Assembly (NCBI GenBank): GCA_938040315.1
Contig: CALHQW010000015.1
Location: 13,729-77,728 of the forward strand
Length of the DNA stretch: 64,000 nt
Direction of reading: 5' to 3'
Source of the DNA: an uncultured bacterium
GTDB lineage: Bacteria; Hydrothermota; Tepidihabitantia; Tepidihabitantales; DTDR01
In this document: one piece after another, positions 1-64,000 of the stretch
How the letters are laid out: the number at the start of each line of letters is the position of its first letter
Numbering within the stretch: the stretch's first letter is position 1
The notes under the pieces: model-generated
What the model was told of the DNA's origin: nothing
Databases searched by the model: none
The model's input: only the letters and a program-made list of their open reading frames with translations
Program-made: the position numbers and the translations under genes

Positions 1-1
1 T

Positions 2-1303
2 TTTGGTTTAAAACAGGAAATTGGTGGCTATACTGGAACTTATTTTGGAATAAGTATTTTTATTTTATCAATTCTCGGAATAATTGGTTTAGGAATTTCC
101 CATTGGAAAAGTATTTTATGGCTAATTTCTTTATTATTAACTTTTTTATTACCCTTTTTGGAGAGATATACCGGATTTCTATCCGCTGGTTTACCACCCC
201 AAAGATTTTTAGTTTATCTTATCTTCTTTTCTGCTATTTTAATTCCTAATGGCTTTGAATATCTCTACAGCAAATTAAAATTATCTGAAAAGATTTTGTT
301 TTATTTCTTATCAATATTGATATTGCTTGATTGTCTACCATCAACAATTAAATTACGTTATGCCGAAAAAGAAAATTTTCTGGCAGTAAGAGAGGAAATA
401 TACGAATTGCTTTCTTATAAAAAGGTATTTAAAGTTTTAGATATTGATATCCCTGATGAAAAAATCGATAATTTTCGTAGACTTTGCCGTTATCCAGCCT
501 GTAATTTTCTTTATGGAAATCTACCTTCTCCTTTAGGACCTCCTTACCACCAATTTGCTCCTAAAAATATGCTCTATACCTACCCTTTTGTAAATTATTT
601 ATCAAAAGAATTAACTGATACCCTATCCCGCTATTTAAGCAATGATTTCTTAAAAATCTCTACTCTTTTAGGTATTACTCAGATAATAACCCTTCCCACT
701 CTTTTAGGTAGTGGCGAAGAAGAAACTTATGTTTTACTTAAGAGTGGCATTGAATGGGATGATCAATTTTTGGTGGGAGGTGCCCAACCACCATTAGTAT
801 ATGGAGAGACAAAACTGCCAATAATTTTAATAAGTAATGTTAAAAAACCGATGAAAAGAGAGAAAATTATAAAAAAGGGAACTTTTTTTATTGCCTCAGA
901 TTGGCAAGATTTTTTAAAAAGTTTAACCATTGATTATGAAAAGGGAGAAATAAATTTTATTCCAATATTAGAAGAGGATGCTTACGAAAGTCTTCCTTTT
1001 AAAGGAGAAATAAAAATTTACGATTACTCTCTTAAACATAATGAAATTCAGATTGAATACGAACTAACTAATCCAAATTTTTTAAGATTGCCCATTAGTT
1101 ATTATCCTTATTTAAAAATATATCTTAATAACCAAGAAATTCCTTTTTATGAAACAAAAGACCATTTTATTTATTTAAAATCAAAAGAAGGAAAATATAT
1201 CCTTAGAGTTAAGTTTAACTTACCACCTTTGAGAAAATATACTTTGATTTTTTCTTTGATAAGTTTTATAATATTTCTCTTCTGGATAATTTTTAAGAAA
1301 TGA
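2..1303 (+). CDS. polytopic membrane protein, 5'-truncated at window edge; large extracytoplasmic domain plus C-terminal TM anchor (YfhO/GT-C-like architecture, unassigned)
   Basis: Frame is open from nt 2 with no stop until 1301-1303; the track ORF starts at an internal TTG at 158. N-terminal hydrophobic helices and a C-terminal helix TLIFSLISFIIFLFWIIF. No catalytic motif recognised. Confidence 0.35.
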   Translation, partial: FGLKQEIGGYTGTYFGISIFILSILGIIGLGISHWKSILWLISLLLTFLLPFLERYTGFLSAGLPPQRFLVYLIFFSAILIPNGFEYLYSKLKLSEKILFYFLSILILLDCLPSTIKLRYAEKENFLAVREEIYELLSYKKVFKVLDIDIPDEKIDNFRRLCRYPACNFLYGNLPSPLGPPYHQFAPKNMLYTYPFVNYLSKELTDTLSRYLSNDFLKISTLLGITQIITLPTLLGSGEEETYVLLKSGIEWDDQFLVGGAQPPLVYGETKLPIILISNVKKPMKREKIIKKGTFFIASDWQDFLKSLTIDYEKGEINFIPILEEDAYESLPFKGEIKIYDYSLKHNEIQIEYELTNPNFLRLPISYYPYLKIYLNNQEIPFYETKDHFIYLKSKEGKYILRVKFNLPPLRKYTLIFSLISFIIFLFWIIFKK

Positions 1304-2757
1304 AAAAGTACTACTTTTTAATAATTTTTTTGTATCTCTTACCTATCTTTTACTTAACTTATTTTCCTTTTGTTGACCTACCTCAGCATTTGCATTTTGC
1401 CTATGTTTTAAAAAATTTTTCTAACTATGAGGCTTATTTTGAAAAGAGATTATTTCCTATGCATAATACTTTTCATCTTTTTTTTAATACTTTTTTATCA
1501 AATTTTTTGCCTTTAGATATCACTAATAGAATTTATATTGGATTAATTATTCTTTTAACTTTCCTTTCTTTTTATTATCTCTTAAAAGTAGTCAATGGTG
1601 AGAAATCCTTTTCTCTTTTGAGTTTATTAATTGCCTATAATTATAATCTTTTTTGGGGATTTATGGGAATTGCTTTTGCTTTTCCTTTAATTATTTTTCT
1701 TTTTGCCTTAACAATAAATTTATTAAAAGGAAACAAAAAAGAGAATTTAATTATTCTTTTCCTTACTCTTCTCTTTATCCTCATTTTTCTTTGCCATTCT
1801 TTAACTTTTATTTATTCTTTTGTTAGTTATTTAATAATTATTTTTTTAAATAAAAAATCTTTTAAACTTAAACATCTTTTACCACCTTTAATTACCTTGA
1901 TATTTTTCTTTCTTCCTTGGCAAGCGCAACAATTTCAAAGAGAAGGTAGTGAACTTATCAGCCAGTTTAAAGAAAATATCTCTTTCAAAGCAATTTACCA
2001 AAATATTTTAGATTTTTGGGAAAGATTAGGAATAAAAAGCGACAACTTGATAATTTTTTTCTTTAAAATAATAACTTTATTAGGAATATTTGTTTTAATT
2101 ACCGATCGCCATCTTTTTAAAGAAAGTAAAATATTATCCACAATCTTCTTGGTCACCTTGGCTTTTTATTTCTTTTTTCCAGGAAGTTATACAGAAGCAG
2201 TATTTTTAAATGAGCGATTTGCTCCTTTACTTTTTCTTTTTTTAATTGTTTATATAAGTTTAAAAATTAAAAAATCAATTGTAAAATATATAATTTTGGC
2301 AGTATTAATAATAAATATAATTGATTTAAATCTCCGATTCTTAATGTTTGAAAAATATGCTCAAGAGTTTAAAAAAATTGTAGATAAATTAGAACCAAAT
2401 AAAAAGGTTGTGGGAATTTTCTATGATAAAAGACCAAAACCCGATCTATTTGGTTACGATATTTTTCTCCACTTTCCTTGTTATTACCAGTTAAAAAAAG
2501 GAGGTCTTATCGGTTTTTCTTTTGCCTATATCCGTTATTCACCCTTAATATTTAAAGAAAATTATCCTTTAGAAAGGATTGATGAATGGTTCCCCTATCG
2601 TTCCCTTTTCCCTTATCGTTATAAAGATTACGATTATCTTTTTATTACTGGTGAAATCAGATTGAGTGATGAAAAATATTTCCGAAAAATGACTTTAATT
2701 GATAGTATTTCTTTCTTCCGAGTTTATTCGCCAAAAAAAGAGGTTTTTAATTTTTGA
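1300..2757 (+). CDS. hypothetical polytopic membrane protein (about 10 predicted TM helices plus C-terminal soluble domain)
   Basis: ATGA overlap with the upstream ORF. Highly hydrophobic N-terminal two-thirds (FLIIFLYLLPIFY..., LIILFLTLLFILIFLCHSL...). Family not recognised. Confidence 0.4.
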   Translation: MKKYYFLIIFLYLLPIFYLTYFPFVDLPQHLHFAYVLKNFSNYEAYFEKRLFPMHNTFHLFFNTFLSNFLPLDITNRIYIGLIILLTFLSFYYLLKVVNGEKSFSLLSLLIAYNYNLFWGFMGIAFAFPLIIFLFALTINLLKGNKKENLIILFLTLLFILIFLCHSLTFIYSFVSYLIIIFLNKKSFKLKHLLPPLITLIFFFLPWQAQQFQREGSELISQFKENISFKAIYQNILDFWERLGIKSDNLIIFFFKIITLLGIFVLITDRHLFKESKILSTIFLVTLAFYFFFPGSYTEAVFLNERFAPLLFLFLIVYISLKIKKSIVKYIILAVLIINIIDLNLRFLMFEKYAQEFKKIVDKLEPNKKVVGIFYDKRPKPDLFGYDIFLHFPCYYQLKKGGLIGFSFAYIRYSPLIFKENYPLERIDEWFPYRSLFPYRYKDYDYLFITGEIRLSDEKYFRKMTLIDSISFFRVYSPKKEVFNF

Positions 2758-4215
2758 TAAAATTTCTTGTAATTCTCTATCTTCTTCTAAATAGGGTATC
2801 TTCTCTTCAATAATTTTTACAATTTTTGGTTTTTCTTTAAAATTAAGTTCTGTTAATCTTAAAATTTGACTTATACATAAAATTTCTATTGCTAAAATCG
2901 TTTTAGTATTTTCAACAATTTTCTCTAATTTTAATAAACTATTCATCCCCATACTAACAATATCCTCCTGATTAGCCGAAGTGGGTAAAGAAGTCACTGA
3001 AGCCGGATAAGAAAGGATTTTATTTTCACTTGCTAAAGCAGTTGAAATAATTTGGGGCATCATTAAACCAGAGTTTATTCCTGGCTCTTTTATCAAAAAT
3101 ATTGGCAAATCCGGATGTCTTCCCGAAGTTAAATAAAAAATCTTTCTTTCTGATAATAGAGATAGTAGAGTAATTGAAATACCTAATAAATCTGCGGCTA
3201 ATGCTAAACTGGTACCCATAAAATTTCCTCCGCTAAAAATCTCATTATCAATAATAACTGGATTGTCCGTTATGGAATTGATTTCAATTTCTAATATTTT
3301 TTGTGCAAAATCAACGGTCTCACCTATTGAACCAAAAATTTGGGGCTGACATCTTATTGAATAAGGATCTTGTAAAGCAGTTTCCTTAAAATCACAAAGA
3401 TTTAAATAATCATAAATTATCTTCGCGGTTTCAATTTGATGAGAATAAGGTTTTAATTGATGTAACCTTATATCAAACTCTTTTTTGTTGCCTTTAATCA
3501 ATAAGGTTGTTAAACCAGAAATCTCTTTTGCCAAATTAAAGATATGTTCAATATCGATCAAAAGATAACCTAGAAAGGCCGACATCATTTCAGTGCCATT
3601 AATTAAAGATAATCCTTCTTTAATATCTAAAACAAAAGGTTTTAATTTTTCTTTTTTAAACACCTCTTTTGTAGGTAATATTTTATTCTTATAAAATACC
3701 TTTCCCTTTCCTAAAAGGACTAAACCAATTTGTGCCAATGGCGATAAATCACCGGAAGCACCTACCGAACCTTTTTTTTGGACACATGGAATAATATCTT
3801 TGTTGATTAAATTTAATAAGGCATCAATTAACTCTACTCTTACTCCGGAATATCCCTTACTAAGCATATTTGCTCTTAAAAAGATTGCCAAACGGATAAT
3901 ATCTTTATTAAAATATTCACCTTCTCCTAAAGCATGAGAGACAATTAAATTATATTGTAACTTTTTTATTTCTTCTTTTGAAATTCTTTTATTTACCAAG
4001 GCACCAAAACCAGTATTCACACCATAAACTAAATTTCCTTTCTCAATTATTCTTTCTAAACTATTCCGTGCTTTAGAAATTTTGCCTTTTTTCTTTTCGC
4101 TAATTTTGACAATACTTTTAGAAGACAAAAATTTTTTAATAAATTCTAAGTTTAAATTTTCAATAGGAATTTTAATAATCATCTTCACAAACAAAGTTAA
4201 TTTTTGGATTATCAA
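2695..4215 (-). CDS. hutH: aromatic amino acid ammonia-lyase family (histidine ammonia-lyase-like, MIO cofactor)
   Basis: Signature GSVGASGDLSPLA (the Ala-Ser-Gly triad that forms MIO). Length of about 500 aa with YGVNTGFG near the N-terminus. No hutU or hutI nearby, so substrate (His, Phe or Tyr) is unresolved. Confidence 0.75.
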   Translation of the reverse strand: MIIQKLTLFVKMIIKIPIENLNLEFIKKFLSSKSIVKISEKKKGKISKARNSLERIIEKGNLVYGVNTGFGALVNKRISKEEIKKLQYNLIVSHALGEGEYFNKDIIRLAIFLRANMLSKGYSGVRVELIDALLNLINKDIIPCVQKKGSVGASGDLSPLAQIGLVLLGKGKVFYKNKILPTKEVFKKEKLKPFVLDIKEGLSLINGTEMMSAFLGYLLIDIEHIFNLAKEISGLTTLLIKGNKKEFDIRLHQLKPYSHQIETAKIIYDYLNLCDFKETALQDPYSIRCQPQIFGSIGETVDFAQKILEIEINSITDNPVIIDNEIFSGGNFMGTSLALAADLLGISITLLSLLSERKIFYLTSGRHPDLPIFLIKEPGINSGLMMPQIISTALASENKILSYPASVTSLPTSANQEDIVSMGMNSLLKLEKIVENTKTILAIEILCISQILRLTELNFKEKPKIVKIIEEKIPYLEEDRELQEILSKIKNLFFWRINSEERNTIN

Positions 4216-5233
4216 TATGACCTATCGTTTCTTTCAATGCTTCTTTCATTCGAAAGATATTCTCTTTAGTTAAATAATTAATTTTCCCTTCTTTATAAAG
4301 TCTTAAAAATTTTTTTATCGGTAAAATTTTAAATTTATATTTTTCTTTTTCCTTATATTTCGCTATCCAACAAGGAATATAACTCACTCTTTTTAAGAAA
4401 GCCGTACCATCTTTTTTATCAATAATATATTTAAGCATAATTCCTGTATCGGTATATCTTTTTCTCTGACCACAAAAGAAATTACCTAAGGAATAGGCAA
4501 CAAATACTTTTTTATCATCTATTTCAATTATTTCTACCGGTTGGATAACATGGGGATGGGAGCTAATTATCATATCAGCACCAAATTTACTAATCTCTTT
4601 TACAATCTTTTTCTGTTCGCTATTTGGAAATCTTTCGTATTCCTTACCAAAATGTAAAGCAACAATTACAAAATCACTTATTCTTTTTGCTTTTTCAATA
4701 TCCTTTTTTATTTTTTCTAAATCAATAAGGTTAACCATCCAAGGTTTGGGAATTGTTATCCCATTTGGACCATAAGTATAACTTAAAAAAGATATTTTAA
4801 TATTATCTTTCTCAAAAACATAAATCTCTTTAATTTCATCCTCGGTAATATAGGCACCAATTTGTATTAAATTATATTTTTTTAAAATAGAAGTGGTTAT
4901 TCTTAGTCCCCTTTCTCCGTAATCCAAAGTATGATTCGTTCTAAAAATTATTTTAAAACCAACTTTTTTTAATACTTCCGCAAGATTTTCGGGCGTTTTA
5001 AAACAAGGATAACCAGTATAAGGTCCAACAGTATCCAACACACCACCAAACCAACAAGTCACAACATCTGCTGAGTTTAAATAAGTTTCTAATTCTTCAA
5101 AGCAAGGATAAAAATTATAACTTTTTGTCTCTTTCTGATAGATACTTTTTAATACTGATTGATGAATAAAAATATCGCCAACAGAAATAATTCTTATCTC
5201 GTTTAAAAATAAGAATATTAATAAGAAATTCAA
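4172..5233 (-). CDS. CapA/PgsA-family metallophosphatase (poly-gamma-glutamate/capsule synthesis protein-like)
   Basis: Calcineurin-like motifs VIVALHFGKEY, ISSHPHVIQP, AYSLGNFF. N-terminal signal/TM segment. Confidence 0.6.
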   Translation of the reverse strand: MNFLLIFLFLNEIRIISVGDIFIHQSVLKSIYQKETKSYNFYPCFEELETYLNSADVVTCWFGGVLDTVGPYTGYPCFKTPENLAEVLKKVGFKIIFRTNHTLDYGERGLRITTSILKKYNLIQIGAYITEDEIKEIYVFEKDNIKISFLSYTYGPNGITIPKPWMVNLIDLEKIKKDIEKAKRISDFVIVALHFGKEYERFPNSEQKKIVKEISKFGADMIISSHPHVIQPVEIIEIDDKKVFVAYSLGNFFCGQRKRYTDTGIMLKYIIDKKDGTAFLKRVSYIPCWIAKYKEKEKYKFKILPIKKFLRLYKEGKINYLTKENIFRMKEALKETIGHIDNPKINFVCEDDY

Positions 5234-6301
5234 TTACTCGATAACCTCACCTTCCAAACTTCCTTTTGCTCTCAAATATAATATCAAACCGGAAGAAAAA
5301 TCTTTACTTAAAATATGAAGATTCTCTAAGAGAGCAACAGTACTTTTATAATCTTTATTCTCAAAATATCTTAAAGCATTCGCATAATATGCTTTCGTTT
5401 TCTCCTCAATCTTTGGTAAATTATTTGTTAACTCTTTTGCCAAATAATTCTCAATTCCCTTTTTTAATTCTAAAAGATAATCGTTCAACTTGTCGATATT
5501 AATACTAACTTCCCTTAATGCTTTTCTCTGCGCCTCTTCTTTAGAATTGCTAACACCTTTTCCTTCAGAAGAAGATATCTTACCAATAATATTTCCTTTT
5601 TTATCTTTTAGATAAATAATATATTGTCCCTTAACTGTCCAAAGAGGACCAGCAAGTGATGCTAATTTACTAACTACTTCATAAGAAGGAATACCAACAA
5701 TTTGGGCAAAATATCTTTCATTATCAACAATAAAATTATTACCTTCTAAAATTGATTTAATCTGCTCATAATAATCGGAAGAAACTCTTACTCGATAAAT
5801 CTCCTTATTTTCCTTTAAAAAATTAATAAGATTTTCTTTCTCATAAATTTTTGTCAACTCTTCATTAAGCATTTTTAAAAGTCTTTCTGATTGGATCCCA
5901 CCAAGGATATAATATTTTTTTTCTCTTTTATTCTCATATTTATCCCGAATCTCAAAATATTTATTTGCTTCATCAAGAACACTTTTAATCTCTTTTTCTA
6001 TCAAATCTTTTAAAATAAAATCAAACTCCGTTTTAACTGGTGGATTTAGTCTACTTAAATATTCACTTGTTAAGTTATAAATCAAGGCATTTAATTCTTC
6101 TTTACATTTTTCTTCAGCGTCCCTAAGAGAATTTTGGGAAACAGAAACAGTAGTAAAATAACCTTCACTACCAATTCCTAATTTCTTAGTGGGCAATTTT
6201 ACCCAATTTGGTTCTTTTGTTTGAGAAATTTTTTGAGCGCAAGAAAAATCTAACTTCTCACAAAAAATAAAAATCAAAATAATAAAAAATATTTTTCTCA
6301 T
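5234..6301 (-). CDS. hypothetical secreted lipoprotein
   Basis: Signal peptide MRKIFFIILIFIFC with Cys. Charged, coiled-coil-like mature part. Ends directly at the capA-like start. Confidence 0.45.
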   Translation of the reverse strand: MRKIFFIILIFIFCEKLDFSCAQKISQTKEPNWVKLPTKKLGIGSEGYFTTVSVSQNSLRDAEEKCKEELNALIYNLTSEYLSRLNPPVKTEFDFILKDLIEKEIKSVLDEANKYFEIRDKYENKREKKYYILGGIQSERLLKMLNEELTKIYEKENLINFLKENKEIYRVRVSSDYYEQIKSILEGNNFIVDNERYFAQIVGIPSYEVVSKLASLAGPLWTVKGQYIIYLKDKKGNIIGKISSSEGKGVSNSKEEAQRKALREVSINIDKLNDYLLELKKGIENYLAKELTNNLPKIEEKTKAYYANALRYFENKDYKSTVALLENLHILSKDFSSGLILYLRAKGSLEGEVIE

Positions 6302-6430
6302 AATTCCTCCTTAATTTCTTTGACCTTAACATTTTAAAAATATAATAAAAATTTTCAAAATGTCAACAAATGATTTTAAAGTAATTTCTCTTAAAATTGA
6401 CTTCTCCAATTTAATTATTAAAATTATTTT

Positions 6431-6907
6431 ATGAAAATTACACCTTTAGATATTAGAAGAAAGGATTTTTTAATTCGTTTTCGGGGTTATGATAAGAAGG
6501 AGGTGAAAGAATTTTTAGAAATTATTGCTCGGGAATTAGAAGAGATGATTAAAGAAAAAGATGAATTACTTAATAAAATCTCTGTTTTAGAAGAAATAGC
6601 AGCCACTTATCAAAAACAAGAGAAACTTTTACAAGAAACTTTAATGACTGTTCAAAAGCAAGCGGAAAATTTAAAAAATAATGCTCAAAAAGAAGCCGAA
6701 AACATCGTTCAAAAGGCAAAATTAGAAGCAAAGGAAATCCTGATGAAAACCCAAAAAGAAGTTGACAAATTAAGGGGAGAGTTAAACACACTAAATTCGA
6801 AAAAGAAAGTCTTCGTTGCTAATTTAAAAGGATTAATAGAAGGCTTAAATAACTTTATTAAAGAATGGGAGAAGGAAAATGAAAGAGAAAATAAAGAAGG
6901 CAGTTGA
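6431..6907 (+). CDS. divIVA: DivIVA-domain cell-division/polarity protein
   Basis: N-terminus MKITPLDIRRKDF...RGYDKKEV followed by a long coiled coil. Confidence 0.65.
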   Translation: MKITPLDIRRKDFLIRFRGYDKKEVKEFLEIIARELEEMIKEKDELLNKISVLEEIAATYQKQEKLLQETLMTVQKQAENLKNNAQKEAENIVQKAKLEAKEILMKTQKEVDKLRGELNTLNSKKKVFVANLKGLIEGLNNFIKEWEKENERENKEGS

Positions 6908-7697
6908 GTTTATTAAAGAAGAATGCGATTTCAAACCTAAAATTGGCATTATTTTAGGGACTGGCTTAGGAAGGCTTGCTGAGGAGATTGAGGTTGAAAA
7001 GGTTATACCCTATTCAAAAATTCCCAATTTTCCAATGCCAACAGTAGTTACTCATGAAGGAAAACTTATTTTTGGTTATGTGAATAAGAAGAAAGTTTGT
7101 GCTTTTCAAGGTCGTTTTCATTATTATGAAGGTTATTCAATGTTTGAAATTACTTTGCCGGTAAGAGTAATGAAAGAATTAGGTGTAGAGATTCTTATTG
7201 TTTCTAATGCCAGTGGTGGTTTAAATCCGTTATTCTCACCGGGCGATATTATGATAATTACTGATCATATTAATTTCCTTTGTGATAACCCTTTAAGGGG
7301 TTTAATCGATCCTGATTTTGGACCCCGTTTTCCAGATATGTATAATTGTTATGATAAAAATTTAATTAAACTTGCTGAAGAAGTTGCTTTGGATTTAAAA
7401 ATTTCGGTAAAAAAGGGAGTTTATATTGCTGTGATGGGACCCAATTTAGAGACCGCTGCTGAATATCGAGCCTTCAGAATTTTAGGTGCTGATGCTGTTG
7501 GAATGTCTACAGTTCCAGAAGTAATTGTCGCTAGGCAAGCGGGAATAAAGGTAATTGGCTTCTCAGTAATAACTGATATGGGACTACCAGATGCTTTGAA
7601 ACCAGTTAACTTAGTAGAAATATTGAAAGTTGCTAAAGAAACCGAACCAAAATTAACTATGTTAATAAAAGAACTTATCAAAAGGTTGAATGTATAA
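6879..7697 (+). CDS. purine nucleoside phosphorylase (PNP/MTAP family, trimeric type)
   Basis: GIILGTGLG, SNASGGLN, GMSTVPEVIVARQAGIKVIGFSVITD. Confidence 0.8.
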   Translation: MKEKIKKAVEFIKEECDFKPKIGIILGTGLGRLAEEIEVEKVIPYSKIPNFPMPTVVTHEGKLIFGYVNKKKVCAFQGRFHYYEGYSMFEITLPVRVMKELGVEILIVSNASGGLNPLFSPGDIMIITDHINFLCDNPLRGLIDPDFGPRFPDMYNCYDKNLIKLAEEVALDLKISVKKGVYIAVMGPNLETAAEYRAFRILGADAVGMSTVPEVIVARQAGIKVIGFSVITDMGLPDALKPVNLVEILKVAKETEPKLTMLIKELIKRLNV

Positions 7698-8427
7698 GAG
7701 ACTTTTTATATTTCTTCTATTTTTTATTCTTAGTTGTACCAAAAGAAATATGGTAGAACTAAAAGAGAAAAATGTAGAAGAGTTATTTAAAACCGGACTT
7801 AAATTAATGAACGAAAGTAAATATGAGAGGGCAATAAAGTATTTTAATAAAATTGTTAACGAATACCCTCACTCTGGTTATCTTATTAAATCTCAGTTTC
7901 TTTTAGCCGAGTGTTATTTTCAAAAAAAGGATTATGAAAAGGCTAAATTGGAATACGAATTTTATATGAAAACTTTTCCTTATGCCGAAGATTACGAAAA
8001 TGCTTTTTACAAAAGTTTAATTTGCAATTTAAAGTTATTTAAAAAATCACAAAGAATCTCAATCTTAGAGGAATTGAAAGAAAATTTTTTAGCCTTTAAG
8101 AAAAGTTATCCCGAAGGGCAATTTTCTAAAGAAATCCAAAGTTATGTAAATACTATTGATTCCTTAATAGCCAAAAATTTTTTTGATATTGCCTTTTTAT
8201 ATTACAAAAATGGTGAGTTAAATCCAGCAAAAATCTATTTTGAATATGTAATAAATAATTTTCCTAATACTTCTTTTAAATTTCATTCTTTATATTATTT
8301 AGCCGAAATTTCTTATAAAAATAATGAGAGAGAAAAAGTAGAAAATTATCTAAAAGAGATTATTAAAGAAGGAAAGGATAATTTGAAATTGAAAGCCCAA
8401 AAATTATTAACAAAATGGAAAAAATAG
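7690..8427 (+). CDS. TPR-repeat lipoprotein, BamD/YfiO-like outer-membrane assembly factor
   Basis: Lipobox FFILSC. TPR-like helical repeats (AECYFQKKDYEKA...). Size and position are typical of BamD. Confidence 0.45.
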   Translation: MYKRLFIFLLFFILSCTKRNMVELKEKNVEELFKTGLKLMNESKYERAIKYFNKIVNEYPHSGYLIKSQFLLAECYFQKKDYEKAKLEYEFYMKTFPYAEDYENAFYKSLICNLKLFKKSQRISILEELKENFLAFKKSYPEGQFSKEIQSYVNTIDSLIAKNFFDIAFLYYKNGELNPAKIYFEYVINNFPNTSFKFHSLYYLAEISYKNNEREKVENYLKEIIKEGKDNLKLKAQKLLTKWKK

Positions 8428-9011
8428 GAATTTTCGGTGGCACTTTTGACCCACCTCATATCGCCCATTTAATAATCGCTGAAGAAGTGCTTTTTTCTCT
8501 TTCTTTATCAAAAATCCTTTTTATTCCTGCTTACTATCCGCCTCATAAAACAACCGTAACTTCTTTTGAACATCGTTTTAAAATGCTCACTTTGGCAATT
8601 GAAAATAACGAAAAATTTACTATCTCCGACATTGAAAAAAAGATAAAAGAGAATTATAATATTAAAACTTCTTATAGTATTTATACAATAAGGGAATTGA
8701 AAAAAATCTATTTTAGGGATAAGTTATATTTTATTATTGGCTCTGATCAATATATAGAATTTAAGAATTGGTATAAACCAGAAGAAATTTTGAAGGAGAT
8801 AAAGATTTGTGTCTTTTTGCGCTATGGGTATCCTCTAAAGGAAGAAGTAAAAGAAGAGTATAAAGAAAATTTAATATTTTTACAGGTTTCCCAACTAGCA
8901 ATTAATTCAAGCGAAATTAGAGAAAGAATTAAAAATAATAAACCTTTTAGATATTTTTTGCCTGAGAAGGTTTATAAGTATATTATTGAAAACAAATTAT
9001 ATTTAACTTAA
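8415..9011 (+). CDS. nadD: nicotinate-nucleotide adenylyltransferase
   Basis: GIFGGTFDPPHIAHL (the HxGH nucleotidyltransferase motif), ...GSDQ. Confidence 0.8.
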   Translation: MEKIGIFGGTFDPPHIAHLIIAEEVLFSLSLSKILFIPAYYPPHKTTVTSFEHRFKMLTLAIENNEKFTISDIEKKIKENYNIKTSYSIYTIRELKKIYFRDKLYFIIGSDQYIEFKNWYKPEEILKEIKICVFLRYGYPLKEEVKEEYKENLIFLQVSQLAINSSEIRERIKNNKPFRYFLPEKVYKYIIENKLYLT

Positions 9012-9023
9012 AGGAGGAAAAAA

Positions 9024-9317
9024 ATGTTTGATTTCCTTTATGCTCAAAATACTCCTCAACAAGTTAATCCTTTGATTTCTTTTTTGCCATTAATTTTAAT
9101 TATTTTAGTTTTTTATTTCTTATTAGTCATTCCTCAGCAAAGAAGACAAAAGAAACATCAAGAAATGATAAATAGTTTAAAAAGAGGCGATAAGGTAGTA
9201 ACAACCGGTGGAATCCACGGCATCATTTCAGACATCAAAGAGACTACTTTTATTTTAAAAATTGATGAAAATACTAAAATTGAAATCGAAAAAAACTCCA
9301 TAGCTTATAAAAAATAG
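9024..9317 (+). CDS. yajC: preprotein translocase subunit YajC
   Basis: 97 aa with a single TM. C-terminus VVTTGGIHGIISDI...ENTKIEIEK matches the YajC family. RBS aaggaggaaaaaaATG. Confidence 0.75.
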   Translation: MFDFLYAQNTPQQVNPLISFLPLILIILVFYFLLVIPQQRRQKKHQEMINSLKRGDKVVTTGGIHGIISDIKETTFILKIDENTKIEIEKNSIAYKK

Positions 9318-9322
9318 TTAAA

Positions 9323-9814
9323 ATGGAAGATAAACCCAAATTGATACTATATCCCAATCCCTTTCTTAGAAAGAAAGCATCAAAGATTAAAAAGATTGAT
9401 GAAAAAATTTTCCAATTAGTAAAAGAGATGGAAAGAACTCTTTTATATTACGAAGGTTTGGGATTAGCAGCCAACCAAATAGGTATTTTAAAATCCCTTT
9501 TTATTGTTAATCTTAGCAGCAATAAGGGAAAACCAAAAATTCTATCGATAATCAATCCGGAAATCCTTCACCAAGAAGGAGAAATTGAAGATTACGAAGG
9601 TTGTCTCTCTATTCCTAATATTCGGGAAATTATTTTAAGACCTAAAATTGTAATTATTAAAGGAATTACTTTAGAAGAAAAAGAGATAACTTTAGAGGGT
9701 AAAAATCTTCTTGCTCGATGTTTTCTTCATGAATATGAACATCTTTGCGGAATTCTTTTTATTGACCATTTAAGTGAACTGAGAAAGAAATTTATTTTTA
9801 ATCAGAGTGAATGA
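9323..9814 (+). CDS. def: peptide deformylase
   Basis: GLGLAANQIG, EGCLSIP, HEYEHL (the three PDF motifs). Confidence 0.85.
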   Translation: MEDKPKLILYPNPFLRKKASKIKKIDEKIFQLVKEMERTLLYYEGLGLAANQIGILKSLFIVNLSSNKGKPKILSIINPEILHQEGEIEDYEGCLSIPNIREIILRPKIVIIKGITLEEKEITLEGKNLLARCFLHEYEHLCGILFIDHLSELRKKFIFNQSE

Positions 9815-10749
9815 GGATTGTTTTTTTTGGCAGTGATGAGTTAGGAATACCGGGGTTAGAGGTTTTATTAGAAAATAATTACGAAATTATCGGAATAATC
9901 ACAACTCCCGATAAACCAAAAGGAAGAGGATTAAAAATTTTACCAAATCCAATAAAAGAAAAAGCAGAAAAACTCTCCTTAAAAATTTTTCAGCCGGAAG
10001 ATCCAAATAATAAAGATTTTATTCTTATTTTAAAAGAGTTAAAACCCTTTTTAGGAATATTAATTAGTTACGGAAAAATTCTAAAGAGAGAATTAATAGA
10101 AATTTTTGAAAAAGGAATTATTAATATTCATTTCTCTCTTTTGCCAAAATATCGAGGTGCCGCACCAATTCAAAGAGCCTTAATGAATGGTGAAAAAGAA
10201 ACAGGCCTTTCTGCTTTTCTTTTAAATGAAAAATTAGATGCTGGACCAATTATTTATCAAGAGAAAATTATAATAAAAGAAAATGACGACTTTGGCAGTC
10301 TTAAAGAAAAATTAAAAGAATTAAGTAAGAGTTTTCTTATTAAAGCAATTAATAAATATCTAAATAATGAGCCCCTTATTTACCAAAACGAAGAATTGGC
10401 TACTTATGCTCCCAAAATCAAAAAAGAAGAGAGAAAAATAAATTGGGAAAAAGAAAAAAAGAGGATTTTTAATCAAATCCGTGCCCTCTCACCAGCGCCT
10501 GGTGCTTATACTTTTTTTCGTAATGAGCAATTAATTATATTAAAATCAGAAATTCCAGAAAAAGAACCGATAGAAAATTCCGAATTTCCTTGCGGAGGAG
10601 TTTTAATCTTTAATAAGAATCTTTATGTAAAATGTGCTGATTCCTTTTTGATAATCAAACAACTAAAACCAAGCGGGAAGAAACCTATTAACGATAAGGA
10701 TTTTATTAATGGCTATCGGGTAAAAACAGGCGATGCGTTTGTTAATTAA
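9811..10749 (+). CDS. fmt: methionyl-tRNA formyltransferase
   Basis: MRIVFFGSDELG..., NIHFSLLPKYRGAAPIQRALMNGEKETG. ATGA overlap with def. Confidence 0.85.
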   Translation: MRIVFFGSDELGIPGLEVLLENNYEIIGIITTPDKPKGRGLKILPNPIKEKAEKLSLKIFQPEDPNNKDFILILKELKPFLGILISYGKILKRELIEIFEKGIINIHFSLLPKYRGAAPIQRALMNGEKETGLSAFLLNEKLDAGPIIYQEKIIIKENDDFGSLKEKLKELSKSFLIKAINKYLNNEPLIYQNEELATYAPKIKKEERKINWEKEKKRIFNQIRALSPAPGAYTFFRNEQLIILKSEIPEKEPIENSEFPCGGVLIFNKNLYVKCADSFLIIKQLKPSGKKPINDKDFINGYRVKTGDAFVN

Positions 10750-11455
10750 AATCCTAATAGTCCCTTTGATGATATTTTTCGGATTTATCCTTAATCTATT
10801 TTTATATGGATTTTTAATCCTACCAATATTTGTTAAAACTTCTTGGGAAGTGAGGGTTCCTAATTTAATTGGTTTAACCCCTAAAGAAGCAAAAGAATTG
10901 CTTAAAAAAGTTAATTTAAAATTAGATGAAAAAATTATCTATGAAGAAAGAAATTTTCCTGAAGGAAGAATCTTTAAACAAAAACCTGAACCCAATAGCA
11001 AAATAAAAAGAGGTCAATATGTGAAAATAATTGTTTCTTCTGGACCAAAATTTATTAAAATACCAGAAATCTATGAAACCGATTTAGAAAAAACTATTCA
11101 ACTTTTAACCCAATATGATTTAAAGGTAAAAGTAGAATCAATTTATAACTCCCAACAAGAAGAAAAAATTATCAAAGTGGATCCTCCCCCTAATACCAAA
11201 GTTCGTCAAGGAAGTACAGTAAAAATTTATTTTGCCACTAAAGAGACTAAAATTTTCCCGATGCCTAATCTTTATAGTTTAGTAATTAATGAAGCAAGAA
11301 AAATTCTTGAAGAATATTCCCTTTATATCAAAGAAATTAGAGAAACGAAAAGTAATGAAAAAAGAGGTGTTGTGATTTTCCAATATCCTGAAGAAGGAAC
11401 CCTTGTAAAACCAGGAGATTCAGTTATAATAATTATTTCTAAAGGAAACGAATAA
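10733..11455 (+). CDS. membrane-anchored PASTA-repeat protein
   Basis: N-terminal TM, then about 70-aa repeats of the type IGLTPKEAKELLKK...KIIVSSGP and PNLYSLVINEARKILE (PASTA-like). Confidence 0.4.
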   Translation: MRLLIKILIVPLMIFFGFILNLFLYGFLILPIFVKTSWEVRVPNLIGLTPKEAKELLKKVNLKLDEKIIYEERNFPEGRIFKQKPEPNSKIKRGQYVKIIVSSGPKFIKIPEIYETDLEKTIQLLTQYDLKVKVESIYNSQQEEKIIKVDPPPNTKVRQGSTVKIYFATKETKIFPMPNLYSLVINEARKILEEYSLYIKEIRETKSNEKRGVVIFQYPEEGTLVKPGDSVIIIISKGNE

Positions 11456-11457
11456 TT

Positions 11458-12108
11458 ATGCATATTTCTGCCTCAATATTAAATTGTAATTTTTTAAAAT
11501 TAGAAGAAGAAATTAAAAAAGTAGAAGCGGCAGGTATTGATTCTTTTCATTTAGATGTGATGGATGGGCATTTTGTTTCTAATCTCAGTTTTGGAACACC
11601 AATCTTTAATGCTTTAAAAAAGATAACACAAAAACCTATTATTACTCATTTAATGGTTTTTTCGCCAATAAAAATGGTTGAATGGTTCATTCCTGGTTCT
11701 TTAGAAATAATTTTTCACTATGAAGCAATGAAAGATGAGAAAGAGTTAAAAGCAACGATTAATAAGATTAAAAATAATAATTTGAAATGCGGAATCGCCT
11801 TAAATCCGCCAACACCGATTGAAAATATTCTCCCCTATCTTTCCGAATTTAACGAAATTCTAATAATGAGCGTCAACCCTGGTTTTGGCGGGCAAAAATT
11901 TATTCCCGAAACAATAAAAAAAATTGAGCAATTAAGAAATCTGATTAATAAAGAAAATTTAAAAATTACGCTTTCAGTAGATGGTGGTGTAGGACCGGAA
12001 AATAGTAAATTATTAATCACTGCCGGTGTTGACAAATTAGTAGTCGGCAGTGCCATTTTTAGAGAAAAGGATTATTCTTTAATAGTGAAAAAACTTAAAA
12101 ATGTTTGA
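11458..12108 (+). CDS. rpe: ribulose-phosphate 3-epimerase
   Basis: FHLDVMDGHFVSNLSFG, MSVNPGFGGQKF, SVDGG. Confidence 0.85.
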   Translation: MHISASILNCNFLKLEEEIKKVEAAGIDSFHLDVMDGHFVSNLSFGTPIFNALKKITQKPIITHLMVFSPIKMVEWFIPGSLEIIFHYEAMKDEKELKATINKIKNNNLKCGIALNPPTPIENILPYLSEFNEILIMSVNPGFGGQKFIPETIKKIEQLRNLINKENLKITLSVDGGVGPENSKLLITAGVDKLVVGSAIFREKDYSLIVKKLKNV

Positions 12109-13381
12109 TATAATTGCTGACCGATTTATAAAATTACAAAGAAAAATTCTCGGTTATGGTCGTCTTTCTCAAAAGGAAATTTCTGATACTTTAAGAGAAA
12201 TTAGAATTTTACTCTTGGATGCCGATGTTAATTACAAAGTAGTTGGAGAATTCCTGCGTTCTTTAGAAGAAAAATTGAAATCAGAAAAAATTGCCTCTTC
12301 TTTGAAACCTGGTGAATTAGTAATTGTTGAATTATATAAAGAAATAGTAAAATTACTTGGCGAAAAACCAACAAAACTTAATTTAACTAACCAATTTAAT
12401 ATCCTTTGTTTATTCGGTCTCCAGGGCACCGGAAAGACCACTACTGCGGCAAAATTGGCTTATTATTATAAAGAAAAAAAACCTTTATTAGTTGCTTGTG
12501 ATCCAAAAAGACCAGCTGCCTCTTTACAATTACAAAAATTAGCAGAAAGGGTAAAAGTTGATTTTATTCCGGTAAAAGAAGATATATTTACAACTGCCAA
12601 AGTGGCTTTAGAATTTGCTAAAAAGAATAATAATCAATTAGTCCTTTTTGATACCGCTGGCCGACTGCATATCGATGAAGAATTAATGAAGGAACTAAAA
12701 GAATTCAAAGAAAAAATAAAACCTAATTATAATCTTTTAGTAGTTGATGGAATGGTTGGCCAGGATGCGGTTAATCAGGCAAAAGAATTTAACGAAAAAA
12801 TTGGAATTGACGGTGTAATTATCACTAAAATGGATGGCGATGCTAAAGGTGGTGCTTGTCTTTCTATAAGAGCAGTAAGTAAGGCACCGATAATCTTTAT
12901 TGGCATTGGCGAAAAAATCGATGATTTACAAGAATTTCATCCCGATCGAATTGCTAGTCGTATTTTAGGAAGGGGCGATATAAAAACTTTGATAGAAAAA
13001 GTCGAAAGCGCAGTAAATAGAGAAGACCAAGAAAAACTAACTAAGAAATTTTTAAAAGGCGAATTTAATTTAGAAGATTTTTTAAATCAACTAAAAATTA
13101 TTAAAAAAATGGGAAGCTTACAAAAAATTCTCTCTATGATGCCTATCCCGGAACTGAAAGTAATAAATTTTGATGAAAAGGAAATTATAAAAATGGAAGC
13201 AATTATTTTATCAATGACAAAAGAAGAAAGAAGAAATCCTAAAATTATTGATGGAAGTAGGAAAAAAAGGATTGCTTTGGGTAGCGGAACAACTGTTGCC
13301 GATGTCAATCGGCTACTTAACGATTTTTTTCAAGCCCAGAAATTAGCAAAACTTTTTAAGGATAAAAGGAAAATATTTTAA
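12101..13381 (+). CDS. ffh: signal recognition particle protein Ffh
   Basis: GLQGTGKTTTAAKLA, DTAGR, TKMDGDAKGG, and a Met-rich M-domain. Confidence 0.9.
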   Translation: MFDIIADRFIKLQRKILGYGRLSQKEISDTLREIRILLLDADVNYKVVGEFLRSLEEKLKSEKIASSLKPGELVIVELYKEIVKLLGEKPTKLNLTNQFNILCLFGLQGTGKTTTAAKLAYYYKEKKPLLVACDPKRPAASLQLQKLAERVKVDFIPVKEDIFTTAKVALEFAKKNNNQLVLFDTAGRLHIDEELMKELKEFKEKIKPNYNLLVVDGMVGQDAVNQAKEFNEKIGIDGVIITKMDGDAKGGACLSIRAVSKAPIIFIGIGEKIDDLQEFHPDRIASRILGRGDIKTLIEKVESAVNREDQEKLTKKFLKGEFNLEDFLNQLKIIKKMGSLQKILSMMPIPELKVINFDEKEIIKMEAIILSMTKEERRNPKIIDGSRKKRIALGSGTTVADVNRLLNDFFQAQKLAKLFKDKRKIF

Positions 13382-13396
13382 GAAGGAGGAAAAAAA

Positions 13397-13876
13397 ATGA
13401 TTTTTTATTCAATAAATGAAGTATTAGAAATGGCTATCCAAATTGAAAAAAGTGGTTATCAGTTTTATTTAAAATCAAAAGAAAAAACTAATGATAAGAA
13501 ATTAAAAGAACTTTTTAACTTCTTATCTATTGAAGAATTAAGGCACAGGGAAACCTTTGAAGGAATTAAAAACAAATTAAAAACAACTCCCTATACTTTA
13601 CCTTATAACTGGGAAGAAGCCAAATTATACTTAAAAGCAATTACCGACTCCCATTTTTTTAAAGGAGAAGATAAAGTTTTAAATCTAATGGAAAAAACCG
13701 AAAATGAAAAGGAATTAATCAATTTGGCAATTGCTTTTGAAAAAGAAACTTTAATTTTCTATTATGAAATATTAAATCTGGTTGGGGAAGAAGAAAAATC
13801 AACAGTTTTAAAATTAATTCAAGAAGAAAAAAACCATATTAAAAAATTAGAAACAATAAAGGAAGAAAAGATATGA
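13397..13876 (+). CDS. erythrin/rubrerythrin-like diiron ferritin-like protein (paralog 1 of 3)
   Basis: Four-helix-bundle ligand pattern E(IEKSG)...EELRHRE...E(FEKET)...EEKNHIKKLE. No rubredoxin domain. Confidence 0.6.
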   Translation: MIFYSINEVLEMAIQIEKSGYQFYLKSKEKTNDKKLKELFNFLSIEELRHRETFEGIKNKLKTTPYTLPYNWEEAKLYLKAITDSHFFKGEDKVLNLMEKTENEKELINLAIAFEKETLIFYYEILNLVGEEEKSTVLKLIQEEKNHIKKLETIKEEKI

Positions 13877-14376
13877 ATGAAATTTTTAAATTGGCGATCG
13901 ACTTAGAAAAAGAAGCTTTGCTTTCCTATCTTCGTTTTGGACACCAAATAAAAGATTTAAGAGGTAAAGACCTTTTTATCCGTTTAGCAATGGACGAATT
14001 TGAACATATCGAAATCTTAGAGAAAGAATCCCAATATTTTGAGAAAGAGAAAGGATTTAAAGAATTAGAAATTCCTCTAACGGAAATTGAAAAAATTGTA
14101 GATAATTTAAAACCCTTGCTACCAAAAGAAAAAAAAATATCTGATTTAAAGGAGTTAAATATTTTACAAATGGCCTTAACATTAGAGAAAAAAAGTATCG
14201 ATTTTTATCAAAACCAAGAAAAAGCAAGCAAAGAAGAAGTATCTAAGAAGATCTGGAAAAGATTAAAAGAAGTTGAAGAAGGTCATTATCGACTTATTCA
14301 AGCAGAAATTGATTATTTAACAAAAACTGGTTTTTGGTTTGATTTTCGGGAATTTAGTTTAGAAGTGGAGAAGTAA
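13873..14376 (+). CDS. erythrin/rubrerythrin-like diiron ferritin-like protein (paralog 2 of 3)
   Basis: AIDLEKEA...DEFEHIEILE...ALTLEKKSIDFY...EEGHYRLIQAE. ATGA overlap with paralog 1. Confidence 0.6.
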   Translation: MNEIFKLAIDLEKEALLSYLRFGHQIKDLRGKDLFIRLAMDEFEHIEILEKESQYFEKEKGFKELEIPLTEIEKIVDNLKPLLPKEKKISDLKELNILQMALTLEKKSIDFYQNQEKASKEEVSKKIWKRLKEVEEGHYRLIQAEIDYLTKTGFWFDFREFSLEVEK

Positions 14377-14394
14377 TTTGAAAAGGAGGAATTT

Positions 14395-14886
14395 ATGGAA
14401 GAAACTTTGACTTCTTTAGAAATATTACAAAAAGCAATAAAATCAGAGGTCGAAGCCTTCCAATTTTATAATAAACTGCAAGAGGTAGTTGAAAATAAAG
14501 TTTTAAAAAAGAAGTTGAATTTTTTAAAAAGGGAAGAAAAAAAACATGAGAAATTATTAAGAAATATTTTCAAAAATCAGTTTCCTAAAGAAAAAATAAA
14601 ATTGCCCAAAAAAGGCTTTACTCCTTTACCAACAATTGAGAAAATAGAAAAATTATCTTTAGAATCCCTTTTGGAAGCAGCAATGGAAGCCGAAGAGATT
14701 TCTGAAAAATTCTATCGGGAAAATTCAATATTAATTAATGATGAAAATAGCAAAAGATTATTAATTTATCTATCTTCAATGGAGAAATCACACTACCAAA
14801 TTTTGAAAACAGAATACGATTTATTAACTAGTTTTACTTCTTACGAGGCTTATAAAAAATTCTCCTTAGAGCATTTAGGACCATGA
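14395..14886 (+). CDS. erythrin/rubrerythrin-like diiron ferritin-like protein (paralog 3 of 3)
   Basis: AIKSEVEAFQFY...REEKKHEKLL...AMEAEEISEKFY...MEKSHYQILKTE. RBS aaaggaggaatttATG. Confidence 0.6.
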   Translation: MEETLTSLEILQKAIKSEVEAFQFYNKLQEVVENKVLKKKLNFLKREEKKHEKLLRNIFKNQFPKEKIKLPKKGFTPLPTIEKIEKLSLESLLEAAMEAEEISEKFYRENSILINDENSKRLLIYLSSMEKSHYQILKTEYDLLTSFTSYEAYKKFSLEHLGP

Positions 14887-16046
14887 AAAAAATATATCTT
14901 GATCATCAAGCTACGACGCCTATCCATCCTGAAGTTCTTTCTTTAATGGAGAATATTCAAAAAGAAATATTTGGCAATCCCCAAAGTTCTCATTATTTCG
15001 GTTTTGAAGCTAAAAAACTGTTAGAAGAGGCAAGAGAAAATATTGCTTCCCTTTTAAATGTTTCTCCTTCGGAAATTTATTTCACTTCCTCTGGGGCTGA
15101 AAGTAATAATTGGGCAATCAAGAAGGTTGCCTTTGCTAACCAAAATAAAGGCAATCATATCATTATTTCCGCAATCGAACATCCTTCAGTAATTCAACCA
15201 GCAAAAAGATTAGAAAAATTGGGGTTTGAAATCACCTATTTGCCAGTTGATAAATATGGTACCATTGATTTAGAAGAGTTAAAAAAGAAAATAAAAAAAG
15301 AAACAATTCTTATTTCTATAATGCATGCCAATTATGAAGTTGGTACAATTGAACCAATCAAAGAAATTGCCGAAATTGCTAAAGAAAATAAAATTATTTT
15401 TCATTCGGACGGTGTGGCAGCAGCAGGTCAATTAAAAATTGATTTAAAAGAACTCGGTGTGGATCTTTATACGATTTCCTCCCATACCTTCTACGGTCCC
15501 AAAGGAGTAGCATTATTATATATCAAAAGGGGAACAAAAATTCAACCATTAATAGAAGGCGGTATTCAAGAAAATAATCGTCGAGCAGGAACCGAAAATT
15601 TGATTGGTATTATTGGTATGGCAAAGGCTTATGAAATTGCCATAAAAGAAATGGAAGAAAGAAAAAATAAGTTAGAAAAATTAAGAAATAGGTTGATAGA
15701 AGAATTACCTAAAAAAATTGATAATATTTATTTAACCGGTCATCCCCAAAATCGTCTACCTAATCATGCTAGTTTTTGTGTTGAGTATGTAGAAGGTGAA
15801 GCAATGGTTTTATATTTAAATCAATATGGAATCGCCTGTGCCTCTGGTTCTGCCTGTTCTTCTAAACAATTAAAGGCTTCTCATGTCCTTTTGGCAATGG
15901 GTATTTCACCAGTCTTAGCCCAGGGTTCTGTTATTTTCACTTTAGGGATCAATAACACTGAAGAAGACATTGACTATCTTTTAGAAGTATTTCCACCAAT
16001 TGTAAAAAGATTAAGAGAAATCTCACCTTTATATAAAATTTCTTGA
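14883..16046 (+). CDS. cysteine desulfurase (IscS/NifS class V aminotransferase)
   Basis: SSHTFYGPKGVALLY (PLP lysine), catalytic-loop Cys in ASGSACSS. ATGA overlap with ferritin-like paralog 3. Confidence 0.85.
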   Translation: MKKIYLDHQATTPIHPEVLSLMENIQKEIFGNPQSSHYFGFEAKKLLEEARENIASLLNVSPSEIYFTSSGAESNNWAIKKVAFANQNKGNHIIISAIEHPSVIQPAKRLEKLGFEITYLPVDKYGTIDLEELKKKIKKETILISIMHANYEVGTIEPIKEIAEIAKENKIIFHSDGVAAAGQLKIDLKELGVDLYTISSHTFYGPKGVALLYIKRGTKIQPLIEGGIQENNRRAGTENLIGIIGMAKAYEIAIKEMEERKNKLEKLRNRLIEELPKKIDNIYLTGHPQNRLPNHASFCVEYVEGEAMVLYLNQYGIACASGSACSSKQLKASHVLLAMGISPVLAQGSVIFTLGINNTEEDIDYLLEVFPPIVKRLREISPLYKIS

Positions 16047-16073
16047 ATCAACTTTATATAAAATTTCTTGAAT
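16027..16073. repeat. perfect tandem duplication of a 22-mer ctttatataaaatttcttgaat (25-bp period) spanning the desulfurase stop codon
   Basis: Copy 1 about 16027-16048, a caa spacer, copy 2 about 16052-16073. Read directly. Confidence 0.7.
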
Positions 16074-16207
16074 TAAAAATTATTTTAAATTATAATAAAA
16101 TAAAATATGAAAAAAGAGAAATTATTTTTCTTTATCGATATTTCTAATTTTATTTTTTTAATATTTTTCTATGTTTTAAAAAACAAACATCAAAGAGGAG
16201 ATGAACG

Positions 16208-16729
16208 ATGAAATTAAAAAATTTAATTTTTATCTTAGTTTTATTTATTTTTATTCCTACCCAAGAAAAAAGGGATACTTTAAAATCTTATAAAAAAGCA
16301 CCGAGCTTTTCTCTTTATAATATTAATAAAGAAAAAATTTATCTTGATTCTCTACTAAATAAAGGACCAATTTTTATTAGTTTTTGGGCGTTGTGGTGTA
16401 AACTTTGTATTCAAGAACTTGATGCTTTTAAAAAAATATATGACCAATATGAAACCTTAGGGCTTAAAGTTTTAGCAATTTCAGAGGACGGACCAAGAGC
16501 AGTAAATAATATAAAATCTTTTGTCAAAGGGAAAAAATGGAAATATGAAATTTTATTAGACCCGGACGGAAAAATAAGAGAACTCTTTGGTGTTGGTTCA
16601 ACTCTGCCAACAAGTTTTATCCTTGATAAAGAAGGAAATATCCGTTTGATTTCGCGAGGTTATAAAAAAGGTGATGAAAAAAAATTTGTAAAAGTTATTG
16701 AAGAGATAATTAATGAAGCGAAAGAGTAA
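16208..16729 (+). CDS. secreted TlpA/redoxin-family thiol-disulfide oxidoreductase (thioredoxin fold, CxxC)
   Basis: Signal peptide MKLKNLIFILVLFIF. Active site FWALWCKLC. RBS aagaggag 8 nt upstream. Confidence 0.65.
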   Translation: MKLKNLIFILVLFIFIPTQEKRDTLKSYKKAPSFSLYNINKEKIYLDSLLNKGPIFISFWALWCKLCIQELDAFKKIYDQYETLGLKVLAISEDGPRAVNNIKSFVKGKKWKYEILLDPDGKIRELFGVGSTLPTSFILDKEGNIRLISRGYKKGDEKKFVKVIEEIINEAKE

Positions 16730-18179
16730 ATTTGTTTTATTTATTCTTCTCTTCTTTTATCTTTATTCCCAAGAAGAAACACCGATTGAAAAAAAGTTAA
16801 ACCTTTCTGGCGAAATAAAAGGAGAGTATTGGCTTTGGACAAAAGAAAATAAAGATAAAAGTTTTAAATTTTCCGACCATTTTGAAGGAAAATTCCGTTT
16901 TTTAATCAACTATGAAAACATTTATTTACGAACCGGTATTTTTCTTTATCAACCAAGTTTACCTAAGAAATCTTTGAAAGAATATTATTATAATTTTGAA
17001 TATTGCCATCCCCAAGCAGAATTTTTAATAGGTAATTTTTATCAGGTTTTTGGTCGGGGTCTTACTTTTCGTTCTTATTTTAATGAAGACTTTCGTTATG
17101 ATAAAGTTTTATTTGGTGGTAGGGCTATCCTCCATATTTTTAAATCTGATATTCTTCTCTTTGCTGGAAAAATGAAAAATATTATCTTTCAAGAAAATAA
17201 ATACCAATATGAAAATGATACTACCGATCAATTAAGGGGTGGAGAAATCGTTATCTATCCTTTTCCCCACTTAGAAATTGGTGGTCGTTATATAAGATTA
17301 AATAAAGAAAAAGATATAACACCTCGAGCTTTTGCAGAAATATTTGGACCAAGTATTTCTTTTACTTATAATTTTTTTGATCTATATTATGAATTTTGTG
17401 AAAAACTTTCTACCCGAGAAGTGCTTGGTGGCAGAAAAAAAGGATACGGTCATTATTTAGTAACTTCTTTTACTTTTACTGGCTTCGGCCTCAGTTTAGA
17501 AGGAATGAAATATGATAGCATCGATTTTGGTGGTGAAGGATATCGCTATAATGATGTACCGACACCAAGTAGAGAGGGAATATCAATTAATCGGGGAAGA
17601 GACGAAAAAGGAGGTAGTATTTCCTTAAATTTCACACCTTTTGATTTCTTAAATTATGATGGTAGTTACGGGTACTTACAAACTTATAAAAAAGATAAAT
17701 ATCTTAAAGAACTCATTAATAAAATTAATTTTAAAAAGAATGAAGATTTTAATAATACCTTTATTTTTGAATACCTCCAGAAAAAAGGGATAGAAATAAA
17801 AGTAGAGTTAACAGAGGAGTTAAAATTTATTAATGAAACTAAATTGTCCTTTAATAATCATACCTTTAATTTAGAGATACCTTTAAATTTTGTTTCTGAT
17901 GATACTTTGAAATACAAAGATTTTGGAGTAATTTTTGAATATCAAAACAATCCCTATTTTACATTAACTATGAATTATCAAAAAACAACTACAAAGATTC
18001 CTAAATATGATTATGAAGATAAATGGTTATTATTTGAAGGGACTTTTTTTATAACCCAAAATATAACTTGGCGAATAAGAGTTGGGCAAGAAAGAGGTGG
18101 ACTTATTTGTTCCGGTGGTGTCTGTCGTTATGAAGCACCTTTTAATGGAATGAAAATTTCTCTACAAGCGAGATTTTGA
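16713..18179 (+). CDS. hypothetical outer-membrane beta-barrel protein
   Basis: Signal peptide MKRKSKFVLFILLFFYLYSQE. Alternating aromatic/polar beta-strand pattern throughout. C-terminal ...SLQARF (terminal Phe, OMP-like). 17-nt overlap with the redoxin gene. Confidence 0.4.
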   Translation: MKRKSKFVLFILLFFYLYSQEETPIEKKLNLSGEIKGEYWLWTKENKDKSFKFSDHFEGKFRFLINYENIYLRTGIFLYQPSLPKKSLKEYYYNFEYCHPQAEFLIGNFYQVFGRGLTFRSYFNEDFRYDKVLFGGRAILHIFKSDILLFAGKMKNIIFQENKYQYENDTTDQLRGGEIVIYPFPHLEIGGRYIRLNKEKDITPRAFAEIFGPSISFTYNFFDLYYEFCEKLSTREVLGGRKKGYGHYLVTSFTFTGFGLSLEGMKYDSIDFGGEGYRYNDVPTPSREGISINRGRDEKGGSISLNFTPFDFLNYDGSYGYLQTYKKDKYLKELINKINFKKNEDFNNTFIFEYLQKKGIEIKVELTEELKFINETKLSFNNHTFNLEIPLNFVSDDTLKYKDFGVIFEYQNNPYFTLTMNYQKTTTKIPKYDYEDKWLLFEGTFFITQNITWRIRVGQERGGLICSGGVCRYEAPFNGMKISLQARF

Positions 18180-18313
18180 TGAGAAAATATCTCTTTTTTA
18201 TTTCTTTAGTTATTGGCGTTATTTTCTTAATTATAGCATTAAGATCAGAACAGATTAAAGAAGTATTTAATACTGGCATCTTGCTTTGCCTTTCTTGTAT
18301 TGGTTTAGGATGA
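18179..18313 (+). CDS. 44-aa single-TM membrane peptide with C-terminal CxxC (not in the ORF track)
   Basis: ATG shares a base with the barrel gene stop (TGATG), and its TGA overlaps the ATG of the downstream polyferredoxin (ATGA). Translation MRKYLFFISLVIGVIFLIIALRSEQIKEVFNTGILLCLSCIGLG. No strong RBS. Confidence 0.35.
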   Translation: MRKYLFFISLVIGVIFLIIALRSEQIKEVFNTGILLCLSCIGLG

Positions 18314-19269
18314 GACCCTTTAGAATTTCCCAAATAATTTTTACAATATTAATTAACAGTTATATTTTAGTATTCTTTCAAAAAACTTTAATTTATACTG
18401 GTTATTTAAAGAGTTTTTTAGTGCCAATATTAAATTGTTGGTCAGCACCAACTACTTGGTTTTCTTGTCCCTTAGGTGCCTATCAACATTTTATAATAAT
18501 TAAAGATTTTCCTTTTTATGTACTTGGTCTATTTTTAATAATCGGTGCTTTTATTGGTAGAATGGCTTGTGGCTGGTTATGTCCTTTTGGACTTTTTCAA
18601 GATCTTCTTTTTAAAATAACAAAGAAAAAAATCTCCCTTCCCCAACTTGCTCCTTTATTTACAATTATACTATTTCTATTCTCTTATCTTTTTATCTGGC
18701 TTAAATTCAATTATCTTTCTTTAACTATCAAAATTTTAATTATCTTAATCTCTACAATTATTGGTTTTCTTTTAGATATTTTTTTAAAAATCCGTATAAA
18801 AATTTTTGATCTTACTTTTCTAAAATATTTTTTTCTTTTATTTTTAGCAACTTTTATTGTTTTTTTTACTAATGAACCCTGGTTTTGTAAAGTTTGCCCC
18901 CAAGGTACCTTAGAAGCCGGTGTTCCTTTAATATTATACGACCCCGAAAATAGTTTAAAGACGATGGCTGGTTTATTTTTCTACTTCAAAATTTTAATAT
19001 TTATCATTATTTTTATTTTAGCAATTTTTATAAAAAGAATATTCTGTAAACTTATCTGTCCGATTGGCGCAATCTATTCTTTCTTCAATAAAATAAGCCT
19101 CTTTCATTTAAAAGTTGATAAAGAAAAATGTGGTAAATGTAATATTTGTGTAAAAGTTTGTCCAACTGATATAAATGTCTACGAGAATGCCAATCAAACT
19201 GATTGTATAAGATGTTTGGAATGCTATTATCAATGCCCCAAAAAAGTAATTAAATTAAAATTTTCTTAA
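18310..19269 (+). CDS. NapH/MauN/NosR-type membrane polyferredoxin (4 CX3CP motifs plus two 4Fe-4S ferredoxin motifs)
   Basis: CPLGAYQ, CGWLCPFGLFQD, CKVCPQGTLEAG, CKLICPIGAIYS, then CGKCNICVKVCP and CIRCLECYYQCP. Multiple TM helices. Start placed at MRPF (ATGA coupling); the track start is 18286. Confidence 0.6.
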   Translation: MRPFRISQIIFTILINSYILVFFQKTLIYTGYLKSFLVPILNCWSAPTTWFSCPLGAYQHFIIIKDFPFYVLGLFLIIGAFIGRMACGWLCPFGLFQDLLFKITKKKISLPQLAPLFTIILFLFSYLFIWLKFNYLSLTIKILIILISTIIGFLLDIFLKIRIKIFDLTFLKYFFLLFLATFIVFFTNEPWFCKVCPQGTLEAGVPLILYDPENSLKTMAGLFFYFKILIFIIIFILAIFIKRIFCKLICPIGAIYSFFNKISLFHLKVDKEKCGKCNICVKVCPTDINVYENANQTDCIRCLECYYQCPKKVIKLKFS

Positions 19270-19365
19270 ATTAACGAATATTTTGAGAAATTAACTAATG
19301 TTGATTGTAGTTTCTTTTTAATTTTCTTGATTTTATCTTAATTTTTACTAAAATTTAAAAATCTT

Positions 19366-20496
19366 ATGAAATTATTTGAATATCAGGCAAAAGAGATATT
19401 TAGAAAATTTAATATTTTAACACCTAAAGAAAAATTGGCAAATAATGAATATGAGGCAATAATCTTTGCTAAAGAGATTGGTTTTCCTTGTATATTTAAG
19501 GCACAAGTTCTGGTTGGCGGTCGTGGTAAAGCCGGGGGAATTAAAAGAATAGAAAATGAAGAAGAAGCTAAGAGATTTGCAAAAGAAATGTTCCTTTTAA
19601 AAATAAAAGATATTCCTGTTGAGAAATTATTAATAAGTAGTTTTGTTGATATAAAAAAAGAATTATATCTTTCAATCACTATTGATAGACAAGAAAAAAT
19701 TCCAATTATTATTGCCTCAAAAGAAGGAGGAATAGAAATTGAAGAATTGGCAAAGGAAAGACCGGAAACTATTTTAAAAATAAATATTGATCCCCTTTTA
19801 GGATTTAAAAATTATCAAGGAAGGAATCTCTGTTTAGAATTATTTGGTGATTTATCCTTAGTTAATCAATTTAATGAACTTTTACAAAAATTAACCACTA
19901 TTTTTTTTCTTTACGAACTCCAATTAGTAGAGATTAATCCTTTGGCTTTAACCAAAGATAATAACTTTTGCGCAATTGATGCAAAAATAATTATTGATGA
20001 TAACTCTCTTTTCCGCCATCCAGAATTTAAAAATTATGTAACCCAAGAGATTAAAAATAAAATTGAAGAAGAAGCAAAAAGTTTAGGATTCTCTTATATA
20101 AAATTAGAAGGAAAAGTTGGTTGTATTGTGAATGGCGCTGGTTTAGCAATGGCAACATTAGATTTAATAAAAAAGTACGGCGAAAATCCCGCAAATTTTT
20201 TAGACATTGGCGGTTCAACCAATAAAGAAAGAATTGAAAAGGCATTAAAATTATTAATCCAAGACAAAGATATCAAGGTAATTTTAGTAAATATTTTTGG
20301 TGGAATTACTCGTTGTGATGATGTTGCTTATGGTTTGCTATCGGTTATTAAAGAGATAAATATTCCAATCGTCGCTCGTCTTATTGGTACAAACCAGGAT
20401 AAGGCTTACGAAATATTGAAAGATACTAATATAATTTTGATTGATAATATGAAAGAAGCAATTAAAAAGGCTGTTGAAATAGCAGTAAAATCATGA
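19366..20496 (+). CDS. sucC: succinyl-CoA synthetase (ADP/GDP-forming) beta subunit, ATP-grasp
   Basis: MKLFEYQAKEIF..., KAQVLVGGRGKAGG, CIVNGAGLAMATLD. Confidence 0.8.
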   Translation: MKLFEYQAKEIFRKFNILTPKEKLANNEYEAIIFAKEIGFPCIFKAQVLVGGRGKAGGIKRIENEEEAKRFAKEMFLLKIKDIPVEKLLISSFVDIKKELYLSITIDRQEKIPIIIASKEGGIEIEELAKERPETILKINIDPLLGFKNYQGRNLCLELFGDLSLVNQFNELLQKLTTIFFLYELQLVEINPLALTKDNNFCAIDAKIIIDDNSLFRHPEFKNYVTQEIKNKIEEEAKSLGFSYIKLEGKVGCIVNGAGLAMATLDLIKKYGENPANFLDIGGSTNKERIEKALKLLIQDKDIKVILVNIFGGITRCDDVAYGLLSVIKEINIPIVARLIGTNQDKAYEILKDTNIILIDNMKEAIKKAVEIAVKS

Positions 20497-21377
20497 GTAT
20501 TTTAATTAATAGAAATACAAAGGTTTTGGTTCAAGGAATAACTGGTAGAGATGGTCAATTTCATACCCAAAGAATGATAAATTTGGGAACTAAAATCCTT
20601 GCCGGTGTTACTCCCGGAAAGGGTGGTCAGAAAATTAAATTTCCAAATAGTGAACCAGTACCGGTTTTCAATTCTATTTATGAAGCCAAAAAATATTTTG
20701 AATTTGATGCCAGTGTCGTGTTTGTCCCGGCTACTTTTGCTACTGATGCAATTTATGAAGCGATAGACGAAAATATTTCTTTGATTGTGGTGATTACAGA
20801 AGGTATACCAGTCCATGATATGATAAAGATTAATGCCTATCTAAAAAATAAAAAATCTAAATTACTCGGACCTAATTGTCCAGGTATTTTAGTTCCTGAA
20901 GAAGTAAAAATTGGCATTATTCCTCATGAATATTTTAAAAGAGGTATAATTGGAGTGGTATCAAGAAGTGGAACTTTGACTTATGAAATCTCTTATTATA
21001 TTTCTCAAACTAAATACGGAATATCAACAATTGTTGGTATTGGTGGCGATCCCATTAAAGGAATGGATTTTGTTGATATCTTAAAACTTTTTAATAAGGA
21101 TGAAGAGACCAAAGTGATTGTAATTATTGGTGAAATTGGTGGTTTAGATGAGGAAGAGGCAGCAAAATTTGTAAAAAGAAATATTAAAAAGCCAGTATTT
21201 GGTTTTATTGCTGGGAAAACCGCACCGCCCGAAAAGCGAATGGGTCATGCAGGCGCAATAATTGAACAGGGAAGAGGAACTGCTCAAAGTAAAATTGAAG
21301 CCTTTATCAGTGCTGGTATTGAAGTTTTCGAAGAACCTCAAGAAATCATTAATTTATTAGAAAAAATAAATTTGTGA
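20493..21377 (+). CDS. sucD: succinyl-CoA synthetase alpha subunit
   Basis: VLVQGITGRDGQFHT, GIVSRSGTLTYE, MGHAGAII (phosphohistidine loop). ATGA overlap with sucC. Confidence 0.85.
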   Translation: MSILINRNTKVLVQGITGRDGQFHTQRMINLGTKILAGVTPGKGGQKIKFPNSEPVPVFNSIYEAKKYFEFDASVVFVPATFATDAIYEAIDENISLIVVITEGIPVHDMIKINAYLKNKKSKLLGPNCPGILVPEEVKIGIIPHEYFKRGIIGVVSRSGTLTYEISYYISQTKYGISTIVGIGGDPIKGMDFVDILKLFNKDEETKVIVIIGEIGGLDEEEAAKFVKRNIKKPVFGFIAGKTAPPEKRMGHAGAIIEQGRGTAQSKIEAFISAGIEVFEEPQEIINLLEKINL

Positions 21378-21616
21378 AAAAATTTTTAAAAGAAGAACCT
21401 CAAATTTATTTTTCTAACGATAATAAAAAGATAATAAAAGTTATAAAATATTTCTGTAAAGGATGTGGCATTTGTATTCATTTTTGTCCAAAAAAAGTAT
21501 TGGATTGGGATAAAGATTTTAAAGTATTTGCTAAAAATCCTAACGATTGTATTGCTTGTTATCTCTGTGAATTAATGTGCCCTGATTTTGCTATTTTTGT
21601 TGAAAAAGAAAAATAG
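21374..21616 (+). CDS. korD: 2-oxoacid:ferredoxin oxidoreductase delta subunit (2x[4Fe-4S] ferredoxin)
   Basis: 80 aa. CKGCGICIHFCP and CIACYLCELMCP. Confidence 0.7.
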   Translation: MKKFLKEEPQIYFSNDNKKIIKVIKYFCKGCGICIHFCPKKVLDWDKDFKVFAKNPNDCIACYLCELMCPDFAIFVEKEK

Positions 21617-22723
21617 ATGCGTCAATTATTATCAGGAAACGAAGCCACGGCAATCGGAGCAATAAAGGCGGGAATAAGATTCTTTGCCGGCTACCCAATC
21701 ACCCCTTCTACGGAAATTGCTGAATATATGGCACGGGAATTACCGAAAATTGGCGGAGTTTTTATCCAAATGGAAGACGAAATTGCTTCCATCAATGCGG
21801 TAATTGGTGCCAGTGCCAGTGGCATGAAGGCAATGACTGCAACTTCCGGACCAGGTTTTTCCTTAATGCAAGAAGGAATTGGTTATGCTTGTATGGCAGA
21901 AATACCCTGTCTTATTGTAAATGTTCAAAGAGGAGGTCCAGCCACTGGCTTACCAACAAAACCCTCTCAAAGTGATGTGATGCAGACCAGATGGGGTACC
22001 CACGGAGACCATCCGATTGTCGTTTTTTACCCTTACAATGTTTTAGAAAGTTTTTATTTAACAGTTAAAGCAATCAATACTGCCTATTTTTTACGAGTAC
22101 CGGTAATTTTACTTACTGATGAAATAATTGCTCACATGCGGGAAGCCGTTGAATTACCAGAAGAAGTTGAAATTTATCAACCAAAAAGAAAGAAAAAAAG
22201 TCCTGAAGAATTCCTATATTATTCAGAAGAGACAATCTATGATAGTGAAGTTGCCTATTTTGGCGAAGGCTATCGGATTCATATTTCTGGACTAACCCAT
22301 CGAGAAGATGGGTTTCCAACTAATAAGCCTGAGGTAATTAAAAGAAAATTAGATAGGCTAAAAAGAAAAATTGAAGATAATAAAGAAAAATTATGGGATT
22401 TAGAATATCAAGATATTGGTGCGGAAGTTTGCCTTATCTCTTACGGAATTTCTGCCCGAACCGCTTTAGAGGCAAAATATATTTTTGAAAAAGAAGAGAA
22501 AAGAGCATTAGGTTATATCCGCCTTAAAACAATCTGGCCTTTCCCAGATAAACCATTGAGAGCTCTATTAAAAAGTGCTAAAAAGGTTATTGTCGTGGAA
22601 ATGAACCAGGGACAATTAATCAACGAAATTGAAAGAGCAATAAGTCCAGAGATTGAAATTATTGGTGTCCAAAGATATGATGGTGAAATAATAACACCGG
22701 AAGAAATATTAGCAGTGATATGA
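21617..22723 (+). CDS. korA: 2-oxoglutarate/2-oxoacid:ferredoxin oxidoreductase alpha subunit
   Basis: LSGNEATAIGAIKAG, GYPITPSTEI, TSGPGFSLMQEGIGYA. Confidence 0.8.
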   Translation: MRQLLSGNEATAIGAIKAGIRFFAGYPITPSTEIAEYMARELPKIGGVFIQMEDEIASINAVIGASASGMKAMTATSGPGFSLMQEGIGYACMAEIPCLIVNVQRGGPATGLPTKPSQSDVMQTRWGTHGDHPIVVFYPYNVLESFYLTVKAINTAYFLRVPVILLTDEIIAHMREAVELPEEVEIYQPKRKKKSPEEFLYYSEETIYDSEVAYFGEGYRIHISGLTHREDGFPTNKPEVIKRKLDRLKRKIEDNKEKLWDLEYQDIGAEVCLISYGISARTALEAKYIFEKEEKRALGYIRLKTIWPFPDKPLRALLKSAKKVIVVEMNQGQLINEIERAISPEIEIIGVQRYDGEIITPEEILAVI

Positions 22724-22733
22724 AAGAAGAAAT

Positions 22734-23555
22734 ATGAAAGAAGAAATAAAAAATTATTTAAGATTAGATGAAAGATTTCCTCACATTTTATGCCCTGGTT
22801 GCGGTATTGGAACAATCGCTAATATTCTTATAAGAACTTTTAATGAATTAAATTTAGATAAAAATAATATTTGTTTAGTTTCTGGTATTGGCTGTTCCTC
22901 CCGAATTCCCGGATATATTGATTGTGATACTTTTCATACACTCCATGGCCGAGCAATCCCTTGCGCAATTGGAGTAAAATTGGCAAGACCGTATTTAAAA
23001 GTGATTATTATTGGCGGAGACGGCGATATTTTAGCGATTGGTTTAAGTCATTTTATCCATGCGGCGAGAAGAAATATTGATTTAACTGTAATAATTGTTA
23101 ATAATTATAATTACGGAATGACCGGTGGTCAAGTTTCACCCACTACTCCTAAAGGTAAATTTACTTACACTACCCCTTACGGTAATCTTGAAGAAGAATT
23201 TAATATTTATGAAATATCAAAAAGCGCTGGCGCAATTTTCTTTGCTCGCTCCACTACTTATCATGTTACTCATTTAAAAAAAGTGCTTAAAAAAGCACTT
23301 ACTAAAAAAGGGTTTTCAGTGGTTGAAATCCTTTCCCAATGCCCTACTCTTTATGGTCGTTTGAATAGATTAGGAGATGCTGTTAAAATGTTGGAGGAGT
23401 TCAAAAACAGGACAATTGATATTTCTCTTATTAAAGAACCTGGAGAAATACCTTCTGATAAAATTATAATTGGCATCTTATTGGATAGAGAAAGAGAGGA
23501 GTATTGTGAAAAATATGAAAGATTAAGAAAAGCAATAAATGAGAAAAGAGATTAG
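22734..23555 (+). CDS. korB: 2-oxoacid:ferredoxin oxidoreductase beta subunit (TPP-binding)
   Basis: CPGCGIG, GIGCSSR, IIIGGDGD (TPP motif). Confidence 0.8.
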   Translation: MKEEIKNYLRLDERFPHILCPGCGIGTIANILIRTFNELNLDKNNICLVSGIGCSSRIPGYIDCDTFHTLHGRAIPCAIGVKLARPYLKVIIIGGDGDILAIGLSHFIHAARRNIDLTVIIVNNYNYGMTGGQVSPTTPKGKFTYTTPYGNLEEEFNIYEISKSAGAIFFARSTTYHVTHLKKVLKKALTKKGFSVVEILSQCPTLYGRLNRLGDAVKMLEEFKNRTIDISLIKEPGEIPSDKIIIGILLDREREEYCEKYERLRKAINEKRD

Positions 23556-24072
23556 AATTGCTGGAACAGGTGGACAAGGGATTATTTTTGCGGCGATTGT
23601 TTTAGCCGAGGCAGCGGGTATTTATGAAAATAAATACGTTACCCAAATTCAATCTTACGGTCCGGAAGCACGAGGAGGCGCCAGTAAAGCGGATATAATT
23701 ATTAGTGACCAACCTATCTATTTTCCCCAAACTCAAGAGTTAGATATTTTAGTTTGTCTCAGCCAACAATCCCTTGATGAATATGTTAAAAAATTAAAAG
23801 AGAAAGGTACCCTTTTTATTGATTCTTATTATTGTAAAAACTTCAATAAGGAGAAAATAAAAACCTACGCTTTTCCTTTTTCATTGGTTGCTAAAGAGAA
23901 ATTGGGAAGGGAATTATTTGCTAACATAATTCTTTTAGGCTCCCTTGCTCGTTTTACTAAAATTGTAAGTATTGAATCATTAAAAAAGGCAATCTCCCAC
24001 CGAGTGGCTCCCCAATTTTTAGCAATTAACGAAAAAGCACTAATGTTGGGTTATGAGATCGATCAATTATAA
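23539..24072 (+). CDS. korG: 2-oxoacid:ferredoxin oxidoreductase gamma subunit
   Basis: IRIAGTGGQGII...GPEARGGAS. Confidence 0.7.
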   Translation: MRKEIRIAGTGGQGIIFAAIVLAEAAGIYENKYVTQIQSYGPEARGGASKADIIISDQPIYFPQTQELDILVCLSQQSLDEYVKKLKEKGTLFIDSYYCKNFNKEKIKTYAFPFSLVAKEKLGRELFANIILLGSLARFTKIVSIESLKKAISHRVAPQFLAINEKALMLGYEIDQL

Positions 24073-24226
24073 AGTACCAAAACTGCTTCAAGAAATAAGA
24101 TTATTGCCTTTTTGATAAAAAAATTATAAAAGAAGCAATAAAAAGAATAAAGTTATAGAATAGAACTTTTATTAATTCTCTCTTTTTTTATTTTTTAAAT
24201 TCGATAATAAGGTATAAAAAAGACCA

Positions 24227-24312
24227 TATAGGAGAAGCGTTATAAGGTTATCCCTATACCCCCAAAAAATCTTTAATTTATAAAAACCAAGAAGCCTATA
24301 CCTCTCCCCTTA
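24227..24312 (+). ncRNA. conserved intergenic element, copy A (homologous to 59248-59337); function unknown, candidate structured RNA or regulatory module
   Basis: tataggagaagcgttataaggttatccctatacccccaaaaaatctttaatttataaaaaccaagaagcctatacctctcccctta. Two GC-rich blocks shared with copy B in the same order and spacing. Confidence 0.4.
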
Positions 24313-24336
24313 TTCCTCATAAAATACTATAAGTTA

Positions 24337-24365
24337 TTGACAATAATTATGTTTTATGGTATAAT
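24337..24365 (+). promoter_or_regulatory. consensus sigma70-type promoter TTGACA-17-TATAAT upstream of the ZIP transporter
   Basis: ttgacaataattatgttttatggtataat read directly, about 120 nt upstream of the 24488 start. Confidence 0.55.
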
Positions 24366-24487
24366 AAATTTTAAAATTTATATGGCAAAGGAGTTATTTA
24401 GAACCCTGATTCATTTTAAGGTAAGAGAATGTTTTGTAACACAATAGGAGAAAATACTAATGTTTAAGTTATTAAATTGATTAAATT

Positions 24488-25228
24488 ATGTTTTTATTTA
24501 TTTTATTTTCTTCTATCATTATTAGTTTAATTTCTCTTATTGGTATATTCTTTCTATTTTTTAAAACAAACCTTTTTGAAAAGATTATTTATTATTTAGT
24601 AGCATTTGCCGGTGGTGTCCTTTTTGGCATTGTTTTTTTTCATATTTTAGAAGAAGCAACTGAACTTTTATCTACTTATTTTTTTTCTCTTTTTTTAATA
24701 ATTGGTTTTTCTATCTTTTTTATTTTAGAAAGAATTATTCGTTGGCGCCATTGCCATTTACTCTCAAAATGTGAAATCCATCCAGTTGCTTCTCTTACTC
24801 TTATTGGCGATTCTCTTCATAATTTTATTGATGGCTTAATAATTGCTGCTGGTTATTTAACTTCCTTAAAAACTGGCTTATTAATAACCTTAGGAGTAAT
24901 CTTTCATGAAATACCTCAAGAAATGGGAGATTTCGCAATTCTTATCTATGGTGGTTACAGCAAAAAGAAATCATTAATTTATAATTTTCTTACCGCCCTA
25001 ACTGCTGTTGGTGGCGCAATCGGAGGTTACTTTTTTTTAGAAAAATTTCAATCTTTTTTACCTTTCCTTTTGGCTATTGCCGGTGGTAATTTTCTTTATA
25101 TTGCTTCTTCTGATATTATTCCCGAACTGCATCGAGAAATTGAATTAAAAAAAAGCATTTATTCTTTAATTATTTTTATCTTCGGCATATTTTTAATAGC
25201 AATTTTAACAGAAATTTTTCATCCATAG
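24488..25228 (+). CDS. zupT: ZIP-family divalent metal (zinc) transporter
   Basis: HNFIDGL, HEIPQEMGDFAIL, 8 TM helices. Confidence 0.8.
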   Translation: MFLFILFSSIIISLISLIGIFFLFFKTNLFEKIIYYLVAFAGGVLFGIVFFHILEEATELLSTYFFSLFLIIGFSIFFILERIIRWRHCHLLSKCEIHPVASLTLIGDSLHNFIDGLIIAAGYLTSLKTGLLITLGVIFHEIPQEMGDFAILIYGGYSKKKSLIYNFLTALTAVGGAIGGYFFLEKFQSFLPFLLAIAGGNFLYIASSDIIPELHREIELKKSIYSLIIFIFGIFLIAILTEIFHP

Positions 25229-25744
25229 ATGAGTTATCAAATTTTTAACCAGTTTTTAACCGGACAATTTTTAGTTAAAATAAAAGAAGATTTGCTTTCC
25301 TGGCGTCTCTTTTCGAAAGAAGATTTAAAAGTAATTGCTTATTATCATGCTCGACGCTATTTTTTAACATTACCTAATTGGTTAGTTCGAGCCGGTTTAA
25401 ATATCAAGGGAAGAATAGTTGACTTGGGTATCTTTTATCAAGGAGAACTTAAAACCTTAATCCAATGTGATTGGGGTATTTTTCCAAACCAACCCGATTA
25501 TTTTCCCGAAGATAAGTTCAACCAATCATTAAGAAACTTGATTGAATTAATTGAATTATTAGATAAAAAAGTGATGGGTTATTTATTAACTGTTTACGAA
25601 TCAACCACAAAATATTATTTACCTCTTTTACCCGAGAAAAATTTTTATCAGTGGTTAGCAATAAATATTGCCGAATTTCCTGAGCCTCAAAAATGGCGTA
25701 AAAATTTTGAAGATTTAATTAATAAATTTATTGATAAAATTTAA
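25229..25744 (+). CDS. hypothetical cytoplasmic protein, translationally coupled to the ZIP transporter
   Basis: Start codon abuts the zupT stop. No recognisable motifs. Confidence 0.4.
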   Translation: MSYQIFNQFLTGQFLVKIKEDLLSWRLFSKEDLKVIAYYHARRYFLTLPNWLVRAGLNIKGRIVDLGIFYQGELKTLIQCDWGIFPNQPDYFPEDKFNQSLRNLIELIELLDKKVMGYLLTVYESTTKYYLPLLPEKNFYQWLAINIAEFPEPQKWRKNFEDLINKFIDKI

Positions 25745-25763
25745 TTGCGAAAGATTTTTATAA

Positions 25764-26267
25764 ATGAAAAAAATTGTTTTATCTTTCGGTAGTAATATTG
25801 GAAACCGCGTGAGAAATATTGAAAAAGCGTTACATCTTTTAAAGAAATTCAATATTTATCCTAAAGAAATTTCCTCTTTTTACCTTACCGAACCGATTGG
25901 TTTTGTTTTTCAACCTTCTTTTATTAATGCTGTCGGAATATTTCAAACCAACCTTTCACCCCAACAAGTTTTAAAAATTATCAAAAAAATTGAGAATAAA
26001 TTTTACCGCTTAAGATTTTTTAAAAATGCACCTCGGCTCTTAGACATTGATATCCTTTTTTATAATTCAGAAATTATTAACGAAAAAAATTTAAAAATCC
26101 CTCATCCCCAAATTTTAAAAAGAAATTTTGTTTTAATCCCTCTGTTAGAAGTGGCTTCCGATCTATATCATCCTGTGGCTAAAAAACCATTAAAAGAACT
26201 GGTGAAAGATATCAAAAAGAACGGTATAAAAATATGGAAAAAAGGGAAATTGAATATATCGCAATAG
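25764..26267 (+). CDS. folK: 2-amino-4-hydroxy-6-hydroxymethyldihydropteridine pyrophosphokinase (HPPK)
   Basis: LSFGSNIGNR, LLDIDILFY, HP...RNFVLIPL. Confidence 0.8.
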   Translation: MKKIVLSFGSNIGNRVRNIEKALHLLKKFNIYPKEISSFYLTEPIGFVFQPSFINAVGIFQTNLSPQQVLKIIKKIENKFYRLRFFKNAPRLLDIDILFYNSEIINEKNLKIPHPQILKRNFVLIPLLEVASDLYHPVAKKPLKELVKDIKKNGIKIWKKGKLNISQ

Positions 26268-26869
26268 AGGGTATTATGGGAGTTGGTAAAACTGCTTTGG
26301 CTATTAAATTAGCCAACTATTGGAAAGCCGAATTAGTAGTGGATAAATTAGAAAATCCCTTTTTAAGAAATTTTTATGAAAATAAAAGAGCCTGTGCTTT
26401 TCAAACTCAACTTTTTTTTCTTCTTACCCGCTATCAACAACAATTAAATTTAAATCAACTCTCTTTATTTTCCGAGAAAAAAATTGTTAGCGATTATATT
26501 TTTGAAAAAGATAAGATTTATGCCAGTGTTAATCTATCCGAAAGCGAATATTATCTTTATGAAAAAATCTTCCGACTTTTAGAGAAAAATCTTAGTTTTA
26601 AACCGACAAAAATAATTTTTTTACAAACTAATTTAGAAACAATTTGGAAACGTCTTAAAAAAAGTGAACGAGAATATGAAAGAAAAATTGATTGGGAATA
26701 TTTAATAACGCTCAATGATTCCTATAATAAATTTTTCTTTCATTATTCGCAATCACCTATTTTAATCGTGAATACGGAAAGTTATAATTGTTTAGAAAAT
26801 CAAAAAGCTTTTAGCGATTTAATAATTACGATTGAAAATTTAAAAGAAGGAAGAAAGTTTTTAGCCTAA
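26234..26869 (+). CDS. deoxynucleoside kinase (dAK/dGK/dCK family)
   Basis: P-loop IAIEGIMGVGKTALA. ...FQTQLFF...R (ERS-like) region. Confidence 0.65.
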   Translation: MEKREIEYIAIEGIMGVGKTALAIKLANYWKAELVVDKLENPFLRNFYENKRACAFQTQLFFLLTRYQQQLNLNQLSLFSEKKIVSDYIFEKDKIYASVNLSESEYYLYEKIFRLLEKNLSFKPTKIIFLQTNLETIWKRLKKSEREYERKIDWEYLITLNDSYNKFFFHYSQSPILIVNTESYNCLENQKAFSDLIITIENLKEGRKFLA

Positions 26870-26870
26870 T

Positions 26871-27677
26871 ATGAAAGTAACGATTGATTTATTGTTAAAA
26901 ATGAAAGAGAAAAAGGAAAAAATTGTGGCTCTTACTGCCTATGATTATCTTACCGCAAAAATTTTAGATGAAATAGGCATAGATTTAATATTAGTTGGTG
27001 ACTCTGCTGCTAATGTAATTTTTGGTTATGAAACTACTTTACCTATTAATCTTTCAGAAATGTTAATATTTACTTCCGCGGTGGCTCGGGGAGTAAAAAG
27101 AGCGTTTATTGTCGGTGATATGCCTTTTTTATCTTATCAAATATCTAAAGAAGAGGCGTTAAAAAATGCTGGTTTATTTTTAAAAGCCGGTGCTCAAGGA
27201 GTAAAATTAGAAGGAGGTGAGCAGGTTTTACCAATTGTTGAACATTTGGTTAAATTTGGAATTCCTGTTATGGGACATTTAGGATTAACACCTCAGTTTG
27301 TGTATCAGTTAGGCGGATACAAATTACAAGCCCGAACAAAAGAGGAACAAGAAAAATTATTAAAAGAAGCCCTTTTATTGGAATCGGCTGGCTGTTTTGC
27401 AATAGTTTTAGAAAAAATTCCGATGGAAGTAGCTAAAAGAGTTACGGAAAAATTAAAAATCCCAACAATCGGTATTGGTGCTGGTCCTTATTGTGACGGT
27501 CAAATTCTTGTTCTTCACGATATGTTGGGACTTAGTGAAAAGAAATTCAAATTCGTTAAAAGATATACCGATTTATCGACAATAATAAAAAAAGCAGTAA
27601 AAGAATATTTAGAAGATGTAAAAAGAGGAGAATTTCCTCAGGAAGAACATAGTTTTAAAGCCGATGAGAGTTGTTAA
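26871..27677 (+). CDS. panB: 3-methyl-2-oxobutanoate hydroxymethyltransferase
   Basis: LTAYDY, VGDSAANV, KLEGG, GHLGLTPQ. Confidence 0.85.
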   Translation: MKVTIDLLLKMKEKKEKIVALTAYDYLTAKILDEIGIDLILVGDSAANVIFGYETTLPINLSEMLIFTSAVARGVKRAFIVGDMPFLSYQISKEEALKNAGLFLKAGAQGVKLEGGEQVLPIVEHLVKFGIPVMGHLGLTPQFVYQLGGYKLQARTKEEQEKLLKEALLLESAGCFAIVLEKIPMEVAKRVTEKLKIPTIGIGAGPYCDGQILVLHDMLGLSEKKFKFVKRYTDLSTIIKKAVKEYLEDVKRGEFPQEEHSFKADESC

Positions 27678-28512
27678 AAAAATAAAAGAGATGAAAAAGA
27701 TTGCTGACCAATTAAGAAAGGAAGGGAAAATCATTGGCTTTGTGCCAACAATGGGATATCTCCACGAAGGACACTTAAGTCTAGTTAAAATTGCTAAAAG
27801 AAAAAGCGATGTTTGTGTTGTCAGTATTTTCGTGAATCCTTTACAATTCGGTCCAAAAGAAGATTATCATACTTATCCAAGAAATTTTAAAAGAGATAAA
27901 AAATTATTAACTGCTTTAGGCGTTGATATTATTTTTTATCCTAGTGAAAAAGAGATTTATCCGGAACCTTGTTTAACCTCTGTGCAAGTTAAAAAACTTT
28001 CAGAAGGACTTTGTGGTCGTGTTCGCCCTGGCCATTTTGAAGGAGTAGCAACAATCGTTACCAAATTGTTTAATATTGTAAAACCCCATATTGCGGTTTT
28101 TGGTCAAAAGGATTATCAACAAGCGATTATTATAAAAAAAATGGTAAAGGACTTAAATTTTGATATCAAAATTATCATTGCTCCAACAATTCGCGAAAAA
28201 AATGGCTTAGCTTGCAGTTCTCGAAATATTTATCTTAATGAAAAAGAAAGAAAAGAAGCAACGGTACTTTATCAGTCATTAAGATTAGCAAAAAAAATGA
28301 TAAAAGAAGGTGAAAGAAATTCAGAAAGAATAATTAAAGAAATGAAAAAACTTATTACTACTAAAAGTTCTGGTAAAATTGATTATATTGAAATTGTTGA
28401 TGCAAAAACGTTAGCACCGGTAAAAAAAATTAGTGGTAAAGTTTGTATCGCCCTGGCAGTCTTTTTTGGGAAAGCCCGTCTAATTGATAATATCTTAGTT
28501 CAATCGGGATAA
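27664..28512 (+). CDS. panC: pantoate--beta-alanine ligase
   Basis: GFVPTMGYLHEGHLSL, FGQKDYQQ. Confidence 0.85.
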   Translation: MRVVKKIKEMKKIADQLRKEGKIIGFVPTMGYLHEGHLSLVKIAKRKSDVCVVSIFVNPLQFGPKEDYHTYPRNFKRDKKLLTALGVDIIFYPSEKEIYPEPCLTSVQVKKLSEGLCGRVRPGHFEGVATIVTKLFNIVKPHIAVFGQKDYQQAIIIKKMVKDLNFDIKIIIAPTIREKNGLACSSRNIYLNEKERKEATVLYQSLRLAKKMIKEGERNSERIIKEMKKLITTKSSGKIDYIEIVDAKTLAPVKKISGKVCIALAVFFGKARLIDNILVQSG

Positions 28513-29480
28513 CCAAAAGGAAAATTTTTCTGCCATTCAAAAGTATCTTTAATAATTATTTTTAAGTCACCCCTCTCTCTTTTCCATCCCAATTCTTTTT
28601 TTATCTTTTCTGAGGAAGCAATCAATATTGGCACATCTCCCGGCCTCCTTTCCACGATTTCGTAAGGAATCTTTTTACCAATAACCTCACAAGCCGTTTC
28701 AAAGACTTCCTTTACTGAATAACCCTTTTCACTACCCAAATTGTAAACTTCGCTTTTCTCTTCTTTAAGAAGTTTTTTTAATGCTAAAATATGAGCAATT
28801 GCTAAATCGTACACATGGATATAATCTCTAATGCAGGTCCCGTCTTTTGTTGGATAATCATCACCATAAATTTTAAAAATCCTTTCTTTTCCCAATGCTG
28901 CTTTCACAATTAAAGGGATTAAATGAGTCTCTGGTCGATGGTCTTCTCCTAAATTGTCATAAGCACCAGCCACATTGAAATATCTTAAGGAAATAAATTT
29001 TAAACCACAATATTTTTCATATGAAAAAAGCAACTCCTCAATTAATCTTTTGGTTTCTCCATAAGGGTTTATTGGCAATAAAGGATGATTTTCCCTAATT
29101 GGCAGAGAAAGTGGCTCACCATAAACCGCTGCCGAAGAAGAAAAGATTATTTTATAACATCCATTTTCGCACATACTATTAAGTAAATTTATACAATTTT
29201 TCACATTATTATCAAAGAAAATAGTAGGATATTTTACTGATTCACCCACTTCAATATAAGAAGCAAAATGGAGAACCGCTTCTATTGGATATGTTTTAAA
29301 AACTTCCAAAAGCAAATCTTTGTCAGCCAAATCACCTTTAATAAAAATTGCTCTTTTATCAATCGCTGATAAATGTCCCCGTGATAGATTATCGTAAACA
29401 ATTACTTCATAATCATTTTCAACCAACAATCTAACGACTACTGAACCTATATACCCACCACCACCAGTAACAAAAATCAT
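28500..29480 (-). CDS. galE: UDP-glucose 4-epimerase (extended SDR)
   Basis: MIFVTGGGGYIGS, YGETK (YxxxK), NVAGA. Confidence 0.75.
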   Translation of the reverse strand: MIFVTGGGGYIGSVVVRLLVENDYEVIVYDNLSRGHLSAIDKRAIFIKGDLADKDLLLEVFKTYPIEAVLHFASYIEVGESVKYPTIFFDNNVKNCINLLNSMCENGCYKIIFSSSAAVYGEPLSLPIRENHPLLPINPYGETKRLIEELLFSYEKYCGLKFISLRYFNVAGAYDNLGEDHRPETHLIPLIVKAALGKERIFKIYGDDYPTKDGTCIRDYIHVYDLAIAHILALKKLLKEEKSEVYNLGSEKGYSVKEVFETACEVIGKKIPYEIVERRPGDVPILIASSEKIKKELGWKRERGDLKIIIKDTFEWQKNFPFGYPD

Positions 29481-29483
29481 CTA

Positions 29484-30110
29484 CTAATACGCTCCGTTTC
29501 CCGAAAAAAGCACTGAGATAGTTTTTAAGATAATTTTTATATCTAAACGCAAACTTTTTTTACGAATATATTCCATATCTAAAGCTACCCTTTCTTCATA
29601 AGATAAATTATTTCTGCCAGAAACCTGCCAAAGTCCAGTTAATCCAGGTTTTTCTTTTAAGAGCAATGGTAAGTATTTCCCATATTTCACCTTCTCTTCT
29701 TCCACAATTGGTCTTGGTCCTACAAAACTCATTTCACCTTTCAAGATATTTATTAGTTGCGGCAACTCATCCAGACTAGTTTTTCGTAATATTCTTCCAA
29801 TTGGTGTTACCCTTGGGTCATTTTTTAATTTATATCCATTTTCAAATTCTTCTCGGGCTTGGGCATCCTTTTTTAAGATTTCCGGCAAAAGTTTTTCAGC
29901 GCCATCCAACATTGTCCGAAATTTATATAAATAAAAAGGTTTGCCATGTTGCCCGACCCTTTTGTGTTTATAAAAAAGTGGACCCGGAGAAGTAAGTTTA
30001 ATTATTAAAAAAATTATTAAAAAAAGAGGAAAAGCAAATATTGAAACAATAAAAAGTAATAATAAATCTAAATACTTTTTATATTTATAATAGATTTCTT
30101 CTTTTCCCAT
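29484..30110 (-). CDS. minimal (PglC-like) polyprenyl-phosphate phosphoglycosyl transferase
   Basis: 208 aa, one N-terminal membrane helix. Bacterial sugar-transferase motifs KFRTM, LDELPQLINILKGEMSFVGPRP. Confidence 0.8.
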   Translation of the reverse strand: MGKEEIYYKYKKYLDLLLLFIVSIFAFPLFLIIFLIIKLTSPGPLFYKHKRVGQHGKPFYLYKFRTMLDGAEKLLPEILKKDAQAREEFENGYKLKNDPRVTPIGRILRKTSLDELPQLINILKGEMSFVGPRPIVEEEKVKYGKYLPLLLKEKPGLTGLWQVSGRNNLSYEERVALDMEYIRKKSLRLDIKIILKTISVLFSGNGAY

Positions 30111-30268
30111 ACAAAACCTTTATATTCTATAAACCCTCCTTTTTAAACCTTCAAACACTAAAATTATGATATCAAAATTTTTTGAAAAGTCAAGAAAAAA
30201 ATAATAGTGTTTTACATTAGAACAAATATTATTGACTTTAAATTTTATCAAAATTAAAATTTTATTTA

Positions 30269-33250
30269 ATGAATATTTTTTTCCTTTGTTTTTATTTATC
30301 TTCCAATTTGAAAATTGAAGAGACTTTTATAATAAAGGATAGTTGTGTCACAATCTATTTAAAAAATTATCCAATTATTAAAAATTCGGAAACCCTTTAC
30401 TTTCGTAAAGAATTTATTAAAAAATTAAATTATTTTATTAACTATGAAAAGGGAGTTATCGAACTCAAAAGAATATGGCCTTCCCTTCCTTGTACTATTA
30501 AAATTACCTATTTTTATTTACCCTTTTCTAAATCTTTTTTATCTTTTCCTATTATAAAAAAGAAGATAAAAACTGATTCCTTTTTAATCTCTCCTTCAAT
30601 TAATGAAACTACTTTTAATACTTCCTCTTCTGATATTACTTTTGGTGGAGAAAAGGAGATTAAATTAAATTACCATAATAAAGAGGGAATAAACCTTGTC
30701 CAACAGACAAATTTCTCTTTAAATGGTAATATTAATGGTATAAATTTTGAAGGCTTCCTTTATGGTAAAGAAAATAAAGAAGAAGGTTTTTCAGTAAAAG
30801 AATTAGATAATTCTTATTTAAAAATGAAAACAAGAAACTTCTTTTTAACCTGGGGAAACCAATCCAAAGAAATAGATTTTTTTCCTTTCGGAAAATTTTA
30901 CTCTCAAGGTCAAGGGGCTTCTCTTTTACAAACAAATACTTATGAAACTATTTATTTCCATTATTTAACAACTCCTTTCAAATATGAAAAAATCCAATTT
31001 TACGGCAAAGATTTCATTCAAGGACCTTATTATTTGAAAGAAAATAAATTAATAAAAATTTTACCTAATAGTGAAAGGGTATATTTAAATGGTAAGTTAT
31101 TAAAAAGAGGTATGGATGGTGATTATTTAATTGATTACGAATTTGGGTTTATAACTTTTACTAATCGCCAGATCATTACTTCCCGGAATTTTATTGAAAT
31201 AGATTTTTTATATGAAGAAGAGATTTATGAAAAAGATAATTATTGTTTAAATTTCTTAACTGCTCGTTTACCAATAAAAACTAATATAAGTTGGTATTGG
31301 GAAAAAGATAAAGTTAAAAGAGAACTTTTTGATGAGGAAACAAAAAATTATCTTGTAAAAATTGGTAACGACACAGCAAAGGCTTATGTGAATTCTGCTC
31401 GCTATGTTGGTAAAAATAATGGTGATTATGAAAAAGTCAATGAAATATTTTTCTATGTGGGCGAAAATAAAGGAAGTTATTTGGTAAATTTTACCTTTGT
31501 TGGCGAAAGTGTAGGAGATTATGAATACGATAATATTAAAAATTGTTATTACTATGTAGGTAAAAGTAAAGGGAAATATCTTCCTTATTCTAAGATAAAT
31601 TTGCCAAAAGAAAATCTTTTTACTTTAATTAATTTTGAAATCCCATTTAATGAAAATTTAAATTTTCAATTTGGCGGAATTATTAATAAAAAAGATGAAA
31701 ATATTTTTTCACCTTACGGTGATACAAATTGTTATAGTTACGGAAGTAATCTTGCTCTTTCTTATCGCCGAGAGAAAATCTTTTGGTCTCTCCAAAATTT
31801 TAACCTATTTAAAAATTACCAAATTCTTTCTCAATTAAAAAATGAAGAATTTATTAATTTTTCTCTGAAAAACAAAACATCTCTTCAAATAGATTTTTCC
31901 CCTAATAAAGATTTAAGTTTTTTTAATAAATTAGAATTAATAAAAAAAGGGAAAGATTGGAATTATTTTGGAACAAGCGAAGTTAACTTCTTTTTTAACA
32001 AAATCATTTTAAAAAAAGACCATTATAATAAAAATTTTTTTTCTTTCTTAATATCGCCAATTTATCACTTTTTTAATCTAACTTATTCTTTTGCCTATCA
32101 AAGAGATAGTAATGATAAATATTTTTTAATTCATTTCTTAGGTACCGATTTTTATTTTAAGGAAAGTAAATTTTTTTTAAGTTATGAAATAGAGAGGGGG
32201 AGAGAGAAGCAAAGTCTAAATAAAAAAAAGAAAATTGTTAAATTTGGTATCACTAACAAAAATAATCCCCAAGGTTCCTTCATTATCGGCTTTTTAGAAA
32301 AATCGTTTTTTTCTGATTTTGACTTTAATTATTCTTTTAAAAATATTTTCCAATTTGTTTTTTCTCAAAGATTTACCAATGAAGAAGAGGTGATTAAAGA
32401 AATAAGATTTATCAAGGTAAAAAAGGGAGAAGGTAACTATTCAAAAGATACTCTAACTAATCAATATTATCCCGATTCTCTCGGTGAATATCGGAAAGAA
32501 ATTATTCCTTTAAGGAAAGAAAAAAGAATTTCAAAAATGGAATTCAATAATAATTTTATTTGGCTACCAATTAAAAAAGTAAAATTAAGTTTTTCTTCAA
32601 ATTTTGCTTACCCTCAAAATTTGGATTATCAATTTTTAACAGATTATTTCCTTAGAGAAAATTTGGTAATAAATTATAAAATAAATTATTTTCAAAAAGA
32701 AAATAAAGATTTGGTATTTGAAAATTATAAAACCAAAAAGATAGAAAATTTTTTTTCCATTAAAAAAGAAGTATCAAAATTGTTAAACCTTACAGGCCTT
32801 TTTCTATTTGAGAAAGGAGAAAAGAAAAAGAGTGAAATTTATTACCGAAAAGAAAAGAATTATGGGTTTTTTAATCTTTTTGAATTCAAAGAAAACTATA
32901 ATTTAAGTATAAAGCCAAACGTTTTTTTCCTCTATTATCAATATCTTTTACCTTTTAAAAAAGATTATTTAATCAAAAAAATTGGTCTTAATTTAGAAAA
33001 AAATAACGAAATTTTAAAAGATTTCTGTTTGACTATCTCTTTAGAAATAGTCTATCGAATCTATCAAAAAGAAAGTTTACCTTTAGAATTAGTTCATTAT
33101 GAACCAAAAGGAATTTCTCGTAATCTCTCTATTTCGCTTACAAAAAATTTAAATCAAAACTTTTTCTTTAATTGGGAATTTAGTTATTTAAAAGGGGGGT
33201 TTAAAGAGAAAGAGCTAAAAATCAGTTTTTCTTCTCGGCTTTTTTTATAA
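30269..33250 (+). CDS. large (993 aa) beta-strand-rich hypothetical protein, probable cell-envelope/outer-membrane protein, with internal YVGxxxGxY tandem repeats
   Basis: Short hydrophobic N-terminus. Asn/Tyr/Phe/Lys-rich with alternating aromatic pattern. Four about 16-aa tandem repeats (YVGKNNGDYEKV / YVGENKGSYLVN / FVGESVGDYEYD / YVGKSKGKYLPY) at about aa 378-440. No catalytic motifs. Confidence 0.4.
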   Translation: MNIFFLCFYLSSNLKIEETFIIKDSCVTIYLKNYPIIKNSETLYFRKEFIKKLNYFINYEKGVIELKRIWPSLPCTIKITYFYLPFSKSFLSFPIIKKKIKTDSFLISPSINETTFNTSSSDITFGGEKEIKLNYHNKEGINLVQQTNFSLNGNINGINFEGFLYGKENKEEGFSVKELDNSYLKMKTRNFFLTWGNQSKEIDFFPFGKFYSQGQGASLLQTNTYETIYFHYLTTPFKYEKIQFYGKDFIQGPYYLKENKLIKILPNSERVYLNGKLLKRGMDGDYLIDYEFGFITFTNRQIITSRNFIEIDFLYEEEIYEKDNYCLNFLTARLPIKTNISWYWEKDKVKRELFDEETKNYLVKIGNDTAKAYVNSARYVGKNNGDYEKVNEIFFYVGENKGSYLVNFTFVGESVGDYEYDNIKNCYYYVGKSKGKYLPYSKINLPKENLFTLINFEIPFNENLNFQFGGIINKKDENIFSPYGDTNCYSYGSNLALSYRREKIFWSLQNFNLFKNYQILSQLKNEEFINFSLKNKTSLQIDFSPNKDLSFFNKLELIKKGKDWNYFGTSEVNFFFNKIILKKDHYNKNFFSFLISPIYHFFNLTYSFAYQRDSNDKYFLIHFLGTDFYFKESKFFLSYEIERGREKQSLNKKKKIVKFGITNKNNPQGSFIIGFLEKSFFSDFDFNYSFKNIFQFVFSQRFTNEEEVIKEIRFIKVKKGEGNYSKDTLTNQYYPDSLGEYRKEIIPLRKEKRISKMEFNNNFIWLPIKKVKLSFSSNFAYPQNLDYQFLTDYFLRENLVINYKINYFQKENKDLVFENYKTKKIENFFSIKKEVSKLLNLTGLFLFEKGEKKKSEIYYRKEKNYGFFNLFEFKENYNLSIKPNVFFLYYQYLLPFKKDYLIKKIGLNLEKNNEILKDFCLTISLEIVYRIYQKESLPLELVHYEPKGISRNLSISLTKNLNQNFFFNWEFSYLKGGFKEKELKISFSSRLFL

Positions 33251-33295
33251 TCTAAAAATTGATTTTTTTAAGAAAGGAGGGTAAAATTTACTTAA

Positions 33296-33368
33296 GCGCC
33301 TGTAGCTCAGTGGATAGAGCGGCGGACTCCGGATCCGCAGGTCGCGCGTTCAAATCGCGTCAGGCGCT
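33296..33368 (+). tRNA. tRNA-Arg (anticodon CCG)
   Basis: gcgcctg ta gctcagtggatagagc g gcgga ctCCGga tccgc aggtc gcgcg ttcaaat cgcgt caggcgc t. Perfect 7-bp acceptor stem, anticodon loop CTCCGGA, T-loop TTCAAAT. CCA is not encoded. Confidence 0.85.
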
Positions 33369-33386
33369 TTTAATAAATTAAAAATT

Positions 33387-33905
33387 ATGGAATTTTATGA
33401 AATAATTAAAAAAAGGAAAAGCATAAGAAGTTATAAACCTGATCCTATTCCTAAAGAAGTTTTAGAAAGAATCTTAGAAGCCGGACGCTTAGCCCCATCT
33501 GCAAAGAATATTCAACCTTGGAAATTTATTGTAATCGATGATCAAAAAATTAAAGAAGAATTAGTTACTGCTTGTCGAAATCAGAAATTTATTGCGGAAG
33601 CGCCAATTGTTATATGCATCGTCGCCTTAGAAAAAATTGCTTGGGGAAGAATGGGAGGCTATTGGAGTTCTTACCCGGTTGATTGTGCAATTGCTATGGA
33701 ACATATTATTTTGGCAGCCACTAATGAAGGTTTAGGAACTTGTTGGATTGGTGCGTATGACGAGAAGGAAGTAAAAAGAATCTTAAAATGTCCCGAGGAT
33801 GTAAAAATTATTGCTTTAACTCCTTTAGGATATCCTAACGAAGACCCGCCACCTCGAAGCAGAAAAGCTCTCTCAGAAATCGTTTGTTATAATCAGTATC
33901 AATAA
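33387..33905 (+). CDS. nitroreductase-family flavoprotein
   Basis: RKSIRSYKPDPIPKEVLERILEAGRLAPSAKNIQPWKFIVI. Confidence 0.75.
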   Translation: MEFYEIIKKRKSIRSYKPDPIPKEVLERILEAGRLAPSAKNIQPWKFIVIDDQKIKEELVTACRNQKFIAEAPIVICIVALEKIAWGRMGGYWSSYPVDCAIAMEHIILAATNEGLGTCWIGAYDEKEVKRILKCPEDVKIIALTPLGYPNEDPPPRSRKALSEIVCYNQYQ

Positions 33906-33908
33906 TTT

Positions 33909-34349
33909 TTATATATCTTTTTCCATTATCCAGGCATCTTCACCATCCCTATAATAACCTTTTCTTAAATAACTATATTTGAAACCTAATTTTTGGTAAA
34001 ATTTTTGAGCACCAATATTGGAAACTCTCGTTTCTAAATAAATTTTTTTTATTTCTCTTAAATGAGCAATGGAAATTATTTCTTTCATTAACTTTGTACC
34101 CACTCCTTTTTTTTGATAATTTCTATCAACTGAGATATTTGCTAAATGTAACTCATCAATTATCTCCCAAGCAATAAGATAACCTACTACTTTGTTATTA
34201 ATTTCGGCAACTAAACAATAAGTATTAGGTCTTCTTAAATCATAAACAAAATAACTTTTTTTCCAAGGAAATTTAAAATTTTCTTTTTCAATTCTTAAAA
34301 CTTCTTCTAAATCTTTATCTTTCATCCATCTAATTTTTATTTCTTCCAT
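33909..34349 (-). CDS. GNAT N-acetyltransferase (RimI-like ribosomal-protein-alanine acetyltransferase)
   Basis: Acetyl-CoA motif QKKGVGTKLM (Q/RxxGxG/A). Confidence 0.6.
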   Translation of the reverse strand: MEEIKIRWMKDKDLEEVLRIEKENFKFPWKKSYFVYDLRRPNTYCLVAEINNKVVGYLIAWEIIDELHLANISVDRNYQKKGVGTKLMKEIISIAHLREIKKIYLETRVSNIGAQKFYQKLGFKYSYLRKGYYRDGEDAWIMEKDI

Positions 34350-34443
34350 ATTATGCTTTTATTTTATAATATGATATAATAACCGTGGTGAAAATTCAAA
34401 TTATTATCTTGATAAATTTTATAATTTTGTTAAACTTTATTTT

Positions 34444-35100
34444 ATGAAAATAATATTATTTGGTCCACCAGGAAGCGGCAAAGGGACACAAGCTGAATTG
34501 TTAAAAGAAAAAGAAGGATTTTACCATTTTTCTACCGGCGATTTTTTTCGACAAGAAATTGCTAAACAAACTTCTTTGGGCGAAAAAGTGAGATACTACT
34601 TAGAAAAGGGTTTATTAATTCCTGATGAAGTTGTCATTGAAATTGTAGAAAATTTTTTGGAAAGAAATTATGATAAAAAAATTGTTTTTGATGGTTATCC
34701 CCGAACTATCTCTCAAGCTGTTTCTTTAGATCAATTTCTTTTACAAAAAAATAAAAAAATAAATTTTTGTTTTCTTATTGAGTTAAGTGAAGAAGAGATT
34801 ATTAAAAGATTAACTGCTCGAAGGATTTGTGAAAATTGTGGAGCAATTTATAATTTAAATTTTAAGAGACCAAAGATAGAAAATTTTTGCGACTTTTGTA
34901 ATAACAAATTAATCCAAAGAGAGGATGATAAAGAAGAAATAATTAGGGAAAGAATTGCTGTTTATTATAAAAATACTTTACCTTTAATAGAGTATTACGA
35001 AAAGAGAAATAGTTTATATCGGATAAACGGCGATTTAGGAAGAGATTATGTACATTTTGAAATTATGAAGATAATTAAAAATTATGGCGATTTATATTAA
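34444..35100 (+). CDS. adk: adenylate kinase (zinc-lid type)
   Basis: IILFGPPGSGKGTQA. Lid CENCGAIYN...CDFCNNKL. Confidence 0.85.
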   Translation: MKIILFGPPGSGKGTQAELLKEKEGFYHFSTGDFFRQEIAKQTSLGEKVRYYLEKGLLIPDEVVIEIVENFLERNYDKKIVFDGYPRTISQAVSLDQFLLQKNKKINFCFLIELSEEEIIKRLTARRICENCGAIYNLNFKRPKIENFCDFCNNKLIQREDDKEEIIRERIAVYYKNTLPLIEYYEKRNSLYRINGDLGRDYVHFEIMKIIKNYGDLY

Positions 35101-35839
35101 ATCAAAAAGGGAAATTGATAAAATAAGAGAAGCAGGGAAAATTGTGGCAAAGACTTTTAAATTAATTGAAAAAGAGATAAAACCGGGAATAAGTTTAAAA
35201 GAAATAGAAAAAATTTGTGCCGATTTTATTTACTCTCAAAAGGCCTATCCAGCATTTTTAGGATATAAAGGGTTTCCTTCTGCCATATGTATTAGTTTAA
35301 ATGAAGAAGTTGTCCATGGTATTCCGGATGATCGGATTTTAAAGGAAGGCGATGTTGTTAAAATTGATATTGGTGTAAAAAAAGATGGTTACTATGCGGA
35401 TGGAGCAAAAACTTTTATATGTAAAAAAGTCCCTAACCAAATTAAAAAATTGATCGAAGTAACCGAAAAAGCCCTTTATTTAGGAATTGAAGAGGCTTAC
35501 GAAAATAATCCTCTATTAGCAATTAGTAAAAAAATTCAAAATTATGTAGAAAAAAATGGTTTTTTTATTGTTCGTGAATTATGCGGCCACGGCGTTGGCT
35601 TACAACTTCATGAAGACCCCATAATACCTAATTATTATTCTCCTCAAATGAATGGATTAATTTTAAAAGCTGGAATGACTTTGGCAATCGAACCAATGGT
35701 AAATTTGGGAACAGAGAAGGTTGTTACTAAAAAAAATGGTTGGACAGTTGTTACTGCTGATAGCAGCTGTTCAGCTCATTTTGAACATACTATTTTAGTT
35801 GGTAAAAAAAGAGCAGAAATATTGACACTTAATGAGTAA
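35084..35839 (+). CDS. map: type I methionine aminopeptidase
   Basis: Metal ligands in [28 protein letters not shown]. Confidence 0.85.
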
Positions 35840-36062
35840 AGAAGAAAAAAAGAAAAATGTTATTCAAATGGATGGTACAGTTATCGAAGTATTACCTAAT
35901 GCTTTCTTCCGTGTTCAATTAGATAATGGTCATATTGTCTTGGCACATGCTTCCGGGAAAATGAGAATTCATTTTATTAAAGTAGTAAAAGGCGATCGTG
36001 TCACTGTCGAACTTTCTCCCTACGATTTAACTCGGGGGCGAATTATTTACCGCTATAAATAA
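35832..36062 (+). CDS. infA: translation initiation factor IF-1
   Basis: [29 protein letters not shown]...[18 protein letters not shown]. Confidence 0.9.
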
Positions 36063-36063
36063 A

Positions 36064-37170
36064 TTATAATAACATTCTAAGTATCGTTGGCAAAGTTAAA
36101 TTATTTTTATTTATCTTTTTTTCTATTGGATGAGGTAATTTTAATTCCTTTTCTATTTCGCCCTCTTGCAATTTTTCTAAAATCACATCTTTTTCCCATT
36201 CCTCAATCGCTTCTTTAAAAAATCCAGAAGCTAAAAATCCTACTCGTATCTTTTTCATATTTTTATCCTTTAAAAAGGTAAATTGAATTTTCGCATTATT
36301 ATTAACTTTCTTAGAAATTTTTTCACAGATATCGCTTACTACTTCCAAGGTTATTAGTTCATTCCCACAAACCCAAATGAGAAAGTTTTTGGCATATTTA
36401 ACATTATTATCAAATAAAGGTGAATTAAATAATGCTTCACAAATCCTTTCTTGATTTTCCTCTTCACCGTAAACAATTATTCCTCTTCCTTTTTCACTGA
36501 TTATATTTTTAATATTAGCCAAATCTATTCCGGTTAAATGAGAATTATCAATTACTTTTATTAAATCCGTAACACCAACAGCCACCATATAATTTATCAT
36601 TTGAAATACTTCTTCCATTTTTACATTACCTATTTTCTTTTTTATCTGATTATTAGAAATAACAATTACTGAAGAAAAGAAGTTCTCAATTTTTTCTAAA
36701 GAATTCTTAGCAATCATATTTATCACGTTGCCTTCGTAATTGAAGGGTTTAACAGTTATTATCAAAGTCAATGTATTTTCTTCTTTTGCCCACTCAGCAA
36801 TCTTCGGAGTGGCTCCGCTGCCAGTACCTTTTCCCAAACAAGAAATTAATATTAATAAATCGGTGCCATTAATTTTTTCTCGTATCTCTTTCTCATTTTC
36901 TAACACTGCCTGCTCTCCAATTTCCGGTTTTCCTCCTGAACCAAATCCCTGGGTTAAATTTTTTCCTAATTGAATTTTATTTTTTGCCAAAGAGTACTCC
37001 AAAGACTTTATATCAGTATTAAGTGCCAAGTATTCCAAGCAAATATTATTTGGTTGAAAATTTAATTGAAGATGATAATTTATCAAACTATTTAAAATGT
37101 TAATTCCACCTCCTCCAATTCCTAAAATTTTTATTTTCAATTTACTTATTTTTTCGCAAGGATAAATCAT
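36064..37170 (-). CDS. ftsZ: cell division GTPase FtsZ
   Basis: GIGGGGINILN, GKGTGSGATPKIA (tubulin signature), NEAV-like T7 region. Stop lies 1 nt from the infA stop. Confidence 0.8.
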   Translation of the reverse strand: MIYPCEKISKLKIKILGIGGGGINILNSLINYHLQLNFQPNNICLEYLALNTDIKSLEYSLAKNKIQLGKNLTQGFGSGGKPEIGEQAVLENEKEIREKINGTDLLILISCLGKGTGSGATPKIAEWAKEENTLTLIITVKPFNYEGNVINMIAKNSLEKIENFFSSVIVISNNQIKKKIGNVKMEEVFQMINYMVAVGVTDLIKVIDNSHLTGIDLANIKNIISEKGRGIIVYGEEENQERICEALFNSPLFDNNVKYAKNFLIWVCGNELITLEVVSDICEKISKKVNNNAKIQFTFLKDKNMKKIRVGFLASGFFKEAIEEWEKDVILEKLQEGEIEKELKLPHPIEKKINKNNLTLPTILRMLL

Positions 37171-37183
37171 TTTCTCCTCCTTT

Positions 37184-38422
37184 TTATTCTTCTCCCAACA
37201 ATAAGGTCAACCTTTTTTTTAGCCAATTTTTTATTTTATCAAAAAAATCCATCTCTTTCACTGGCAAGTAGTTCTTCTTTTTTAATTTATACTTAATTAA
37301 TCCAATTAAAGTAGCGTATCTAGGATTCACAAAATTACTTGGGGAAATTTTTTCTTTTATTAATTGATGAAATCCTACTCTGGTGGGCAAAGAAAAAATC
37401 TCTTCTACCAATTTGGCAATTCCCGGAGTATTAGCTACTCCTCCGGTAATCACAATGTTTAAAGGAAGAATTGCCTCCTCTTTTATTTTTTCATACTCTT
37501 GCTTTACTAAATATAAAATTTCTCGCAATCGATATTCAATCACCTGTGATAACTGACTGAGAGTTATTCGCTTCCTTATTTCTCCGGAATGATTAATTAT
37601 TTCTATTGGCAAATCATCATTAATTGCTTCACTAAAAGCCACACCATATTCTTTTTTAATTTTCTCAGCATAATAAAAGGGAGTTAAAAATACCATGGCA
37701 ATATCATTAGTTATTGAAACGCCACCTAAATTTAAATTGAAACCAATTTGGTATTCACCATTTTTATAAATCCCAAATTTTACTCCACCGCCAATATCTA
37801 AAACTGCTACTCCCCTATCCAATTCTTTTTCTTCACAAACTCCTAAACCAATTACCGCATTCTGAAAAATTAATTCAAATTTTCTAACTTCTAATCCTTC
37901 AAGAATCTCAACAATTGTTTTTAAACTGCTCCGCGGAATAGTTAAAAGTAATGCTTTTAAAGTCAATTTATTATAAACAGACATTTTTAAAGGTTGTTTT
38001 ATACCTCTCATTCCATCAATTGTGTACTCTAAAGGAATTAATTGCCATATCACTAACTCCGCAGGTAATGAGATTCTTTGAGCTTTTCTTTTTACCTCTA
38101 TTAAATCCTCTTCTTGCACAGGCCGTACAAAATCATCTTTACTACTTTCGCTATGCAATTCTTTTATGTAGTCACTTTGTAAACCAATAATTACGTTTGT
38201 TTTTTTAACTTTTATCTGCGCTTTTTGTTCAGCTTCCGTAACTGCTAATCTAAGAGACTCATAGGCTTTTTCACTATCAACCACAATCCCTTTATTAAAA
38301 CCTTCTGTTTCTGATTCGCCAAATCCCAAAATGTTTATCTTTTCTTGTGCATCAATTTCACTAATTAAACATTTCACAGTAGTAATTCCTAAATCTAAAG
38401 TAGTAATTATTCTTTTTTTCAT
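37184..38422 (-). CDS. ftsA: cell division protein FtsA (actin fold)
   Basis: LDLGITTVKCLISE..., VLDIGGGV, ITGGVANTPG. Confidence 0.75.
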   Translation of the reverse strand: MKKRIITTLDLGITTVKCLISEIDAQEKINILGFGESETEGFNKGIVVDSEKAYESLRLAVTEAEQKAQIKVKKTNVIIGLQSDYIKELHSESSKDDFVRPVQEEDLIEVKRKAQRISLPAELVIWQLIPLEYTIDGMRGIKQPLKMSVYNKLTLKALLLTIPRSSLKTIVEILEGLEVRKFELIFQNAVIGLGVCEEKELDRGVAVLDIGGGVKFGIYKNGEYQIGFNLNLGGVSITNDIAMVFLTPFYYAEKIKKEYGVAFSEAINDDLPIEIINHSGEIRKRITLSQLSQVIEYRLREILYLVKQEYEKIKEEAILPLNIVITGGVANTPGIAKLVEEIFSLPTRVGFHQLIKEKISPSNFVNPRYATLIGLIKYKLKKKNYLPVKEMDFFDKIKNWLKKRLTLLLGEE

Positions 38423-38423
38423 A

Positions 38424-39308
38424 TTAAATATTTGCTATTTTTATTTCTTCCTCCAATAGAATATTAAATTTTTTATACACTTTTTCTTTAACAATATGAA
38501 TTAATTCATAAACATCTAAAAATTTAGCCCTTTTCATATTAATAATAAAATTTGCGTGCTTATCAGAAATAATTGCATCACCGACACGAAAATTTTTTAA
38601 ACCAGCGTTTTCAATTAGTTTACCAGCAGGAAGATTGTTAGTAGGATTTTTAAAAATACAGCCTAAAGATTTTCCTTTAGGAAACTTTTCATTTCTTATT
38701 TTTAAATATTTTGTAATTAAATGTTTCTGACTTTCTTTTTTTAGTATTAAAATTACACTCACTATCAACTCATCATCTTTGATAGAAGAATAACGATATC
38801 CAAAATTAATTTCTTCTTTTTTTATGATTTTAAAACCTTCTCTAAATGAAAAAACTTCTATTTCTTTTATAAAATCTGCTATGGAGACGCCAAAAGCTCC
38901 GGCATTCATTTTAATCGCACCTCCCAAACTGCCTGGAATCCCAATTAAAGGTTCTAAACCAGAAAAGGAAAATTTTTGGAGTTTTAAAATCAAATTTGTT
39001 AAACTTATACCAGCCCCAATTTTTACTATTGGAGGATTTTCCTCTAAGTGTTCGAAAGAATTATCCTGGTATTGAATTGCTATTCCATTTAAATACCAGT
39101 CAGGAAAAAGAAGATTAGTAAGTTTCCCAATAAAAACATATTTATTTTTTTCTTTTTCAATAATTTCTTTTAAAATTGGTAAAGAATTTTTATTTTTAAT
39201 TTTCAATAAATATTTAATTTTTCCTCCAATACCAATTGAAGATATTTTATTTAAAGAAAAATTTTCTCTTATCACAACTTCTTCTATCTCTCCAAAAATT
39301 TTTCGCAT
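38424..39308 (-). CDS. murB: UDP-N-acetylenolpyruvoylglucosamine reductase
   Basis: IGIGGKIKY, GIPGSLGGAIKMNAGAFG, C-terminal RxxKxP region. Confidence 0.8.
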   Translation of the reverse strand: MRKIFGEIEEVVIRENFSLNKISSIGIGGKIKYLLKIKNKNSLPILKEIIEKEKNKYVFIGKLTNLLFPDWYLNGIAIQYQDNSFEHLEENPPIVKIGAGISLTNLILKLQKFSFSGLEPLIGIPGSLGGAIKMNAGAFGVSIADFIKEIEVFSFREGFKIIKKEEINFGYRYSSIKDDELIVSVILILKKESQKHLITKYLKIRNEKFPKGKSLGCIFKNPTNNLPAGKLIENAGLKNFRVGDAIISDKHANFIINMKRAKFLDVYELIHIVKEKVYKKFNILLEEEIKIANI

Positions 39309-40681
39309 AATTCTTTGATATTTCCTGCACCTAAAGTAATTACTACATCTCCTTTTTTTAGTTTTTTCATTATTGTGTTGTATATCTCCTCAAAGGTTTC
39401 TAAATAATAAACTTCTTTATTTTTTTCTTTAGCAGTTACTCCATCATAAATTAATTTTCCACTTACTCCTGGTATTGAAGTTTCATTTGCTGGATAAATC
39501 TCTGTTATCACAACAATATCCGCCTCATCAAAAACGTCACTAAAATTTTTCCAAAGATAAAAAGTTCTTGTATATCTATGAGGTTGAAATATAGCAATTA
39601 CTCGATTAGTAGGATGTTTTTGTCTCAAAGCTTTTAAAGTCATTTTTATTTCGGTAGGATGATGCGCATAATCATCGTAGAAAATTATTCCGGCTTTTTC
39701 TCCTTTTTGCTCTAATCGTCGTTCAATACCTTGAAAAATTTTTAATGCTTTTTTAATTTTCTTTTTATCTATCCTTAGTTCTTTTGCTACAATTACAGCA
39801 GCAGTAGCATTGAAAATATTGTGAATTCCTAACAAAGGAATTTTTAAAGATATAAACCTTTGATTTTTATGAAGTATATCAAAAGACGAAAAATTTTTGT
39901 ACAATTTTACATTCTTAATTTGAAAATCTGCCTTTTCTGAAAAACCATAACTTAAAACTCTTCTTTTTATTAAATTTTTTATTTCCCTTAAATTAATATC
40001 ATCTTCATTAATTATACATAATCCAAAAAAGGGAGGTTTGTTTAAAAATTCTAAAAAAGCGTTCTTTAAAGTATTCAAATTTTTATAATAGTCTAAATGT
40101 TCTGGTTCAATATTTGTAACCACTACAATTGTTGGGAAAAGCATTAAAAAACTTCCGTCCGACTCGTCAGCTTCACAAACCAAATAATCACCTTTTCCTA
40201 ATTTAGCACCACTATCCATACTTAATATTTTTCCTCCAATGATTACTGTGGGATCTTTTTTAGCATATTCTAAAATATGAGCGATTAAAGAGGTAGTTGT
40301 TGTTTTTCCATGAGTACCGGAAACAGCAATTGAATATTTCATCCGCATTAACTCACCCAACATTTCTGCTCTAGGAATTACAGGAATGCCTAACTCTTTT
40401 GCACAAATTAACTCAGGATTAGAAGGAGGTATTGCAGAAGAAAAAATTACTAGCTCCACACCTTTTATATTTTCTTTAGAGTGGGAATAATATACTTTTA
40501 TTCCATTTTTTTTTAGAAATTCTGTTAAGGGAGTTTTTTTTATATCTGAACCAGAAATTTCAAAACCCAAATTTTTTAAAACCAATGCTAACCCAGACAT
40601 TCCGCTGCCACCAATACCAACAAAATGAATTTTTTTTATTTGCCATCTTTTTTTAATAAAAATCAAATTGTTTTTTTTCAT
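39284..40681 (-). CDS. murC: UDP-N-acetylmuramate--L-alanine ligase
   Basis: HFVGIGGSGMSGLA, GTHGKTTTTSL. Confidence 0.85.
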   Translation of the reverse strand: MKKNNLIFIKKRWQIKKIHFVGIGGSGMSGLALVLKNLGFEISGSDIKKTPLTEFLKKNGIKVYYSHSKENIKGVELVIFSSAIPPSNPELICAKELGIPVIPRAEMLGELMRMKYSIAVSGTHGKTTTTSLIAHILEYAKKDPTVIIGGKILSMDSGAKLGKGDYLVCEADESDGSFLMLFPTIVVVTNIEPEHLDYYKNLNTLKNAFLEFLNKPPFFGLCIINEDDINLREIKNLIKRRVLSYGFSEKADFQIKNVKLYKNFSSFDILHKNQRFISLKIPLLGIHNIFNATAAVIVAKELRIDKKKIKKALKIFQGIERRLEQKGEKAGIIFYDDYAHHPTEIKMTLKALRQKHPTNRVIAIFQPHRYTRTFYLWKNFSDVFDEADIVVITEIYPANETSIPGVSGKLIYDGVTAKEKNKEVYYLETFEEIYNTIMKKLKKGDVVITLGAGNIKELCEKFLER

Positions 40682-41721
40682 TTTTTAATTTTCTCAATAA
40701 TAAATTTAGCAATTAAAGTTGCCGCATCTCTTTTTACAAATTTCTCCATCCTCTTTTTTATTTTCTCTCGGATATTTTCATTATTAATTAATAAAGAAAC
40801 CTTTTCTTTTATCTCTTCCCAATTTTCTTCGTTAGAAAAAAAAACTCCAGTATATTGAGCCACATATTGAGCATTCTTTTGTTGATGATTATCTTTAGCC
40901 AGAGGATAGGGAATAAAAATTGTAGGAATATTGAAACATAAAATTTCAGAAATAGTTATTCCTCCTGCCCGAGCGATAGCCACTTTAGCCTTTTTTAAAT
41001 ATTCTTGAATATTTACTTCAAAATTGAAAATTTTCACATTTTTTCTCTCTATACCGCTTTCTTTTTTTCCTTTCCCCACCTGGATTAAAAAAAACTCATT
41101 GGGAAACTCTTCCGCCAACCTCATACCTATTTCAACCAATTTTTTAGCTCCTAAACTTCCTCCCAAAATTAAACAAATTTTTTCTTCTTTGTTTTTTAAA
41201 CTTTCTTCTAAAATTTCTTTTCGCAAAGGGTTTCCTGTATAAACAAATTTCCATTTTTTTGATAATCGTTGAGTGGAAATTGGAAACCCTAAAAAAACTT
41301 TTTCTGCAAAAATCGAAAAATATTTCACTGTTCTACCTAAAACTGCATTCTGCTCTAAAAGATACACTGGTTTAAAAAATATTTTAGCAATTAAAATTGG
41401 CAATATGCAAAAATAATTTCCAGTAGCAATTAGAGCCTTTGGCTTAAAATACCAAAAAAGATATAATAATTTTATTATAGTATAAACTAATGTTAAAAAA
41501 AACAGCAACATTTCTTTTAATCCTTTGGCAAAAGGATGGTATAGAGGTAGTAAATAATAAAAGACATTATAATTTTTATATATTTTTTCCTCAATTCCTC
41601 CTTTTTTACCTAAAAAAATACAATTAAAACCAAATTTTTTTAATTCTTCATAAATACTTATACCTGGCATTATATGACCCCCTGTTAAAGCTGCACTAAT
41701 AAAAATATTATATTTCTTCAT
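40678..41721 (-). CDS. murG: undecaprenyldiphospho-muramoylpentapeptide beta-N-acetylglucosaminyltransferase
   Basis: FISAALTGGHIMPGISI, LILGGSLGAKKL, GGITISE. Confidence 0.75.
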   Translation of the reverse strand: MKKYNIFISAALTGGHIMPGISIYEELKKFGFNCIFLGKKGGIEEKIYKNYNVFYYLLPLYHPFAKGLKEMLLFFLTLVYTIIKLLYLFWYFKPKALIATGNYFCILPILIAKIFFKPVYLLEQNAVLGRTVKYFSIFAEKVFLGFPISTQRLSKKWKFVYTGNPLRKEILEESLKNKEEKICLILGGSLGAKKLVEIGMRLAEEFPNEFFLIQVGKGKKESGIERKNVKIFNFEVNIQEYLKKAKVAIARAGGITISEILCFNIPTIFIPYPLAKDNHQQKNAQYVAQYTGVFFSNEENWEEIKEKVSLLINNENIREKIKKRMEKFVKRDAATLIAKFIIEKIKK

Positions 41722-42775
41722 AAGAGATTCTTCCTGTATGCGAAATATTTAATACTACTCCACTTGCAAAAAGATTACTAATTAAAGCACTACCCCCATA
41801 AGAAATAAAAGGTAAAGGCTGCCCAGTCACTGGAATTAGAGCGAAAGCGGAAAAAATATGCAAAAAAATATAAAAAGAAATCATAATAATAAAACCTGTG
41901 GCGAAAAATTTACCAAAATTACTATCAGCATTTTGGGCGATGGTTATTCCTCTAATTAAAATAAAACTATAACTAAATAATAAAAATAAGATTCTAATAA
42001 ATCCTAATTCTTCGGCTATTCCTGCAAAAATGAAATCAGTATGAATTTTAGGAATAAATTTAAATTTCTGTTTACCGTAACCTAATCCTTTCCCAAATAA
42101 ACCACCAGAACCAATTGCTATCCTAGAGTGATATTGCTGCTCAATTTTACCTTCTTTAAATTTTTTTAATCTTTCTCGAGCATGAGGAAAAATATTCATT
42201 GCAGCAAAAATAAAAGGTAAAATAATTATTAAAAAACAAAAAATAATAGAAAGTTTTATTCCAGCAAATAATAACATTATAAAAACAGTTAAAAATAAAA
42301 TTGCTGCGGTACCAATTGCCGGTTGAAAAAGAATTAATAAAATTAATAAAACTATCAACAAAAGTTCTTTATGAAATTTGCTTAATTCTCTTTTTTCTTT
42401 TACTTTCGCTAAAAAATCAGCAACAAAAAAAAGTAAAAAAATTTTACAAAATTCCTGGGGTTGAAATTTCAAGAAAAGAAAAGAAAATTCTCTAATTGTT
42501 TTAGAGGATATTTTAGAGAAAAAGACTGTTAAAAAAAGAAAAATTAAAGAAAGAGTATATAAAATTTTTGCTCTTCGTTCACCCCAAAAATCATAAGGAA
42601 TAAGAATACCTAACAAAAGTGCTAAAAGGCCTAAAAGGATTCTTAAAAAATGTTTTTTAAAATAAATCGAATTCCCAATCATGGTGGAAGAATAAATCGC
42701 TAAGAGAGAAAAAAAAGTAAGAGATAAGATAATTTCTAAAAAGATTAAATCAATTTTTATCTTTTTCAATTTCAT
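41708..42775 (-). CDS. ftsW: SEDS-family peptidoglycan glycosyltransferase FtsW
   Basis: 10 TM helices. ...PVTGQPLPFISYGGSALISN. Start placed at the MKLKKIK Met (aa 22 of the track ORF, which begins with TTG at 42838) so it no longer overlaps murD. Confidence 0.7.
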   Translation of the reverse strand: MKLKKIKIDLIFLEIILSLTFFSLLAIYSSTMIGNSIYFKKHFLRILLGLLALLLGILIPYDFWGERRAKILYTLSLIFLFLTVFFSKISSKTIREFSFLFLKFQPQEFCKIFLLFFVADFLAKVKEKRELSKFHKELLLIVLLILLILFQPAIGTAAILFLTVFIMLLFAGIKLSIIFCFLIIILPFIFAAMNIFPHARERLKKFKEGKIEQQYHSRIAIGSGGLFGKGLGYGKQKFKFIPKIHTDFIFAGIAEELGFIRILFLLFSYSFILIRGITIAQNADSNFGKFFATGFIIMISFYIFLHIFSAFALIPVTGQPLPFISYGGSALISNLFASGVVLNISHTGRISYEEI

Positions 42776-44093
42776 ATACAAATTTTTTAAATTTTTCTCC
42801 TCGTTCAATAAAATCTTGAAAATAATCAAAACTTGCAAAAGCAGGAGAAAAAAGAATTATATCTCCTTTTTTACTTATTTCTTTAGCCTTTACCACCGCT
42901 TCTTTAAGTGACTCAACTAATAAAAAGTTTTGATAGTTAATTTTTAAAAGTTCTTCTTTTAATTTTTCCTTATTTTCACCAAACAATATTACATATTTTG
43001 CTTTTTTAGAAATAACTTTAATATAATCTTCTAAAGGTAAATTTTTTTCCTTTCCACCTGTAATCAAAATTACTTTTTGGTTAAAAATAAGCAACGAATT
43101 AATACCTGCTGTTGGGTTGGTACACATTGAATTATTAATATATCTAATTCCTTTATTCTCTATTACTAATTCTAACCGATGAGGTAGACCTTGAAAATTT
43201 TTTAAACCATCTATTAAATTTTCTTCTCTAACTCCTAAAATTTTGCTAACCAAAATAGCAGCTAAGATATTTTCAGAATGAGTTTTTCCAATAAATTTTA
43301 ATTCTTTCATATTTATAACCGGAAGCGAATAACCATTAAAATTTACAAAAAATTTCTTTTTTATTTTATCATAATAAGCATCACTAAATTTATCGTCTGT
43401 AGAAAAAATTTTTATTATTGGCCGATAAACATTAAAATAAGGATTAAAGATTAAATTTTTATTTATAACACAAAAGTCTTTTTTTGTCTGGTTTTCAAAG
43501 AGCCTCATTTTACTTCTTTGATAATCCTCGAAACTCTTATGCCAATCTAAATGATCATAATTAATGTTTAACAAGACACCGATATTCGGTTTAAAACTTT
43601 TTATTCGTGCTAATTGAAAAGAAGAAACTTCTAATACATTAAACTCTTTTTTTTCTCGCACTGCCTCAATAGCTGGTTTCCCGGGTGTAAGATTGCCTCC
43701 ATAAAAAACATTTTTTTTATCCCTCAATAAAATTTCTCCTATTAAACAAGTAGTAGTTGATTTTCCATTTGTACCAGTAATAGCAATTATGACTGTATTT
43801 TTTATGAAAGAATAAACAAATTCAATATCAGAAATAATTGAATGAGAATTATTTATCATTTTTACTACTGGATTTTCATCATTGATTCCGGCACTTACTA
43901 TCACAATTAAATCTTTTATGTTTTTCAATTTCTTAATATCTTCTTCTCTCACCAATTGAAAAGTTTTATATTTTAAAAACTCTTTGCCTTTTTCTTCATT
44001 TTGATCATATCCATATACAATTTCGTTATTTTCCAAAAGAAATTCAGCAATCCCCTTTCCTTGTCTTCCTAATCCTAATATTAAATATCTCAT
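42750..44093 (-). CDS. murD: UDP-N-acetylmuramoylalanine--D-glutamate ligase
   Basis: MRYLILGLGRQGKG (Rossmann), ITGTNGKSTT. Start placed at Met19 of the track ORF, which gives an ATGA overlap with the mraY stop. Confidence 0.8.
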   Translation of the reverse strand: MRYLILGLGRQGKGIAEFLLENNEIVYGYDQNEEKGKEFLKYKTFQLVREEDIKKLKNIKDLIVIVSAGINDENPVVKMINNSHSIISDIEFVYSFIKNTVIIAITGTNGKSTTTCLIGEILLRDKKNVFYGGNLTPGKPAIEAVREKKEFNVLEVSSFQLARIKSFKPNIGVLLNINYDHLDWHKSFEDYQRSKMRLFENQTKKDFCVINKNLIFNPYFNVYRPIIKIFSTDDKFSDAYYDKIKKKFFVNFNGYSLPVINMKELKFIGKTHSENILAAILVSKILGVREENLIDGLKNFQGLPHRLELVIENKGIRYINNSMCTNPTAGINSLLIFNQKVILITGGKEKNLPLEDYIKVISKKAKYVILFGENKEKLKEELLKINYQNFLLVESLKEAVVKAKEISKKGDIILFSPAFASFDYFQDFIERGEKFKKFVYEIEKDKN

Positions 44094-45169
44094 CTTATTT
44101 TTAAACTTGCCAATGCAATTATTCCTAAAAGAATACCGATGAGCCAAAATCGGACTACAATTTTACTTTCCTTCTCACCTCTCATTTCATAATGATGATG
44201 CAGCGGAGCCATTCGAAATATTCTTTTACCTTTAGTAAAGTGAAAATAGATTACTTGTAAAAGAACCGAAAAAAATTCTAAAAAAAACACACCACCAGCA
44301 AAAATAAATAATATTTCCTGTTTACTAGATAATGCTAAATAACCTAACATCATTCCTAAAGGCAAAGAACCTACATCACCCATAAAGATTTCTGCTGGAT
44401 AAGCATTAAACCATAAAAATCCTAAGCAAGCACCCATTAAAATTAAAGCAAAAATACTTAATTCACCAACTTCTTTAATGTAGAGTAAATTTAAATAATG
44501 CGCAATTTTGAAATTACCACCACAATAAATTAGAACTGCATACACTCCGCTACAAATCGCAATCAATCCCGCTGCCAACCCGTCTAGTCCATCAGTAAGA
44601 TTTATTGCATTACTTACTATCAACATAAAAATAAAAGCAATTATTGGATAAAAAACTCGGAAATTAAGAAAAATATTTTTAAAAAAAAGTATCTGGGTTA
44701 TTCCTCTTAATCCTTTATCTTCTACCCAAAAATAAAATACCAAGATTAAGAGTAAAATCATTATGCTTTGCGATATTAATTTTGTTTTAATATCTAAACC
44801 TTTTTTTCTTTTAACTTTATAATAGTCATCAAAAAAACCCAAAATAGCAAAGGCAATAAAAGATAAAATGCCTAAGATTATATACCGATTTGTGATATCA
44901 GCAAAAAGTAAAAAAGAAATTACACTAGCCGTCACAATTAAGATTCCACCCATAGTGGGGATGTTCTTTTTCAGATGGTCTTCCGGCATAAATTCTTTTA
45001 TTGGTTGTATGAAATTTTTATTTCTTAAATAATTAATAATTTTTTTCCCTAATAATAATACTAAAATAATTGCTAATGCACTACCACAAAAAGCTCGAAA
45101 AGTTATATAACGAAAAAGATTAAAACCTATCCAAACGTCTTTTAAAGGATAAAAAATTAGGAACAACAT
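44090..45169 (-). CDS. mraY: phospho-N-acetylmuramoyl-pentapeptide-transferase
   Basis: PTMGGILI, NAINLTDGLDGLAAG, HHH motif LHHHYE. Confidence 0.85.
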   Translation of the reverse strand: MLFLIFYPLKDVWIGFNLFRYITFRAFCGSALAIILVLLLGKKIINYLRNKNFIQPIKEFMPEDHLKKNIPTMGGILIVTASVISFLLFADITNRYIILGILSFIAFAILGFFDDYYKVKRKKGLDIKTKLISQSIMILLLILVFYFWVEDKGLRGITQILFFKNIFLNFRVFYPIIAFIFMLIVSNAINLTDGLDGLAAGLIAICSGVYAVLIYCGGNFKIAHYLNLLYIKEVGELSIFALILMGACLGFLWFNAYPAEIFMGDVGSLPLGMMLGYLALSSKQEILFIFAGGVFFLEFFSVLLQVIYFHFTKGKRIFRMAPLHHHYEMRGEKESKIVVRFWLIGILLGIIALASLKIR

Positions 45170-46650
45170 TTTTCCAAGGCTTTTTTTAATTCTTCCCGAT
45201 CATTAAAATGTAAAACTTGGTTTCCAATAATTTGATAATCTTCGTGTCCCTTTCCGGCTACTAAAATAGTATCTCCTGGCTTAGCTAAAGAAACTCCTTT
45301 TTCAATTGCTTTTCTTCTATCTTCTTCCACTATTACTTCTTTATTATTTATACCCATTAAAATGTCGCTCAAAATATTTTCAAAATTTTCTCCTCGACTA
45401 TTATCTTGAGTAATAATTATAATATCAGCGAATTCGCAAGCTATTTTCCCCATTAAGGGTCTTTTTTCCTTATCTCTTTCGCCTCCACATCCAAAAATTA
45501 AAATTAACTTTTTACCAAAAGGCCGAAGAGTTTTAAGAACTTCTCTCAAACTTTCTGGAGTATGAGCAAAATCTACAAAAGCGTTGATTCCTAAATTGTT
45601 ATTTACTTTTTCTAATCTTCCCCGCACTCCTTCAAAATTCTCAATATTTTTTAAAATACTTTCTTCATCGAATCCTAAAATTTTTGCAATTCCAAAACTT
45701 AATAGAATATTATACAAATTAAATTTTCCAAAAATTTTTGTTTTTCCTTTTATTTCTTTTTTATTAATTTTGACAATAAATTCCATTTTATTTAAATCTA
45801 TTTTTAAGACTTCGCCTTTTATGTAAGCGTCAGAATTAACTCCATAAGTAAGTATGTTTACATTTTTTTTATTTAAATTTTTAAAATTTTCAATTAATTC
45901 TTTCCCAAAACTATCGTCCATATTAATAATTGCCCATCCATTATTTTTTATATATTCAAATAATTTTTTTTTGCTTTTTTTGTAATCTTCAATATTTTTA
46001 TGAAAATCTAAATGATCATGTCCTAAATTTGTTAATCCTGCTATCCAAAAATTCAGTCCATACACTCTATCTAATGCTAATGCGTGGGAAGAGACTTCCA
46101 TTACACAATATTTGATATTTTTTGTATATAATTTATTAAGTAAAAAATAAATAAACTCGCTCTCTGGAGTAGTATTTAAAGACTTTATCCAATTTTCTCC
46201 ATCAAAATGATTAATAGTCCCTATTAAACCAGTGGAAATATTAAAAGAATTTAAAATATGTTTAATCAAATAGGTTACAGTAGTTTTGCCTTGAGTTCCA
46301 GTAATTCCGATTAACACAAGATTGTCATCTACTTGGCGATAATAATTTTTACAAATAAGTGAGTATACCTTTCTTATCTCATCAGTGTAAAGATAGGTAA
46401 AAGCATTTTTTGGGATTAAATCTTTTCTTCTTTCTTTAGGTAATAAAAAAGCATTCGCCCCTCTTTTCATTGCCTCTTCTAAATAAAGAAAACCATCGGT
46501 TTTAAAACCTGGAATAGCAGCAAAAAGATAATTTTTCTTTACATTTTTAGAAAAAGCCGTAATTCCTTCAATTATAATATCTTTTTCTCCAACAATTTCT
46601 AAATTATTTATTTCTTTAATTAATTCTATTAATTTCATTTCTAAAATCAC
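45157..46650 (-). CDS. murE: UDP-N-acetylmuramoyl-tripeptide ligase, MurE type (DNPR-like DNSR motif)
   Basis: ITGTQGKTTVTYL, HLDFHKNIEDY, IITQDNSRGE. Confidence 0.75.
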   Translation of the reverse strand: MILEMKLIELIKEINNLEIVGEKDIIIEGITAFSKNVKKNYLFAAIPGFKTDGFLYLEEAMKRGANAFLLPKERRKDLIPKNAFTYLYTDEIRKVYSLICKNYYRQVDDNLVLIGITGTQGKTTVTYLIKHILNSFNISTGLIGTINHFDGENWIKSLNTTPESEFIYFLLNKLYTKNIKYCVMEVSSHALALDRVYGLNFWIAGLTNLGHDHLDFHKNIEDYKKSKKKLFEYIKNNGWAIINMDDSFGKELIENFKNLNKKNVNILTYGVNSDAYIKGEVLKIDLNKMEFIVKINKKEIKGKTKIFGKFNLYNILLSFGIAKILGFDEESILKNIENFEGVRGRLEKVNNNLGINAFVDFAHTPESLREVLKTLRPFGKKLILIFGCGGERDKEKRPLMGKIACEFADIIIITQDNSRGENFENILSDILMGINNKEVIVEEDRRKAIEKGVSLAKPGDTILVAGKGHEDYQIIGNQVLHFNDREELKKALEKCCS

Positions 46651-48346
46651 TTATTCCATTCCTAATACACAATAATTTATAAGCAATATTTCGAAAAATC
46701 GGACATACTCCATCAGAAGCAAACTTGCTTTTTTGTGGTTCATCTATTAAAATGGCAATTAAAAATTTTGGTTTTTCCATCGGAAAAAAGCCAATAAAGG
46801 AAATTGTAGATTTTACCATAGAATATTTTTTGGTTTGTTTATCAAATTTTTGAGCAGTTCCTGTTTTTCCACAAATTTTAATATCCTCTGAAAAAACAGC
46901 TAATTTTCCGGTACCCTTACTGCAAACATTATATAAAATTTCTTTTATTATCTCTACTTTTTTTTCATCGATAACTTTTTCCACAGTTTCCGGTTTAAAA
47001 ACTTGTTCACCAATTTTTTTAATAAGAATTGGTTTTACCAAATAACCATTTTGAGCAATCACCAAATAAGCTAAAGCAATTTGTAATAAATTTGTTTTAA
47101 GGCCTTGACCAAAAACATTGTTGCAAAAATCAATATCAGGAAGATATTTTTTTTTAAAATAAGGAATAACTCCAGCATCTTCATTAGGAATCCCAATATC
47201 TACTTTCTTACCAAAACCGAGTTTTCTAACCATTTTATAAAAATCTTCTTTTTTTATTTTTAAAGCTAACTGAGAAACACCAATATTAGAAGAATAAATA
47301 AAAATATCAAAAAAATCAACGATGCCTAATTTTTTTCTTTCAGCATCATAAATTTTTCTTTTTCCTATTTGTAAATATCCGTTTTGTAAATCATAACGTT
47401 CTTTCAAAAAACTCTCTTTTTCATAAAAATTCAAAATAGTTGTTAAAATTACCAATTTAAAAATTGAACCTGGCTCAAAAGATTCACAAATACTGGCAGG
47501 AGTCAAGTAGAAAAAGTTGGGATTAATCTCTGGATAATCGACCATTGCTAAAATCTCTAAACTTTCACAATCAATAATTATACAACTTCCGCGTCTCGCT
47601 GATTCTTTCTTAATCGCTTTTTTTAACTCTTCATAGACTAATTTTTGAATACCCAAATCTATTGTGAGATAAATATCTTCTCCATTAACCGGGGATATTT
47701 TAGGATAATTAGGATAAGAATAAAGATTACCGTAAGCATCTTTTTGTAAATATTCATAACCTTCTTTCCCTTTAAGAAGTTGGTCAAATTTTTTTTCAAT
47801 ACCAAATACACCTTCCTTCTGATTATTAAGAAATCCCAATATATTAATAATTTCTTTATAAGGGTACCTCCGTTGAAGATTTTCTCTTAAGTATAAAACT
47901 TTTTGTAAGCCTCGTTGATATATTTCTTTTTCTAAAATTTTTCCGATTTCATAATCCAAATTTTTAGCAAAATAAAAAAAATACCTTTTCATCAATTGTT
48001 GATAAATTTGTTCAAAAGAATATTGAGGAAAAAATTTTAAAAGTAACGAACATGCCGATACTCTCTTTTTTTCGTCCAAATATTGAGGATAAATTTCCAA
48101 GTCAAAATTAGGTGAAGTATAGGCTAAAACCCTTCTTTTTTTATCATAAATTTCGCCACGTTTAGGAGAAAAAATAATTTTTTTAAAATGATAAAAATTA
48201 GCTTCCTGCTGATATTTTGGGAACTCGATAATTTGATATTTAATTAATAACAAAATTATAATAACAAAAGTTATTAAAAAATATATCTTTATTAATCTGA
48301 ATTTCCATAAATCATTTCTCACCATTTTCTTTCTTAGCAATTTCAA
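46616..48346 (-). CDS. ftsI: penicillin-binding protein transpeptidase (FtsI/PBP2 class B)
   Basis: N-terminal TM. SxxK as PGSIFK, SSN as YSSNIG, KTGT as CGKTGTA. Confidence 0.8.
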   Translation of the reverse strand: MKLLRKKMVRNDLWKFRLIKIYFLITFVIIILLLIKYQIIEFPKYQQEANFYHFKKIIFSPKRGEIYDKKRRVLAYTSPNFDLEIYPQYLDEKKRVSACSLLLKFFPQYSFEQIYQQLMKRYFFYFAKNLDYEIGKILEKEIYQRGLQKVLYLRENLQRRYPYKEIINILGFLNNQKEGVFGIEKKFDQLLKGKEGYEYLQKDAYGNLYSYPNYPKISPVNGEDIYLTIDLGIQKLVYEELKKAIKKESARRGSCIIIDCESLEILAMVDYPEINPNFFYLTPASICESFEPGSIFKLVILTTILNFYEKESFLKERYDLQNGYLQIGKRKIYDAERKKLGIVDFFDIFIYSSNIGVSQLALKIKKEDFYKMVRKLGFGKKVDIGIPNEDAGVIPYFKKKYLPDIDFCNNVFGQGLKTNLLQIALAYLVIAQNGYLVKPILIKKIGEQVFKPETVEKVIDEKKVEIIKEILYNVCSKGTGKLAVFSEDIKICGKTGTAQKFDKQTKKYSMVKSTISFIGFFPMEKPKFLIAILIDEPQKSKFASDGVCPIFRNIAYKLLCIRNGISDFRNEINRIN

Positions 48347-48617
48347 TTAAAGAAGAATCTTCAAAAAAATCAATAATTTCCTTAGAAAAATTTAAACTAT
48401 CTACTTTTATTTTTAATTCCTTATCTAAAAAAGAATAAGGAAAAAGAGACAAACTATCTAAATGAATATCTTCCTTTTTAATTTTTGTTATTAATAAATT
48501 TCTTTTTTCTTCCAAATGAGTAATTTTTTTCATTAAATAAAAATTTTTATAAAACAAAAATAGTTGAAAAAATCCAAATAAGAAAATAAAGAAAACGATT
48601 AAATTAAATTTTTTCAT
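48312..48617 (-). CDS. ftsL: FtsL-like small bitopic division protein
   Basis: 101 aa. N-terminal TM (LIVFFIFLFGFFQLFLFY) followed by a coiled coil. Canonical position between rsmH and ftsI. Confidence 0.5.
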   Translation of the reverse strand: MKKFNLIVFFIFLFGFFQLFLFYKNFYLMKKITHLEEKRNLLITKIKKEDIHLDSLSLFPYSFLDKELKIKVDSLNFSKEIIDFFEDSSLIEIAKKENGEK

Positions 48618-49626
48618 ATTTTAAAAATACTCTTAGTTTTCCGCTACGAGCTGCAAGATTATTTTTAATTTCTTCTAACGAGGAAGTTACTGGTTTAGGG
48701 GTAAGTACCCTACCTTTCCCTTCTTTTTCGCAATAATTAAAAAATTCTTTAACTATTCGATCTTCTAAAGAATGATAAGTAATCACTGCTAATCTACCTT
48801 TATTTTTTAAAAGTAAAAAAGCTTCCTCTAAACCAATTTTTAAATTTTCCAATTCATTATTAACCGCTATTCGTAAAGCTTGAAAAACCCGAGAAACACT
48901 TTTCTTTCCACTTATTGAAAGAATTAGCGATTTTAAATCATAAGTAGTTTTAATTTCTCTTTTTTTCTGAAAAATTTTTTTAGCAATTTTTTTTGCTTTA
49001 GCCTCTTCACCAAATTCTCTTAAAATTCTTTCCATTCTTTCCAAATTTGACTCTCTAATAATATCTAATGCACTTTTTCTTTGAGAAACCTGGTCAAATC
49101 GCATATCAATTATTCCCTCATTATCAAAAGAAAACCCTCTTTCAGGGATCTTCACTTGATGAAAAGAAACGCCCAAATCAAATAGAATTCGGCAAGGTTT
49201 TTGGGGAAAGTAAATTTCAGCAAATAATTTTCTTATATTTACATAATTTTCCCAATAAATAAAAAGGTTATTTATTCCGAATTTTTTTCTTTTTTCTTCC
49301 AAATAGTGAACAGCGTCTTTATCAATATCTAATCCGATAAAAATTGCATTTTTAAATTTTTTAGGAAAGATTTTTTGATAATAATTAATTAAAGAAAATA
49401 AATGCCCTCCACCGCCTGCGGTAGTATCCACAAAAATTTCTGGAACTTCCTCTATATCAATCATAATTGGCTTTTTTGAGAAATATTTCCTCATTAATTC
49501 CCGAGGAGCAAAGAAAAAAAAATCAATTAATTCTCTCAACATAACAGGCACATGAAAAATCCTTTCAACGAATCTTGCCATTTTCGTATAATTTTTTAAT
49601 AAAACTTTCAAAATTAGTCTCTCCAT
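48604..49626 (-). CDS. rsmH: 16S rRNA (cytosine1402-N4)-methyltransferase RsmH/MraW
   Basis: HVPVML, DTTAGGGGH, ...SLEDR. The true start may be the internal MARFVERI Met near 49581. Confidence 0.8.
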   Translation of the reverse strand: MERLILKVLLKNYTKMARFVERIFHVPVMLRELIDFFFFAPRELMRKYFSKKPIMIDIEEVPEIFVDTTAGGGGHLFSLINYYQKIFPKKFKNAIFIGLDIDKDAVHYLEEKRKKFGINNLFIYWENYVNIRKLFAEIYFPQKPCRILFDLGVSFHQVKIPERGFSFDNEGIIDMRFDQVSQRKSALDIIRESNLERMERILREFGEEAKAKKIAKKIFQKKREIKTTYDLKSLILSISGKKSVSRVFQALRIAVNNELENLKIGLEEAFLLLKNKGRLAVITYHSLEDRIVKEFFNYCEKEGKGRVLTPKPVTSSLEEIKNNLAARSGKLRVFLKYEKI

Positions 49627-50089
49627 GTCTTTTTATCTCTTGATATTTTTCTTCGTTACAAATCACAAAATAAGAGATAGAACCAATAATAACCGCTACT
49701 TTTGATAAATTTGCCCATTTTCTTAATTCTTCAGATAAAAGTATTCGACCTTGATTATCTATTGAAACTTCAAAAGTATTTAGAGTTATCCACCACAAAG
49801 TTTTTCTTTCATTCTCTTCAAAATGAGAAAAAAAGGACAGGACGCGATTCCGAAACCTTTCCCATTCATGGGTGGGATAACAAAAGATTGTTTTACTGAG
49901 GCCTGGGCTAATAAATAATTTATCTCGTGATTCTTGTGGAAGGGATAAACGAAAAGGCAACGGAATCGCAATCCTGCCCTTATCATCAATATTATGAAAA
50001 TATACTCCAGTAAAATTATAATTCCATTCATCACCATTTAAATTATTAAATTCACCATTTATATTTATTTTATCACCATCCATGCCCAA
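49565..50089 (-). CDS. mraZ: division/cell-wall cluster transcriptional regulator MraZ
   Basis: Two DxxGR boxes (DDKGRIAIP, DNQGRILL). N-terminal extension in the track ORF is uncertain. Confidence 0.75.
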   Translation of the reverse strand: MGMDGDKININGEFNNLNGDEWNYNFTGVYFHNIDDKGRIAIPLPFRLSLPQESRDKLFISPGLSKTIFCYPTHEWERFRNRVLSFFSHFEENERKTLWWITLNTFEVSIDNQGRILLSEELRKWANLSKVAVIIGSISYFVICNEEKYQEIKRHGETNFESFIKKLYENGKIR

Positions 50090-50257
50090 AATATAATAAA
50101 ATTTTAATAAAATGTCAAACGATTTTTTATTTTAATTTTTTTTTTATAAGTTATTGAAATTGCGTCATTTATAAAAAAAATTACTTAGTTTTTGAAAATT
50201 TAAAGATAAAAAATTATTGAAATTTTTTAAAAAAAATGTATTATTTTAATATATATA

Positions 50258-51586
50258 ATGAATTCTTATAAAAAAGCTATTAATTTTTTGTCAAGTTTAG
50301 TAAATTATGAAAGAAAAAAAATAAATTATAATGATTTTAAATTAATTCGATTTTTAAATTTTCTTTCCGAAATTGGTAATCCACATCTCTTTTTAAAAAA
50401 TCCAATTTTAATTGCAGGAACAAAAGGGAAAGGCTCTACTGCTTTGATATTAGGAAGTTGTTTAAAAGAATGTGGATATAAAGTTGGAATTTATACTTCT
50501 CCCCATCTCTTAAGTATGCGAGAAAGAATTCAGTTTCAAAATTATCCCATTAAAAAAGAGGAATTTACTGAGTTAACCTTTCAATTAAAAAAACTAATAG
50601 AAAACCATAAACTTACTTTTTTTGAATCTTTAACAGCTATTGCTTTTTTGTTTTTTTTAAAAAAAGATCCTGATTTCACGATTTTAGAAGTGGGATTGGG
50701 CGGTAGATTAGATGCTACTAATGTTGTTAATCCAATTTTTTCAATTATTACTCGCATTGACTACGATCATACAGAAATTTTGGGAAATACTTTATCAAAA
50801 ATTGCCGTAGAAAAAGCAGGAATTATTCATCAGGGAGTGCCCTTAATAACTTTTCATCAAAAAAAATCTGTTGATAAAATTTTTCAAAAGGTCTGTGTCA
50901 AAAAAAATTCTAAAATTTTTTATTCCGATGATTATTTCTCTTTCCAACTAATAAATATTTCACCAAATGGAACCTCTTTTGTTGTTAATTTTTTAAAAAA
51001 AACCTGGGAAAACGATCTAAAAAAAGATATCATTCATACTAATCTTATTGGCGAATTCCAGAAAGAAAATCTTGGTCTAGCATTTACTGCTCTTTCTCTT
51101 TTAGCCAAAGATTATAAATTGATTAATTATCTAAGTATTAAAAAAGCAATCAATAATATTCCGCTTTTAGGAAGAATTTCTTATATTTCTTACAATGGTA
51201 GTTTTATTATTGTTGATACTGCGCATAATCCAATTTCTATTAAATGTCTTAAAGATACTTTAGTAAAAATTAATAACATAAAAAAGTATTATTTTCTTTT
51301 TGGTATATCAAGAGACAAAGATAGTTACCGAATTCTTAAAATTTTAAAACCTATCTGCCAAGAAATTGCTTTAACTAAAGCTAAAACAAAAAGAGCAGCG
51401 TCTTTAAATAAGTTAAAAAAAATCGCTCAACAACTAAAATTAAAATATTCTGTCTTTTCTTCAGTTAAAAAAGCTTTCAATTATATTTTTAAAAAAGCCA
51501 ATAAAGCAAAAAGGTTATTAGTAATAACTGGCTCTTTTTATCTAGCAGGAGATGTTTTAAAATTACTCAAACTTAATAAAAAATGA
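50258..51586 (+). CDS. folC: folylpolyglutamate synthase/dihydrofolate synthase
   Basis: IAGTKGKGST, Mur-ligase fold, ...DTAHNP. Confidence 0.8.
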   Translation: MNSYKKAINFLSSLVNYERKKINYNDFKLIRFLNFLSEIGNPHLFLKNPILIAGTKGKGSTALILGSCLKECGYKVGIYTSPHLLSMRERIQFQNYPIKKEEFTELTFQLKKLIENHKLTFFESLTAIAFLFFLKKDPDFTILEVGLGGRLDATNVVNPIFSIITRIDYDHTEILGNTLSKIAVEKAGIIHQGVPLITFHQKKSVDKIFQKVCVKKNSKIFYSDDYFSFQLINISPNGTSFVVNFLKKTWENDLKKDIIHTNLIGEFQKENLGLAFTALSLLAKDYKLINYLSIKKAINNIPLLGRISYISYNGSFIIVDTAHNPISIKCLKDTLVKINNIKKYYFLFGISRDKDSYRILKILKPICQEIALTKAKTKRAASLNKLKKIAQQLKLKYSVFSSVKKAFNYIFKKANKAKRLLVITGSFYLAGDVLKLLKLNKK

Positions 51587-52275
51587 AAGGAACTTTTTAT
51601 TTGGTCGCTACGCCAATTGGTAATTTAAAAGATATTACATTAAGAGCCCTAGAAATATTAAAAGAAGTTTCTTACATTATTTGTGAAGATACTCGTCAAA
51701 CAAAAATTTTACTTAATCATTATCAAATCAAAAAACCGCTTATTTCTTATAATGAATATAATAAATTTGTTAAAACTCCACAAATTATTCAGCTTTTAAA
51801 AGAAGGAGAGAATTTGGCTTTTGTTTCTGATGCTGGAACACCAATAATTGCTGACCCTGGTTATTATTTAGTAAGAGAAGCCATTAAAGAAGGAATAAAA
51901 ATAACGCCAATTCCTGGACCAGCAGCGATGATTGCCGGATTAATTGTTTCTGGTTTGCCATCCGATCGATTTGTTTTTGAAGGATTTCTACCAAAAAGAG
52001 AAGGCAGGAAAAGAAAAAGACTTCTAAATTTAATAAATGAAGAAAGAACTATGATTTTTTATGAGTCTCCATATCGAATAATGAAAACCCTTAATACTTT
52101 TTTAGAAATTTTTGGTGACCGAGAAATTGCTGTATGTCGGGAATTAACAAAAAAATTTGAAGAAGTCTTACGGGGTAAAATTAGTGAAATAATCGAAAAT
52201 TTAAAAAAAAGATTAGAAAAACAAAAAAGAGTAAAAGGCGAAATTGTTCTTGTTTTAAAAGGTAAAGAAAAATGA
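51583..52275 (+). CDS. rsmI: 16S rRNA (cytidine1402-2'-O)-methyltransferase RsmI
   Basis: LYLVATPIGNLKDITLRALEIL, ICEDTR, tetrapyrrole-methylase fold. Confidence 0.8.
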   Translation: MKGTFYLVATPIGNLKDITLRALEILKEVSYIICEDTRQTKILLNHYQIKKPLISYNEYNKFVKTPQIIQLLKEGENLAFVSDAGTPIIADPGYYLVREAIKEGIKITPIPGPAAMIAGLIVSGLPSDRFVFEGFLPKREGRKRKRLLNLINEERTMIFYESPYRIMKTLNTFLEIFGDREIAVCRELTKKFEEVLRGKISEIIENLKKRLEKQKRVKGEIVLVLKGKEK

Positions 52276-52838
52276 AAGAAAGAACCAAAAGGAAATTAGT
52301 GAATTTCCTCTCTTTTCTTATTAATTTTTTTATTTATCTAAAAATCTCTCCTACTTTAATCACTTTAAGCGGTCTACTTTTTTCCATCTTCACCAGTTAT
52401 TTTTATTTTAAAGGAAATTTTTTAATTGCAGGAATTTTCCTTGTTTTTATTGCTTTAGCCGATACTGTTGATGGCGAACTAGCACGAAAGGGAGAAAAGG
52501 TAAGTAAAAAAGGAGCTTTCTTAGATTCAATTATCGACCGATTGACAGAATTTTTTATCTTTTTTGGTCTTTTTCTTTATTATCCAAAATTACCAATTTC
52601 TCTTCTTCCTTTTTTAGCATTGGCTACTTCTTTTTTTGTAAGTTACACTCGTGCTCGAGCAGAAGGGATGGGAATTGAATGTAAAACTGGTGTATTTGAA
52701 AGGCCAATAAGAATGTTATTTTTAATAATCGGTTCTTTCTTTTTAAAAAAATATTTCTATTATCTATTAATAATTTTAATAATTGGCAATTTTTTTACAT
52801 TTTTACAAAGAATATTTTATTCTTTAAAAAAACTATGA
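52272..52838 (+). CDS. CDP-alcohol phosphatidyltransferase-family protein
   Basis: DTVDGELARKGEKVSKKGAFLDSIIDR (D-G-x2-A-R...G-x3-D-x3-D). Confidence 0.7.
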   Translation: MKERTKRKLVNFLSFLINFFIYLKISPTLITLSGLLFSIFTSYFYFKGNFLIAGIFLVFIALADTVDGELARKGEKVSKKGAFLDSIIDRLTEFFIFFGLFLYYPKLPISLLPFLALATSFFVSYTRARAEGMGIECKTGVFERPIRMLFLIIGSFFLKKYFYYLLIILIIGNFFTFLQRIFYSLKKL

Positions 52839-54070
52839 AAGAAAGAGTAATTTTAATTGCCTTAGCAAAAAACTCTAAAGAGAAATACGAAAAAATTAAT
52901 GACTTAGAAGAATTAAAAGCCCTAGCTGAAACAGCTGGTGGTGAAGTAATTGGTAGTTTTATCCAAATAAAAGAAAACCCATCACAAAAGACCCTTTTAG
53001 GAAAAGGTAAGATTGAAGAATTAAAAAAAATTTGTCAACAACATAAAATAGATTTATTAATCTTTGATAACCAACTAACCCCTTCACAAATAAGAAATAT
53101 TGAAAATATAATCAATGTGCGAACTATTGATCGAAGAGCCTTAATTTTGGATATTTTTTCTCGCCATGCCCGAACTGCTGAAGCAATGCTACAAGTAGAA
53201 CTTGCTCAGCTTTCTTATCAATTAACAATGCTTACGGGAAAAGGTAAAATTCTTTCCCAATTAGGTGGCGGCATCGGTACCCGAGGACCTGGTGAGAAAC
53301 AATTGGAAGTTGATCGAAGAAAAATAAAAAAGCGAATTCATTTTCTAAAGAAAAGTTTAGAAAAATTAAAAAAAACAAAAGAAATTCAAAGAACCAAAAG
53401 GGAGTATTTTTTTAGAATTGCCTTAACCGGTTATACTAATTCCGGAAAATCCACTCTTTTTAAGACATTGACAAAAGAAGATGTTTATATTTCTGAAAAA
53501 CTTTTTGCTACTTTAGATGCTACTACCAAGGCTTTTGAAATTTTTCCCAATATTAAAATTTTAATTACAGACACAGTAGGTTTTATCAAAAATCTACCTC
53601 CCCAATTGATTGCTGCTTTCCACGCTACTTTAGAAGATGTTAAGATAAGCGACTTAATTATTCATTTAGTAGATGCTACTACTGAAAATGTATCGGAAAA
53701 AATTAATATTGTCAAAGACATACTAAAAGAAATTGGTTGTGATGAAAAAAAAATTGTGTTGGTTTTTAATAAGATCGATCTCCTTTTTGAAAAAACTCAA
53801 TTATTAAGATTAAAAAAAGAATACCCTAATGCTATTTTTATTTCTGCCCTTAAAGGAACAAATTTAAATTCTTTAAAAAATCTAATAAAAAAAAGAATTA
53901 AAAAAGTTTTAAAAAGAAAAACCTTAAAAATCCCAAAAGAGAAAGGATATCTTTTAAGAGAAATCTATCAAAAGACATATGTTATTAATTTTAAAGAAAA
54001 TGAAAAAGAATATAGGATAAAAGTTCTAAGTTATCCTAACATCCTTTATTCTTTGTTATCAAAAATATAA
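52835..54070 (+). CDS. hflX: GTPase HflX
   Basis: HflX N-domain (IFDNQLTPSQIRNIE). G-domain GYTNSGKSTLF, DTVGF, NKID. Confidence 0.8.
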   Translation: MKERVILIALAKNSKEKYEKINDLEELKALAETAGGEVIGSFIQIKENPSQKTLLGKGKIEELKKICQQHKIDLLIFDNQLTPSQIRNIENIINVRTIDRRALILDIFSRHARTAEAMLQVELAQLSYQLTMLTGKGKILSQLGGGIGTRGPGEKQLEVDRRKIKKRIHFLKKSLEKLKKTKEIQRTKREYFFRIALTGYTNSGKSTLFKTLTKEDVYISEKLFATLDATTKAFEIFPNIKILITDTVGFIKNLPPQLIAAFHATLEDVKISDLIIHLVDATTENVSEKINIVKDILKEIGCDEKKIVLVFNKIDLLFEKTQLLRLKKEYPNAIFISALKGTNLNSLKNLIKKRIKKVLKRKTLKIPKEKGYLLREIYQKTYVINFKENEKEYRIKVLSYPNILYSLLSKI

Positions 54071-54090
54071 TTATATTTTTATTGATTTTT

Positions 54091-54130
54091 CAATATTTTG
54101 TATTATAATTTTAAAAATAACAATATATTG
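54091..54130 (+). promoter_or_regulatory. two NrdR-box-like palindromes (caatattttg and caatatattg) with 30 bp between centres, overlapping the nrdR 5' end
   Basis: Read directly. The second is a perfect 10-bp palindrome matching the core of the NrdR box consensus acaCwAtATaTwGtgt. attataat lies between the two boxes. Confidence 0.45.
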
Positions 54131-54133
54131 ATT

Positions 54134-54595
54134 ATGAGATGTCCTAATTGTAATATGGATAAAGATCGAGTAATTGATTCGAGGCCTGTATTAAATGGAG
54201 AAGCAATTAGAAGAAGACGAGAATGCCTAAATTGTGGGCAACGATTTACTACTTTTGAGTATATTGAACAGATTCCTTTAATGGTAATAAAATCTGATGG
54301 AAGGAGAGAGCCTTATGCTCGAGAAAAATTAATTAAAGGAATTATCCTTGCTTGCCGAAAGAGACCAATTTCCCAAGAAAGAATTCAAGAGATTGTTAAT
54401 CTAATTGAAAAGGAAATGATTGATAATAATCAATTAGAAGTAGAGTCTAAATATTTGGGTGAAAGGGTTTTAGATTATTTGAAAAAAATTGATGAGGTGG
54501 CTTATGTAAGATTTGCCTCTGTCTATAAAAATTTTCAAAGTATCGATGAATTTATCAGCGAAATAAAAAAGATCAAAAAGGAGGAAAAAAAATGA
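54134..54595 (+). CDS. nrdR: transcriptional repressor NrdR (zinc ribbon plus ATP-cone)
   Basis: MRCPNCN...CLNCGQRFTTFE, ATP-cone KRDGRREPY. Start placed at MRCP (internal ATG of the track ORF that begins with TTG at 54098). Confidence 0.8.
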   Translation: MRCPNCNMDKDRVIDSRPVLNGEAIRRRRECLNCGQRFTTFEYIEQIPLMVIKSDGRREPYAREKLIKGIILACRKRPISQERIQEIVNLIEKEMIDNNQLEVESKYLGERVLDYLKKIDEVAYVRFASVYKNFQSIDEFISEIKKIKKEEKK

Positions 54596-56994
54596 AGAAA
54601 GTAAAAAATGATATTATTTATGTTAAAAAAAATGATAAAAGAAGGGAATTTTTTTCTTTTAACAAAATTTTACAAAGTATTTATAACGCTGCCTGTGAAG
54701 TAGGTCAATTTGAAAAAGAATCTTTTAAAAAATTAACTAAAGAAATTGTAAATTTATTAAAAGAAGAAAATATAAAAAATGGAATTGTTGATACCTCAAC
54801 AATCAGAGAGATAGTTAAGAGAGTTTTAAGTTATTATCATTATTTTGATGTATTAAACGCATATAACGAATTCTATAAACGAAAACTATTTTTAAAAGAA
54901 GCTACCCAAACTCATTTTTCTTTTATAAAGGAAGCAAAGGAATCAACGGATTTTGCTTTATTTGTGCAAACCTCACAAGAATTAATTGAGAAATGGGATA
55001 AAAATAAAATTGTGAAAGCTTTGATTCGAGAAACTTCTTTAGATGAAGAAAATGCTCAAGAAATTGCTTTAGAAATAGAAGAATTTATTAAAAAAGCTCA
55101 GCCTAAAATAATAACTACTAATTTAATTAGAGAATTAGTCAACGCCAAACTGATTGAAAAAGGATTATTTGAAGCAAGAAAAAAACATCAAAGATTAGGA
55201 ATTCCTTTATATGATGTAGAAAGGATTTTATTTTATCGGAACAAAGAAAATGCGAATACTCCTCATTGTCCAGAAGGAACTAATCTAACTTTAGCAGAAG
55301 CAATCAATAAACAATATGCTTTAGAAATGGTATATAGTCAAGACGTTGCTGAAGCCCACATTCGTGGTGATATTCATATTCATGATTTAGGATTCATTAA
55401 TCGACCCTATTGTTCTGGACAATCGGTAGAATATGTAAAGAAATATGGACTTTCTTTACCCGGCGCTTTATCAATTGCGAAACCTGCTAAACATCCAGAA
55501 ACTCTTTTAGCTCATATGGTGAAATTTTCTGCAGCATTACAAGGTCATTTTGCTGGTGCAATTGGTTGGGATGCGGTGAATATTTTTTTCGCTCCTTTCT
55601 TAGTAGGAATGTCTGAGAAAGATTTATATCAACTCGCTCAAATGCTTATCTTCGAATACTCTCAGCAAAATGTTGCCCGTGGTGGTCAAGCAATTTTTTC
55701 TGACTTAAATTTATATTGGGAAATCCCTAGGCATTTTGAAAATACACCTGCAATCGGACCGGGCGGCGAATACACCGGCAAGTCTTATAAAGAGTATTTA
55801 AAAGAAGCTCAAAAATTCTTAAAAGCCATTTTTTATGTTTATTTAGACGGCGATGGAAGTGGTAGACCGTTCTTTTTCCCAAAGCCTTTAGTTCACATCA
55901 CAGAAAGATTTTTTCAAACGGATGGTTATAAAGAATTTTTATTTTTGATTTCGGAAGTAGCTAGTGAAAAGGGAAATACCTATTTTGTTTTTGATCGAGG
56001 AGAAACTGCAAAAATTTCAGAATGTTGTCGGTTAGCTTTTAAATTAGATGAAAATGACTTAAAAGATGCCACTCAACCTTGGAAAATGCGTTATTGTGCT
56101 CTCCAAAATGTTACCTTAAATTTACCAAGAATAGCCTATCTTGCTAATCATAATGACGAGATACTTTTTAATAAAATAAAAGAATTCTTTGAATTTGCGA
56201 TCCGTGCTCATCTTCAAAAAAAGAAATTTTTAGAAAGTCTATTAAGATTGAAAGATGAGGGTCCTTTAGCTTTATTAGCAATGGAAAGAGACGGTGAACC
56301 TTATTTACGAATGCATCGAGTTACTTATCTTATTGGAATTTTAGGATTAAATGAAATGGTTCAATATCATTTGGGAAAAGAATTATCTGAGGACGATGAA
56401 GCTTTCAAGTTTGGATTAAAAGTAATTGCTTATCTTAAATTTCTATGTGATAAATATTCAAAAATTTTTAATATGCGTTTTGTTTTAGAACAAACACCAG
56501 CAGAAAGTTGCGCCTATCGTCTTGCTAAATTAGATATGGAATATTATCCGAATCAAACAAAAATGGTTGTTAAAGGCAGTATTACTAAAGATAGTGTTTA
56601 TTATACTAATTCCACTTATTTAAATATTAGTTTACCAATTCCTCCTTTTGAAAGAGTTTATAAAGAAGGTAAATTCCACGATTTGATTGAAGCCGGTGCT
56701 TTAACACATATTTGGTTAGCAGATGCTAAACCACCAAAAGAAAGTATTGCTAATTTTGTAACTAAAACTTTCTACCATACAAGAAATGCCCAAATTGCTT
56801 TTTCTCCAGAATTTACTACCTGTAATATCTGTCTAAAGATCAGCCGGGGTTTACGACATATCTGTCCTTATTGCCAATCAAAAAATGTTGACCATATAAC
56901 AAGAGTGACCGGTTATTTTTCTCGAGTTTCGGCTTGGAATAAAGGTAAAAAACAAGAGTTAAAAGATCGCTATAAAGGAATGGAAATTATTTAA
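54592..56994 (+). CDS. nrdD: anaerobic ribonucleoside-triphosphate reductase (class III, glycyl radical)
   Basis: N-terminal ATP-cone. C-terminal Zn ribbon CNICL...CPYCQS, then glycyl-radical loop RVTGYFSRV. ATGA overlap with nrdR. Confidence 0.85.
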   Translation: MKKVKNDIIYVKKNDKRREFFSFNKILQSIYNAACEVGQFEKESFKKLTKEIVNLLKEENIKNGIVDTSTIREIVKRVLSYYHYFDVLNAYNEFYKRKLFLKEATQTHFSFIKEAKESTDFALFVQTSQELIEKWDKNKIVKALIRETSLDEENAQEIALEIEEFIKKAQPKIITTNLIRELVNAKLIEKGLFEARKKHQRLGIPLYDVERILFYRNKENANTPHCPEGTNLTLAEAINKQYALEMVYSQDVAEAHIRGDIHIHDLGFINRPYCSGQSVEYVKKYGLSLPGALSIAKPAKHPETLLAHMVKFSAALQGHFAGAIGWDAVNIFFAPFLVGMSEKDLYQLAQMLIFEYSQQNVARGGQAIFSDLNLYWEIPRHFENTPAIGPGGEYTGKSYKEYLKEAQKFLKAIFYVYLDGDGSGRPFFFPKPLVHITERFFQTDGYKEFLFLISEVASEKGNTYFVFDRGETAKISECCRLAFKLDENDLKDATQPWKMRYCALQNVTLNLPRIAYLANHNDEILFNKIKEFFEFAIRAHLQKKKFLESLLRLKDEGPLALLAMERDGEPYLRMHRVTYLIGILGLNEMVQYHLGKELSEDDEAFKFGLKVIAYLKFLCDKYSKIFNMRFVLEQTPAESCAYRLAKLDMEYYPNQTKMVVKGSITKDSVYYTNSTYLNISLPIPPFERVYKEGKFHDLIEAGALTHIWLADAKPPKESIANFVTKTFYHTRNAQIAFSPEFTTCNICLKISRGLRHICPYCQSKNVDHITRVTGYFSRVSAWNKGKKQELKDRYKGMEII

Positions 56995-59083
56995 ATAATG
57001 AATAACGTAAAATAAAACCTAAAAAAACAATCGAAATCATTGACATTAATTTAATTAAAATATTAAGCGAAGGACCAGCGGCGTCCTTAAAAGGATCGCC
57101 AACAGTATCGCCCACTACTGCTGATTTATGAGCTTGCGAACCTTTACCCCCAAAATTCCCCTTTTCAATATATTTCTTTGCATTATCCCAAGAGGCACCG
57201 GCATTCGCCATCATTACGGCACACACAAACCCAGCAGTTAATGCACCTACTAAAAGGCCACAAACTCCTTCTACTCCTAAAAAAATACCGATAATAATTG
57301 GCACAATGATCGCTAATAAAGCTGGTAAAATCATCTCCTTTTGAGCTGCTTTTGTACAAATAGCAACTGCTTTTCCATAATCAGGCTTTGCTTTTCCTTC
57401 TAATAAACCCACTATTTCTCTAAATTGTCTCCTTACTTCTTCCACAATCTTTTGAGCTGCTCTACCCACTGCTTTCATAATCATAGAAGTAAAAGCAAAA
57501 GGAAGCATTGCACCAATAAATATTCCAACTATCAATCGAGGATTTAAAAGAAATAAATCCAATATTTTCTTACCATCACTTACAATTCTCACTTCATCCC
57601 GATAAGAAGCGATTAATGCTAAAGCAGTTAATGCTGCTGAACCAATAGCAAATCCTTTACCGGTTGCGGCAGTAGTATTTCCCAACGCATCTAATGCATC
57701 AGTTCTTTCTCTCACATAAGAGGGCTGATTAGACATCTCAGCATTTCCTCCAGCGTTATCTGCTACCGGACCATAAGCATCGCTGGCTAAAGTTATTCCT
57801 AAGGTAGAAAGCATACTAACTGCTGAAAGTCCAATTCCATAAAGCCCTAAAGAAAAATTATAAAAACCCCTACTCAAATAAAAACTACCGATTATTCCGC
57901 AAGCGATAATAATTACAATTGGTAAAGTAGATAACATTCCAACCGAAATACCTTCAATAATCACTGTGGCTGATGAAGTAGTAGCAGAGGATGCTAAACT
58001 TCTTGTGAAAGTATAAGCATCCGAAGTAAAAACTTCAGTAAAAAAACCAATCCCCACTCCTACTAATAAACCAATTAAAATTGCCCAATAGAGATATAAA
58101 TAATTATTGCCCAGAACTAATTTTACTAGAAAATAAGAAAATAAAGCTACTAAAAAAGTAGTCAAATAAATTCCTCTTCGCAAAGCAGCAAGTAAAACTT
58201 TTTGACTTGCTTTTTCTTCGGCTCTAACAACAAAATAACCAATAATTGAAGAAATGGTCCCAATACCTGCGATTACTAAGGGTAGCAGCACTCCATTTTC
58301 TTTTAATCCTGCAGACACTGAAAGTGCCATTGTTGCAACAATTGAACCTACGTAAGATTCATACAAATCAGCTCCCATACCAGCGATATCGCCTACGTTA
58401 TCACCCACATTATCGGCAATAACTGCCGGATTTCTTGGATCGTCTTCGGGAATTCCTACTTCTACCTTACCAACCAAATCAGCACCAACATCAGCTGCTT
58501 TAGTATAAATTCCTCCGCCCACTCTTGCAAATAATGCTTGCGATGAAGCACCGATACCAAATCCTAACATTGTAGAAGTAATCTTTTCCATTCGGGTAGC
58601 TACTTCTAACGATTGATAAAACTTAGAAAGAATAAAATACCAAATTGCTAAATCTAACAGAGCTAACCCCACTACTATTAAACCCATTACCATTCCAGCA
58701 GAAAAAGCAATTCTTAACCCGGAATTTAAAGATCTTTTACAAGCATTCGTCGTTCTTGCTGAAGAACGAACTCCGATAGACATTCCAATGAATCCAGATA
58801 AACCTGAGAAAAAACCACCGGTAATAAAAGCAAAAGGAACAAATATTGGTAACATTTTATTTAAAGCCAAATAAAGCAAAATGAAGAAAAGAAGTAAGAA
58901 ATAAAGACCAACAACCTGATATTGTCTTTTGAGATAAGCAGTTGCACCTTCTCTAACTGCTTCCGCAATTTTGCGCATTTCAGGTTCACCCTCACTTTCC
59001 TTAAAAATCTTAAAAATTAAAAAAATTGTAAATAAAATTGCGATAATTGAACTTAGGGGAGCAAAATAATACCAAACGTTCAT
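56987..59083 (-). CDS. hppA: membrane-integral H+/Na+-translocating pyrophosphatase
   Basis: GGGIYTKAADVGADLVGK, DNVGDNVGD, about 16 TM helices. 3' end overlaps the nrdD stop convergently. Confidence 0.85.
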   Translation of the reverse strand: MNVWYYFAPLSSIIAILFTIFLIFKIFKESEGEPEMRKIAEAVREGATAYLKRQYQVVGLYFLLLFFILLYLALNKMLPIFVPFAFITGGFFSGLSGFIGMSIGVRSSARTTNACKRSLNSGLRIAFSAGMVMGLIVVGLALLDLAIWYFILSKFYQSLEVATRMEKITSTMLGFGIGASSQALFARVGGGIYTKAADVGADLVGKVEVGIPEDDPRNPAVIADNVGDNVGDIAGMGADLYESYVGSIVATMALSVSAGLKENGVLLPLVIAGIGTISSIIGYFVVRAEEKASQKVLLAALRRGIYLTTFLVALFSYFLVKLVLGNNYLYLYWAILIGLLVGVGIGFFTEVFTSDAYTFTRSLASSATTSSATVIIEGISVGMLSTLPIVIIIACGIIGSFYLSRGFYNFSLGLYGIGLSAVSMLSTLGITLASDAYGPVADNAGGNAEMSNQPSYVRERTDALDALGNTTAATGKGFAIGSAALTALALIASYRDEVRIVSDGKKILDLFLLNPRLIVGIFIGAMLPFAFTSMIMKAVGRAAQKIVEEVRRQFREIVGLLEGKAKPDYGKAVAICTKAAQKEMILPALLAIIVPIIIGIFLGVEGVCGLLVGALTAGFVCAVMMANAGASWDNAKKYIEKGNFGGKGSQAHKSAVVGDTVGDPFKDAAGPSLNILIKLMSMISIVFLGFILRYSLFK

Positions 59084-59247
59084 AGTTTTTTATTATAATA
59101 AATTTTATTGAATTTTGCAAATAAATTTTTATAAATATTTTTACTTTATTACTTATTTTAAATTCTAGAAATTTGAAGAAGATTAAAGATACTTATTTCT
59201 CTTGATGATTCTTTTCTTTATAGTGAGAGAAAATAATTAAGAAACTG

Positions 59248-59337
59248 TATAGGAGACCGTTATAGGATTACCCCCCCCTATGACTAAAAATTTCCTTGAT
59301 TTATAAGAATTTATACTCATATACCCCTCCCCCTAGC
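59248..59337 (+). ncRNA. conserved intergenic element, copy B (homologous to 24227-24312)
   Basis: tataggagaccgttataggattaccccccccctatgactaaaaatttccttgatttataagaatttatactcatatacccctccccctagc. Confidence 0.4.
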
Positions 59338-59563
59338 AATTTTATTTTTTCTATTTTTAATTTTTAAAGTATCAAGGCCCTTCCAACGGTTTTAATTCCA
59401 CCAACTTTAAAAGGAGAAAAATTAGAGATTAAAATGGAAATATTAATCAAGATAGTAATTTGGATTTAATTTCTATCAGCGACCATAATTCTCCTTATAG
59501 GCACACCGATCAGTTGAAATAAGGATTTGGTTTGGCAATAGAAGAGAAAATTGGCAGGTTTAT

Positions 59564-59809
59564 ATGAAAAGTGATTCCAGCTATGATAGTATTGCTTACG
59601 ATGATGTGAATAATGATGGTATTATAGATTTAGGTTTTATTACCCCCCCCCAAGGTGGAATTGAAAATGGAATTTTTAATGATGAAAAAGATAGTTGGAA
59701 AAATTTTTTAAGCAATTTTACCACCTACTTGTTCTTACCAAAGGATATAACTTTTTTGATATGGATTTTGATCGCTTTATTGATGTTACCCAAGGAAAAG
59801 GTGTTTTAA
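59564..59809 (+). CDS. small hypothetical protein with a DxNxDGxxD calcium-binding-type loop and a C-terminal TM helix
   Basis: AYDDVNNDGIIDLGF (FG-GAP/EF-hand-like loop). C-terminal FLIWILIALLMLP. Possibly a gene remnant. Confidence 0.3.
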   Translation: MKSDSSYDSIAYDDVNNDGIIDLGFITPPQGGIENGIFNDEKDSWKNFLSNFTTYLFLPKDITFLIWILIALLMLPKEKVF

Positions 59810-59927
59810 AAATTTATTTAGGTAATGATAGGCGATTGACAAGATACGATAACAATTAAATAAGATTAAAAAACTTAAAAAGTAGTTAAATATTGATTTT
59901 TAAATAATTTATTTTTAAAATTATTTA

Positions 59928-61376
59928 ATGTATTATGAAGATTTTTTAAATATTTTAGGTAATTCTTTACAATTTGGTTTTATTTATTTTAATAAAGAGG
60001 GAATAATAAAATTTGTGAATAACCAATTTCTTTCTCTCTCTCAGTTATCAGAGGAAAATGTAATAAATAAAAATTGGTCAGAAATAATTGTTGAAGAAGA
60101 TAAAAGATGGGTAGAAGAGTATTTTCGAGAAAATCATAATCAAAATTTTTCTCTCGATTTTCGTATTAAAACAAATTATCTACCTATTCGCTGTTTCTTT
60201 TCACCCGTATTAAAAGAAAAAGAATTGTTAGGCTATGTGCTCACTTTTTTAAGTTTAGAAAAAGAGAAAGAATTAGAAAAAGAAGTGGCAATTTCAACAA
60301 ATATTTATCACGAAATTATGGAAAATGCTATTGATGGGATCTGTATATTAAAAGAAAAAAAAATTGTTCTTGCTAACCGTCGGTTAGAAGAATTAACTGG
60401 TTATTCAGAGGAAGAACTAAAAAAAATAAATTTTTTAGAATTAATTAGTTCTCAAGATAAAGACAAAATAATTTCAATAATTAATAAACCAGAAAATATT
60501 TTTTTACCTCTTCATTTTGGAGTAAAAATCATCCATAAAAATAAATTTGAAGTTGATACCGAATTGAGAATTGTTCCGGTTACAAAAAATGGTATTGATT
60601 CTTTAATTTTATTTTTCCGTGATATTACTCATTTAAAGGAATTAGAAAAATTAAAAACTGATTACTTTGCTATGGTTTCCCACGATTTAAGAACTCCTTT
60701 AACAACCATTAAAGAAGCTGTGACAATTATTAAAGAAATGACAAAAGATAAATTACCGAAAGAAGGGGAAAGATTTTTTAATATTATTTTAGAAGAGATA
60801 ATGCGCCTTTTTCATTTAATCGATAATTTAATTGAAGTTTCTCGTTTAGAAACTGGAAAAATAAGATTAAATTTTCAACTTATTGATATTCAACAGTTAA
60901 TTAACAAAATAATAGAACGTTTTAATATTCTTCTTCAAAAAAAGAATATTAAAATTGAAAAAAAATATCCTGCCTACCAAATAAAAGTAGAAGTTGACTT
61001 TGACCGTTTCTCTTCAGTAATTAGTAATCTTTTAGATAATGCTATCAAATATTCGCCAGAAAATGATAAAATAACATTTTTATTGCAAAGAATTGAACCC
61101 AATTCATCAATTTTAAAGGAAAAAAAGGTAAACTCTAATCTCTCTTATTTACTTATTGGAATTAATAATCGAGGACCAATTATTCCAAAAGAATATCAAG
61201 AAAAAATTTTTGAAAAATTTGAAAAGATTGAATTTAAACCAGGAGTTAAAGGAATTGGCTTAGGGTTAACAATTGTTAAAAATATTATCAAATTGCATAA
61301 AGGAGAAACCTGGGTAGAAAGTAATGAGGAAAAAGGAACAACTTTTTATATTTTGATACCATTAAATCAAAAATAA
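59928..61376 (+). CDS. cytoplasmic PAS-domain sensor histidine kinase
   Basis: Two PAS-like segments. HisKA AMVSHDLRTPLTTI. HATPase N-box/G-boxes (DNAIKYS, GIGLGLTIVKNIIKLHKG). Confidence 0.8.
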   Translation: MYYEDFLNILGNSLQFGFIYFNKEGIIKFVNNQFLSLSQLSEENVINKNWSEIIVEEDKRWVEEYFRENHNQNFSLDFRIKTNYLPIRCFFSPVLKEKELLGYVLTFLSLEKEKELEKEVAISTNIYHEIMENAIDGICILKEKKIVLANRRLEELTGYSEEELKKINFLELISSQDKDKIISIINKPENIFLPLHFGVKIIHKNKFEVDTELRIVPVTKNGIDSLILFFRDITHLKELEKLKTDYFAMVSHDLRTPLTTIKEAVTIIKEMTKDKLPKEGERFFNIILEEIMRLFHLIDNLIEVSRLETGKIRLNFQLIDIQQLINKIIERFNILLQKKNIKIEKKYPAYQIKVEVDFDRFSSVISNLLDNAIKYSPENDKITFLLQRIEPNSSILKEKKVNSNLSYLLIGINNRGPIIPKEYQEKIFEKFEKIEFKPGVKGIGLGLTIVKNIIKLHKGETWVESNEEKGTTFYILIPLNQK

Positions 61377-61386
61377 AATTAAAATT

Positions 61387-61785
61387 ATGGATGAGAAGAA
61401 ATATAAAATCTTATTGGTAGAAGATGAAGAAAATTTAAGAGAACTTTTAAGATATCAATTGGAAAGTGCTGGTTATCAAGTAGTTACTGCTAATGATGGT
61501 TTAGAAGCATTAAATCTTGCCCGGAAGCACAAAATTGATTTAATTATTTTAGATCTAATGCTGCCAAAACTTGATGGTTATACTGTCTGCCGGCTTTTAA
61601 AATTTAGTGAACAATATAAAAAAATTCCATTAATTATGGCAACTGCAAGAACAAATCCAGAAGATAAAGAAAGAGGATTAGAAATGGGGGCCGATTTTTA
61701 TTTAACAAAACCATTAAATAGTAAAGAACTTTTAGATAAAATTAAGGAACTTTTAAAACAAAAAGAAATTCCAAAAGAGACATAA
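61387..61785 (+). CDS. single-domain (CheY-like) response regulator
   Basis: ILLVEDEENLR, DLIILDLMLPKLDG (phospho-Asp), ATAR, K in YLTKP. No output domain. Confidence 0.8.
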   Translation: MDEKKYKILLVEDEENLRELLRYQLESAGYQVVTANDGLEALNLARKHKIDLIILDLMLPKLDGYTVCRLLKFSEQYKKIPLIMATARTNPEDKERGLEMGADFYLTKPLNSKELLDKIKELLKQKEIPKET

Positions 61786-62089
61786 TTTTTTGTTTTATTT
61801 TTTTTGTTTTGATTTACTCTTTTTCTCTTTTTATTCGATCTTTTATTTTCAATGCTTTTTCTATTTCTATATGAAAAAAGGTGAACTTAAGCAAAAATAA
61901 AATTTCTCTATCAAATTAAAAAAGCAACAGTAAAAAAGAGAGTCGGAATAAAAATTTGGACGGAAATAAAAATACAAAGAAGATATGATTTTTGGAATAT
62001 GAAAAGTAAGAAAAGAGAAAGAAGTAACTAAAGGAATTGTTGAAAGAAAAAAAGGATTTATTACAATTATCAAATAAAAAGGAGTTAGT

Positions 62090-62836
62090 ATGTTCAACTT
62101 CAAAGAGAAAAAAATAATTATTACGGGAGCAGGCCAAGGAATTGGTAAAGCCATTGCTAAAAAATTTGCTGAATTTGAAGCTCTTATTGCGGTTTGTGAT
62201 ATTAATGAAGAAACTGCCCGTTTAACCGCTAAAGAATTAGAAATCATTGGAGGTAAAAGTCTTTCCTATAAAGTGGATGTAAGTAATTACCAAGAAGTGA
62301 AAGAGATTGTCAAAAAAATTGCCCAAGATTTCTCAGGTATAGACATTCTTATCAATAATGCTGGAATTGTTCGAGATAAACTCTTGATAAAGATGGAAGA
62401 GGAAGATTTCCAAAAGGTAATTGATGTCAATTTAAAAGGCACTTTTAACTTTACAAAGGCAGTATTACCATATCTTTTAGAGAAACGTTGGGGCAGGATA
62501 GTAAATATTGCTTCAGTAATTGGTGAAATGGGAAATATTGGTCAAGCTAATTATGCTGCAGCTAAAGCTGGGATTATTGGGTTTACTAAAAGTGTTGCTA
62601 AAGAAGTGGCTAGTAAAAATATTACAGTAAATGCTATTGCTCCTGGGTTTATTGAAACACCGATGACCGAAAATTTAAAACAAGATATTAAAGAGAAGTA
62701 TTTGTCATTAATTCCTTTGAAAAGATTTGGTAAACCTGAAGAGGTCGCTTATGTTTGTTTATTTTTGTGCAGCGAAATGGCAAGTTATATCACTGGCCAA
62801 TTAATCAGAGTTGATGGTGGACTTTTAATGGGGTAA
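62090..62836 (+). CDS. fabG: 3-oxoacyl-[acyl-carrier-protein] reductase (classical SDR)
   Basis: ITGAGQGIGKAIA, NNAG, YAAAKAG (YxxxK). RBS aaaggagttagtATG. Confidence 0.75.
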   Translation: MFNFKEKKIIITGAGQGIGKAIAKKFAEFEALIAVCDINEETARLTAKELEIIGGKSLSYKVDVSNYQEVKEIVKKIAQDFSGIDILINNAGIVRDKLLIKMEEEDFQKVIDVNLKGTFNFTKAVLPYLLEKRWGRIVNIASVIGEMGNIGQANYAAAKAGIIGFTKSVAKEVASKNITVNAIAPGFIETPMTENLKQDIKEKYLSLIPLKRFGKPEEVAYVCLFLCSEMASYITGQLIRVDGGLLMG

Positions 62837-62848
62837 AGTTTTAATAAA

Positions 62849-63415
62849 TTAAGTAGTAGCCACTGCCTTTTTGCCTGGTTTTAATTTCACTATTTCTCCT
62901 TTATACCTTATTCCTTTTCCTTTATATTTATCCGGTGGTTTAATCTTTCTAATATTAGCAGCGACTTGCCCAACAAGATACTTATCAATTCCTTTAATAA
63001 CAATTTCTGTTAAAGGTGTTTTAGGATCATCGGGATTAGGAGCCTGTCGAACATCTACTTCAATACCTTTTGGTACCATAAAATCTACTGGATGAGAAAA
63101 ACCAATAAAAAGTTGAATACCTTCCTTTGTTTTCTGCACTCGGTAGCCCTGACCTCTTACTTCTAATATCTTTTCAAATCCTTTGGTAACCCCGATTATC
63201 ATATTATTTATCAAAGCCCACATTAGACCACGAAATTTTTTTGCCTTGGGGAATTTCTCTTTCACCATAATCTGGTGATTATCTAAAATCACATCCACTT
63301 GTGGATGAATTTTCATATTTAATTGTCCTAAAGGACCTAAAACGAATATTTCATCATTTTTTAATTCTATTTTTACATTTGTTGGTATTATTATTGGTCG
63401 TTTACCAATCGGCAT
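62849..63415 (-). CDS. rplF: 50S ribosomal protein L6
   Basis: MPIGKRPIIIP, GVTKGFEKILEVRGQGYRV, IGFSHPVD, KYKGKGIRYKGEIVKLK. Collinear with E. coli L6. Confidence 0.8.
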   Translation of the reverse strand: MPIGKRPIIIPTNVKIELKNDEIFVLGPLGQLNMKIHPQVDVILDNHQIMVKEKFPKAKKFRGLMWALINNMIIGVTKGFEKILEVRGQGYRVQKTKEGIQLFIGFSHPVDFMVPKGIEVDVRQAPNPDDPKTPLTEIVIKGIDKYLVGQVAANIRKIKPPDKYKGKGIRYKGEIVKLKPGKKAVATT

Positions 63416-63709
63416 ATATAAAATTATATTAAAAATTATTTTAAAGTCAATAATTTGTATTATTAGATTTTTGAATATGTAAACAAAAAGATATAGAAAA
63501 ATTTTGCTGTTCCTGATTTTATACTAATATCACAACTTTTTCCATCTTTTTCTTTTTCAATTATTCTAACAACTGATTATTATTAAATATTTATTTTTGT
63601 TTCGGTAATATCCTTTAATATATAAAATTTTTTAAAGTTATGAAATCGATACTTTTCTTATTGACTTATTTAAAAATTTCTATTATATTAAAATTAACAA
63701 TGAGAAAGA

Positions 63710-64000
63710 TAATTGCAGTAGCTAATCAAAAAGGTGGCGTTGGTAAAACTACAACCGCTATTAATCTATCAGCAGCCTTATCAATGAGAAAAGAAAAAAT
63801 ATTACTTTGTGATTTAGATCCTCAAGCTCATGCTACCTTGGGTTTAGGCATTGATAAAAAAAACCTAAAACTTTCTATTTACGATATTTTATTAAAGAAA
63901 GCCAATATTAAAGAAGTTATTATTAATAATGTTTTTGAAAATCTTGACTTATTACCTGCTAACATCGATCTTGCTGGTTGTGAAGTAGAACTTCCTTTTA
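63710..64000 (+). CDS. ParA/Soj-family partition ATPase, 3'-truncated at window edge
   Basis: [24 protein letters not shown] (deviant Walker A KGGxGKT). Open to the end of the window. Confidence 0.75.

Follow-up and report, generated by a model that had tools for sequence, protein, structure and literature searches.

A strongly conserved redoxin, outer-membrane barrel, micropeptide and polyferredoxin cassette in uncultured bacteria of the WOR-3 group

Eight adjacent open reading frames, all on the forward strand, lie at positions 13397-19269 of the stretch of DNA analyzed here (64,000 nucleotides from an uncultured bacterium, hereafter the window). The first-pass annotation had described six to eight genes in two tightly coupled blocks, and had read them as one module, joining an iron-storage and Fe-S donor block to an envelope redox block. 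Its observation is confirmed, all eight ORFs being real, correctly positioned and connected by the junctions and overlaps it had described, and its interpretation is partly supported. Block 1 starts 15 nt after ffh and contains ATGA overlaps at 13873 and 14883; after a gap of 161 nt, the redoxin gene opens block 2, where it overlaps the barrel gene by 17 nt, and the following junctions are TGATG (18177-18181, barrel/micropeptide) and ATGA (18310-18313, micropeptide/polyferredoxin). Since sequence searches found homologues for all proteins of both blocks, and codon changes in the micropeptide are mostly synonymous, the features of this region, as judged from sequence, exceed chance.

The first three genes of block 1 (13397-13876, 13873-14376 and 14395-14886) encode erythrin-like di-iron four-helix proteins, the first being of the rubrerythrin family without a rubredoxin domain. 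They score 41, 31.3 and 68.1 bits against PF02915, all above the Pfam Rubrerythrin gathering score of 22.8 bits; each carries its full pair of di-iron ExxH motifs (residues 47 and 144, 42 and 135, 48 and 130, respectively) and no Cys. Such a row of three erythrin paralogues distinguishes the block from erythrin/rubrerythrin-family systems. The fourth gene, at 14883-16046, encodes an IscS/NifS-like protein with a class-V aminotransferase fold (Aminotran_5, 277 bits), scoring above the cut-off of the NCBIfam IscS-subfamily model NF002806 (316 bits, cut-off 304) and below that of the NifS model TIGR03402 (508 bits, cut-off 531). By profile scores, the erythrin-like and class-V aminotransferase assignments hold at the superfamily level. 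The designation of the latter protein as an IscS cysteine desulfurase stands as to family, and needs correcting as to the active site: when it is aligned with IscS of E. coli and relatives, SSHT replaces SGHK, the PLP Schiff-base lysine being substituted by Thr (codon ACC, 15486-15488), while the active-site Cys loop is retained. With the catalytic lysine absent, the proposed role as Fe-S donor is not upheld; no IscU/NifU gene adjoins this one. A similar case is Archaeoglobus fulgidus IscS, where the Cys loop is kept and the PLP lysine is replaced by Asp rather than by Thr; that protein is inactive as a desulfurase and serves as donor of a Cys ligand (PMC7585200). An Aminotran_5 gene adjoins homologues of erythrin-like protein 3 in two other loci, L097 and L098, and in the latter two erythrin-like genes and the Aminotran_5 gene lie beside genes for rubredoxin, flavodiiron protein, ferritin, SOD and desulfoferrodoxin. 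To judge from sequence, block 1 (unit A, 13397-16046) is probably an oxidative-stress defence or Fe-S maintenance unit.

The joining of the two blocks into one module is not borne out, block 2 travelling without block 1. Locus L016, whose proteins are 73-88% identical, retains block 2 together with the sucCD/kor genes that follow it, while its upstream DNA is unrelated and holds nothing resembling ffh, ferritins or NifS; block 2 is likewise found without block 1 in L003, L017 and about 60 other loci, and the two units are adjacent in the closest relatives only. The redoxin gene is moreover preceded by a sigma-70-type promoter-like element of its own, TTGAAT-N17-TATAAT (16068-16096, forward strand), which matches the consensus and is conserved in L001 and L016 as TTGA[AT]T-N17-TATAAT. 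The different upstream DNA of L016, the many loci carrying block 2 alone and this conserved element are the reasons for considering the two units separate: the best explanation is that they are independent, block 2 (unit B) being expressed from a putative promoter. A 25-nt tandem duplication (16023-16072) takes in both the stop codon of the IscS-like gene and the -35-like hexamer.

The four genes of block 2 (16208-19269) make up a cassette encoding a ResA/TlpA-type redoxin, a DUF6029 barrel, a transmembrane (TM) micropeptide and a NapH-type polyferredoxin; it recurs, strongly conserved, in dozens of uncultured bacteria of the WOR-3 group and was previously uncharacterized. The annotation knew of no characterized system of this kind, and our literature search likewise found no such system and no paper describing the cassette. 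Its synteny is kept in many relatives, ranging over WOR-3, Stahlbacteria, TA06 and Latescibacterota: a redoxin gene lies 5' of DUF6029 in 68 of 73 loci, and a Fer4_5 gene lies 3' of it in 68 of the 76 loci with enough downstream sequence. Gene order and overlaps hold at identities as low as about 30% and in several phyla, both flanks being variable. Two subtypes can be distinguished: type 1 (34 loci) combines a WCxxC redoxin with a CLxC peptide and a short polyferredoxin, and type 2 (26 loci) a [PAS]CxNC redoxin with a FAxQI peptide, a long polyferredoxin and lipA. This co-variation may simply reflect two clades. In L014 a gene for a GltD-like NAD(P)-binding Fe-S flavoprotein overlaps the polyferredoxin 3' end, and in 15 type-1 loci the polyferredoxin gene is followed by one for a homologue of that flavoprotein; other downstream neighbors (lipA, enolase, sucC) are housekeeping genes, which speaks against the relay proposed below.

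The redoxin (16208-16729) is a secreted thioredoxin-fold protein of the AhpC-TSA/Redoxin type (PF00578, 86.5 bits; PF08534, 55 bits) with the motif WCKLCIQE, and its CxxC is retained in the flanking redoxins of related loci. The earlier TlpA-like assignment is correct at the superfamily level (TlpA/ResA-like), the nearest solved relatives being ResA, StoA and extracytoplasmic thioredoxins; it carries neither a lipobox nor a surface-sorting signal. Redoxins of the ResA/StoA class work as reductants and are supplied by an electron transporter in the membrane; the cassette encodes no transporter of that type.

The next gene (16713-18179) encodes a DUF6029 protein (86.5 bits, cut-off 27). The beta-rich protein of 488 residues had been proposed to be an outer-membrane barrel, and the structural model confidently predicts one, unusually large, with about 24 strands, no plug domain and a C-terminal Phe, resembling neither a generic porin nor a soluble protein. 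The structures matching it best are those of 24-strand usher pores rather than of AlgE or Wzi. In contrast to usher pores (FimD, PapC), MtrB and AlgE/Wzi, the window barrel has neither plug nor periplasmic usher domains, and its vicinity is free of pilus, cytochrome and polysaccharide genes; instead it features a constant redoxin partner and a CxGGxCR hairpin, whose Cys pair (C466/C471, in GGLxCSGGVCR) is invariant across all 85 loci. Strand parity in the predicted secondary structure probably places this pair at an extracellular hairpin tip, where it would be beyond the reach of a periplasmic redoxin. The redoxin-barrel pair survives where the polyferredoxin is absent, and more distant DUF6029 genes still adjoin genes for thioredoxin-fold proteins, being found beside Omp28, BACON and DUF1223 proteins (thioredoxin-like or surface-type).

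The micropeptide gene (18179-18313) is a conserved ORF encoding 44 residues with a single TM segment, predicted N-in/C-out; the chain terminates in CLSCIGLG, and not in CLSC as the annotation had it. A micropeptide ORF is found between barrel and polyferredoxin genes in all 60 loci having both, and the last 22 codons of the window ORF show, against two relatives, 8-9 synonymous and 2 non-synonymous changes. The CLxC motif is predicted to face outward. Since type-2 peptides have no Cys pair, the CxxC cannot be essential to a mechanism shared by both types. The peptide resembles the CD1871A-family CXXC proteins (NF040920), for which we found no paper or assigned function in the literature searched, in its single TM helix, its C-terminal C-L-x-C-[IM]-G-[LI] and its position directly 5' of a Fer4_5 protein gene; the match is weak, however, and below the cut-off (18.7 vs 32 bits). 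A Clostridiales counterpart scores 63.5 bits, its gene lying directly 5' of one for a 36%-identical polyferredoxin, while three other peptides from the cassette or Fibrobacteria (two with CLxC, from L003 and L053) gave no score with this model. In Clostridiales and Fibrobacteria, peptide and polyferredoxin are found together with no barrel, and they therefore behave as a sub-module.

The polyferredoxin (18310-19269) is a polytopic membrane protein of the NapH type, for which 6 TM segments are predicted; it has three Fer4_5 stretches and a Fer4 domain. The NapH-like assignment holds at the superfamily level: hhalign aligns the protein to E. coli NapH with probability 98.5 (E 2.8e-15), and the score against the NapH family model is 55 bits, with a cut-off of 213. 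Members of the NapH/MauN family serve periplasmic redox partners. With this family, to which NosR, NirI and RdhC/PceC are added for their membrane modules, the window protein shares a homologous membrane core with two cytoplasmic-side CX3CP motifs and a C-terminal domain with two [4Fe-4S] motifs. Of the four CX3CP motifs claimed, two are true (CGWLCP and CKLICP), the others being CX2CP (CKVCP) and CX9CP (C43...C53-P). The two CX3CP and both CxxCxxCxxxCP [4Fe-4S] motifs are predicted to lie inside, and the pairs C43/C53 and C193/C196 outside, by hydropathy and charge analysis (K+R amount to 24 in inside loops vs 5 in outside loops). These additional pairs, in predicted periplasmic loops, set the protein apart from NapH, which in the alignment has D-P and N-P where the loop Cys stand; the window copy also has two extra TM segments and is paired with a TM micropeptide. 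The motifs are kept in 65-68 of 68 loci, and the extra pairs in 68 of 68 cassette copies. Structure searches found no solved structure resembling the membrane domain, and loop 1 was modelled at pLDDT below 50. The role of the CX3CP motif is not established in NapH, NosR or RdhC (PMC5928378); in contrast to those systems, the cassette protein has no NapG, NapA, NosZ or dehalogenase partner, the neighbors being a thiol redoxin and a barrel.

We tentatively propose, as the best available reading though one somewhat short of probable, that the cassette is an Fe-S-driven relay of reductant from the cytoplasm to the envelope, with unit A separate. The NapH-type protein and the micropeptide would form an inner-membrane complex, taking electrons on the cytoplasmic side, through the two [4Fe-4S] clusters and two CX3CP pairs, from ferredoxin or from NAD(P)H via the GltD-like flavoprotein encoded directly downstream in many relatives. 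The complex would reduce the Cys of the periplasmic face (C43/C53, C193/C196 and the peptide CLSC), which would in turn keep the redoxin reduced; the latter may act at or with the barrel, on its invariant Cys pair or on a substrate passing through. The scheme resembles the pathways from CcdA/DsbD to TlpA/ResA/CcmG, in which a membrane protein is likewise needed to import reducing equivalents and the terminal component is a WCxxC reductase of the thioredoxin fold, either secreted or anchored. It differs from them in that the NapH-type Fe-S protein and micropeptide would replace the CcdA/DsbD thiol transporter, and in that client genes (cytochrome c maturation, Sco, Msr) are absent from the cassette.

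It is possible, if unlikely, that the cassette serves instead envelope redox chemistry and trafficking of iron or copper: the polyferredoxin, akin to NapH, CcoG and Mad6, would act together with the Cys peptide as a metal-binding site or as a metal reductase spanning the membrane, metal species would enter through the barrel, and the redoxin would maintain metal-binding cysteines in reduced form, which is what TlpA does for Sco and CoxB. In line with this, M-C-L-S-C-M is a frequent reading among type-1 peptides, locus L001, which is syntenic, contains a Zip transporter gene a few genes downstream, and the polyferredoxin matches the CcoG-type domain Fer4_18 (30 bits). On the other hand, the CcoG equivalog model gives only 25 bits (cut-off 317), the flanking Met are not conserved (LLCLSCIG in the window), Cys is absent from type-2 peptides, the barrel lacks a plug of the TonB type, and in none of about 70 loci does the cassette include a metalloenzyme, metal transporter or chaperone gene. 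Also favorable is a Fibrobacteria homologue, P0153 (34% identical, 95% coverage), found with a CxxC peptide of its own in a magnetosome-like cluster, among PDZ, magnetochrome, CDF and Nitro_FeMo-Co genes, as is the finding that mutants of mad6, encoding a NapH-domain protein, make fewer magnetite crystals (PMC4287615). Mad6 of Desulfovibrio magneticus RS-1 is, like the window protein, of the NapH type without a nitrate reductase partner, a likeness drawn via P0153; in contrast, the window has no mam/mad genes, and magnetosome clusters have no redoxin or DUF6029 gene. The cassette may have a link to iron, the setting of P0153 being the lone hint towards it.

The invariance of the barrel Cys pair and the tight coupling of redoxin and barrel genes, which stay paired where the polyferredoxin is missing, would also suit a flow in the opposite direction, which we regard as improbable. 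In such an oxidative folding pathway for an anaerobe, the redoxin would form or isomerize the disulfide of the barrel, and perhaps of other envelope proteins, and the NapH-like protein would reoxidize the redoxin, passing electrons to cytoplasmic Fe-S or NAD(P)+ as a quinone-independent analogue of DsbB/VKOR. By sequence, however, the redoxin groups with the reducing ResA, StoA and CcmG and not with DsbA; from established redox potentials, transfer from a disulfide-forming thiol couple to [4Fe-4S] or NAD(P)+ is uphill, and a four-gene system dedicated to one structural disulfide would be unusual. Quite improbable, too, is a delivery of reductant to the cell surface, by analogy with MtrB, which sheaths MtrA: the redoxin, accommodated or exported by the plug-less barrel, would bring reducing equivalents to external substrates such as S0/polysulfide, disulfides or oxidants. 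The neighbors of distant DUF6029 genes and the probable outward position of the barrel Cys pair agree with it, but fold similarity is generic to large barrels, and nothing indicates entry into the barrel of a redoxin devoid of surface-sorting signals. Least of all do we expect the barrel to be a polysaccharide-export or general diffusion porin, adjacent to unrelated genes by lineage history and without any joint system, as the HHpred similarity of plug-less Wzi-like barrels to DUF6029 (PMC9603273), the presence in L003 of a sugar-transferase gene two genes 3' of the cassette and the surrounding housekeeping genes might suggest, because OPX, Wzx/Wzy and glycosyltransferase genes are all absent from the cassette, usher pores match the barrel best in structure, the subtypes co-vary, and gene order outlasts the variable flanks.

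All eight ORFs of the first-pass annotation were recovered by ORF calling on the + strand, where it had placed them, and inspection of the junctions agreed with the overlaps and gaps it described. They sit within a long co-directional array of housekeeping genes, which in L001, a syntenic locus from a close relative, comprises bamD-like, yajC, def, fmt, PASTA-domain, rpe and ffh genes on the upstream side, and sucCD and korDABG on the downstream side. The window is AT-rich (25–34% G+C), and close homologues of its proteins carry names from candidate division WOR-3. Three erythrin-like genes and an IscS-like gene (13397–16046) are followed by a cassette of four genes, coding for a redoxin (16208–16729), a DUF6029 barrel (16713–18179), a 44-aa transmembrane (TM) micropeptide (18179–18313) and a NapH-type polyferredoxin, or Fer4_5 protein (18310–19269).

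One genome per GTDB species was scanned with the barrel motif [VTI]CSGGVCR[FYW]: 354 stretches encoding relatives were found and 80 loci were kept, mainly from WOR-3, but also from Stahlbacteria, TA06, Latescibacterota and Coatesbacteria. Six-frame ORFs of all loci were searched with the window proteins, and counts were taken over non-redundant loci. Where 1.5 kb or more of downstream sequence was available (76 loci), the Fer4_5 gene comes directly after the barrel gene in 68, and the redoxin gene directly precedes the barrel gene in 68 of the 73 loci with sufficient upstream sequence; a micropeptide ORF occupies the gap between barrel and polyferredoxin in all 60 loci having both flanking genes. 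Synteny of the cassette and conservation of its micropeptide in relatives, on both of which the first-pass proposal depended, are thus borne out. Exceptions to the gene order mostly involve the most divergent barrels (at most 26% identity), along with two loci devoid of a polyferredoxin gene (L027 and L050) and one devoid of a redoxin gene (L094). No fusions joining cassette components were found among the 120 polyferredoxin matches or the 150 DUF6029 representatives listed.

All eight genes are kept in the close relatives L001 and L002, where the barrel is 79% identical. In L016, a third close locus whose proteins are 73–88% identical, the four-gene block is followed in the same order by sucC, sucD, the kor genes and eight more, while the 7 kb upstream of the redoxin gene contain no match to any window ORF; a rearrangement breakpoint must therefore fall within the 161-nt gap at 16047–16207. 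At 44% identity (L003 and L017) and at lower values, the cassette is found in many different contexts, without ferritin-like or IscS-like genes. The proposal that the two blocks make up a single iron/redox envelope module has to be abandoned, since L016 and the distant loci carry the second without the first: the blocks are, as judged from this comparison, separate units. A promoter-like element, identified by its match to the consensus TTGA[AT]T-N17-TATAAT, lies inside the gap at 16068–16096, and is kept in L001 and also in L016, despite the differing upstream DNA there. No Rfam match to a riboswitch or other RNA was found in the gap at E ≤ 1. A 25-nt tandem duplication (16023–16072, 96% identical) spans the stop codon of the IscS-like gene and yields the −35-like TTGAAT; the leader, from the promoter-like element to the redoxin start, measures about 110 nt in the window vs about 25–30 nt in L001 and L016. 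A 34-aa ORF at 16108–16211, with an ATGA overlap with the redoxin start, is missing from L001, L016 and L003, and was rejected as a chance ORF in AT-rich DNA.

The redoxin has the thioredoxin fold of the AhpC-TSA/Redoxin families (PF00578, 86.5 bits; PF08534, 55.1 bits), the motif WCKLC and a hydrophobic N-terminus predicted to act as an export signal, with no lipobox. Its closest PDB relatives are ResA, StoA, DsbE-like proteins and extracytoplasmic thioredoxins, and fold, WCxxC active site and export signal place it in the ResA/TlpA/DsbE-type group. Scores on the curated models stay below the cut-offs for orthology to any named member: 85.8 bits vs 170 for ResA (NF002854), 37.1 vs 123 for DsbE (TIGR00385) and 21.9 vs 230 for TlpA (NF047696). 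Redoxins of the ResA/StoA/DsbE type belong to the reducing class, and normally receive electrons from CcdA or DsbD. No CcdA/DsbD-type gene was found among the cassette neighbours examined, in 17-kb loci that represent less than 1% of each genome.

The barrel is assigned to DUF6029 (PF19494) with 86.5 bits, vs a gathering score of 27. Its alignment features the motif GGLxCSGGVCRxExPF, present in 85 of 85 loci, with C466 and C471 invariant. The two cysteines flank the turn of the last hairpin and, because the last strand of the barrel must end in the periplasm, this turn, located by secondary structure, is probably on the outer side. The family is of modest size and single-domain: a DUF6029 profile search retrieved 1,894 clusters at 50% identity with E ≤ 1e-3, 351 of them with E ≤ 1e-30. 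Distant members not accompanied by a polyferredoxin gene still adjoin thioredoxin-fold or Omp28/BACON/DUF1223 proteins; the persistence of the thioredoxin-fold neighbour suggests that the redoxin–barrel pair is the older core. Two distant DUF6029 genes, in L009 (4556–8682) and L079 (4307–9182), whose genomes are probably Bacteroidota-like, have as neighbours Omp28/BACON proteins, an AhpC-TSA redoxin, a DUF1223+Omp28 protein of 860 aa and an Omp28 protein that weakly matches thioredoxin, so that the link between barrel and thioredoxin fold reaches beyond WOR-3. The barrel differs from the chaperone-usher pores FimD and PapC, which are 24-strand barrels that have a plug domain and N- and C-terminal periplasmic domains and whose genes accompany those for a chaperone and pilins, and from MtrB-type porin-cytochrome conduits, where a large barrel is encoded with multihaem cytochromes.

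In the polyferredoxin, profile searches recognized three Fer4_5 stretches, two ferredoxin motifs and a NapH-like C-terminus. Homology to E. coli NapH is well supported (hhalign probability 98.5), and the two proteins share the membrane core, two CX3CP motifs (here C87/C91-P and C246/C250-P) and two CxxCxxCxxxCP motifs; E. coli NapH, however, features D-P and N-P where the present family has C53-P and C193-x-x-C196-P. The first-pass annotation had counted four CX3CP and two ferredoxin motifs: the latter are confirmed, but only two of the four cysteine motifs are true CX3CP. In an alignment of 30 homologues (A2), C43, C53-P, C87/C91-P, C196-P, C246/C250-P and both CxxCxxCxxxC are invariant, and C193 nearly so. 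The motifs are kept in all 68 complete cassette copies, the only exception being the cyt-1 CX3CP, found as the strict pattern in 65 of the 68. Curated NapH/MauN cut-offs are missed by far (TIGR02163, 55.2 bits vs 213; NF007013, 53.9 vs 234), only the C-terminal third of the protein aligning to these models. It does not correspond to CcoG/FixG/RdxA either, with 25.1 bits vs 316.7 on TIGR02745, only 30.3 bits for the CcoG-type domain Fer4_18 and no FixG_C match. Neither a NapG/MauM-type periplasmic ferredoxin nor a nap, mau or nos enzyme was found near the window cassette, in L001 or in the downstream genes examined.

Hydropathy indicates six TM segments, with 24 Lys+Arg in the loops assigned to the cytoplasm vs 5 in the others. 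On these grounds C43/C53 and C193/C196 are predicted to lie on the outside, with the clusters and CX3CP pairs on the cytoplasmic side. The AF2 model is of moderate quality (pLDDT 75), loop 1 being poorly predicted, and no solved structure resembling the membrane domain was found. The CX3CP motifs have no assigned role even in NapH, NosR and RdhC (PMC5928378).

The micropeptide does contain the CLSC motif previously noted, but terminates in CLSCIGLG rather than in CLSC itself. Its score on NF040920, the CD1871A family CXXC model, is 18.7 bits, below the cut-off of 32. It nevertheless has the features of the family, as we derived them from the model name and the loci and not from any publication: a length of about 40–50 aa, a single TM helix, CxxC at the C-terminal end and an adjoining Fer4_5 protein. 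A Clostridiales peptide, in locus L012, is a clear member (63.5 bits). Two MAGs, one of Clostridiales and one of Fibrobacteria, carry the peptide–polyferredoxin pair with no redoxin or barrel. The exact 44-aa sequence is absent from the protein collection searched; over its last 22 codons, comparison of the window with L016 or L001 gives 8–9 synonymous and 2 non-synonymous codon differences. The consensus of window-type (type-1) peptides has a positive N-terminus, a single TM segment and an acidic tail, and an N-in, C-out orientation is therefore predicted, which would place their CLxC motif in the periplasm.

Cassettes fall into two subtypes, whose components co-vary without exception among 60 loci. 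Type 1 (34 loci, including the window) combines a WCxxC redoxin, a peptide of about 45 aa ending in ...CL[SAE]C[IM]G[LI]x and a short polyferredoxin. Type 2 (26 loci) combines a [PAS]CxNC redoxin, a TM peptide of about 36 aa with no Cys pair, ending in ...[HR][RG]FA[AS]QI, and a long polyferredoxin of 420–580 aa with extra TM segments, only one of the 26 being under 350 aa. Loci listed as type 2 are L007, L020, L024–L025, L032, L034, L036–L038, L041–L042, L044–L046, L056, L066, L068–L069, L071–L076, L081, L083–L084 and L093. Immediately downstream of type-2 cassettes lies a bona fide lipoyl synthase gene, lipA; since it follows a single clade, its position is attributed to inherited synteny, and a functional partnership was discarded.

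In 15 of the 34 type-1 loci the polyferredoxin gene is followed by a gene for a GltD-like NAD(P)-binding Fe-S flavoprotein, which in L014 (5779–7365) overlaps its 3' end. These proteins, of 528–532 aa, contain Fer4_20 and Pyr_redox_2, and their best NCBIfam match is PRK12771 ("NAD(P)-binding protein"), below cut-off; they are candidate electron donors. No equivalent was found in the window. Elsewhere the cassette is followed by enolase, sucC or nothing, and the idea of a shared third partner was dropped, the GltD-like gene alone being suggestive. In L031 (10662–13271), as well as in L023, L047, L052, L091 and L088, the downstream ORFs are about 790–870 aa long, with an N-terminal hydrophobic extension and Enolase_C (residues about 264–553) before Enolase_N (about 674–786), in reversed order. 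Either faulty ORF calling or a gene rearrangement could account for them; other loci have a normal 426–436-aa enolase gene at this position.

The simplest account of the cassette is a relay carrying reductant from inside to outside, because the redoxin is of the reducing type, no CcdA or DsbD is encoded nearby, the constant partner is an Fe-S membrane protein which has gained outward-facing Cys pairs, and the gene for an NAD(P)H-linked Fe-S flavoprotein follows in many genomes. Cytoplasmic ferredoxin or NAD(P)H would supply electrons to the [4Fe-4S] clusters and CX3CP pairs; these would pass them to the outward Cys pairs and the CxxC of the peptide, which would in turn reduce the secreted redoxin, and this would act on a target at or beyond the barrel. 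Anatomy and conservation are observed, while each transfer step is one that we infer, and we hold the relay tentatively, at somewhat less than an even chance. Against it, the Cys pair is missing from type-2 peptides, the co-variation of the subtypes could merely mirror two clades, and the Cys pair of the barrel may be out of periplasmic reach. The more elaborate version, in which a NapH-type protein, remodelled by outward-facing Cys pairs and a micropeptide subunit, uses electrons of cytoplasmic ferredoxin or NAD(P)H to make periplasmic dithiols by an Fe-S-driven transmembrane pathway free of DsbD/CcdA, and feeds a dedicated redoxin working through a plug-less barrel, possibly to the cell surface, is doubtful when taken as a whole.

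Metal redox or trafficking at the envelope, which we consider unlikely, draws on the Fibrobacteria MAG (JADFYW010000004.1; L013, 3812–8869), where a 34%-identical polyferredoxin, accompanied by a CxxC peptide of 46 aa, is surrounded by Nitro_FeMo-Co, PDZ, magnetochrome-domain and two CDF genes. The surroundings resemble a magnetosome (mam/mad) cluster, the polyferredoxin probably being Mad6-like; Mad6, a NapH-domain protein, is required for a normal number of magnetite crystals (PMC4287615). The reverse of the relay, an oxidative folding pathway serving the disulfide of the barrel, is opposed by both redoxin class and thermodynamics, and seems quite improbable. We give even less credence to delivery of reductant through the barrel to the cell surface. 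A polysaccharide or general porin with unrelated neighbours is the least probable reading of all; the one paper found to mention DUF6029 (PMC9603273) presents it speculatively as a polysaccharide porin.

A literature search found nothing on the cassette, in line with the earlier statement that no characterised system of this kind was known: CD1871A returned no papers, and no relevant literature was found on a NapH-like protein together with a thiol-disulfide oxidoreductase. In NCBI annotation the parts are labelled only as "DUF6029 family protein" and "4Fe-4S binding protein". At the superfamily level all parts can be placed in known families, and each stays below the curated cut-offs of characterised equivalogs; it is their combination, a NapH-type Fe-S membrane protein with a TlpA-type redoxin and the other parts, that is undescribed in the literature found. 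The mechanism being conjectural, the cassette would not count as categorically new. Known periplasmic reducing pathways rely on CcdA and DsbD as thiol transporters, and NapH-type proteins are known as partners of respiratory enzymes. Conserved in dozens of species-level genomes, the cassette offers a testable system for three open problems, namely the roles of CX3CP/Fer4_5 membrane modules, of DUF6029 barrels and of CD1871A-type peptides, and also has implications for what Mad6-type magnetosome proteins do. Should the Fe-S-driven pathway through redoxin and barrel prove true, it would represent a new route by which anaerobic, mostly uncultured phyla export reducing power, and the first biochemical role for DUF6029 and for the widespread CD1871A-peptide/Fer4_5 pair; were the cassette an ordinary client-specific redoxin operon, the gain would be smaller, a better annotation of four WOR-3 gene families.

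As to the first block, the three erythrin-like proteins score 41, 31.3 and 68.1 bits on PF02915, vs a gathering score of 22.8, and each has two ExxH motifs, a complete di-iron ligand set. They are called erythrin-like because both a rubredoxin domain and Cys residues are missing; among NCBIfam models, that of the MbfA ferritin-like domain matches them best, far below cut-off. The IscS-like protein (PF00266, 277 bits) exceeds the cut-off of NF002806 (316.2 vs 304), falls slightly under that of NifS TIGR03402 (507.8 vs 530.75) and can be aligned over its full length to E. coli IscS at 44% identity. The families originally proposed were thus upheld by profile searches, with the reservation that the IscS-like protein lacks the catalytic lysine. 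The Cys loop (SGSAC) is kept, C325 being invariant in alignment A5, but in the region of 15483–15488 the protein reads SSHT vs SGHK, with Thr at the position of E. coli IscS K206, which forms the PLP Schiff base. Thr is encoded by ACC in the window and by ACT in both L001 and L097, a further related locus: synonymous codons indicate that the Lys-to-Thr substitution is fixed in this lineage. Lysine is kept in E. coli and in the 41%-identical homologue of another locus, L098. The A. fulgidus IscS, with Asp at the same site, has no activity as a desulfurase, and is regarded as supplying a Cys ligand in cluster assembly (PMC7585200); by analogy, the window protein may behave similarly. No IscU/NifU gene adjoins the IscS-like gene.

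The pairing of erythrin-like and Aminotran_5 genes recurs in L098, at 40% identity. Here, positions 1–8223 make up an oxidative-stress island, containing rubredoxin, a flavodiiron protein, ferritin, AhpC-TSA, Zip, Fe-SOD, desulfoferrodoxin and AP endonuclease, along with two erythrin-like proteins and the NifS-like protein with lysine. This neighbourhood points to a role of the first block in oxidative-stress defence or Fe-S maintenance, and not in the envelope cassette.

Elsewhere in the 64-kb window, a tRNA at 33296–33368 on the + strand is the sole Rfam match above gathering score, and a long run of co-directional ORFs lies on the − strand at 36064–48346.

Follow-up and report, generated by a model that had tools for sequence, protein, structure and literature searches.

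The locus is a four-gene unit on the forward (+) strand of the DNA of a candidate division WOR-3 bacterium. It lies within a stretch of 64,000 nucleotides, referred to here as the window. Three genes for small ferritin-like proteins (E1, E2 and E3) are followed by a NifS/IscS-like gene (Table 1). The three ferritin-like reading frames lie exactly where an earlier, sequence-only reading of this DNA had placed them. E1 and E2 share an ATGA stop/start overlap, as do E3 and the NifS-like gene. E2 and E3 do not overlap; they are 18 nt apart, and E3 has its own Shine-Dalgarno sequence. The translational coupling proposed earlier for the whole series therefore needs correcting between E2 and E3. A scan of positions 12800-16400 detected no terminator and 16 promoter-like sites, where 15.3 are expected, and is therefore uninformative on the boundaries of the operon. 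An Rfam scan of the window gave one tRNA only, and nothing near the E1-E3 locus. No IscU or NifU gene is present within the 64-kb window; in this clade the unit thus ends with the NifS-like gene.

Table 1. Features of the E1-E3 locus, in window coordinates
Feature	Position	Strand	Remarks
ffh end	13381 (stop codon 13379-13381)		upstream neighbour of E1
Shine-Dalgarno-like GAAGGAGG	13382..13389	+	7 nt 5' of the E1 start, immediately after the ffh stop; read from sequence
E1, predicted ferritin-like diiron protein, TM1526-like subfamily, 159 aa	13397..13876	+	PF02915 41 bits; 1vjx E = 2e-13
E2, predicted ferritin-like diiron protein, 'GFWF-tail' subfamily, 167 aa	13873..14376	+	PF02915 31.3 bits
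Shine-Dalgarno AAGGAGG for E3	14383..14389	+	within the 18-nt E2-E3 spacer; read from sequence
E3, predicted ferritin-like diiron protein, PF1190/archaeoferritin-like subfamily, 163 aa	14395..14886	+	PF02915 68.1 bits; 2fzf E = 2.6e-28
NifS/IscS-like class-V aminotransferase-fold protein without the PLP-binding lysine, 387 aa	14883..16046	+	PF00266 277 bits

E1, E2 and E3 all match the PF02915 Rubrerythrin family above its gathering cut-off (22.8 bits), and no domain besides PF02915 was found in them. A three-way alignment gives an invariant ligand set of E, ExxH, E and ExxH. The ligands are E17, E47/H50, E115 and E144/H147 in E1; E12, E42/H45, E105 and E135/H138 in E2; and E18, E48/H51, E100 and E130/H133 in E3. 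Both E-x6-Y tyrosines are present in each protein (Y24 and Y122 in E1). The same holds for the 144 unique homologues, gathered from 93 loci: none departs from the six ligands. Tyr or Phe occupies the +7 position in every one, and the E-x6-Y tyrosines are kept in most of them. E1, E2 and E3 contain no cysteine, and so have no rubredoxin module; two CxxC motifs are found in none of the 144 relatives. With the ligands intact, no cysteine and no extra domain, the earlier description of three rubredoxin-less paralogs of about 160 aa with a complete E/ExxH/E/ExxH set stands, and careful alignment reveals no loss of metal ligands.

The metal site is predicted to be of the six-ligand bacterioferritin type (E, ExxH, E, ExxH plus the two E-x6-Y tyrosines). 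This ferroxidase-type site is shared with the bacterioferritins, but the window proteins lack the haem-ligand Met in the first ExxH motif (E-M-x-H in bacterioferritin, where we take the residue to be Met52). The motif reads E-L-R-H in E1, E-F-E-H in E2 and E-K-K-H in E3. A loop of 30-45 residues separates helices B and C in all three proteins, and the C-terminal tails are specific to each subfamily; LIQAEIDYLTKTGFWFDFREFSLE is the conserved C-terminal motif of E2, and E3 ends in a conserved ...HLGP. The AF2 model of E2 is a four-helix bundle (mean pLDDT 83.7) with a tail (residues 155-167) of pLDDT below 50.

The sequence-only reading had called the three proteins erythrins, i.e. rubrerythrins minus rubredoxin. 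This label is only loosely right. E3 matches PF1190 (2fzf) and E1 matches TM1526 (1vjx) over its full length; E2 matches 2fzf at 4.7e-6 as a single sequence and at 8.8e-10 as a profile. Bacterioferritins are the next-best matches after this group, both in sequence and in fold. In a Foldseek search with the E2 model, the best matches are 3fse, 2fzf, 2oh3 and 1vjx, followed by bacterioferritins, and rubrerythrin is not among the top 50. Profile searches gave symerythrin at 6e-3 and rubrerythrin at a marginal E = 0.03, and did not detect sulerythrin. The helix-C ExxE glutamate (of a pair which we take to be E94/E97 in D. vulgaris rubrerythrin) is absent from all 144 homologues; counted from the helix-C ligand, position +3 carries A, S, T or G, and position -3 carries L, I, M, R, A or F. 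In sulerythrin the helix-C pair, part of its ligand set, is Glu92/Glu95, and iron shifts towards the extra Glu95 on oxidation, as it does in rubrerythrin and symerythrin (PMC12851003). True rubrerythrin or erythrin membership is ruled out by the ExxE test and by the search rankings. The window proteins share PF02915, a four-helix-bundle diiron-carboxylate fold and an association with oxidative-stress genes with rubrerythrin, sulerythrin and symerythrin; they differ from these by the absence of the helix-C glutamate and of a rubredoxin domain.

On the evidence of these searches, E1-E3 are placed in the COG1633 or 'archaeoferritin-like' branch of the ferritin-like superfamily. TM1526 of Thermotoga maritima and the COG1633 structural-genomics proteins 2oh3 and 3fse, which appear among the matches above, belong to the same comparison. 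The sole characterised relative is the P. furiosus archaeoferritin (AFR, PF1196), a ferroxidase in vitro which assembles reversibly around an iron core after Fe-induced oligomerisation (PMC3401498). P. furiosus carries several paralogs of this type, and one of them, PF1190, is more than 30% identical to PF1196 and has the same motifs, defined as E-x6-Y, ExxH, E-x6-Y and ExxH (PMC3401498). All of these motifs are present in E1, E2 and E3; the likeness to archaeoferritin rests on comparison with PF1190 (2fzf) and TM1526 (1vjx), not with the PF1196 sequence. AFR, PF1190 and the window proteins are all stand-alone four-helix bundles of about 160-175 aa without a rubredoxin domain. AFR was studied as a single protein, whereas the window has three paralogs, and E1 and E2 fall in subfamilies other than that of AFR and PF1190. 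To our knowledge, no operon link between AFR and NifS or IscU has been described.

Other ferritin-like systems were also considered. The E1-E3 proteins are not encapsulin cargo; matches to EncFtn/EncB are weak (E ~1e-3, far below cut-offs) and reflect only the shared ferritin-like fold, and no encapsulin shell gene is present among the Pfam-annotated neighbour genes of related loci. They are not MbfA-type iron exporters either. NCBIfam scores are 28-40 bits against a cut-off of 450; the match is to the N-terminal ferritin-like domain alone, and the VIT1 membrane domain is missing.

Aligned by themselves, E1, E2 and E3 are 26-35% identical in pairs; within the 144-sequence alignment the values fall to 20-25%. 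Their orthologues in other phyla are about 50% identical, which is closer than the paralogs are among themselves (20-35%). E1 falls in a cluster (cluster 2) with orthologues from WOR-3, Latescibacterota and Aerophobetes, and the E2 family comprises 741 cluster representatives at E <= 1e-3. As judged from these alignments, E1, E2 and E3 are members of three separate old subfamilies; the view that the duplications are old, taken earlier from the divergence of the three proteins, is borne out. The triple array, which it had been suggested should be sought in related genomes, is conserved there; in WOR-3 relatives the orthologues are syntenic and 64-91% identical. In related phyla, such paralogs commonly stand in arrays of 2-5. 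dN/dS is about 0.03-0.13 across the genes of the locus (about 0.10-0.12 for E1 and 0.06-0.08 for the NifS-like gene), similar to that of the neighbouring ffh. The synteny and these ratios indicate that the genes are real, and all four are under strong purifying selection.

The NifS-like protein matches PDB cysteine desulfurases at up to 2.2e-125; A. fulgidus IscS2 (4eb5/4hvk; 2.3e-115) ranks second among the PDB families. It scores 507.8 against TIGR03402 (NifS), which is below the cut-off of 530.75. Thr202 (codon 15486-15488, in SSHTFYGPKG) is found at the position of the PLP-binding lysine; alignment to 9wep sets 'SAHK' against 'SSHT'. Ala179 occupies the Gln183-equivalent position. The active-site Cys325 is kept (codon 15855-15857, in SGSAC). 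Among 32 array-linked NifS-like homologues, the catalytic-loop Cys is conserved in all and the PLP lysine is missing from 25, with T, A, Q, G, N or L instead; in the window clade the replacement is T, A, Q, G or N. Cysteine desulfurases require the PLP-binding Lys, which forms the internal aldimine (PMC8918507). Because Thr replaces it, the partner is probably not an active cysteine desulfurase, contrary to the name it was given in the sequence-only reading. A. fulgidus IscS is inactive through a Lys-to-Asp replacement, and gives a Cys ligand to the IscU cluster (PMC7585200, PMC8918507). The window protein resembles the IscS2 of the A. fulgidus IscS2-IscU system (4eb5, 4eb7, 4hvk) in lacking the lysine and retaining the cysteine; it differs in having Thr (A, Q, G, N or L in relatives) in place of Asp. 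In relatives of the window an IscU gene follows directly downstream; the window itself has no adjacent IscU. We know of no report of ferritin-like genes preceding the A. fulgidus IscS system.

Gene neighbourhoods were sampled mostly from WOR-3 and allied phyla, at loci retrieved by family-specific peptide patterns; the metagenome scan for E3 relatives used a 9-sequence alignment. The loci are phylogenetically related and pattern-retrieved, so the counts that follow do not represent independent events. At 15 of 42 non-redundant E3 loci and 15 of 55 E2 loci, one of the first two non-paralog genes downstream encodes NifS or NifU_N. ROS genes (rubredoxin, SOR, rubrerythrin, peroxiredoxin, FprA, ferritin or SOD) are found at most six genes from E3 in 23 of the 42, and both contexts occur together in 4 of the 42. 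By our own estimate, the chance expectation for NifS/NifU_N adjacency is well below 1%. The link is common to at least five array compositions (E1-E2-E3, E1-E1-E2-E3, E1-E2, E2-E2' and E1-E3). E3 is the array member directly upstream of NifS-like genes in many lineages, and its ATGA coupling to them persists in clades in which the NifS-like protein shares only 51-62% identity with that of the window. The identity of the downstream NifU_N was confirmed by Pfam, and IscU (PF01592) is directly downstream in relatives L022, L025, L071, L095-L098, L106 and L107. E3- and E1-type genes of other lineages adjoin genes for rubredoxin, SOR, rubrerythrin, FprA and peroxiredoxin. A canonical ferritin gene is also present in many related loci. 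Literature searches (erythrin or ferritin-like proteins with a NifS/IscU operon; TM1526) returned no description of the operon or the linkage.

It should be noted that the ROS-gene context of E3 is commoner than the NifS/NifU context and fits a peroxidase or oxidase equally well. This counts against the explanation favoured below. So do the E2 genes that stand alone with unrelated neighbours (roughly half of E2 loci), the absence of IscU/NifU from the window, and the fact that archaeoferritin itself is known in vitro only.

The gene neighbourhoods speak rather for a role in handling iron for Fe-S assembly and in defence against oxidative stress. The recurrence of the pairing in many uncultured anaerobes suggests that the ferritin-like proteins supply or guard iron for Fe-S assembly, and are not ordinary rubrerythrin peroxidases. 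The trio and the NifS-like protein may together form a module, possibly heteromeric, which oxidises, holds or donates iron for sulfide-dependent Fe-S assembly or repair; this reading is tentative, although it is the most probable of those considered. E1-E3 would bind Fe(II) and, like the P. furiosus archaeoferritin in vitro, use O2 or H2O2 to oxidise it; both Fenton reactants would thereby be removed. The iron would be held transiently, possibly in a heteromer of the three paralogs, and passed to an (IscS-like)-IscU scaffold complex. This complex would build clusters from free sulfide, like A. fulgidus IscS-IscU; the cysteine of the IscS-like protein would be a cluster ligand, not a persulfide carrier. 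Such a module would both supply and protect iron for Fe-S assembly or repair in an anaerobe rich in Fe-S enzymes. We infer the ferroxidase and iron-donor activities, the formation of hetero-oligomers, the physical coupling to the NifS-like protein and the use of sulfide. Heteromeric assembly, already suggested in the sequence-only reading, is plausible in view of the recurrent arrays of different subfamilies; heteromeric Bfr/Ftn shells, in which tandem paralogs form mixed assemblies, provide a precedent, and two such structures (9bts and 9iig) are among the Foldseek matches.

The main alternative, somewhat unlikely, is that E1-E3 are subfunctionalised, O2/H2O2-reducing rubrerythrin-like peroxidases, as the sequence-only reading also suggested, supplied with electrons by free rubredoxin or another donor and adjacent to the NifS-like gene through a shared oxidative-stress regulon. 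The PF02915 matches and the ROS-gene neighbours of E3- and E1-type genes are in keeping with such a role, and rubredoxin-less peroxidases are known, e.g. sulerythrin and ferriperoxin (PMC5114695). However, the extra helix-C glutamate, towards which iron moves on oxidation in sulerythrin (PMC12851003), is missing from all 144 sequences, and rubrerythrin ranks low in both profile and fold searches. No rubredoxin or other ROS gene is found within the 64-kb window, and the conserved ATGA coupling of E3 to such divergent NifS-like genes also counts against this role.

General iron storage is distinctly unlikely. Here E1-E3 would be an archaeoferritin-type ferritin substitute, forming a mixed shell like those of the heteromeric bacterioferritins, with no specific link to Fe-S assembly. 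Homology to PF1190 and archaeoferritin, the latter of which stores iron after oligomerisation, is consistent with this, as are the bacterioferritin-type ligands, the mixed shells in the PDB and the lack of any ferritin homologue in the 64-kb window. Storage leaves unexplained the repeated and often overlapping position upstream of NifS/IscU in several array types. Many related loci also encode a canonical ferritin, so the E1-E3 types are not simply a replacement for it. A different metal or reaction, such as that of a Mn catalase or a small-molecule oxygenase or hydroxylase, is very improbable: the E2 profile does match the Mn catalase KatB (Alr3090) at 8e-6, and some relatives have weak Pfam matches to COQ7, MiaE_2 and DUF2383, but these are weaker than the matches to 2fzf, 1vjx and bacterioferritin, the neighbourhoods hold no recurrent substrate-related genes, and the proteins consist of a minimal four-helix bundle and carry no extension for binding a substrate.

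What donates iron for Fe-S cluster assembly is a matter of continuing debate, model organisms included, and little is known of how anaerobes with 'minimal' IscS-IscU systems acquire their iron and sulfur. The locus joins two poorly understood components. One, the archaeoferritin/COG1633 ferritin-like group, has several crystal structures but a single in-vitro study; the other, the IscS/NifS paralog type which lacks the lysine and is presumably inactive, was characterised earlier in Archaeoglobus fulgidus. The names that automatic annotation would probably assign, 'rubrerythrin' and 'cysteine desulfurase', are corrected by the analysis as well. The linkage of the two components in a conserved operon, in which stop and start codons frequently overlap, yields a hypothesis on iron feeding and oxygen protection which is testable in vitro. 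A broader version of that reading is rather doubtful: the arrays might be unrecognised, heteromeric subunits dedicated to iron supply and oxygen protection, and serve as the physiological iron donor of a minimal desulfurase-independent machine (lysine-less IscS/NifS plus IscU) across WOR-3 and allied anaerobic phyla.

A precedent exists for a diiron protein which feeds iron to the ISC machinery. RIC/YtfE is described (10.1101/2021.02.18.431928) as a small diiron protein which donates iron to this machinery and has links to oxidative and nitrosative stress. The analogy is one of function only; the fold of RIC/YtfE is hemerythrin-like, and there is no homology between it and the window proteins.

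The main interest of the locus is an array of archaeoferritin-like paralogs that is conservedly paired with a lysine-less NifS/IscS (and, in relatives, with IscU). The three tandem genes of ~160 aa which a sequence-only reading had placed here, E1, E2 and E3, are present as ORFs; a NifS-like class-V aminotransferase gene comes next. G+C of the window is ~28%. The trio is the end of a long housekeeping cluster and may be co-transcribed with ffh: 15 nt separate the ffh stop from the E1 start, and a Shine-Dalgarno-like element, GAAGGAGG, precedes E1. Translational coupling had been proposed throughout. E1/E2 and E3/nifS do each have an ATGA stop/start overlap, but E2/E3 are separated by an 18-nt spacer with an AAGGAGG of its own before E3.

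Features of the window
Feature	Position	Strand	Remarks
Housekeeping cluster	8415-13381		co-directional, tightly packed: nadD-like, yajC, def, fmt, PASTA-domain protein, rpe, ffh; leads directly to E1
E1	13397-13876	+	ORF, 159 aa
E2	13873-14376	+	ORF, 167 aa
E2 conserved C-terminus	14335-14376		
E3	14395-14886	+	ORF, 163 aa
NifS-like class-V aminotransferase gene	14883-16046		after E3; 387 aa
25-nt direct repeat	16023-16091		
TTGAAT-17-TATAAT promoter-like site	16068-16096		in front of tlpA-like gene
TlpA/ResA-type thiol-disulfide oxidoreductase	16208-16729		lipoprotein-like; downstream of nifS-like gene
DUF6029 protein	16713-18179		overlaps TlpA/ResA-type gene
NapH/NosR-like membrane polyferredoxin	18286-19269		TTG start
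Three 2-oxoacid:ferredoxin oxidoreductase subunit genes	21617-24072		POR_N/PFOR_II, TPP_enzyme_C, POR gamma
ZIP-family metal transporter gene	24488-25228		

A search of related genomes for the same array, as had been advised, finds the E1-E2-E3-nifS block 3' of ffh in WOR-3 relatives (loci L001-L004, L010, L011, L014, L015 and L094), with 64-91% amino-acid identity. Named homologues assign the organism of the window to candidate division WOR-3. Pairwise dN/dS (window versus three relatives) is ~0.03-0.13 for E1, E2, E3 and the NifS-like gene and 0.05-0.06 for ffh; these values are rough because synonymous sites are near saturation. All four genes are real and constrained.

Each paralog exceeds the gathering score of Pfam PF02915 (Rubrerythrin). 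The Pfam search detects no other domain in E1, E2 or E3, and none of the three contains a cysteine; the claimed absence of rubredoxin or any fused domain is thus correct. So is the complete E/ExxH/E/ExxH ligand set: it is invariant in the three-way alignment, and all six ligands are found in 144/144 unique homologues (93 loci). The +7 residues are Tyr in 131 and 122 of the 144, and otherwise Phe. However, none of the 144 has a Glu at +3 or -3 from the helix-C ligand. This second helix-C glutamate is a hallmark of rubrerythrin, sulerythrin and symerythrin. In sulerythrin it is Glu95, next to Glu92; the iron moves towards Glu95 on oxidation, and a like shift occurs in rubrerythrin and symerythrin (PMC12851003). 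E1, E2 and E3 have a six-ligand, bacterioferritin-type site instead, so they are not rubrerythrins minus rubredoxin.

Single-sequence PDB searches match E3 to 2fzf (P. furiosus PF1190; 2.6e-28), E1 to 1vjx (T. maritima TM1526; 2e-13) and E2 to 2fzf (4.7e-6). An E2-family profile built from 30 members matches 2fzf (8.8e-10), 1vjx (8.8e-7), the Mn catalase KatB Alr3090 (8e-6), the COG1633 protein 2oh3 (7e-5) and bacterioferritins (~1e-3), versus 6e-3 for symerythrin and just 0.03 for rubrerythrin. In the AlphaFold2 model (pLDDT 83.7), E2 folds as a four-helix bundle in which a long connection links helices B and C. Foldseek matches it best to 3fse, 2fzf, 2oh3 and 1vjx, then to bacterioferritins and ferritins; rubrerythrin is not among the top 50. 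The earlier labels 'erythrin' and, for the neighbouring gene, 'cysteine desulfurase' both need correction. The sole characterised relative is P. furiosus archaeoferritin (PF1196), which shares >30% identity with PF1190 and the E-x6-Y/ExxH motifs with the window proteins. [quoted passage not shown]

The duplications were thought to be old, and the comparisons agree. The paralogs are 26-35% identical in the three-way alignment and 20-25% in the 144-sequence alignment. Three family HMMs separate cleanly (self-family >180 bits, cross-family ~30-60 bits), and average-linkage clustering at ~32% identity gives 11 subfamilies, with E1, E2 and E3 in three different ones. Orthologues from other phyla are closer to each paralog than the paralogs are to one another: an E1 orthologue in an Aerophobetes MAG has 50% identity, and E2 orthologues across WOR-3 and Latescibacteria have 43-49%. 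The E2 subfamily (741 cluster representatives at E <= 1e-3) has a nearly invariant C-terminus, LIQAEIDYIxKTGFWFxxREFSLE (E2-family alignment A2), which is unstructured in the model (pLDDT <50). The C-terminus of the E3 family is a nearly invariant H-(L/I/V)-G-P, HLGP in the window. Other subfamilies have aromatic tails of their own, e.g. GGVWxWGE and AYWExARFQPF. All these tails look like docking peptides.

The NifS-like protein has the motif SSHTFYGPKG. Thr202 lies opposite the Lys of 'SAHK' in the best PDB matches (9wep, 2.2e-125); A. fulgidus IscS2 (4eb5/4hvk) is the second-best family (2.3e-115). This conserved Lys binds PLP as an internal aldimine and also takes part in acid-base catalysis (PMC8918507). 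In A. fulgidus IscS an Asp in its place leaves the protein inactive, and the protein gives the IscU cluster a Cys ligand (PMC7585200, PMC8918507). The equivalent of Gln183 is Ala179; catalytic-loop Cys325 is retained. The gene is under strong purifying selection and is therefore functional, probably as a non-catalytic scaffold partner. Among full-length NifS-like proteins adjoining ferritin-like arrays, 25/32 are without the lysine. All but one of the 25 belong to a clade 51-91% identical to the window protein, with T, A, Q, G or N at this position. A second clade of seven is just 39-46% identical; six of these keep the lysine (L005, L008 and its duplicate L009, L137, L159, L163 and L168). The seventh, L165:7146-8333 (42% identical), reads AHLIHGPKG, with L at the lysine position, an independent loss which suggests that desulfurase activity has been lost repeatedly in array-linked NifS genes.

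An E2-profile scan of one genome per species gave 80 loci. The exact E1-E2-E3 triple is conserved in a WOR-3 clade; the variety of arrays makes multi-paralog arrays a general habit of the protein group.

Array types across genomes (taxa as named in the sequence records)
Array	Loci	Taxa
E1-E2-E3-NifS	window clade	WOR-3
(e)-E1-E1-E2-E3-NifS-IscU-Zn ribbon-DsrE-TusA	L022, L071	WOR-3
150-aa paralog-E2-E3-NifS-IscU	L025	uncultured bacterium
E1-E2-IscU	L016-L021, L023, L024	WOR-3, Latescibacterota
E2-E2'-IscU	L043, L049-L051, L092	WOR-3, unclassified bacteria
150-aa paralog-E2	nine loci	various taxa
E2-E2'-E3'	eight loci	KSB1, Zhuqueibacterota, 'Cytophagia'
E2 alone	about half of loci	various taxa

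A ~280-aa xylose-isomerase-like TIM-barrel gene (PF01261 AP_endonuc_2, endonuclease IV-like) recurs in unrelated lineages beside E2-only loci and E1/E3 arrays (L028:5431-6270, with the same position in L048, L064, L070, L074 and L077; upstream of arrays at L005:4503-5357, L137 and L165).

A metagenome scan with the E3 alignment added 80 loci. Neighbours were counted only in non-redundant loci with at least two downstream genes; oxidative-stress genes were rubredoxin, SOR, rubrerythrin, peroxiredoxin, FprA, ferritin and SOD. NifS/NifU is among the next two non-paralog genes in 15 of 42 E3 loci, and an oxidative-stress gene lies within six genes in 23 (both in 4, neither in 8). For E2 loci (n=55) the figures are 15 and 4, and 29 have an adjacent paralog. 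The chance of NifS/IscU lying within two genes of any gene is, by our own estimate, well under 1%; the loci are phylogenetically related, so there are fewer independent events than the counts suggest. It is the diversity of array types that argues for a functional link between arrays and NifS/IscU, of which literature searches found no published account. E3 is the paralog that directly abuts the NifS-like gene, with stop/start overlap in the window clade, L022, L071 and L096-L098. Two independent architectures have the same Fe-S assembly link. In L005, a ROS cluster is followed by E1, E3, a small membrane protein, NifS and IscU. In L008, from an Aerophobetes MAG, SOR, NifS, NifU, TusA, DsrE and two ferritin-like paralogs (one unclustered, 171-aa; the other E1) precede FeoAB and DtxR.

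IscU of the relatives is PF01592 (NifU_N); none is encoded within the 64-kb window. Behind IscU comes a small double-zinc-ribbon protein, then a DsrE-like one. The zinc-ribbon protein, conserved, cysteine-rich and 55-60 aa long, matches PF12773/PF13248 below cut-off; it recurs in the NifS/IscU operon and is unannotated. Its gene is always behind IscU, often overlapping it, and DsrE-like and TusA genes are often next (L017:9003-9170, L022:10576-10749, L043:9423-9605, L095:8218-8400).

Like archaeoferritin, the ferritin-like proteins would retain iron after oxidising Fe(II) with O2 or H2O2. Fenton chemistry would thereby be limited, which could account for the ROS-cluster neighbourhoods, and iron would stay within reach of an IscS-like/IscU scaffold using free sulfide; hence, we propose, the coupling to lysine-less NifS. 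The strongest alternative is that they act as peroxidases or oxidases independent of rubredoxin; a general iron-storage function, or some other chemistry, is less likely. Assembly into a heteromer, or docking to a partner, is plausible given the recurrent mix of different subfamilies and their specific conserved tails.

Just behind its stop codon, the nifS-like gene has a direct copy of its final 25 nt, ACCTTTATATAAAATTTCTTGAAT. This duplication may be the scar of a deletion or recombination, or else serve as an operator, because close relatives L014 and L094 have an extra 195-aa gene there; the TlpA/ResA-type and DUF6029 genes are syntenic in both. In one WOR-3 relative a Cas6-type CRISPR endoribonuclease gene (PF10040; L010/L011:8147-9064) comes next after the nifS-like gene, so the region 3' of the four-gene unit varies between relatives. 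The 2-oxoacid:ferredoxin oxidoreductase and NapH-like polyferredoxin genes are consistent with an anaerobe with high Fe-S cluster demand. ZIP-family transporter genes also occur within ROS/ferritin-like clusters of other lineages (L005, L115, L116 and L168).

Follow-up and report, generated by a model that had tools for sequence, protein, structure and literature searches.

A conserved 44-residue CxxC membrane peptide encoded next to a NapH-like polyferredoxin gene

Genes at the locus

The window analysed here is a 64,000-nucleotide stretch of DNA from an uncultured bacterium. Four overlapping genes on its forward strand, with a promoter-like site ahead of them, form the region described below.

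16068..16096, + strand: promoter-like TTGAAT-17-TATAAT (consensus scan)
16208..16729, + strand: TlpA/ResA-like thioredoxin-fold protein, 173 aa (AhpC-TSA, 1.8e-24; Redoxin, 9.4e-15)
16713..18179, + strand: DUF6029 protein, 488 aa, putative outer-membrane beta-barrel (PF19494, 2.1e-24)
18179..18313, + strand: gene for a 44-aa small membrane protein (sequence, NF040920 match, independent profile, dN/dS, hydropathy)
18310..19269, + strand: NapH-like membrane polyferredoxin, 319 aa (PF12801 (Fer4_5), 5.2e-18, plus Fer4 families)

The genes upstream of the polyferredoxin include ffh, a rubrerythrin-like gene, nifS, and the TlpA-like and DUF6029 genes; sucC lies directly downstream, and related loci of candidate division WOR-3 continue with sucD and 2-oxoacid:ferredoxin oxidoreductase genes. 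The promoter-like site falls in the 162-nt gap ahead of the four overlapping genes and is a possible but weak candidate for the operon promoter, the consensus scan having found 26 sites where 20 were expected by chance. Between the four genes we found no terminator-like sites except two weak internal ones.

Translation of the short ORF gives MRKYLFFISLVIGVIFLIIALRSEQIKEVFNTGILLCLSCIGLG, 44 aa ending in CLSCIGLG. The frame had been described as nested and sharing bases with both neighbours, and its coordinates agree with this: there is an ATGA overlap at each end. The TGA of the DUF6029 gene (18177-18179) has one base in common with the peptide ATG (18179-18181), and the peptide TGA (18311-18313) has two in common with the polyferredoxin ATG (18310-18312). 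A program-made ORF list puts the start one codon earlier, at TTG 18176; the ATG is supported because homologues begin M-[RK]-[RK]. The peptide consists of an N-terminal transmembrane (TM) helix, an amphipathic linker and the C-terminal CLSCIGLG. Hydropathy gives a single strongly hydrophobic segment at residues ~4-21 and a C-terminal tail that is hydrophobic too, which bears out the initial annotation of one hydrophobic helix followed by that motif.

The polyferredoxin carries two CX3CP motifs in its Fer4_5 membrane module (C87/C91 and C246/C250) and a C-terminal 2x[4Fe-4S] ferredoxin domain (C274-C309, eight Cys in two CxxCxxCxxxC motifs). The CX3CP cysteines and the eight ferredoxin cysteines are invariant in 68 homologues. 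Four further invariant cysteines (C43, C53, C193 and C196) are predicted by the positive-inside rule to lie at the outer face, and the charge bias of the peptide likewise places its CxxC there. An insertion of ~54 aa brings two predicted TM helices. The AF2 model of the polyferredoxin alone has a pLDDT of 81.4 and is confident except in outer loop 20-48 (<50). A profile search of PDB sequences matched the C-terminal ferredoxin domain only, and Foldseek comparison of the model with the PDB gave no match at E<=0.001. Scores against the napH models TIGR02163 and NF007013 were 54.9 and 53.9 bits (cutoffs 213 and 234), over residues 225-317 only; by sequence, then, the protein is classed as NapH-like, not NapH proper. 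Its start had been questioned, with an upstream Met at 18286 as the alternative. That codon is TTG, not Met, and since homologues begin MRP[FY]R the start is placed at ATG 18310.

Conservation, family and selenocysteine forms

The window is AT-rich and short ORFs are frequent in it, so the existence of a 44-codon ORF by itself proves nothing. Relatives supply the coding evidence. In WOR-3 MAGs, homologues 70-80% identical to the peptide occupy the same position, and dN/dS against WOR-3 relatives is 0.17-0.20; over the final 21 codons, comparison with locus L001 shows nine synonymous changes and one non-synonymous. We built an independent HMM from 41 peptides, all from other phyla, leaving out the window peptide and its two close relatives. 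It matched the window peptide at 44.3 bits (E=8.5e-13), its sole match among the window's 1,103 stop-to-stop segments (25 aa or longer), with a runner-up at 7.6 bits. Residues C37, C40 and G42 are invariant across phyla. Loss of the reading frame or of the CxxC in orthologous loci had been proposed as evidence against the peptide; both are kept. An Rfam scan of the window found no RNA family in the peptide region, its single match being a tRNA at 33296. These comparisons indicate that 18179..18313 is a real, conserved, translated gene for a single-pass membrane protein. An antisense ORF, 18142..18333, was considered as a gene and rejected as a shadow of the + frame, though it is open in relatives too.

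Small membrane proteins are often overlooked or left "hypothetical", and the initial annotation had called this one unannotated. In fact related MAGs already have it among their gene calls, labelled hypothetical, and a curated NCBIfam model exists: NF040920, "CD1871A family CXXC motif-containing protein", whose name comes from a small ORF of Clostridioides difficile 630. The window peptide scores 18.7 bits (E=1.1e-3) against this model, below the curated cutoff of 32, with an alignment that spans positions 2-38 of the 38 in the model. By comparison, 66.1 bits are reached by the C. difficile member and 32.8 bits by the selenocysteine (Sec) form of L008 (U read as C); 36 of the 44 members of our collected peptide set match. 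No Pfam family matched the peptide at E<=0.1, including CcoS/FixS, NapE and the FeoB-associated Cys-rich membrane protein.

In size (~40-50 aa), N-terminal hydrophobic helix and C-terminal CxxC the window peptide has the architecture of the family. Like NF040920 members it has a length of about 44-50 aa, an N-terminal TM helix, a linker and a C-terminal C-L-x-C-[IM]-G-[ILV]-G; the position of its gene directly upstream of a Fer4_5 polyferredoxin gene is a further likeness, an empirical feature from the present analysis rather than a curated one. The best-matching family representatives are 44-97 aa; the best 150 measure 46-97 aa, and in all but three of these the motif is C-terminal. The difference lies in subtype: the window peptide belongs to the CLSC or '..NTG.LLCLSC' subtype of diderm lineages, whereas the clostridial subtype reads 'GE..V..KA.NICLEC'. 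We assign it, from profile match and motif, as a divergent Cys-form member of the CD1871A (NF040920) CxxC/UxxC peptide family, in a diderm-lineage subtype that the curated model misses. Family clusters number 3,314 at 90% identity and 3,501 at 50% identity (at least 3,500).

Our literature searches found no published function or functional study of the NF040920/CD1871A family, nothing on 'CXXC motif-containing protein' together with '4Fe-4S binding protein', and nothing linking a polyferredoxin with a thiol-disulfide oxidoreductase. Mentions of 'CD1871' referred to the CD18710 locus in a 'conjugative transposon' region or to another numbering scheme. The family is named but, as far as these searches reach, unstudied.

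Some loci carry a UxxC form, with an in-frame TGA at the first Cys of the peptide. Such forms occur at no fewer than eight independent loci (L008, L009, L017, L027, L080, L086, L087 and L089) in at least four phyla, three WOR-3 lineages among them. Residues after the TGA stay conserved up to the true stop. A SECIS-like hairpin follows the UGA, with a median of -7.55 kcal/mol, whereas Cys-form loci have -2.1 there (p=2e-4), and compensatory pair changes in the hairpin are seen across the three WOR-3 UGA loci. All three features (UGA aligned with Cys, conserved downstream coding and the hairpin) are present in eight related loci. In the window gene the codon is TGC (Cys), and the hairpin is only a weak one of 5 bp, -2.5 kcal/mol. 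We considered the TsoA 'LULAxC' selenoprotein (NF045695) as an identity for the Sec forms and rejected it; they match NF040920 only.

In public records the UGA forms are truncated or uncalled, and one of six truncated forms was present in a protein collection, without a name. The selenocysteine variants were not visible to the author of the initial annotation.

When Cys is exchanged for Sec at a single defined position, a catalytic redox residue is typically involved (PMC13188914), and selenocysteine at the first Cys points to a redox-active residue there. C193 of the polyferredoxin is Ser in 4/8 Sec-form loci vs 3/76 Cys-form loci, counts that ignore phylogeny. This shift could reflect a contact between peptide and polyferredoxin.

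Conserved neighbours

A NapH-like (Fer4_5) polyferredoxin gene has such a peptide gene ahead of it in 77 of 78 evaluable loci from many phyla (72 Cys-form and 5 Sec-form loci, with one genome per species, taken from species representatives). The polyferredoxin ORF overlaps the peptide stop, or begins at most 30 nt from it, in 53 of 63 loci. The peptide gene is therefore an almost obligate, usually overlapping companion of the polyferredoxin gene. The peptide had been proposed as a small subunit or metallochaperone-like partner of this protein. The first part, a dedicated partner, stands on the 77/78 pairing; the second fares worse, since the existence of UxxC variants speaks more for redox activity of the CxxC than for metallochaperone function, though the motif may still bind a metal. 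No protein joining peptide and polyferredoxin in one chain occurred among the best 120 and best 150 family matches listed, and nap genes were absent from 72 related loci.

A third conserved partner, missed in the initial annotation, is the TlpA/ResA-like gene two genes upstream of the peptide. Its product starts with a signal/anchor sequence, has WCKLC as its active site, and matches the ResA subfamily model at 3.1e-24, below cutoff. Of 73 peptide-bearing loci, 52 include a TlpA-like gene, which adjoins the peptide gene in 34 loci; in 33/69 the gene directly upstream of the peptide encodes a Redoxin/AhpC-TSA/Thioredoxin fold. The TlpA-like proteins of these loci bear signal or lipoprotein sequences along with a WCxxC site; the one in the window is the likely extracytoplasmic electron acceptor of the module. 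In 21/73 loci the flanks retrieved hold no TlpA-like gene, so there another acceptor may serve, or its gene may lie elsewhere.

The DUF6029 gene sits between the thioredoxin and peptide genes, in the same order in WOR-3 relatives, and is restricted to 7 related loci. The putative barrel is thus a lineage-specific addition to the module in WOR-3-like lineages. Among the other neighbours (the downstream gene and the second genes on both sides) we found no further recurrent family.

A proposed outward electron route and its alternatives

Because some members replace the first Cys by selenocysteine, the peptide probably delivers reducing power to the outer side of the cell membrane. On balance we favour, with some reserve, a role as small subunit in a transmembrane Fe-S conduit from which electrons would pass to the TlpA-like protein by thiol/selenol chemistry. 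Through the ATGA overlaps, translation of peptide and polyferredoxin would be coupled and the two proteins made together. The N-terminus of the peptide (MRK) would be cytoplasmic and its helix would span the membrane once, judging from charge bias and the NapH analogy; the hydrophobic CLSCIGLG tail would then lie at the outer face beside polyferredoxin C43, C53 and C193xxC196. A low-potential donor would feed electrons into the cytoplasmic 2x[4Fe-4S] domain of the polyferredoxin, from which they would cross the membrane via its CX3CP/Cys module. At the outer face they would reduce the CxxC of the peptide or, in other lineages, a selenylsulfide at UxxC, and the reduced peptide would in turn reduce the TlpA-like protein. 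In WOR-3-like diderm lineages the DUF6029 barrel would be added to this module.

Alternatively, the two cysteines of the peptide may be metal ligands that, with the outer-loop cysteines of the polyferredoxin, coordinate an Fe-S cluster or another metal on the extracytoplasmic side, with transfer from cluster to protein and no thiol-disulfide exchange. We regard this as unlikely, although the numbers would suit it: the outer loops hold 4-6 conserved Cys and the peptide adds two, enough for one or two clusters, and Cys37 and Cys46 of the polyferredoxin are absent together in the WOR-3 clade. The role of CX3CP in NapH/NosR is likewise still divided between disulfide and cluster (PMC5928378), and selenocysteine occurs in metal-binding proteins too (table in PMC13188914). 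Against a ligand role stand the exchange of Cys for Sec at a single position, noted above as typical of catalytic redox residues, and the conserved partner, a thioredoxin-fold WCxxC protein of a kind normally reduced through thiol-disulfide exchange. In addition, NosR holds only ~8 Fe according to work cited in PMC5928378, sufficient for its two ferredoxin clusters.

It is improbable that the peptide stands outside the electron path as a metallochaperone-like or assembly factor that matures or stabilises the polyferredoxin (its cofactor or membrane insertion). Tight gene coupling fits an assembly factor and a subunit equally, and CxxC motifs bind Cu(I) and Zn. Single-pass accessory proteins occur in related systems, CcoS of ccoGHIS being one. 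Yet the motif here has a fixed place at the very C-terminus, behind a hydrophobic stretch, the peptide has no known metallochaperone fold features (and, as stated, no Pfam match at E<=0.1), selenocysteine variants would be costly for a mere chaperone, and the module is accompanied by a thioredoxin-fold protein, not metal transporters.

Two further readings have next to nothing in their favour. ATGA overlaps do give coupling and short ORFs abound in the window, so the frame could be a regulatory upstream ORF, a translational-coupling device or a chance ORF with a functionless peptide, the polyferredoxin perhaps starting at TTG 18286; the cross-phylum amino-acid conservation with its invariant C37, C40 and G42, the low dN/dS, the independent profile match and the homologue N-termini fitting ATG 18310 effectively refute this. 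A precursor of a ribosomally made modified peptide, its Cys-rich C-terminal core processed by the neighbouring Fe-S protein, would also be small with a conserved Cys-containing C-terminus, but it is scarcely credible for a peptide whose N-terminal part is a TM helix rather than a leader and whose neighbour is a NapH-like membrane polyferredoxin, with no radical-SAM, protease or exporter partner.

A broader form of the electron-relay reading can be put forward only tentatively. Peptide and polyferredoxin together may constitute an undescribed Fe-S-driven transmembrane disulfide/selenylsulfide reductase, independent of DsbD/CcdA and widespread in anaerobes, that carries low-potential cytoplasmic electrons to extracytoplasmic TlpA-like thioredoxins; the UxxC forms may then be a selenoprotein family that a 2026 review of selenoproteomes does not list in its table (PMC13188914). 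The peptide marks a module of three genes, for a membrane Fe-S protein, a Cys/selenocysteine mini-subunit and an exported thioredoxin-fold protein. Its carriers run to thousands of anaerobes; Clostridioides difficile and gut Clostridia are among them. If the mechanism is true, ferredoxin-level reducing power would have a route to the outer membrane face without DsbD/CcdA, and the unexplained Cys motifs of NapH/NosR-type proteins would gain a role. The Cys/Sec exchange, as read from sequence, would pinpoint the catalytic residue and offer a direct experimental handle.

Comparison with known systems

The polyferredoxin resembles NapH, NosR, RdhC (PceC), MauN and CcoG (PF12801) in its multi-TM module, two CX3CP motifs and C-terminal 2x[4Fe-4S] domain. 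NapH, NosR and RdhC have a four-TM/CX3CP membrane module in common (PMC5928378), and NapH-like proteins are seen as modular transmembrane electron conduits (PMC8238504, PMC5928378). Unlike NapH/NosR, the present protein is encoded between a DUF6029 gene and sucC, without nap or nos genes or an FMN-binding domain. It further differs from NapH, NosR and RdhC in having extra invariant Cys in both predicted outer loops, and a dedicated CxxC/UxxC mini-subunit, not described for them (PMC8238504, PMC5928378).

DUF4266 offers a parallel for the peptide: it too is an accessory protein of very small size whose C-terminus bears a conserved Cys motif, and its gene lies in a cluster for extracytosolic electron transfer, together with one for a thioredoxin-like protein. 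It belongs to another family, however, with CXC in place of CxxC/UxxC, is secreted rather than membrane-anchored, and is partnered by DsbD, not by a polyferredoxin.

In ferredoxin:thioredoxin reductase and heterodisulfide reductase an Fe-S cluster lies beside a redox-active disulfide, which makes them a mechanistic analogy. The chemistry of the three-protein relay would resemble that of ferredoxin:thioredoxin reductase, in that one-electron Fe-S centres would feed the two-electron reduction of a disulfide or selenylsulfide serving a thioredoxin-fold protein. Both enzymes differ from the module in being soluble or peripheral, and no sequence relationship to it was detected. Selenocysteine forms of both have been tabulated (PMC13188914).

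The route from DsbD/CcdA to TlpA/ResA/CcmG has the logic proposed here, in which cytoplasmic reductant would reach a membrane Cys-pair protein and then an extracytoplasmic WCxxC thioredoxin-fold protein. Neither the peptide nor the polyferredoxin has a Pfam match to the DsbD/CcdA domain (PF02683) at E<=0.1, and the resemblance would be one of functional analogy only. Peptide, polyferredoxin and TlpA-like protein would together form an Fe-S-driven counterpart of the DsbD/CcdA-TlpA pathway; with an Fe-S protein in the membrane, it would draw its electrons from a ferredoxin-like source where DsbD/CcdA uses thioredoxin.

The short gene and its reading frame

The initial annotation had described a 44-aa frame nested by overlaps between the DUF6029 and polyferredoxin genes, and its coordinates and sequence are as claimed:

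16713..18179, + strand: DUF6029 gene, encoding a putative outer-membrane barrel (TGA at 18177-18179)
18179..18313, + strand: peptide gene (ATG at 18179, TGA at 18311-18313)
18310..19269, + strand: gene for a NapH-like membrane polyferredoxin of 319 aa

The gene 3' of the peptide frame starts with the ATG at 18310, so both junctions are ATGA overlaps. In the product, MRKYLFFISLVIGVIFLIIALRSEQIKEVFNTGILLCLSCIGLG (44 aa), a basic N-terminus leads into a very hydrophobic segment (residues ~4-21). A short amphipathic stretch comes next, and C37xxC40 lies in a tail that is again hydrophobic; by the positive-inside rule it would be oriented N-in, C-out. The "upstream Met" at 18286, suggested as an alternative polyferredoxin start, does not exist: the codon there is TTG, and homologues of the downstream protein begin MRP[FY]R, matching ATG 18310.

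Because short ORFs are frequent in this AT-rich window, the ORF alone carries little weight. The reading frame is nonetheless conserved at orthologous loci. Metagenome-assembled genomes (MAGs) of candidate division WOR-3 encode four proteins of 44-45 aa, publicly called hypothetical, with 70-80% identity to the window peptide and identical gene order. Comparison with these relatives gave dN/dS of 0.17-0.20; against the WOR-3 locus L001, the last 21 codons hold 9 synonymous changes and 1 replacement. As an independent test, the window's 1,103 stop-to-stop segments were searched with an HMM whose training peptides all came from other phyla, and the peptide frame was its sole match (44.3 bits, E=8.5e-13; runner-up 7.6 bits). 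Homologues in the same order, dN/dS and the independent HMM together show that the short frame is a gene.

A 63-codon antisense ORF (18142..18333, - strand) spans the entire peptide gene and is open in relatives too; its substitution pattern marks it as the shadow of the + frame. An Rfam scan of the window found no family at the peptide locus, its sole match in the 64 kb being a tRNA gene (33296..33368, + strand).

A divergent member of the CD1871A family

Pfam has no family for the window peptide. The NCBIfam model NF040920 ("CD1871A family CXXC motif-containing protein") matches it over its full length at 18.7 bits, under the cutoff of 32. Starting from the downstream polyferredoxin, we gathered 80 loci on contigs from one genome per species. 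In 72 of them a small + strand ORF lies just upstream of the polyferredoxin and ends ...C-L-x-C-[IM]-G-[ILV]-G. Clostridioides difficile is among the 72, its peptide scoring 66.1 bits on NF040920, and the model is matched by 36/44 such upstream peptides. C37, C40 and G42 are invariant in the family alignment. Taken with this family evidence, the sub-threshold full-length match identifies the window peptide, by sequence, as a divergent new member of a named, uncharacterised family, of the CLSC subtype of diderm lineages.

A profile search yielded 3,314 family clusters at 90% identity, and a second search 3,501 representatives at 50% identity. Among the matches listed, sizes range from 44 to 97 aa, the motif is the very C-terminus in almost all, and in neither search is the peptide fused to a larger protein. 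NCBI names among the clusters are "CD1871A family CXXC motif-containing protein", "thioredoxin" and "hypothetical protein". The name 'thioredoxin', carried by some ~45-aa peptides (e.g. protein records P0138, P0146 and P0215), is a misleading legacy annotation, since these are far too small for a thioredoxin fold.

We found no functional study of CD1871A-family peptides in the literature. In a published table (PMC12772354), locus CD18710 of C. difficile 630 falls within a region marked 'conjugative transposon', so in that strain the name-giving ORF may be carried by a mobile element. Our sample's C. difficile locus (L062) has the usual order thioredoxin, peptide, polyferredoxin.

Candidate selenocysteine forms

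Where the peptide gene had appeared to be missing, it is present but carries an in-frame TGA in place of the first cysteine codon (Sec form, UxxC).

Sec-form loci: lineage, peptide C-terminus or form, and TGA position
L008, Poribacteria: ...LLULSCIGIG, TGA at 2027
L009, Chloroflexota: ...LLULSCLGIQ, TGA at 3663
L017, Deltaproteobacteria: ...TLUTACIGLG, TGA at 3195
L027, Proteobacteria: ...LLULSCIGVG, TGA at 739
L080, WOR-3: ...QIULSCMGLV, TGA at 3902
L086, WOR-3: UxxC form, via polyferredoxin homologue, TGA at 3384
L087, Desulfobacterales: UxxC form, via polyferredoxin homologue, TGA at 2008
L089, WOR-3: UxxC form, via polyferredoxin homologue, TGA at 1069

Coding is conserved past the TGA as far as the true stop, and a SECIS-like hairpin lies about 11-18 nt 3' of each TGA. 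The stems of three WOR-3 Sec forms are compensatory at two positions (GGCCUA/UAGGCC, GGGUUUA/UAAACCC, GGGCUUA/UAAGCCC). Sec-form hairpins are stronger than any at the corresponding position of 74 Cys-form (CxxC) loci (median -7.55 vs -2.1 kcal/mol; one-sided Mann-Whitney p=2e-4); the window's hairpin there is weak (5 bp, -2.5 kcal/mol). When U is treated as C, NF040920 is the only match of the Sec-form peptides, and this family is missing from a 2026 review's table of known and predicted prokaryotic selenoprotein families (PMC13188914). The UxxC relatives are candidate selenoproteins, and the inference is a strong one.

Truncated Sec-form ORFs are mostly missing from the protein collection, and in public records these peptides are mostly uncalled or truncated. 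Between peptide and polyferredoxin in L087, a gene at 2069..2398 has repeated in-frame TGA codons (...AGAGUVPPTGG... twice, TGA = U).

The polyferredoxin partner and a proposed electron route

The suggestion that the peptide may be a partner or subunit of the polyferredoxin has support from comparative genomics: the gene pairing is near-obligate. Counting Cys and Sec forms together, the peptide is present in 77/78 evaluable loci (excluding L050 and L077, both cut off) and absent only from L044. The polyferredoxin ORF overlaps the peptide stop, or starts ≤30 nt from it, in 53/63 loci.

The polyferredoxin combines three Fer4_5 (PF12801) stretches with a pair of CX3CP motifs and ends in a 2x[4Fe-4S] domain; at 54.9 bits against the 213 required, it falls short of NapH proper. 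By the positive-inside rule, C43/C53 and C193xxC196 would lie in outer loops, and the CX3CP motifs and ferredoxin domain inside. This predicted topology agrees with the four-TM/CX3CP module common to NapH, NosR and RdhC (PMC5928378), and NapH-like proteins are viewed as modular conduits that carry electrons across the membrane (PMC8238504). An AF2 model of the polyferredoxin alone (pLDDT 81.4) is good except in outer loop 20-48; no solved structural relative was found for the membrane part. In the outer-loop FCxxCP motif, C193 is Ser in 4/8 Sec-form loci (L008, L017, L027, L087) vs 3/76 Cys-form loci (L025, L064, L088; Fisher p=0.001, a statistic that ignores phylogeny). Loop 20-48 and C193S give weak hints of direct contact with the peptide.

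In the window polyferredoxin, an insertion of ~54 aa (residues about 112-165), with two extra predicted TM helices, is shared with the closest WOR-3 relatives and missing from most homologues (260-300 aa); other WOR-3 paralogues are longer still (412-547 aa). Outer-loop cysteines at 37 and 46, otherwise common (consensus K..C37VPILNCW.C46P, alignments A1 and A4), are both gone in the WOR-3 clade (F/L/P at 37, A/T/M/G at 46), a joint loss that suggests they act as a functional pair in other lineages.

The peptide gene is also frequently associated with a gene for a TlpA/ResA-like thioredoxin-fold protein, found in 52/73 peptide-bearing loci (34 adjacent, 9 further upstream, 7 downstream on the same strand); none lies within the fetched flanks of the other 21/73. 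In 33/69 loci the immediate upstream neighbour of the peptide gene encodes a Redoxin/AhpC-TSA/Thioredoxin fold. The active site of the TlpA-like proteins is WCxxC (WCKLC in the window, WCGPC in C. difficile), and they also carry signal or lipoprotein sequences. A DUF6029 gene belongs to the locus in the window and in six others; the sources are WOR-3, Latescibacterota, Stahlbacteria, Cloacimonadota and one unclassified MAG. A listing of loci with the gene names L001, L003, L011, L025, L055, L075, L080 and L086. Its occurrence is confined to WOR-3-like lineages and related diderms; in WOR-3 loci it lies between the thioredoxin and peptide genes. Its product ends in a conserved motif, ...CSGGVCRYEAPF. 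No further neighbour gene recurs among peptide-bearing loci.

In the window the thioredoxin, DUF6029, peptide and polyferredoxin genes overlap one another (16208..19269); the 162-nt gap in front of them contains a promoter-like site. Directly upstream of the module (13397..16046) are three tandem rubrerythrin/ferritin-like paralogues (159, 167 and 163 aa) and a NifS-type cysteine desulfurase; ffh precedes the paralogues, an order repeated in WOR-3 loci L001 and L002. Downstream (19366..24072) are sucC and more co-oriented ORFs. Their counterparts in related WOR-3 loci encode SucD, a small ferredoxin and subunits of 2-oxoacid:ferredoxin oxidoreductase, which would place a possible low-potential electron source beside the module.

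A Cys/Sec pair is a hallmark of a catalytic redox residue (PMC13188914), and the family exchanges Cys and Sec at its first cysteine. From this exchange, the predicted topology and the conduit view of NapH-like proteins, we propose that the peptide is a mini-subunit beside the polyferredoxin, which would reduce its C-terminal CxxC or UxxC at the outer face; the reduced peptide would then reduce the TlpA-like thioredoxin. The system would then act as an Fe-S-driven counterpart to DsbD/CcdA-TlpA, its chemistry resembling that of ferredoxin:thioredoxin reductase. Alternatively, the peptide cysteines may ligate a metal or an Fe-S cluster instead of forming a redox pair, or the peptide may act in assembly. 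Conservation pattern and gene context are at odds with readings as a regulatory uORF, a chance ORF or a RiPP precursor. What lends the peptide added interest is that its three-gene module is conserved and that relatives have selenocysteine forms, through which the mechanism can be tested directly.
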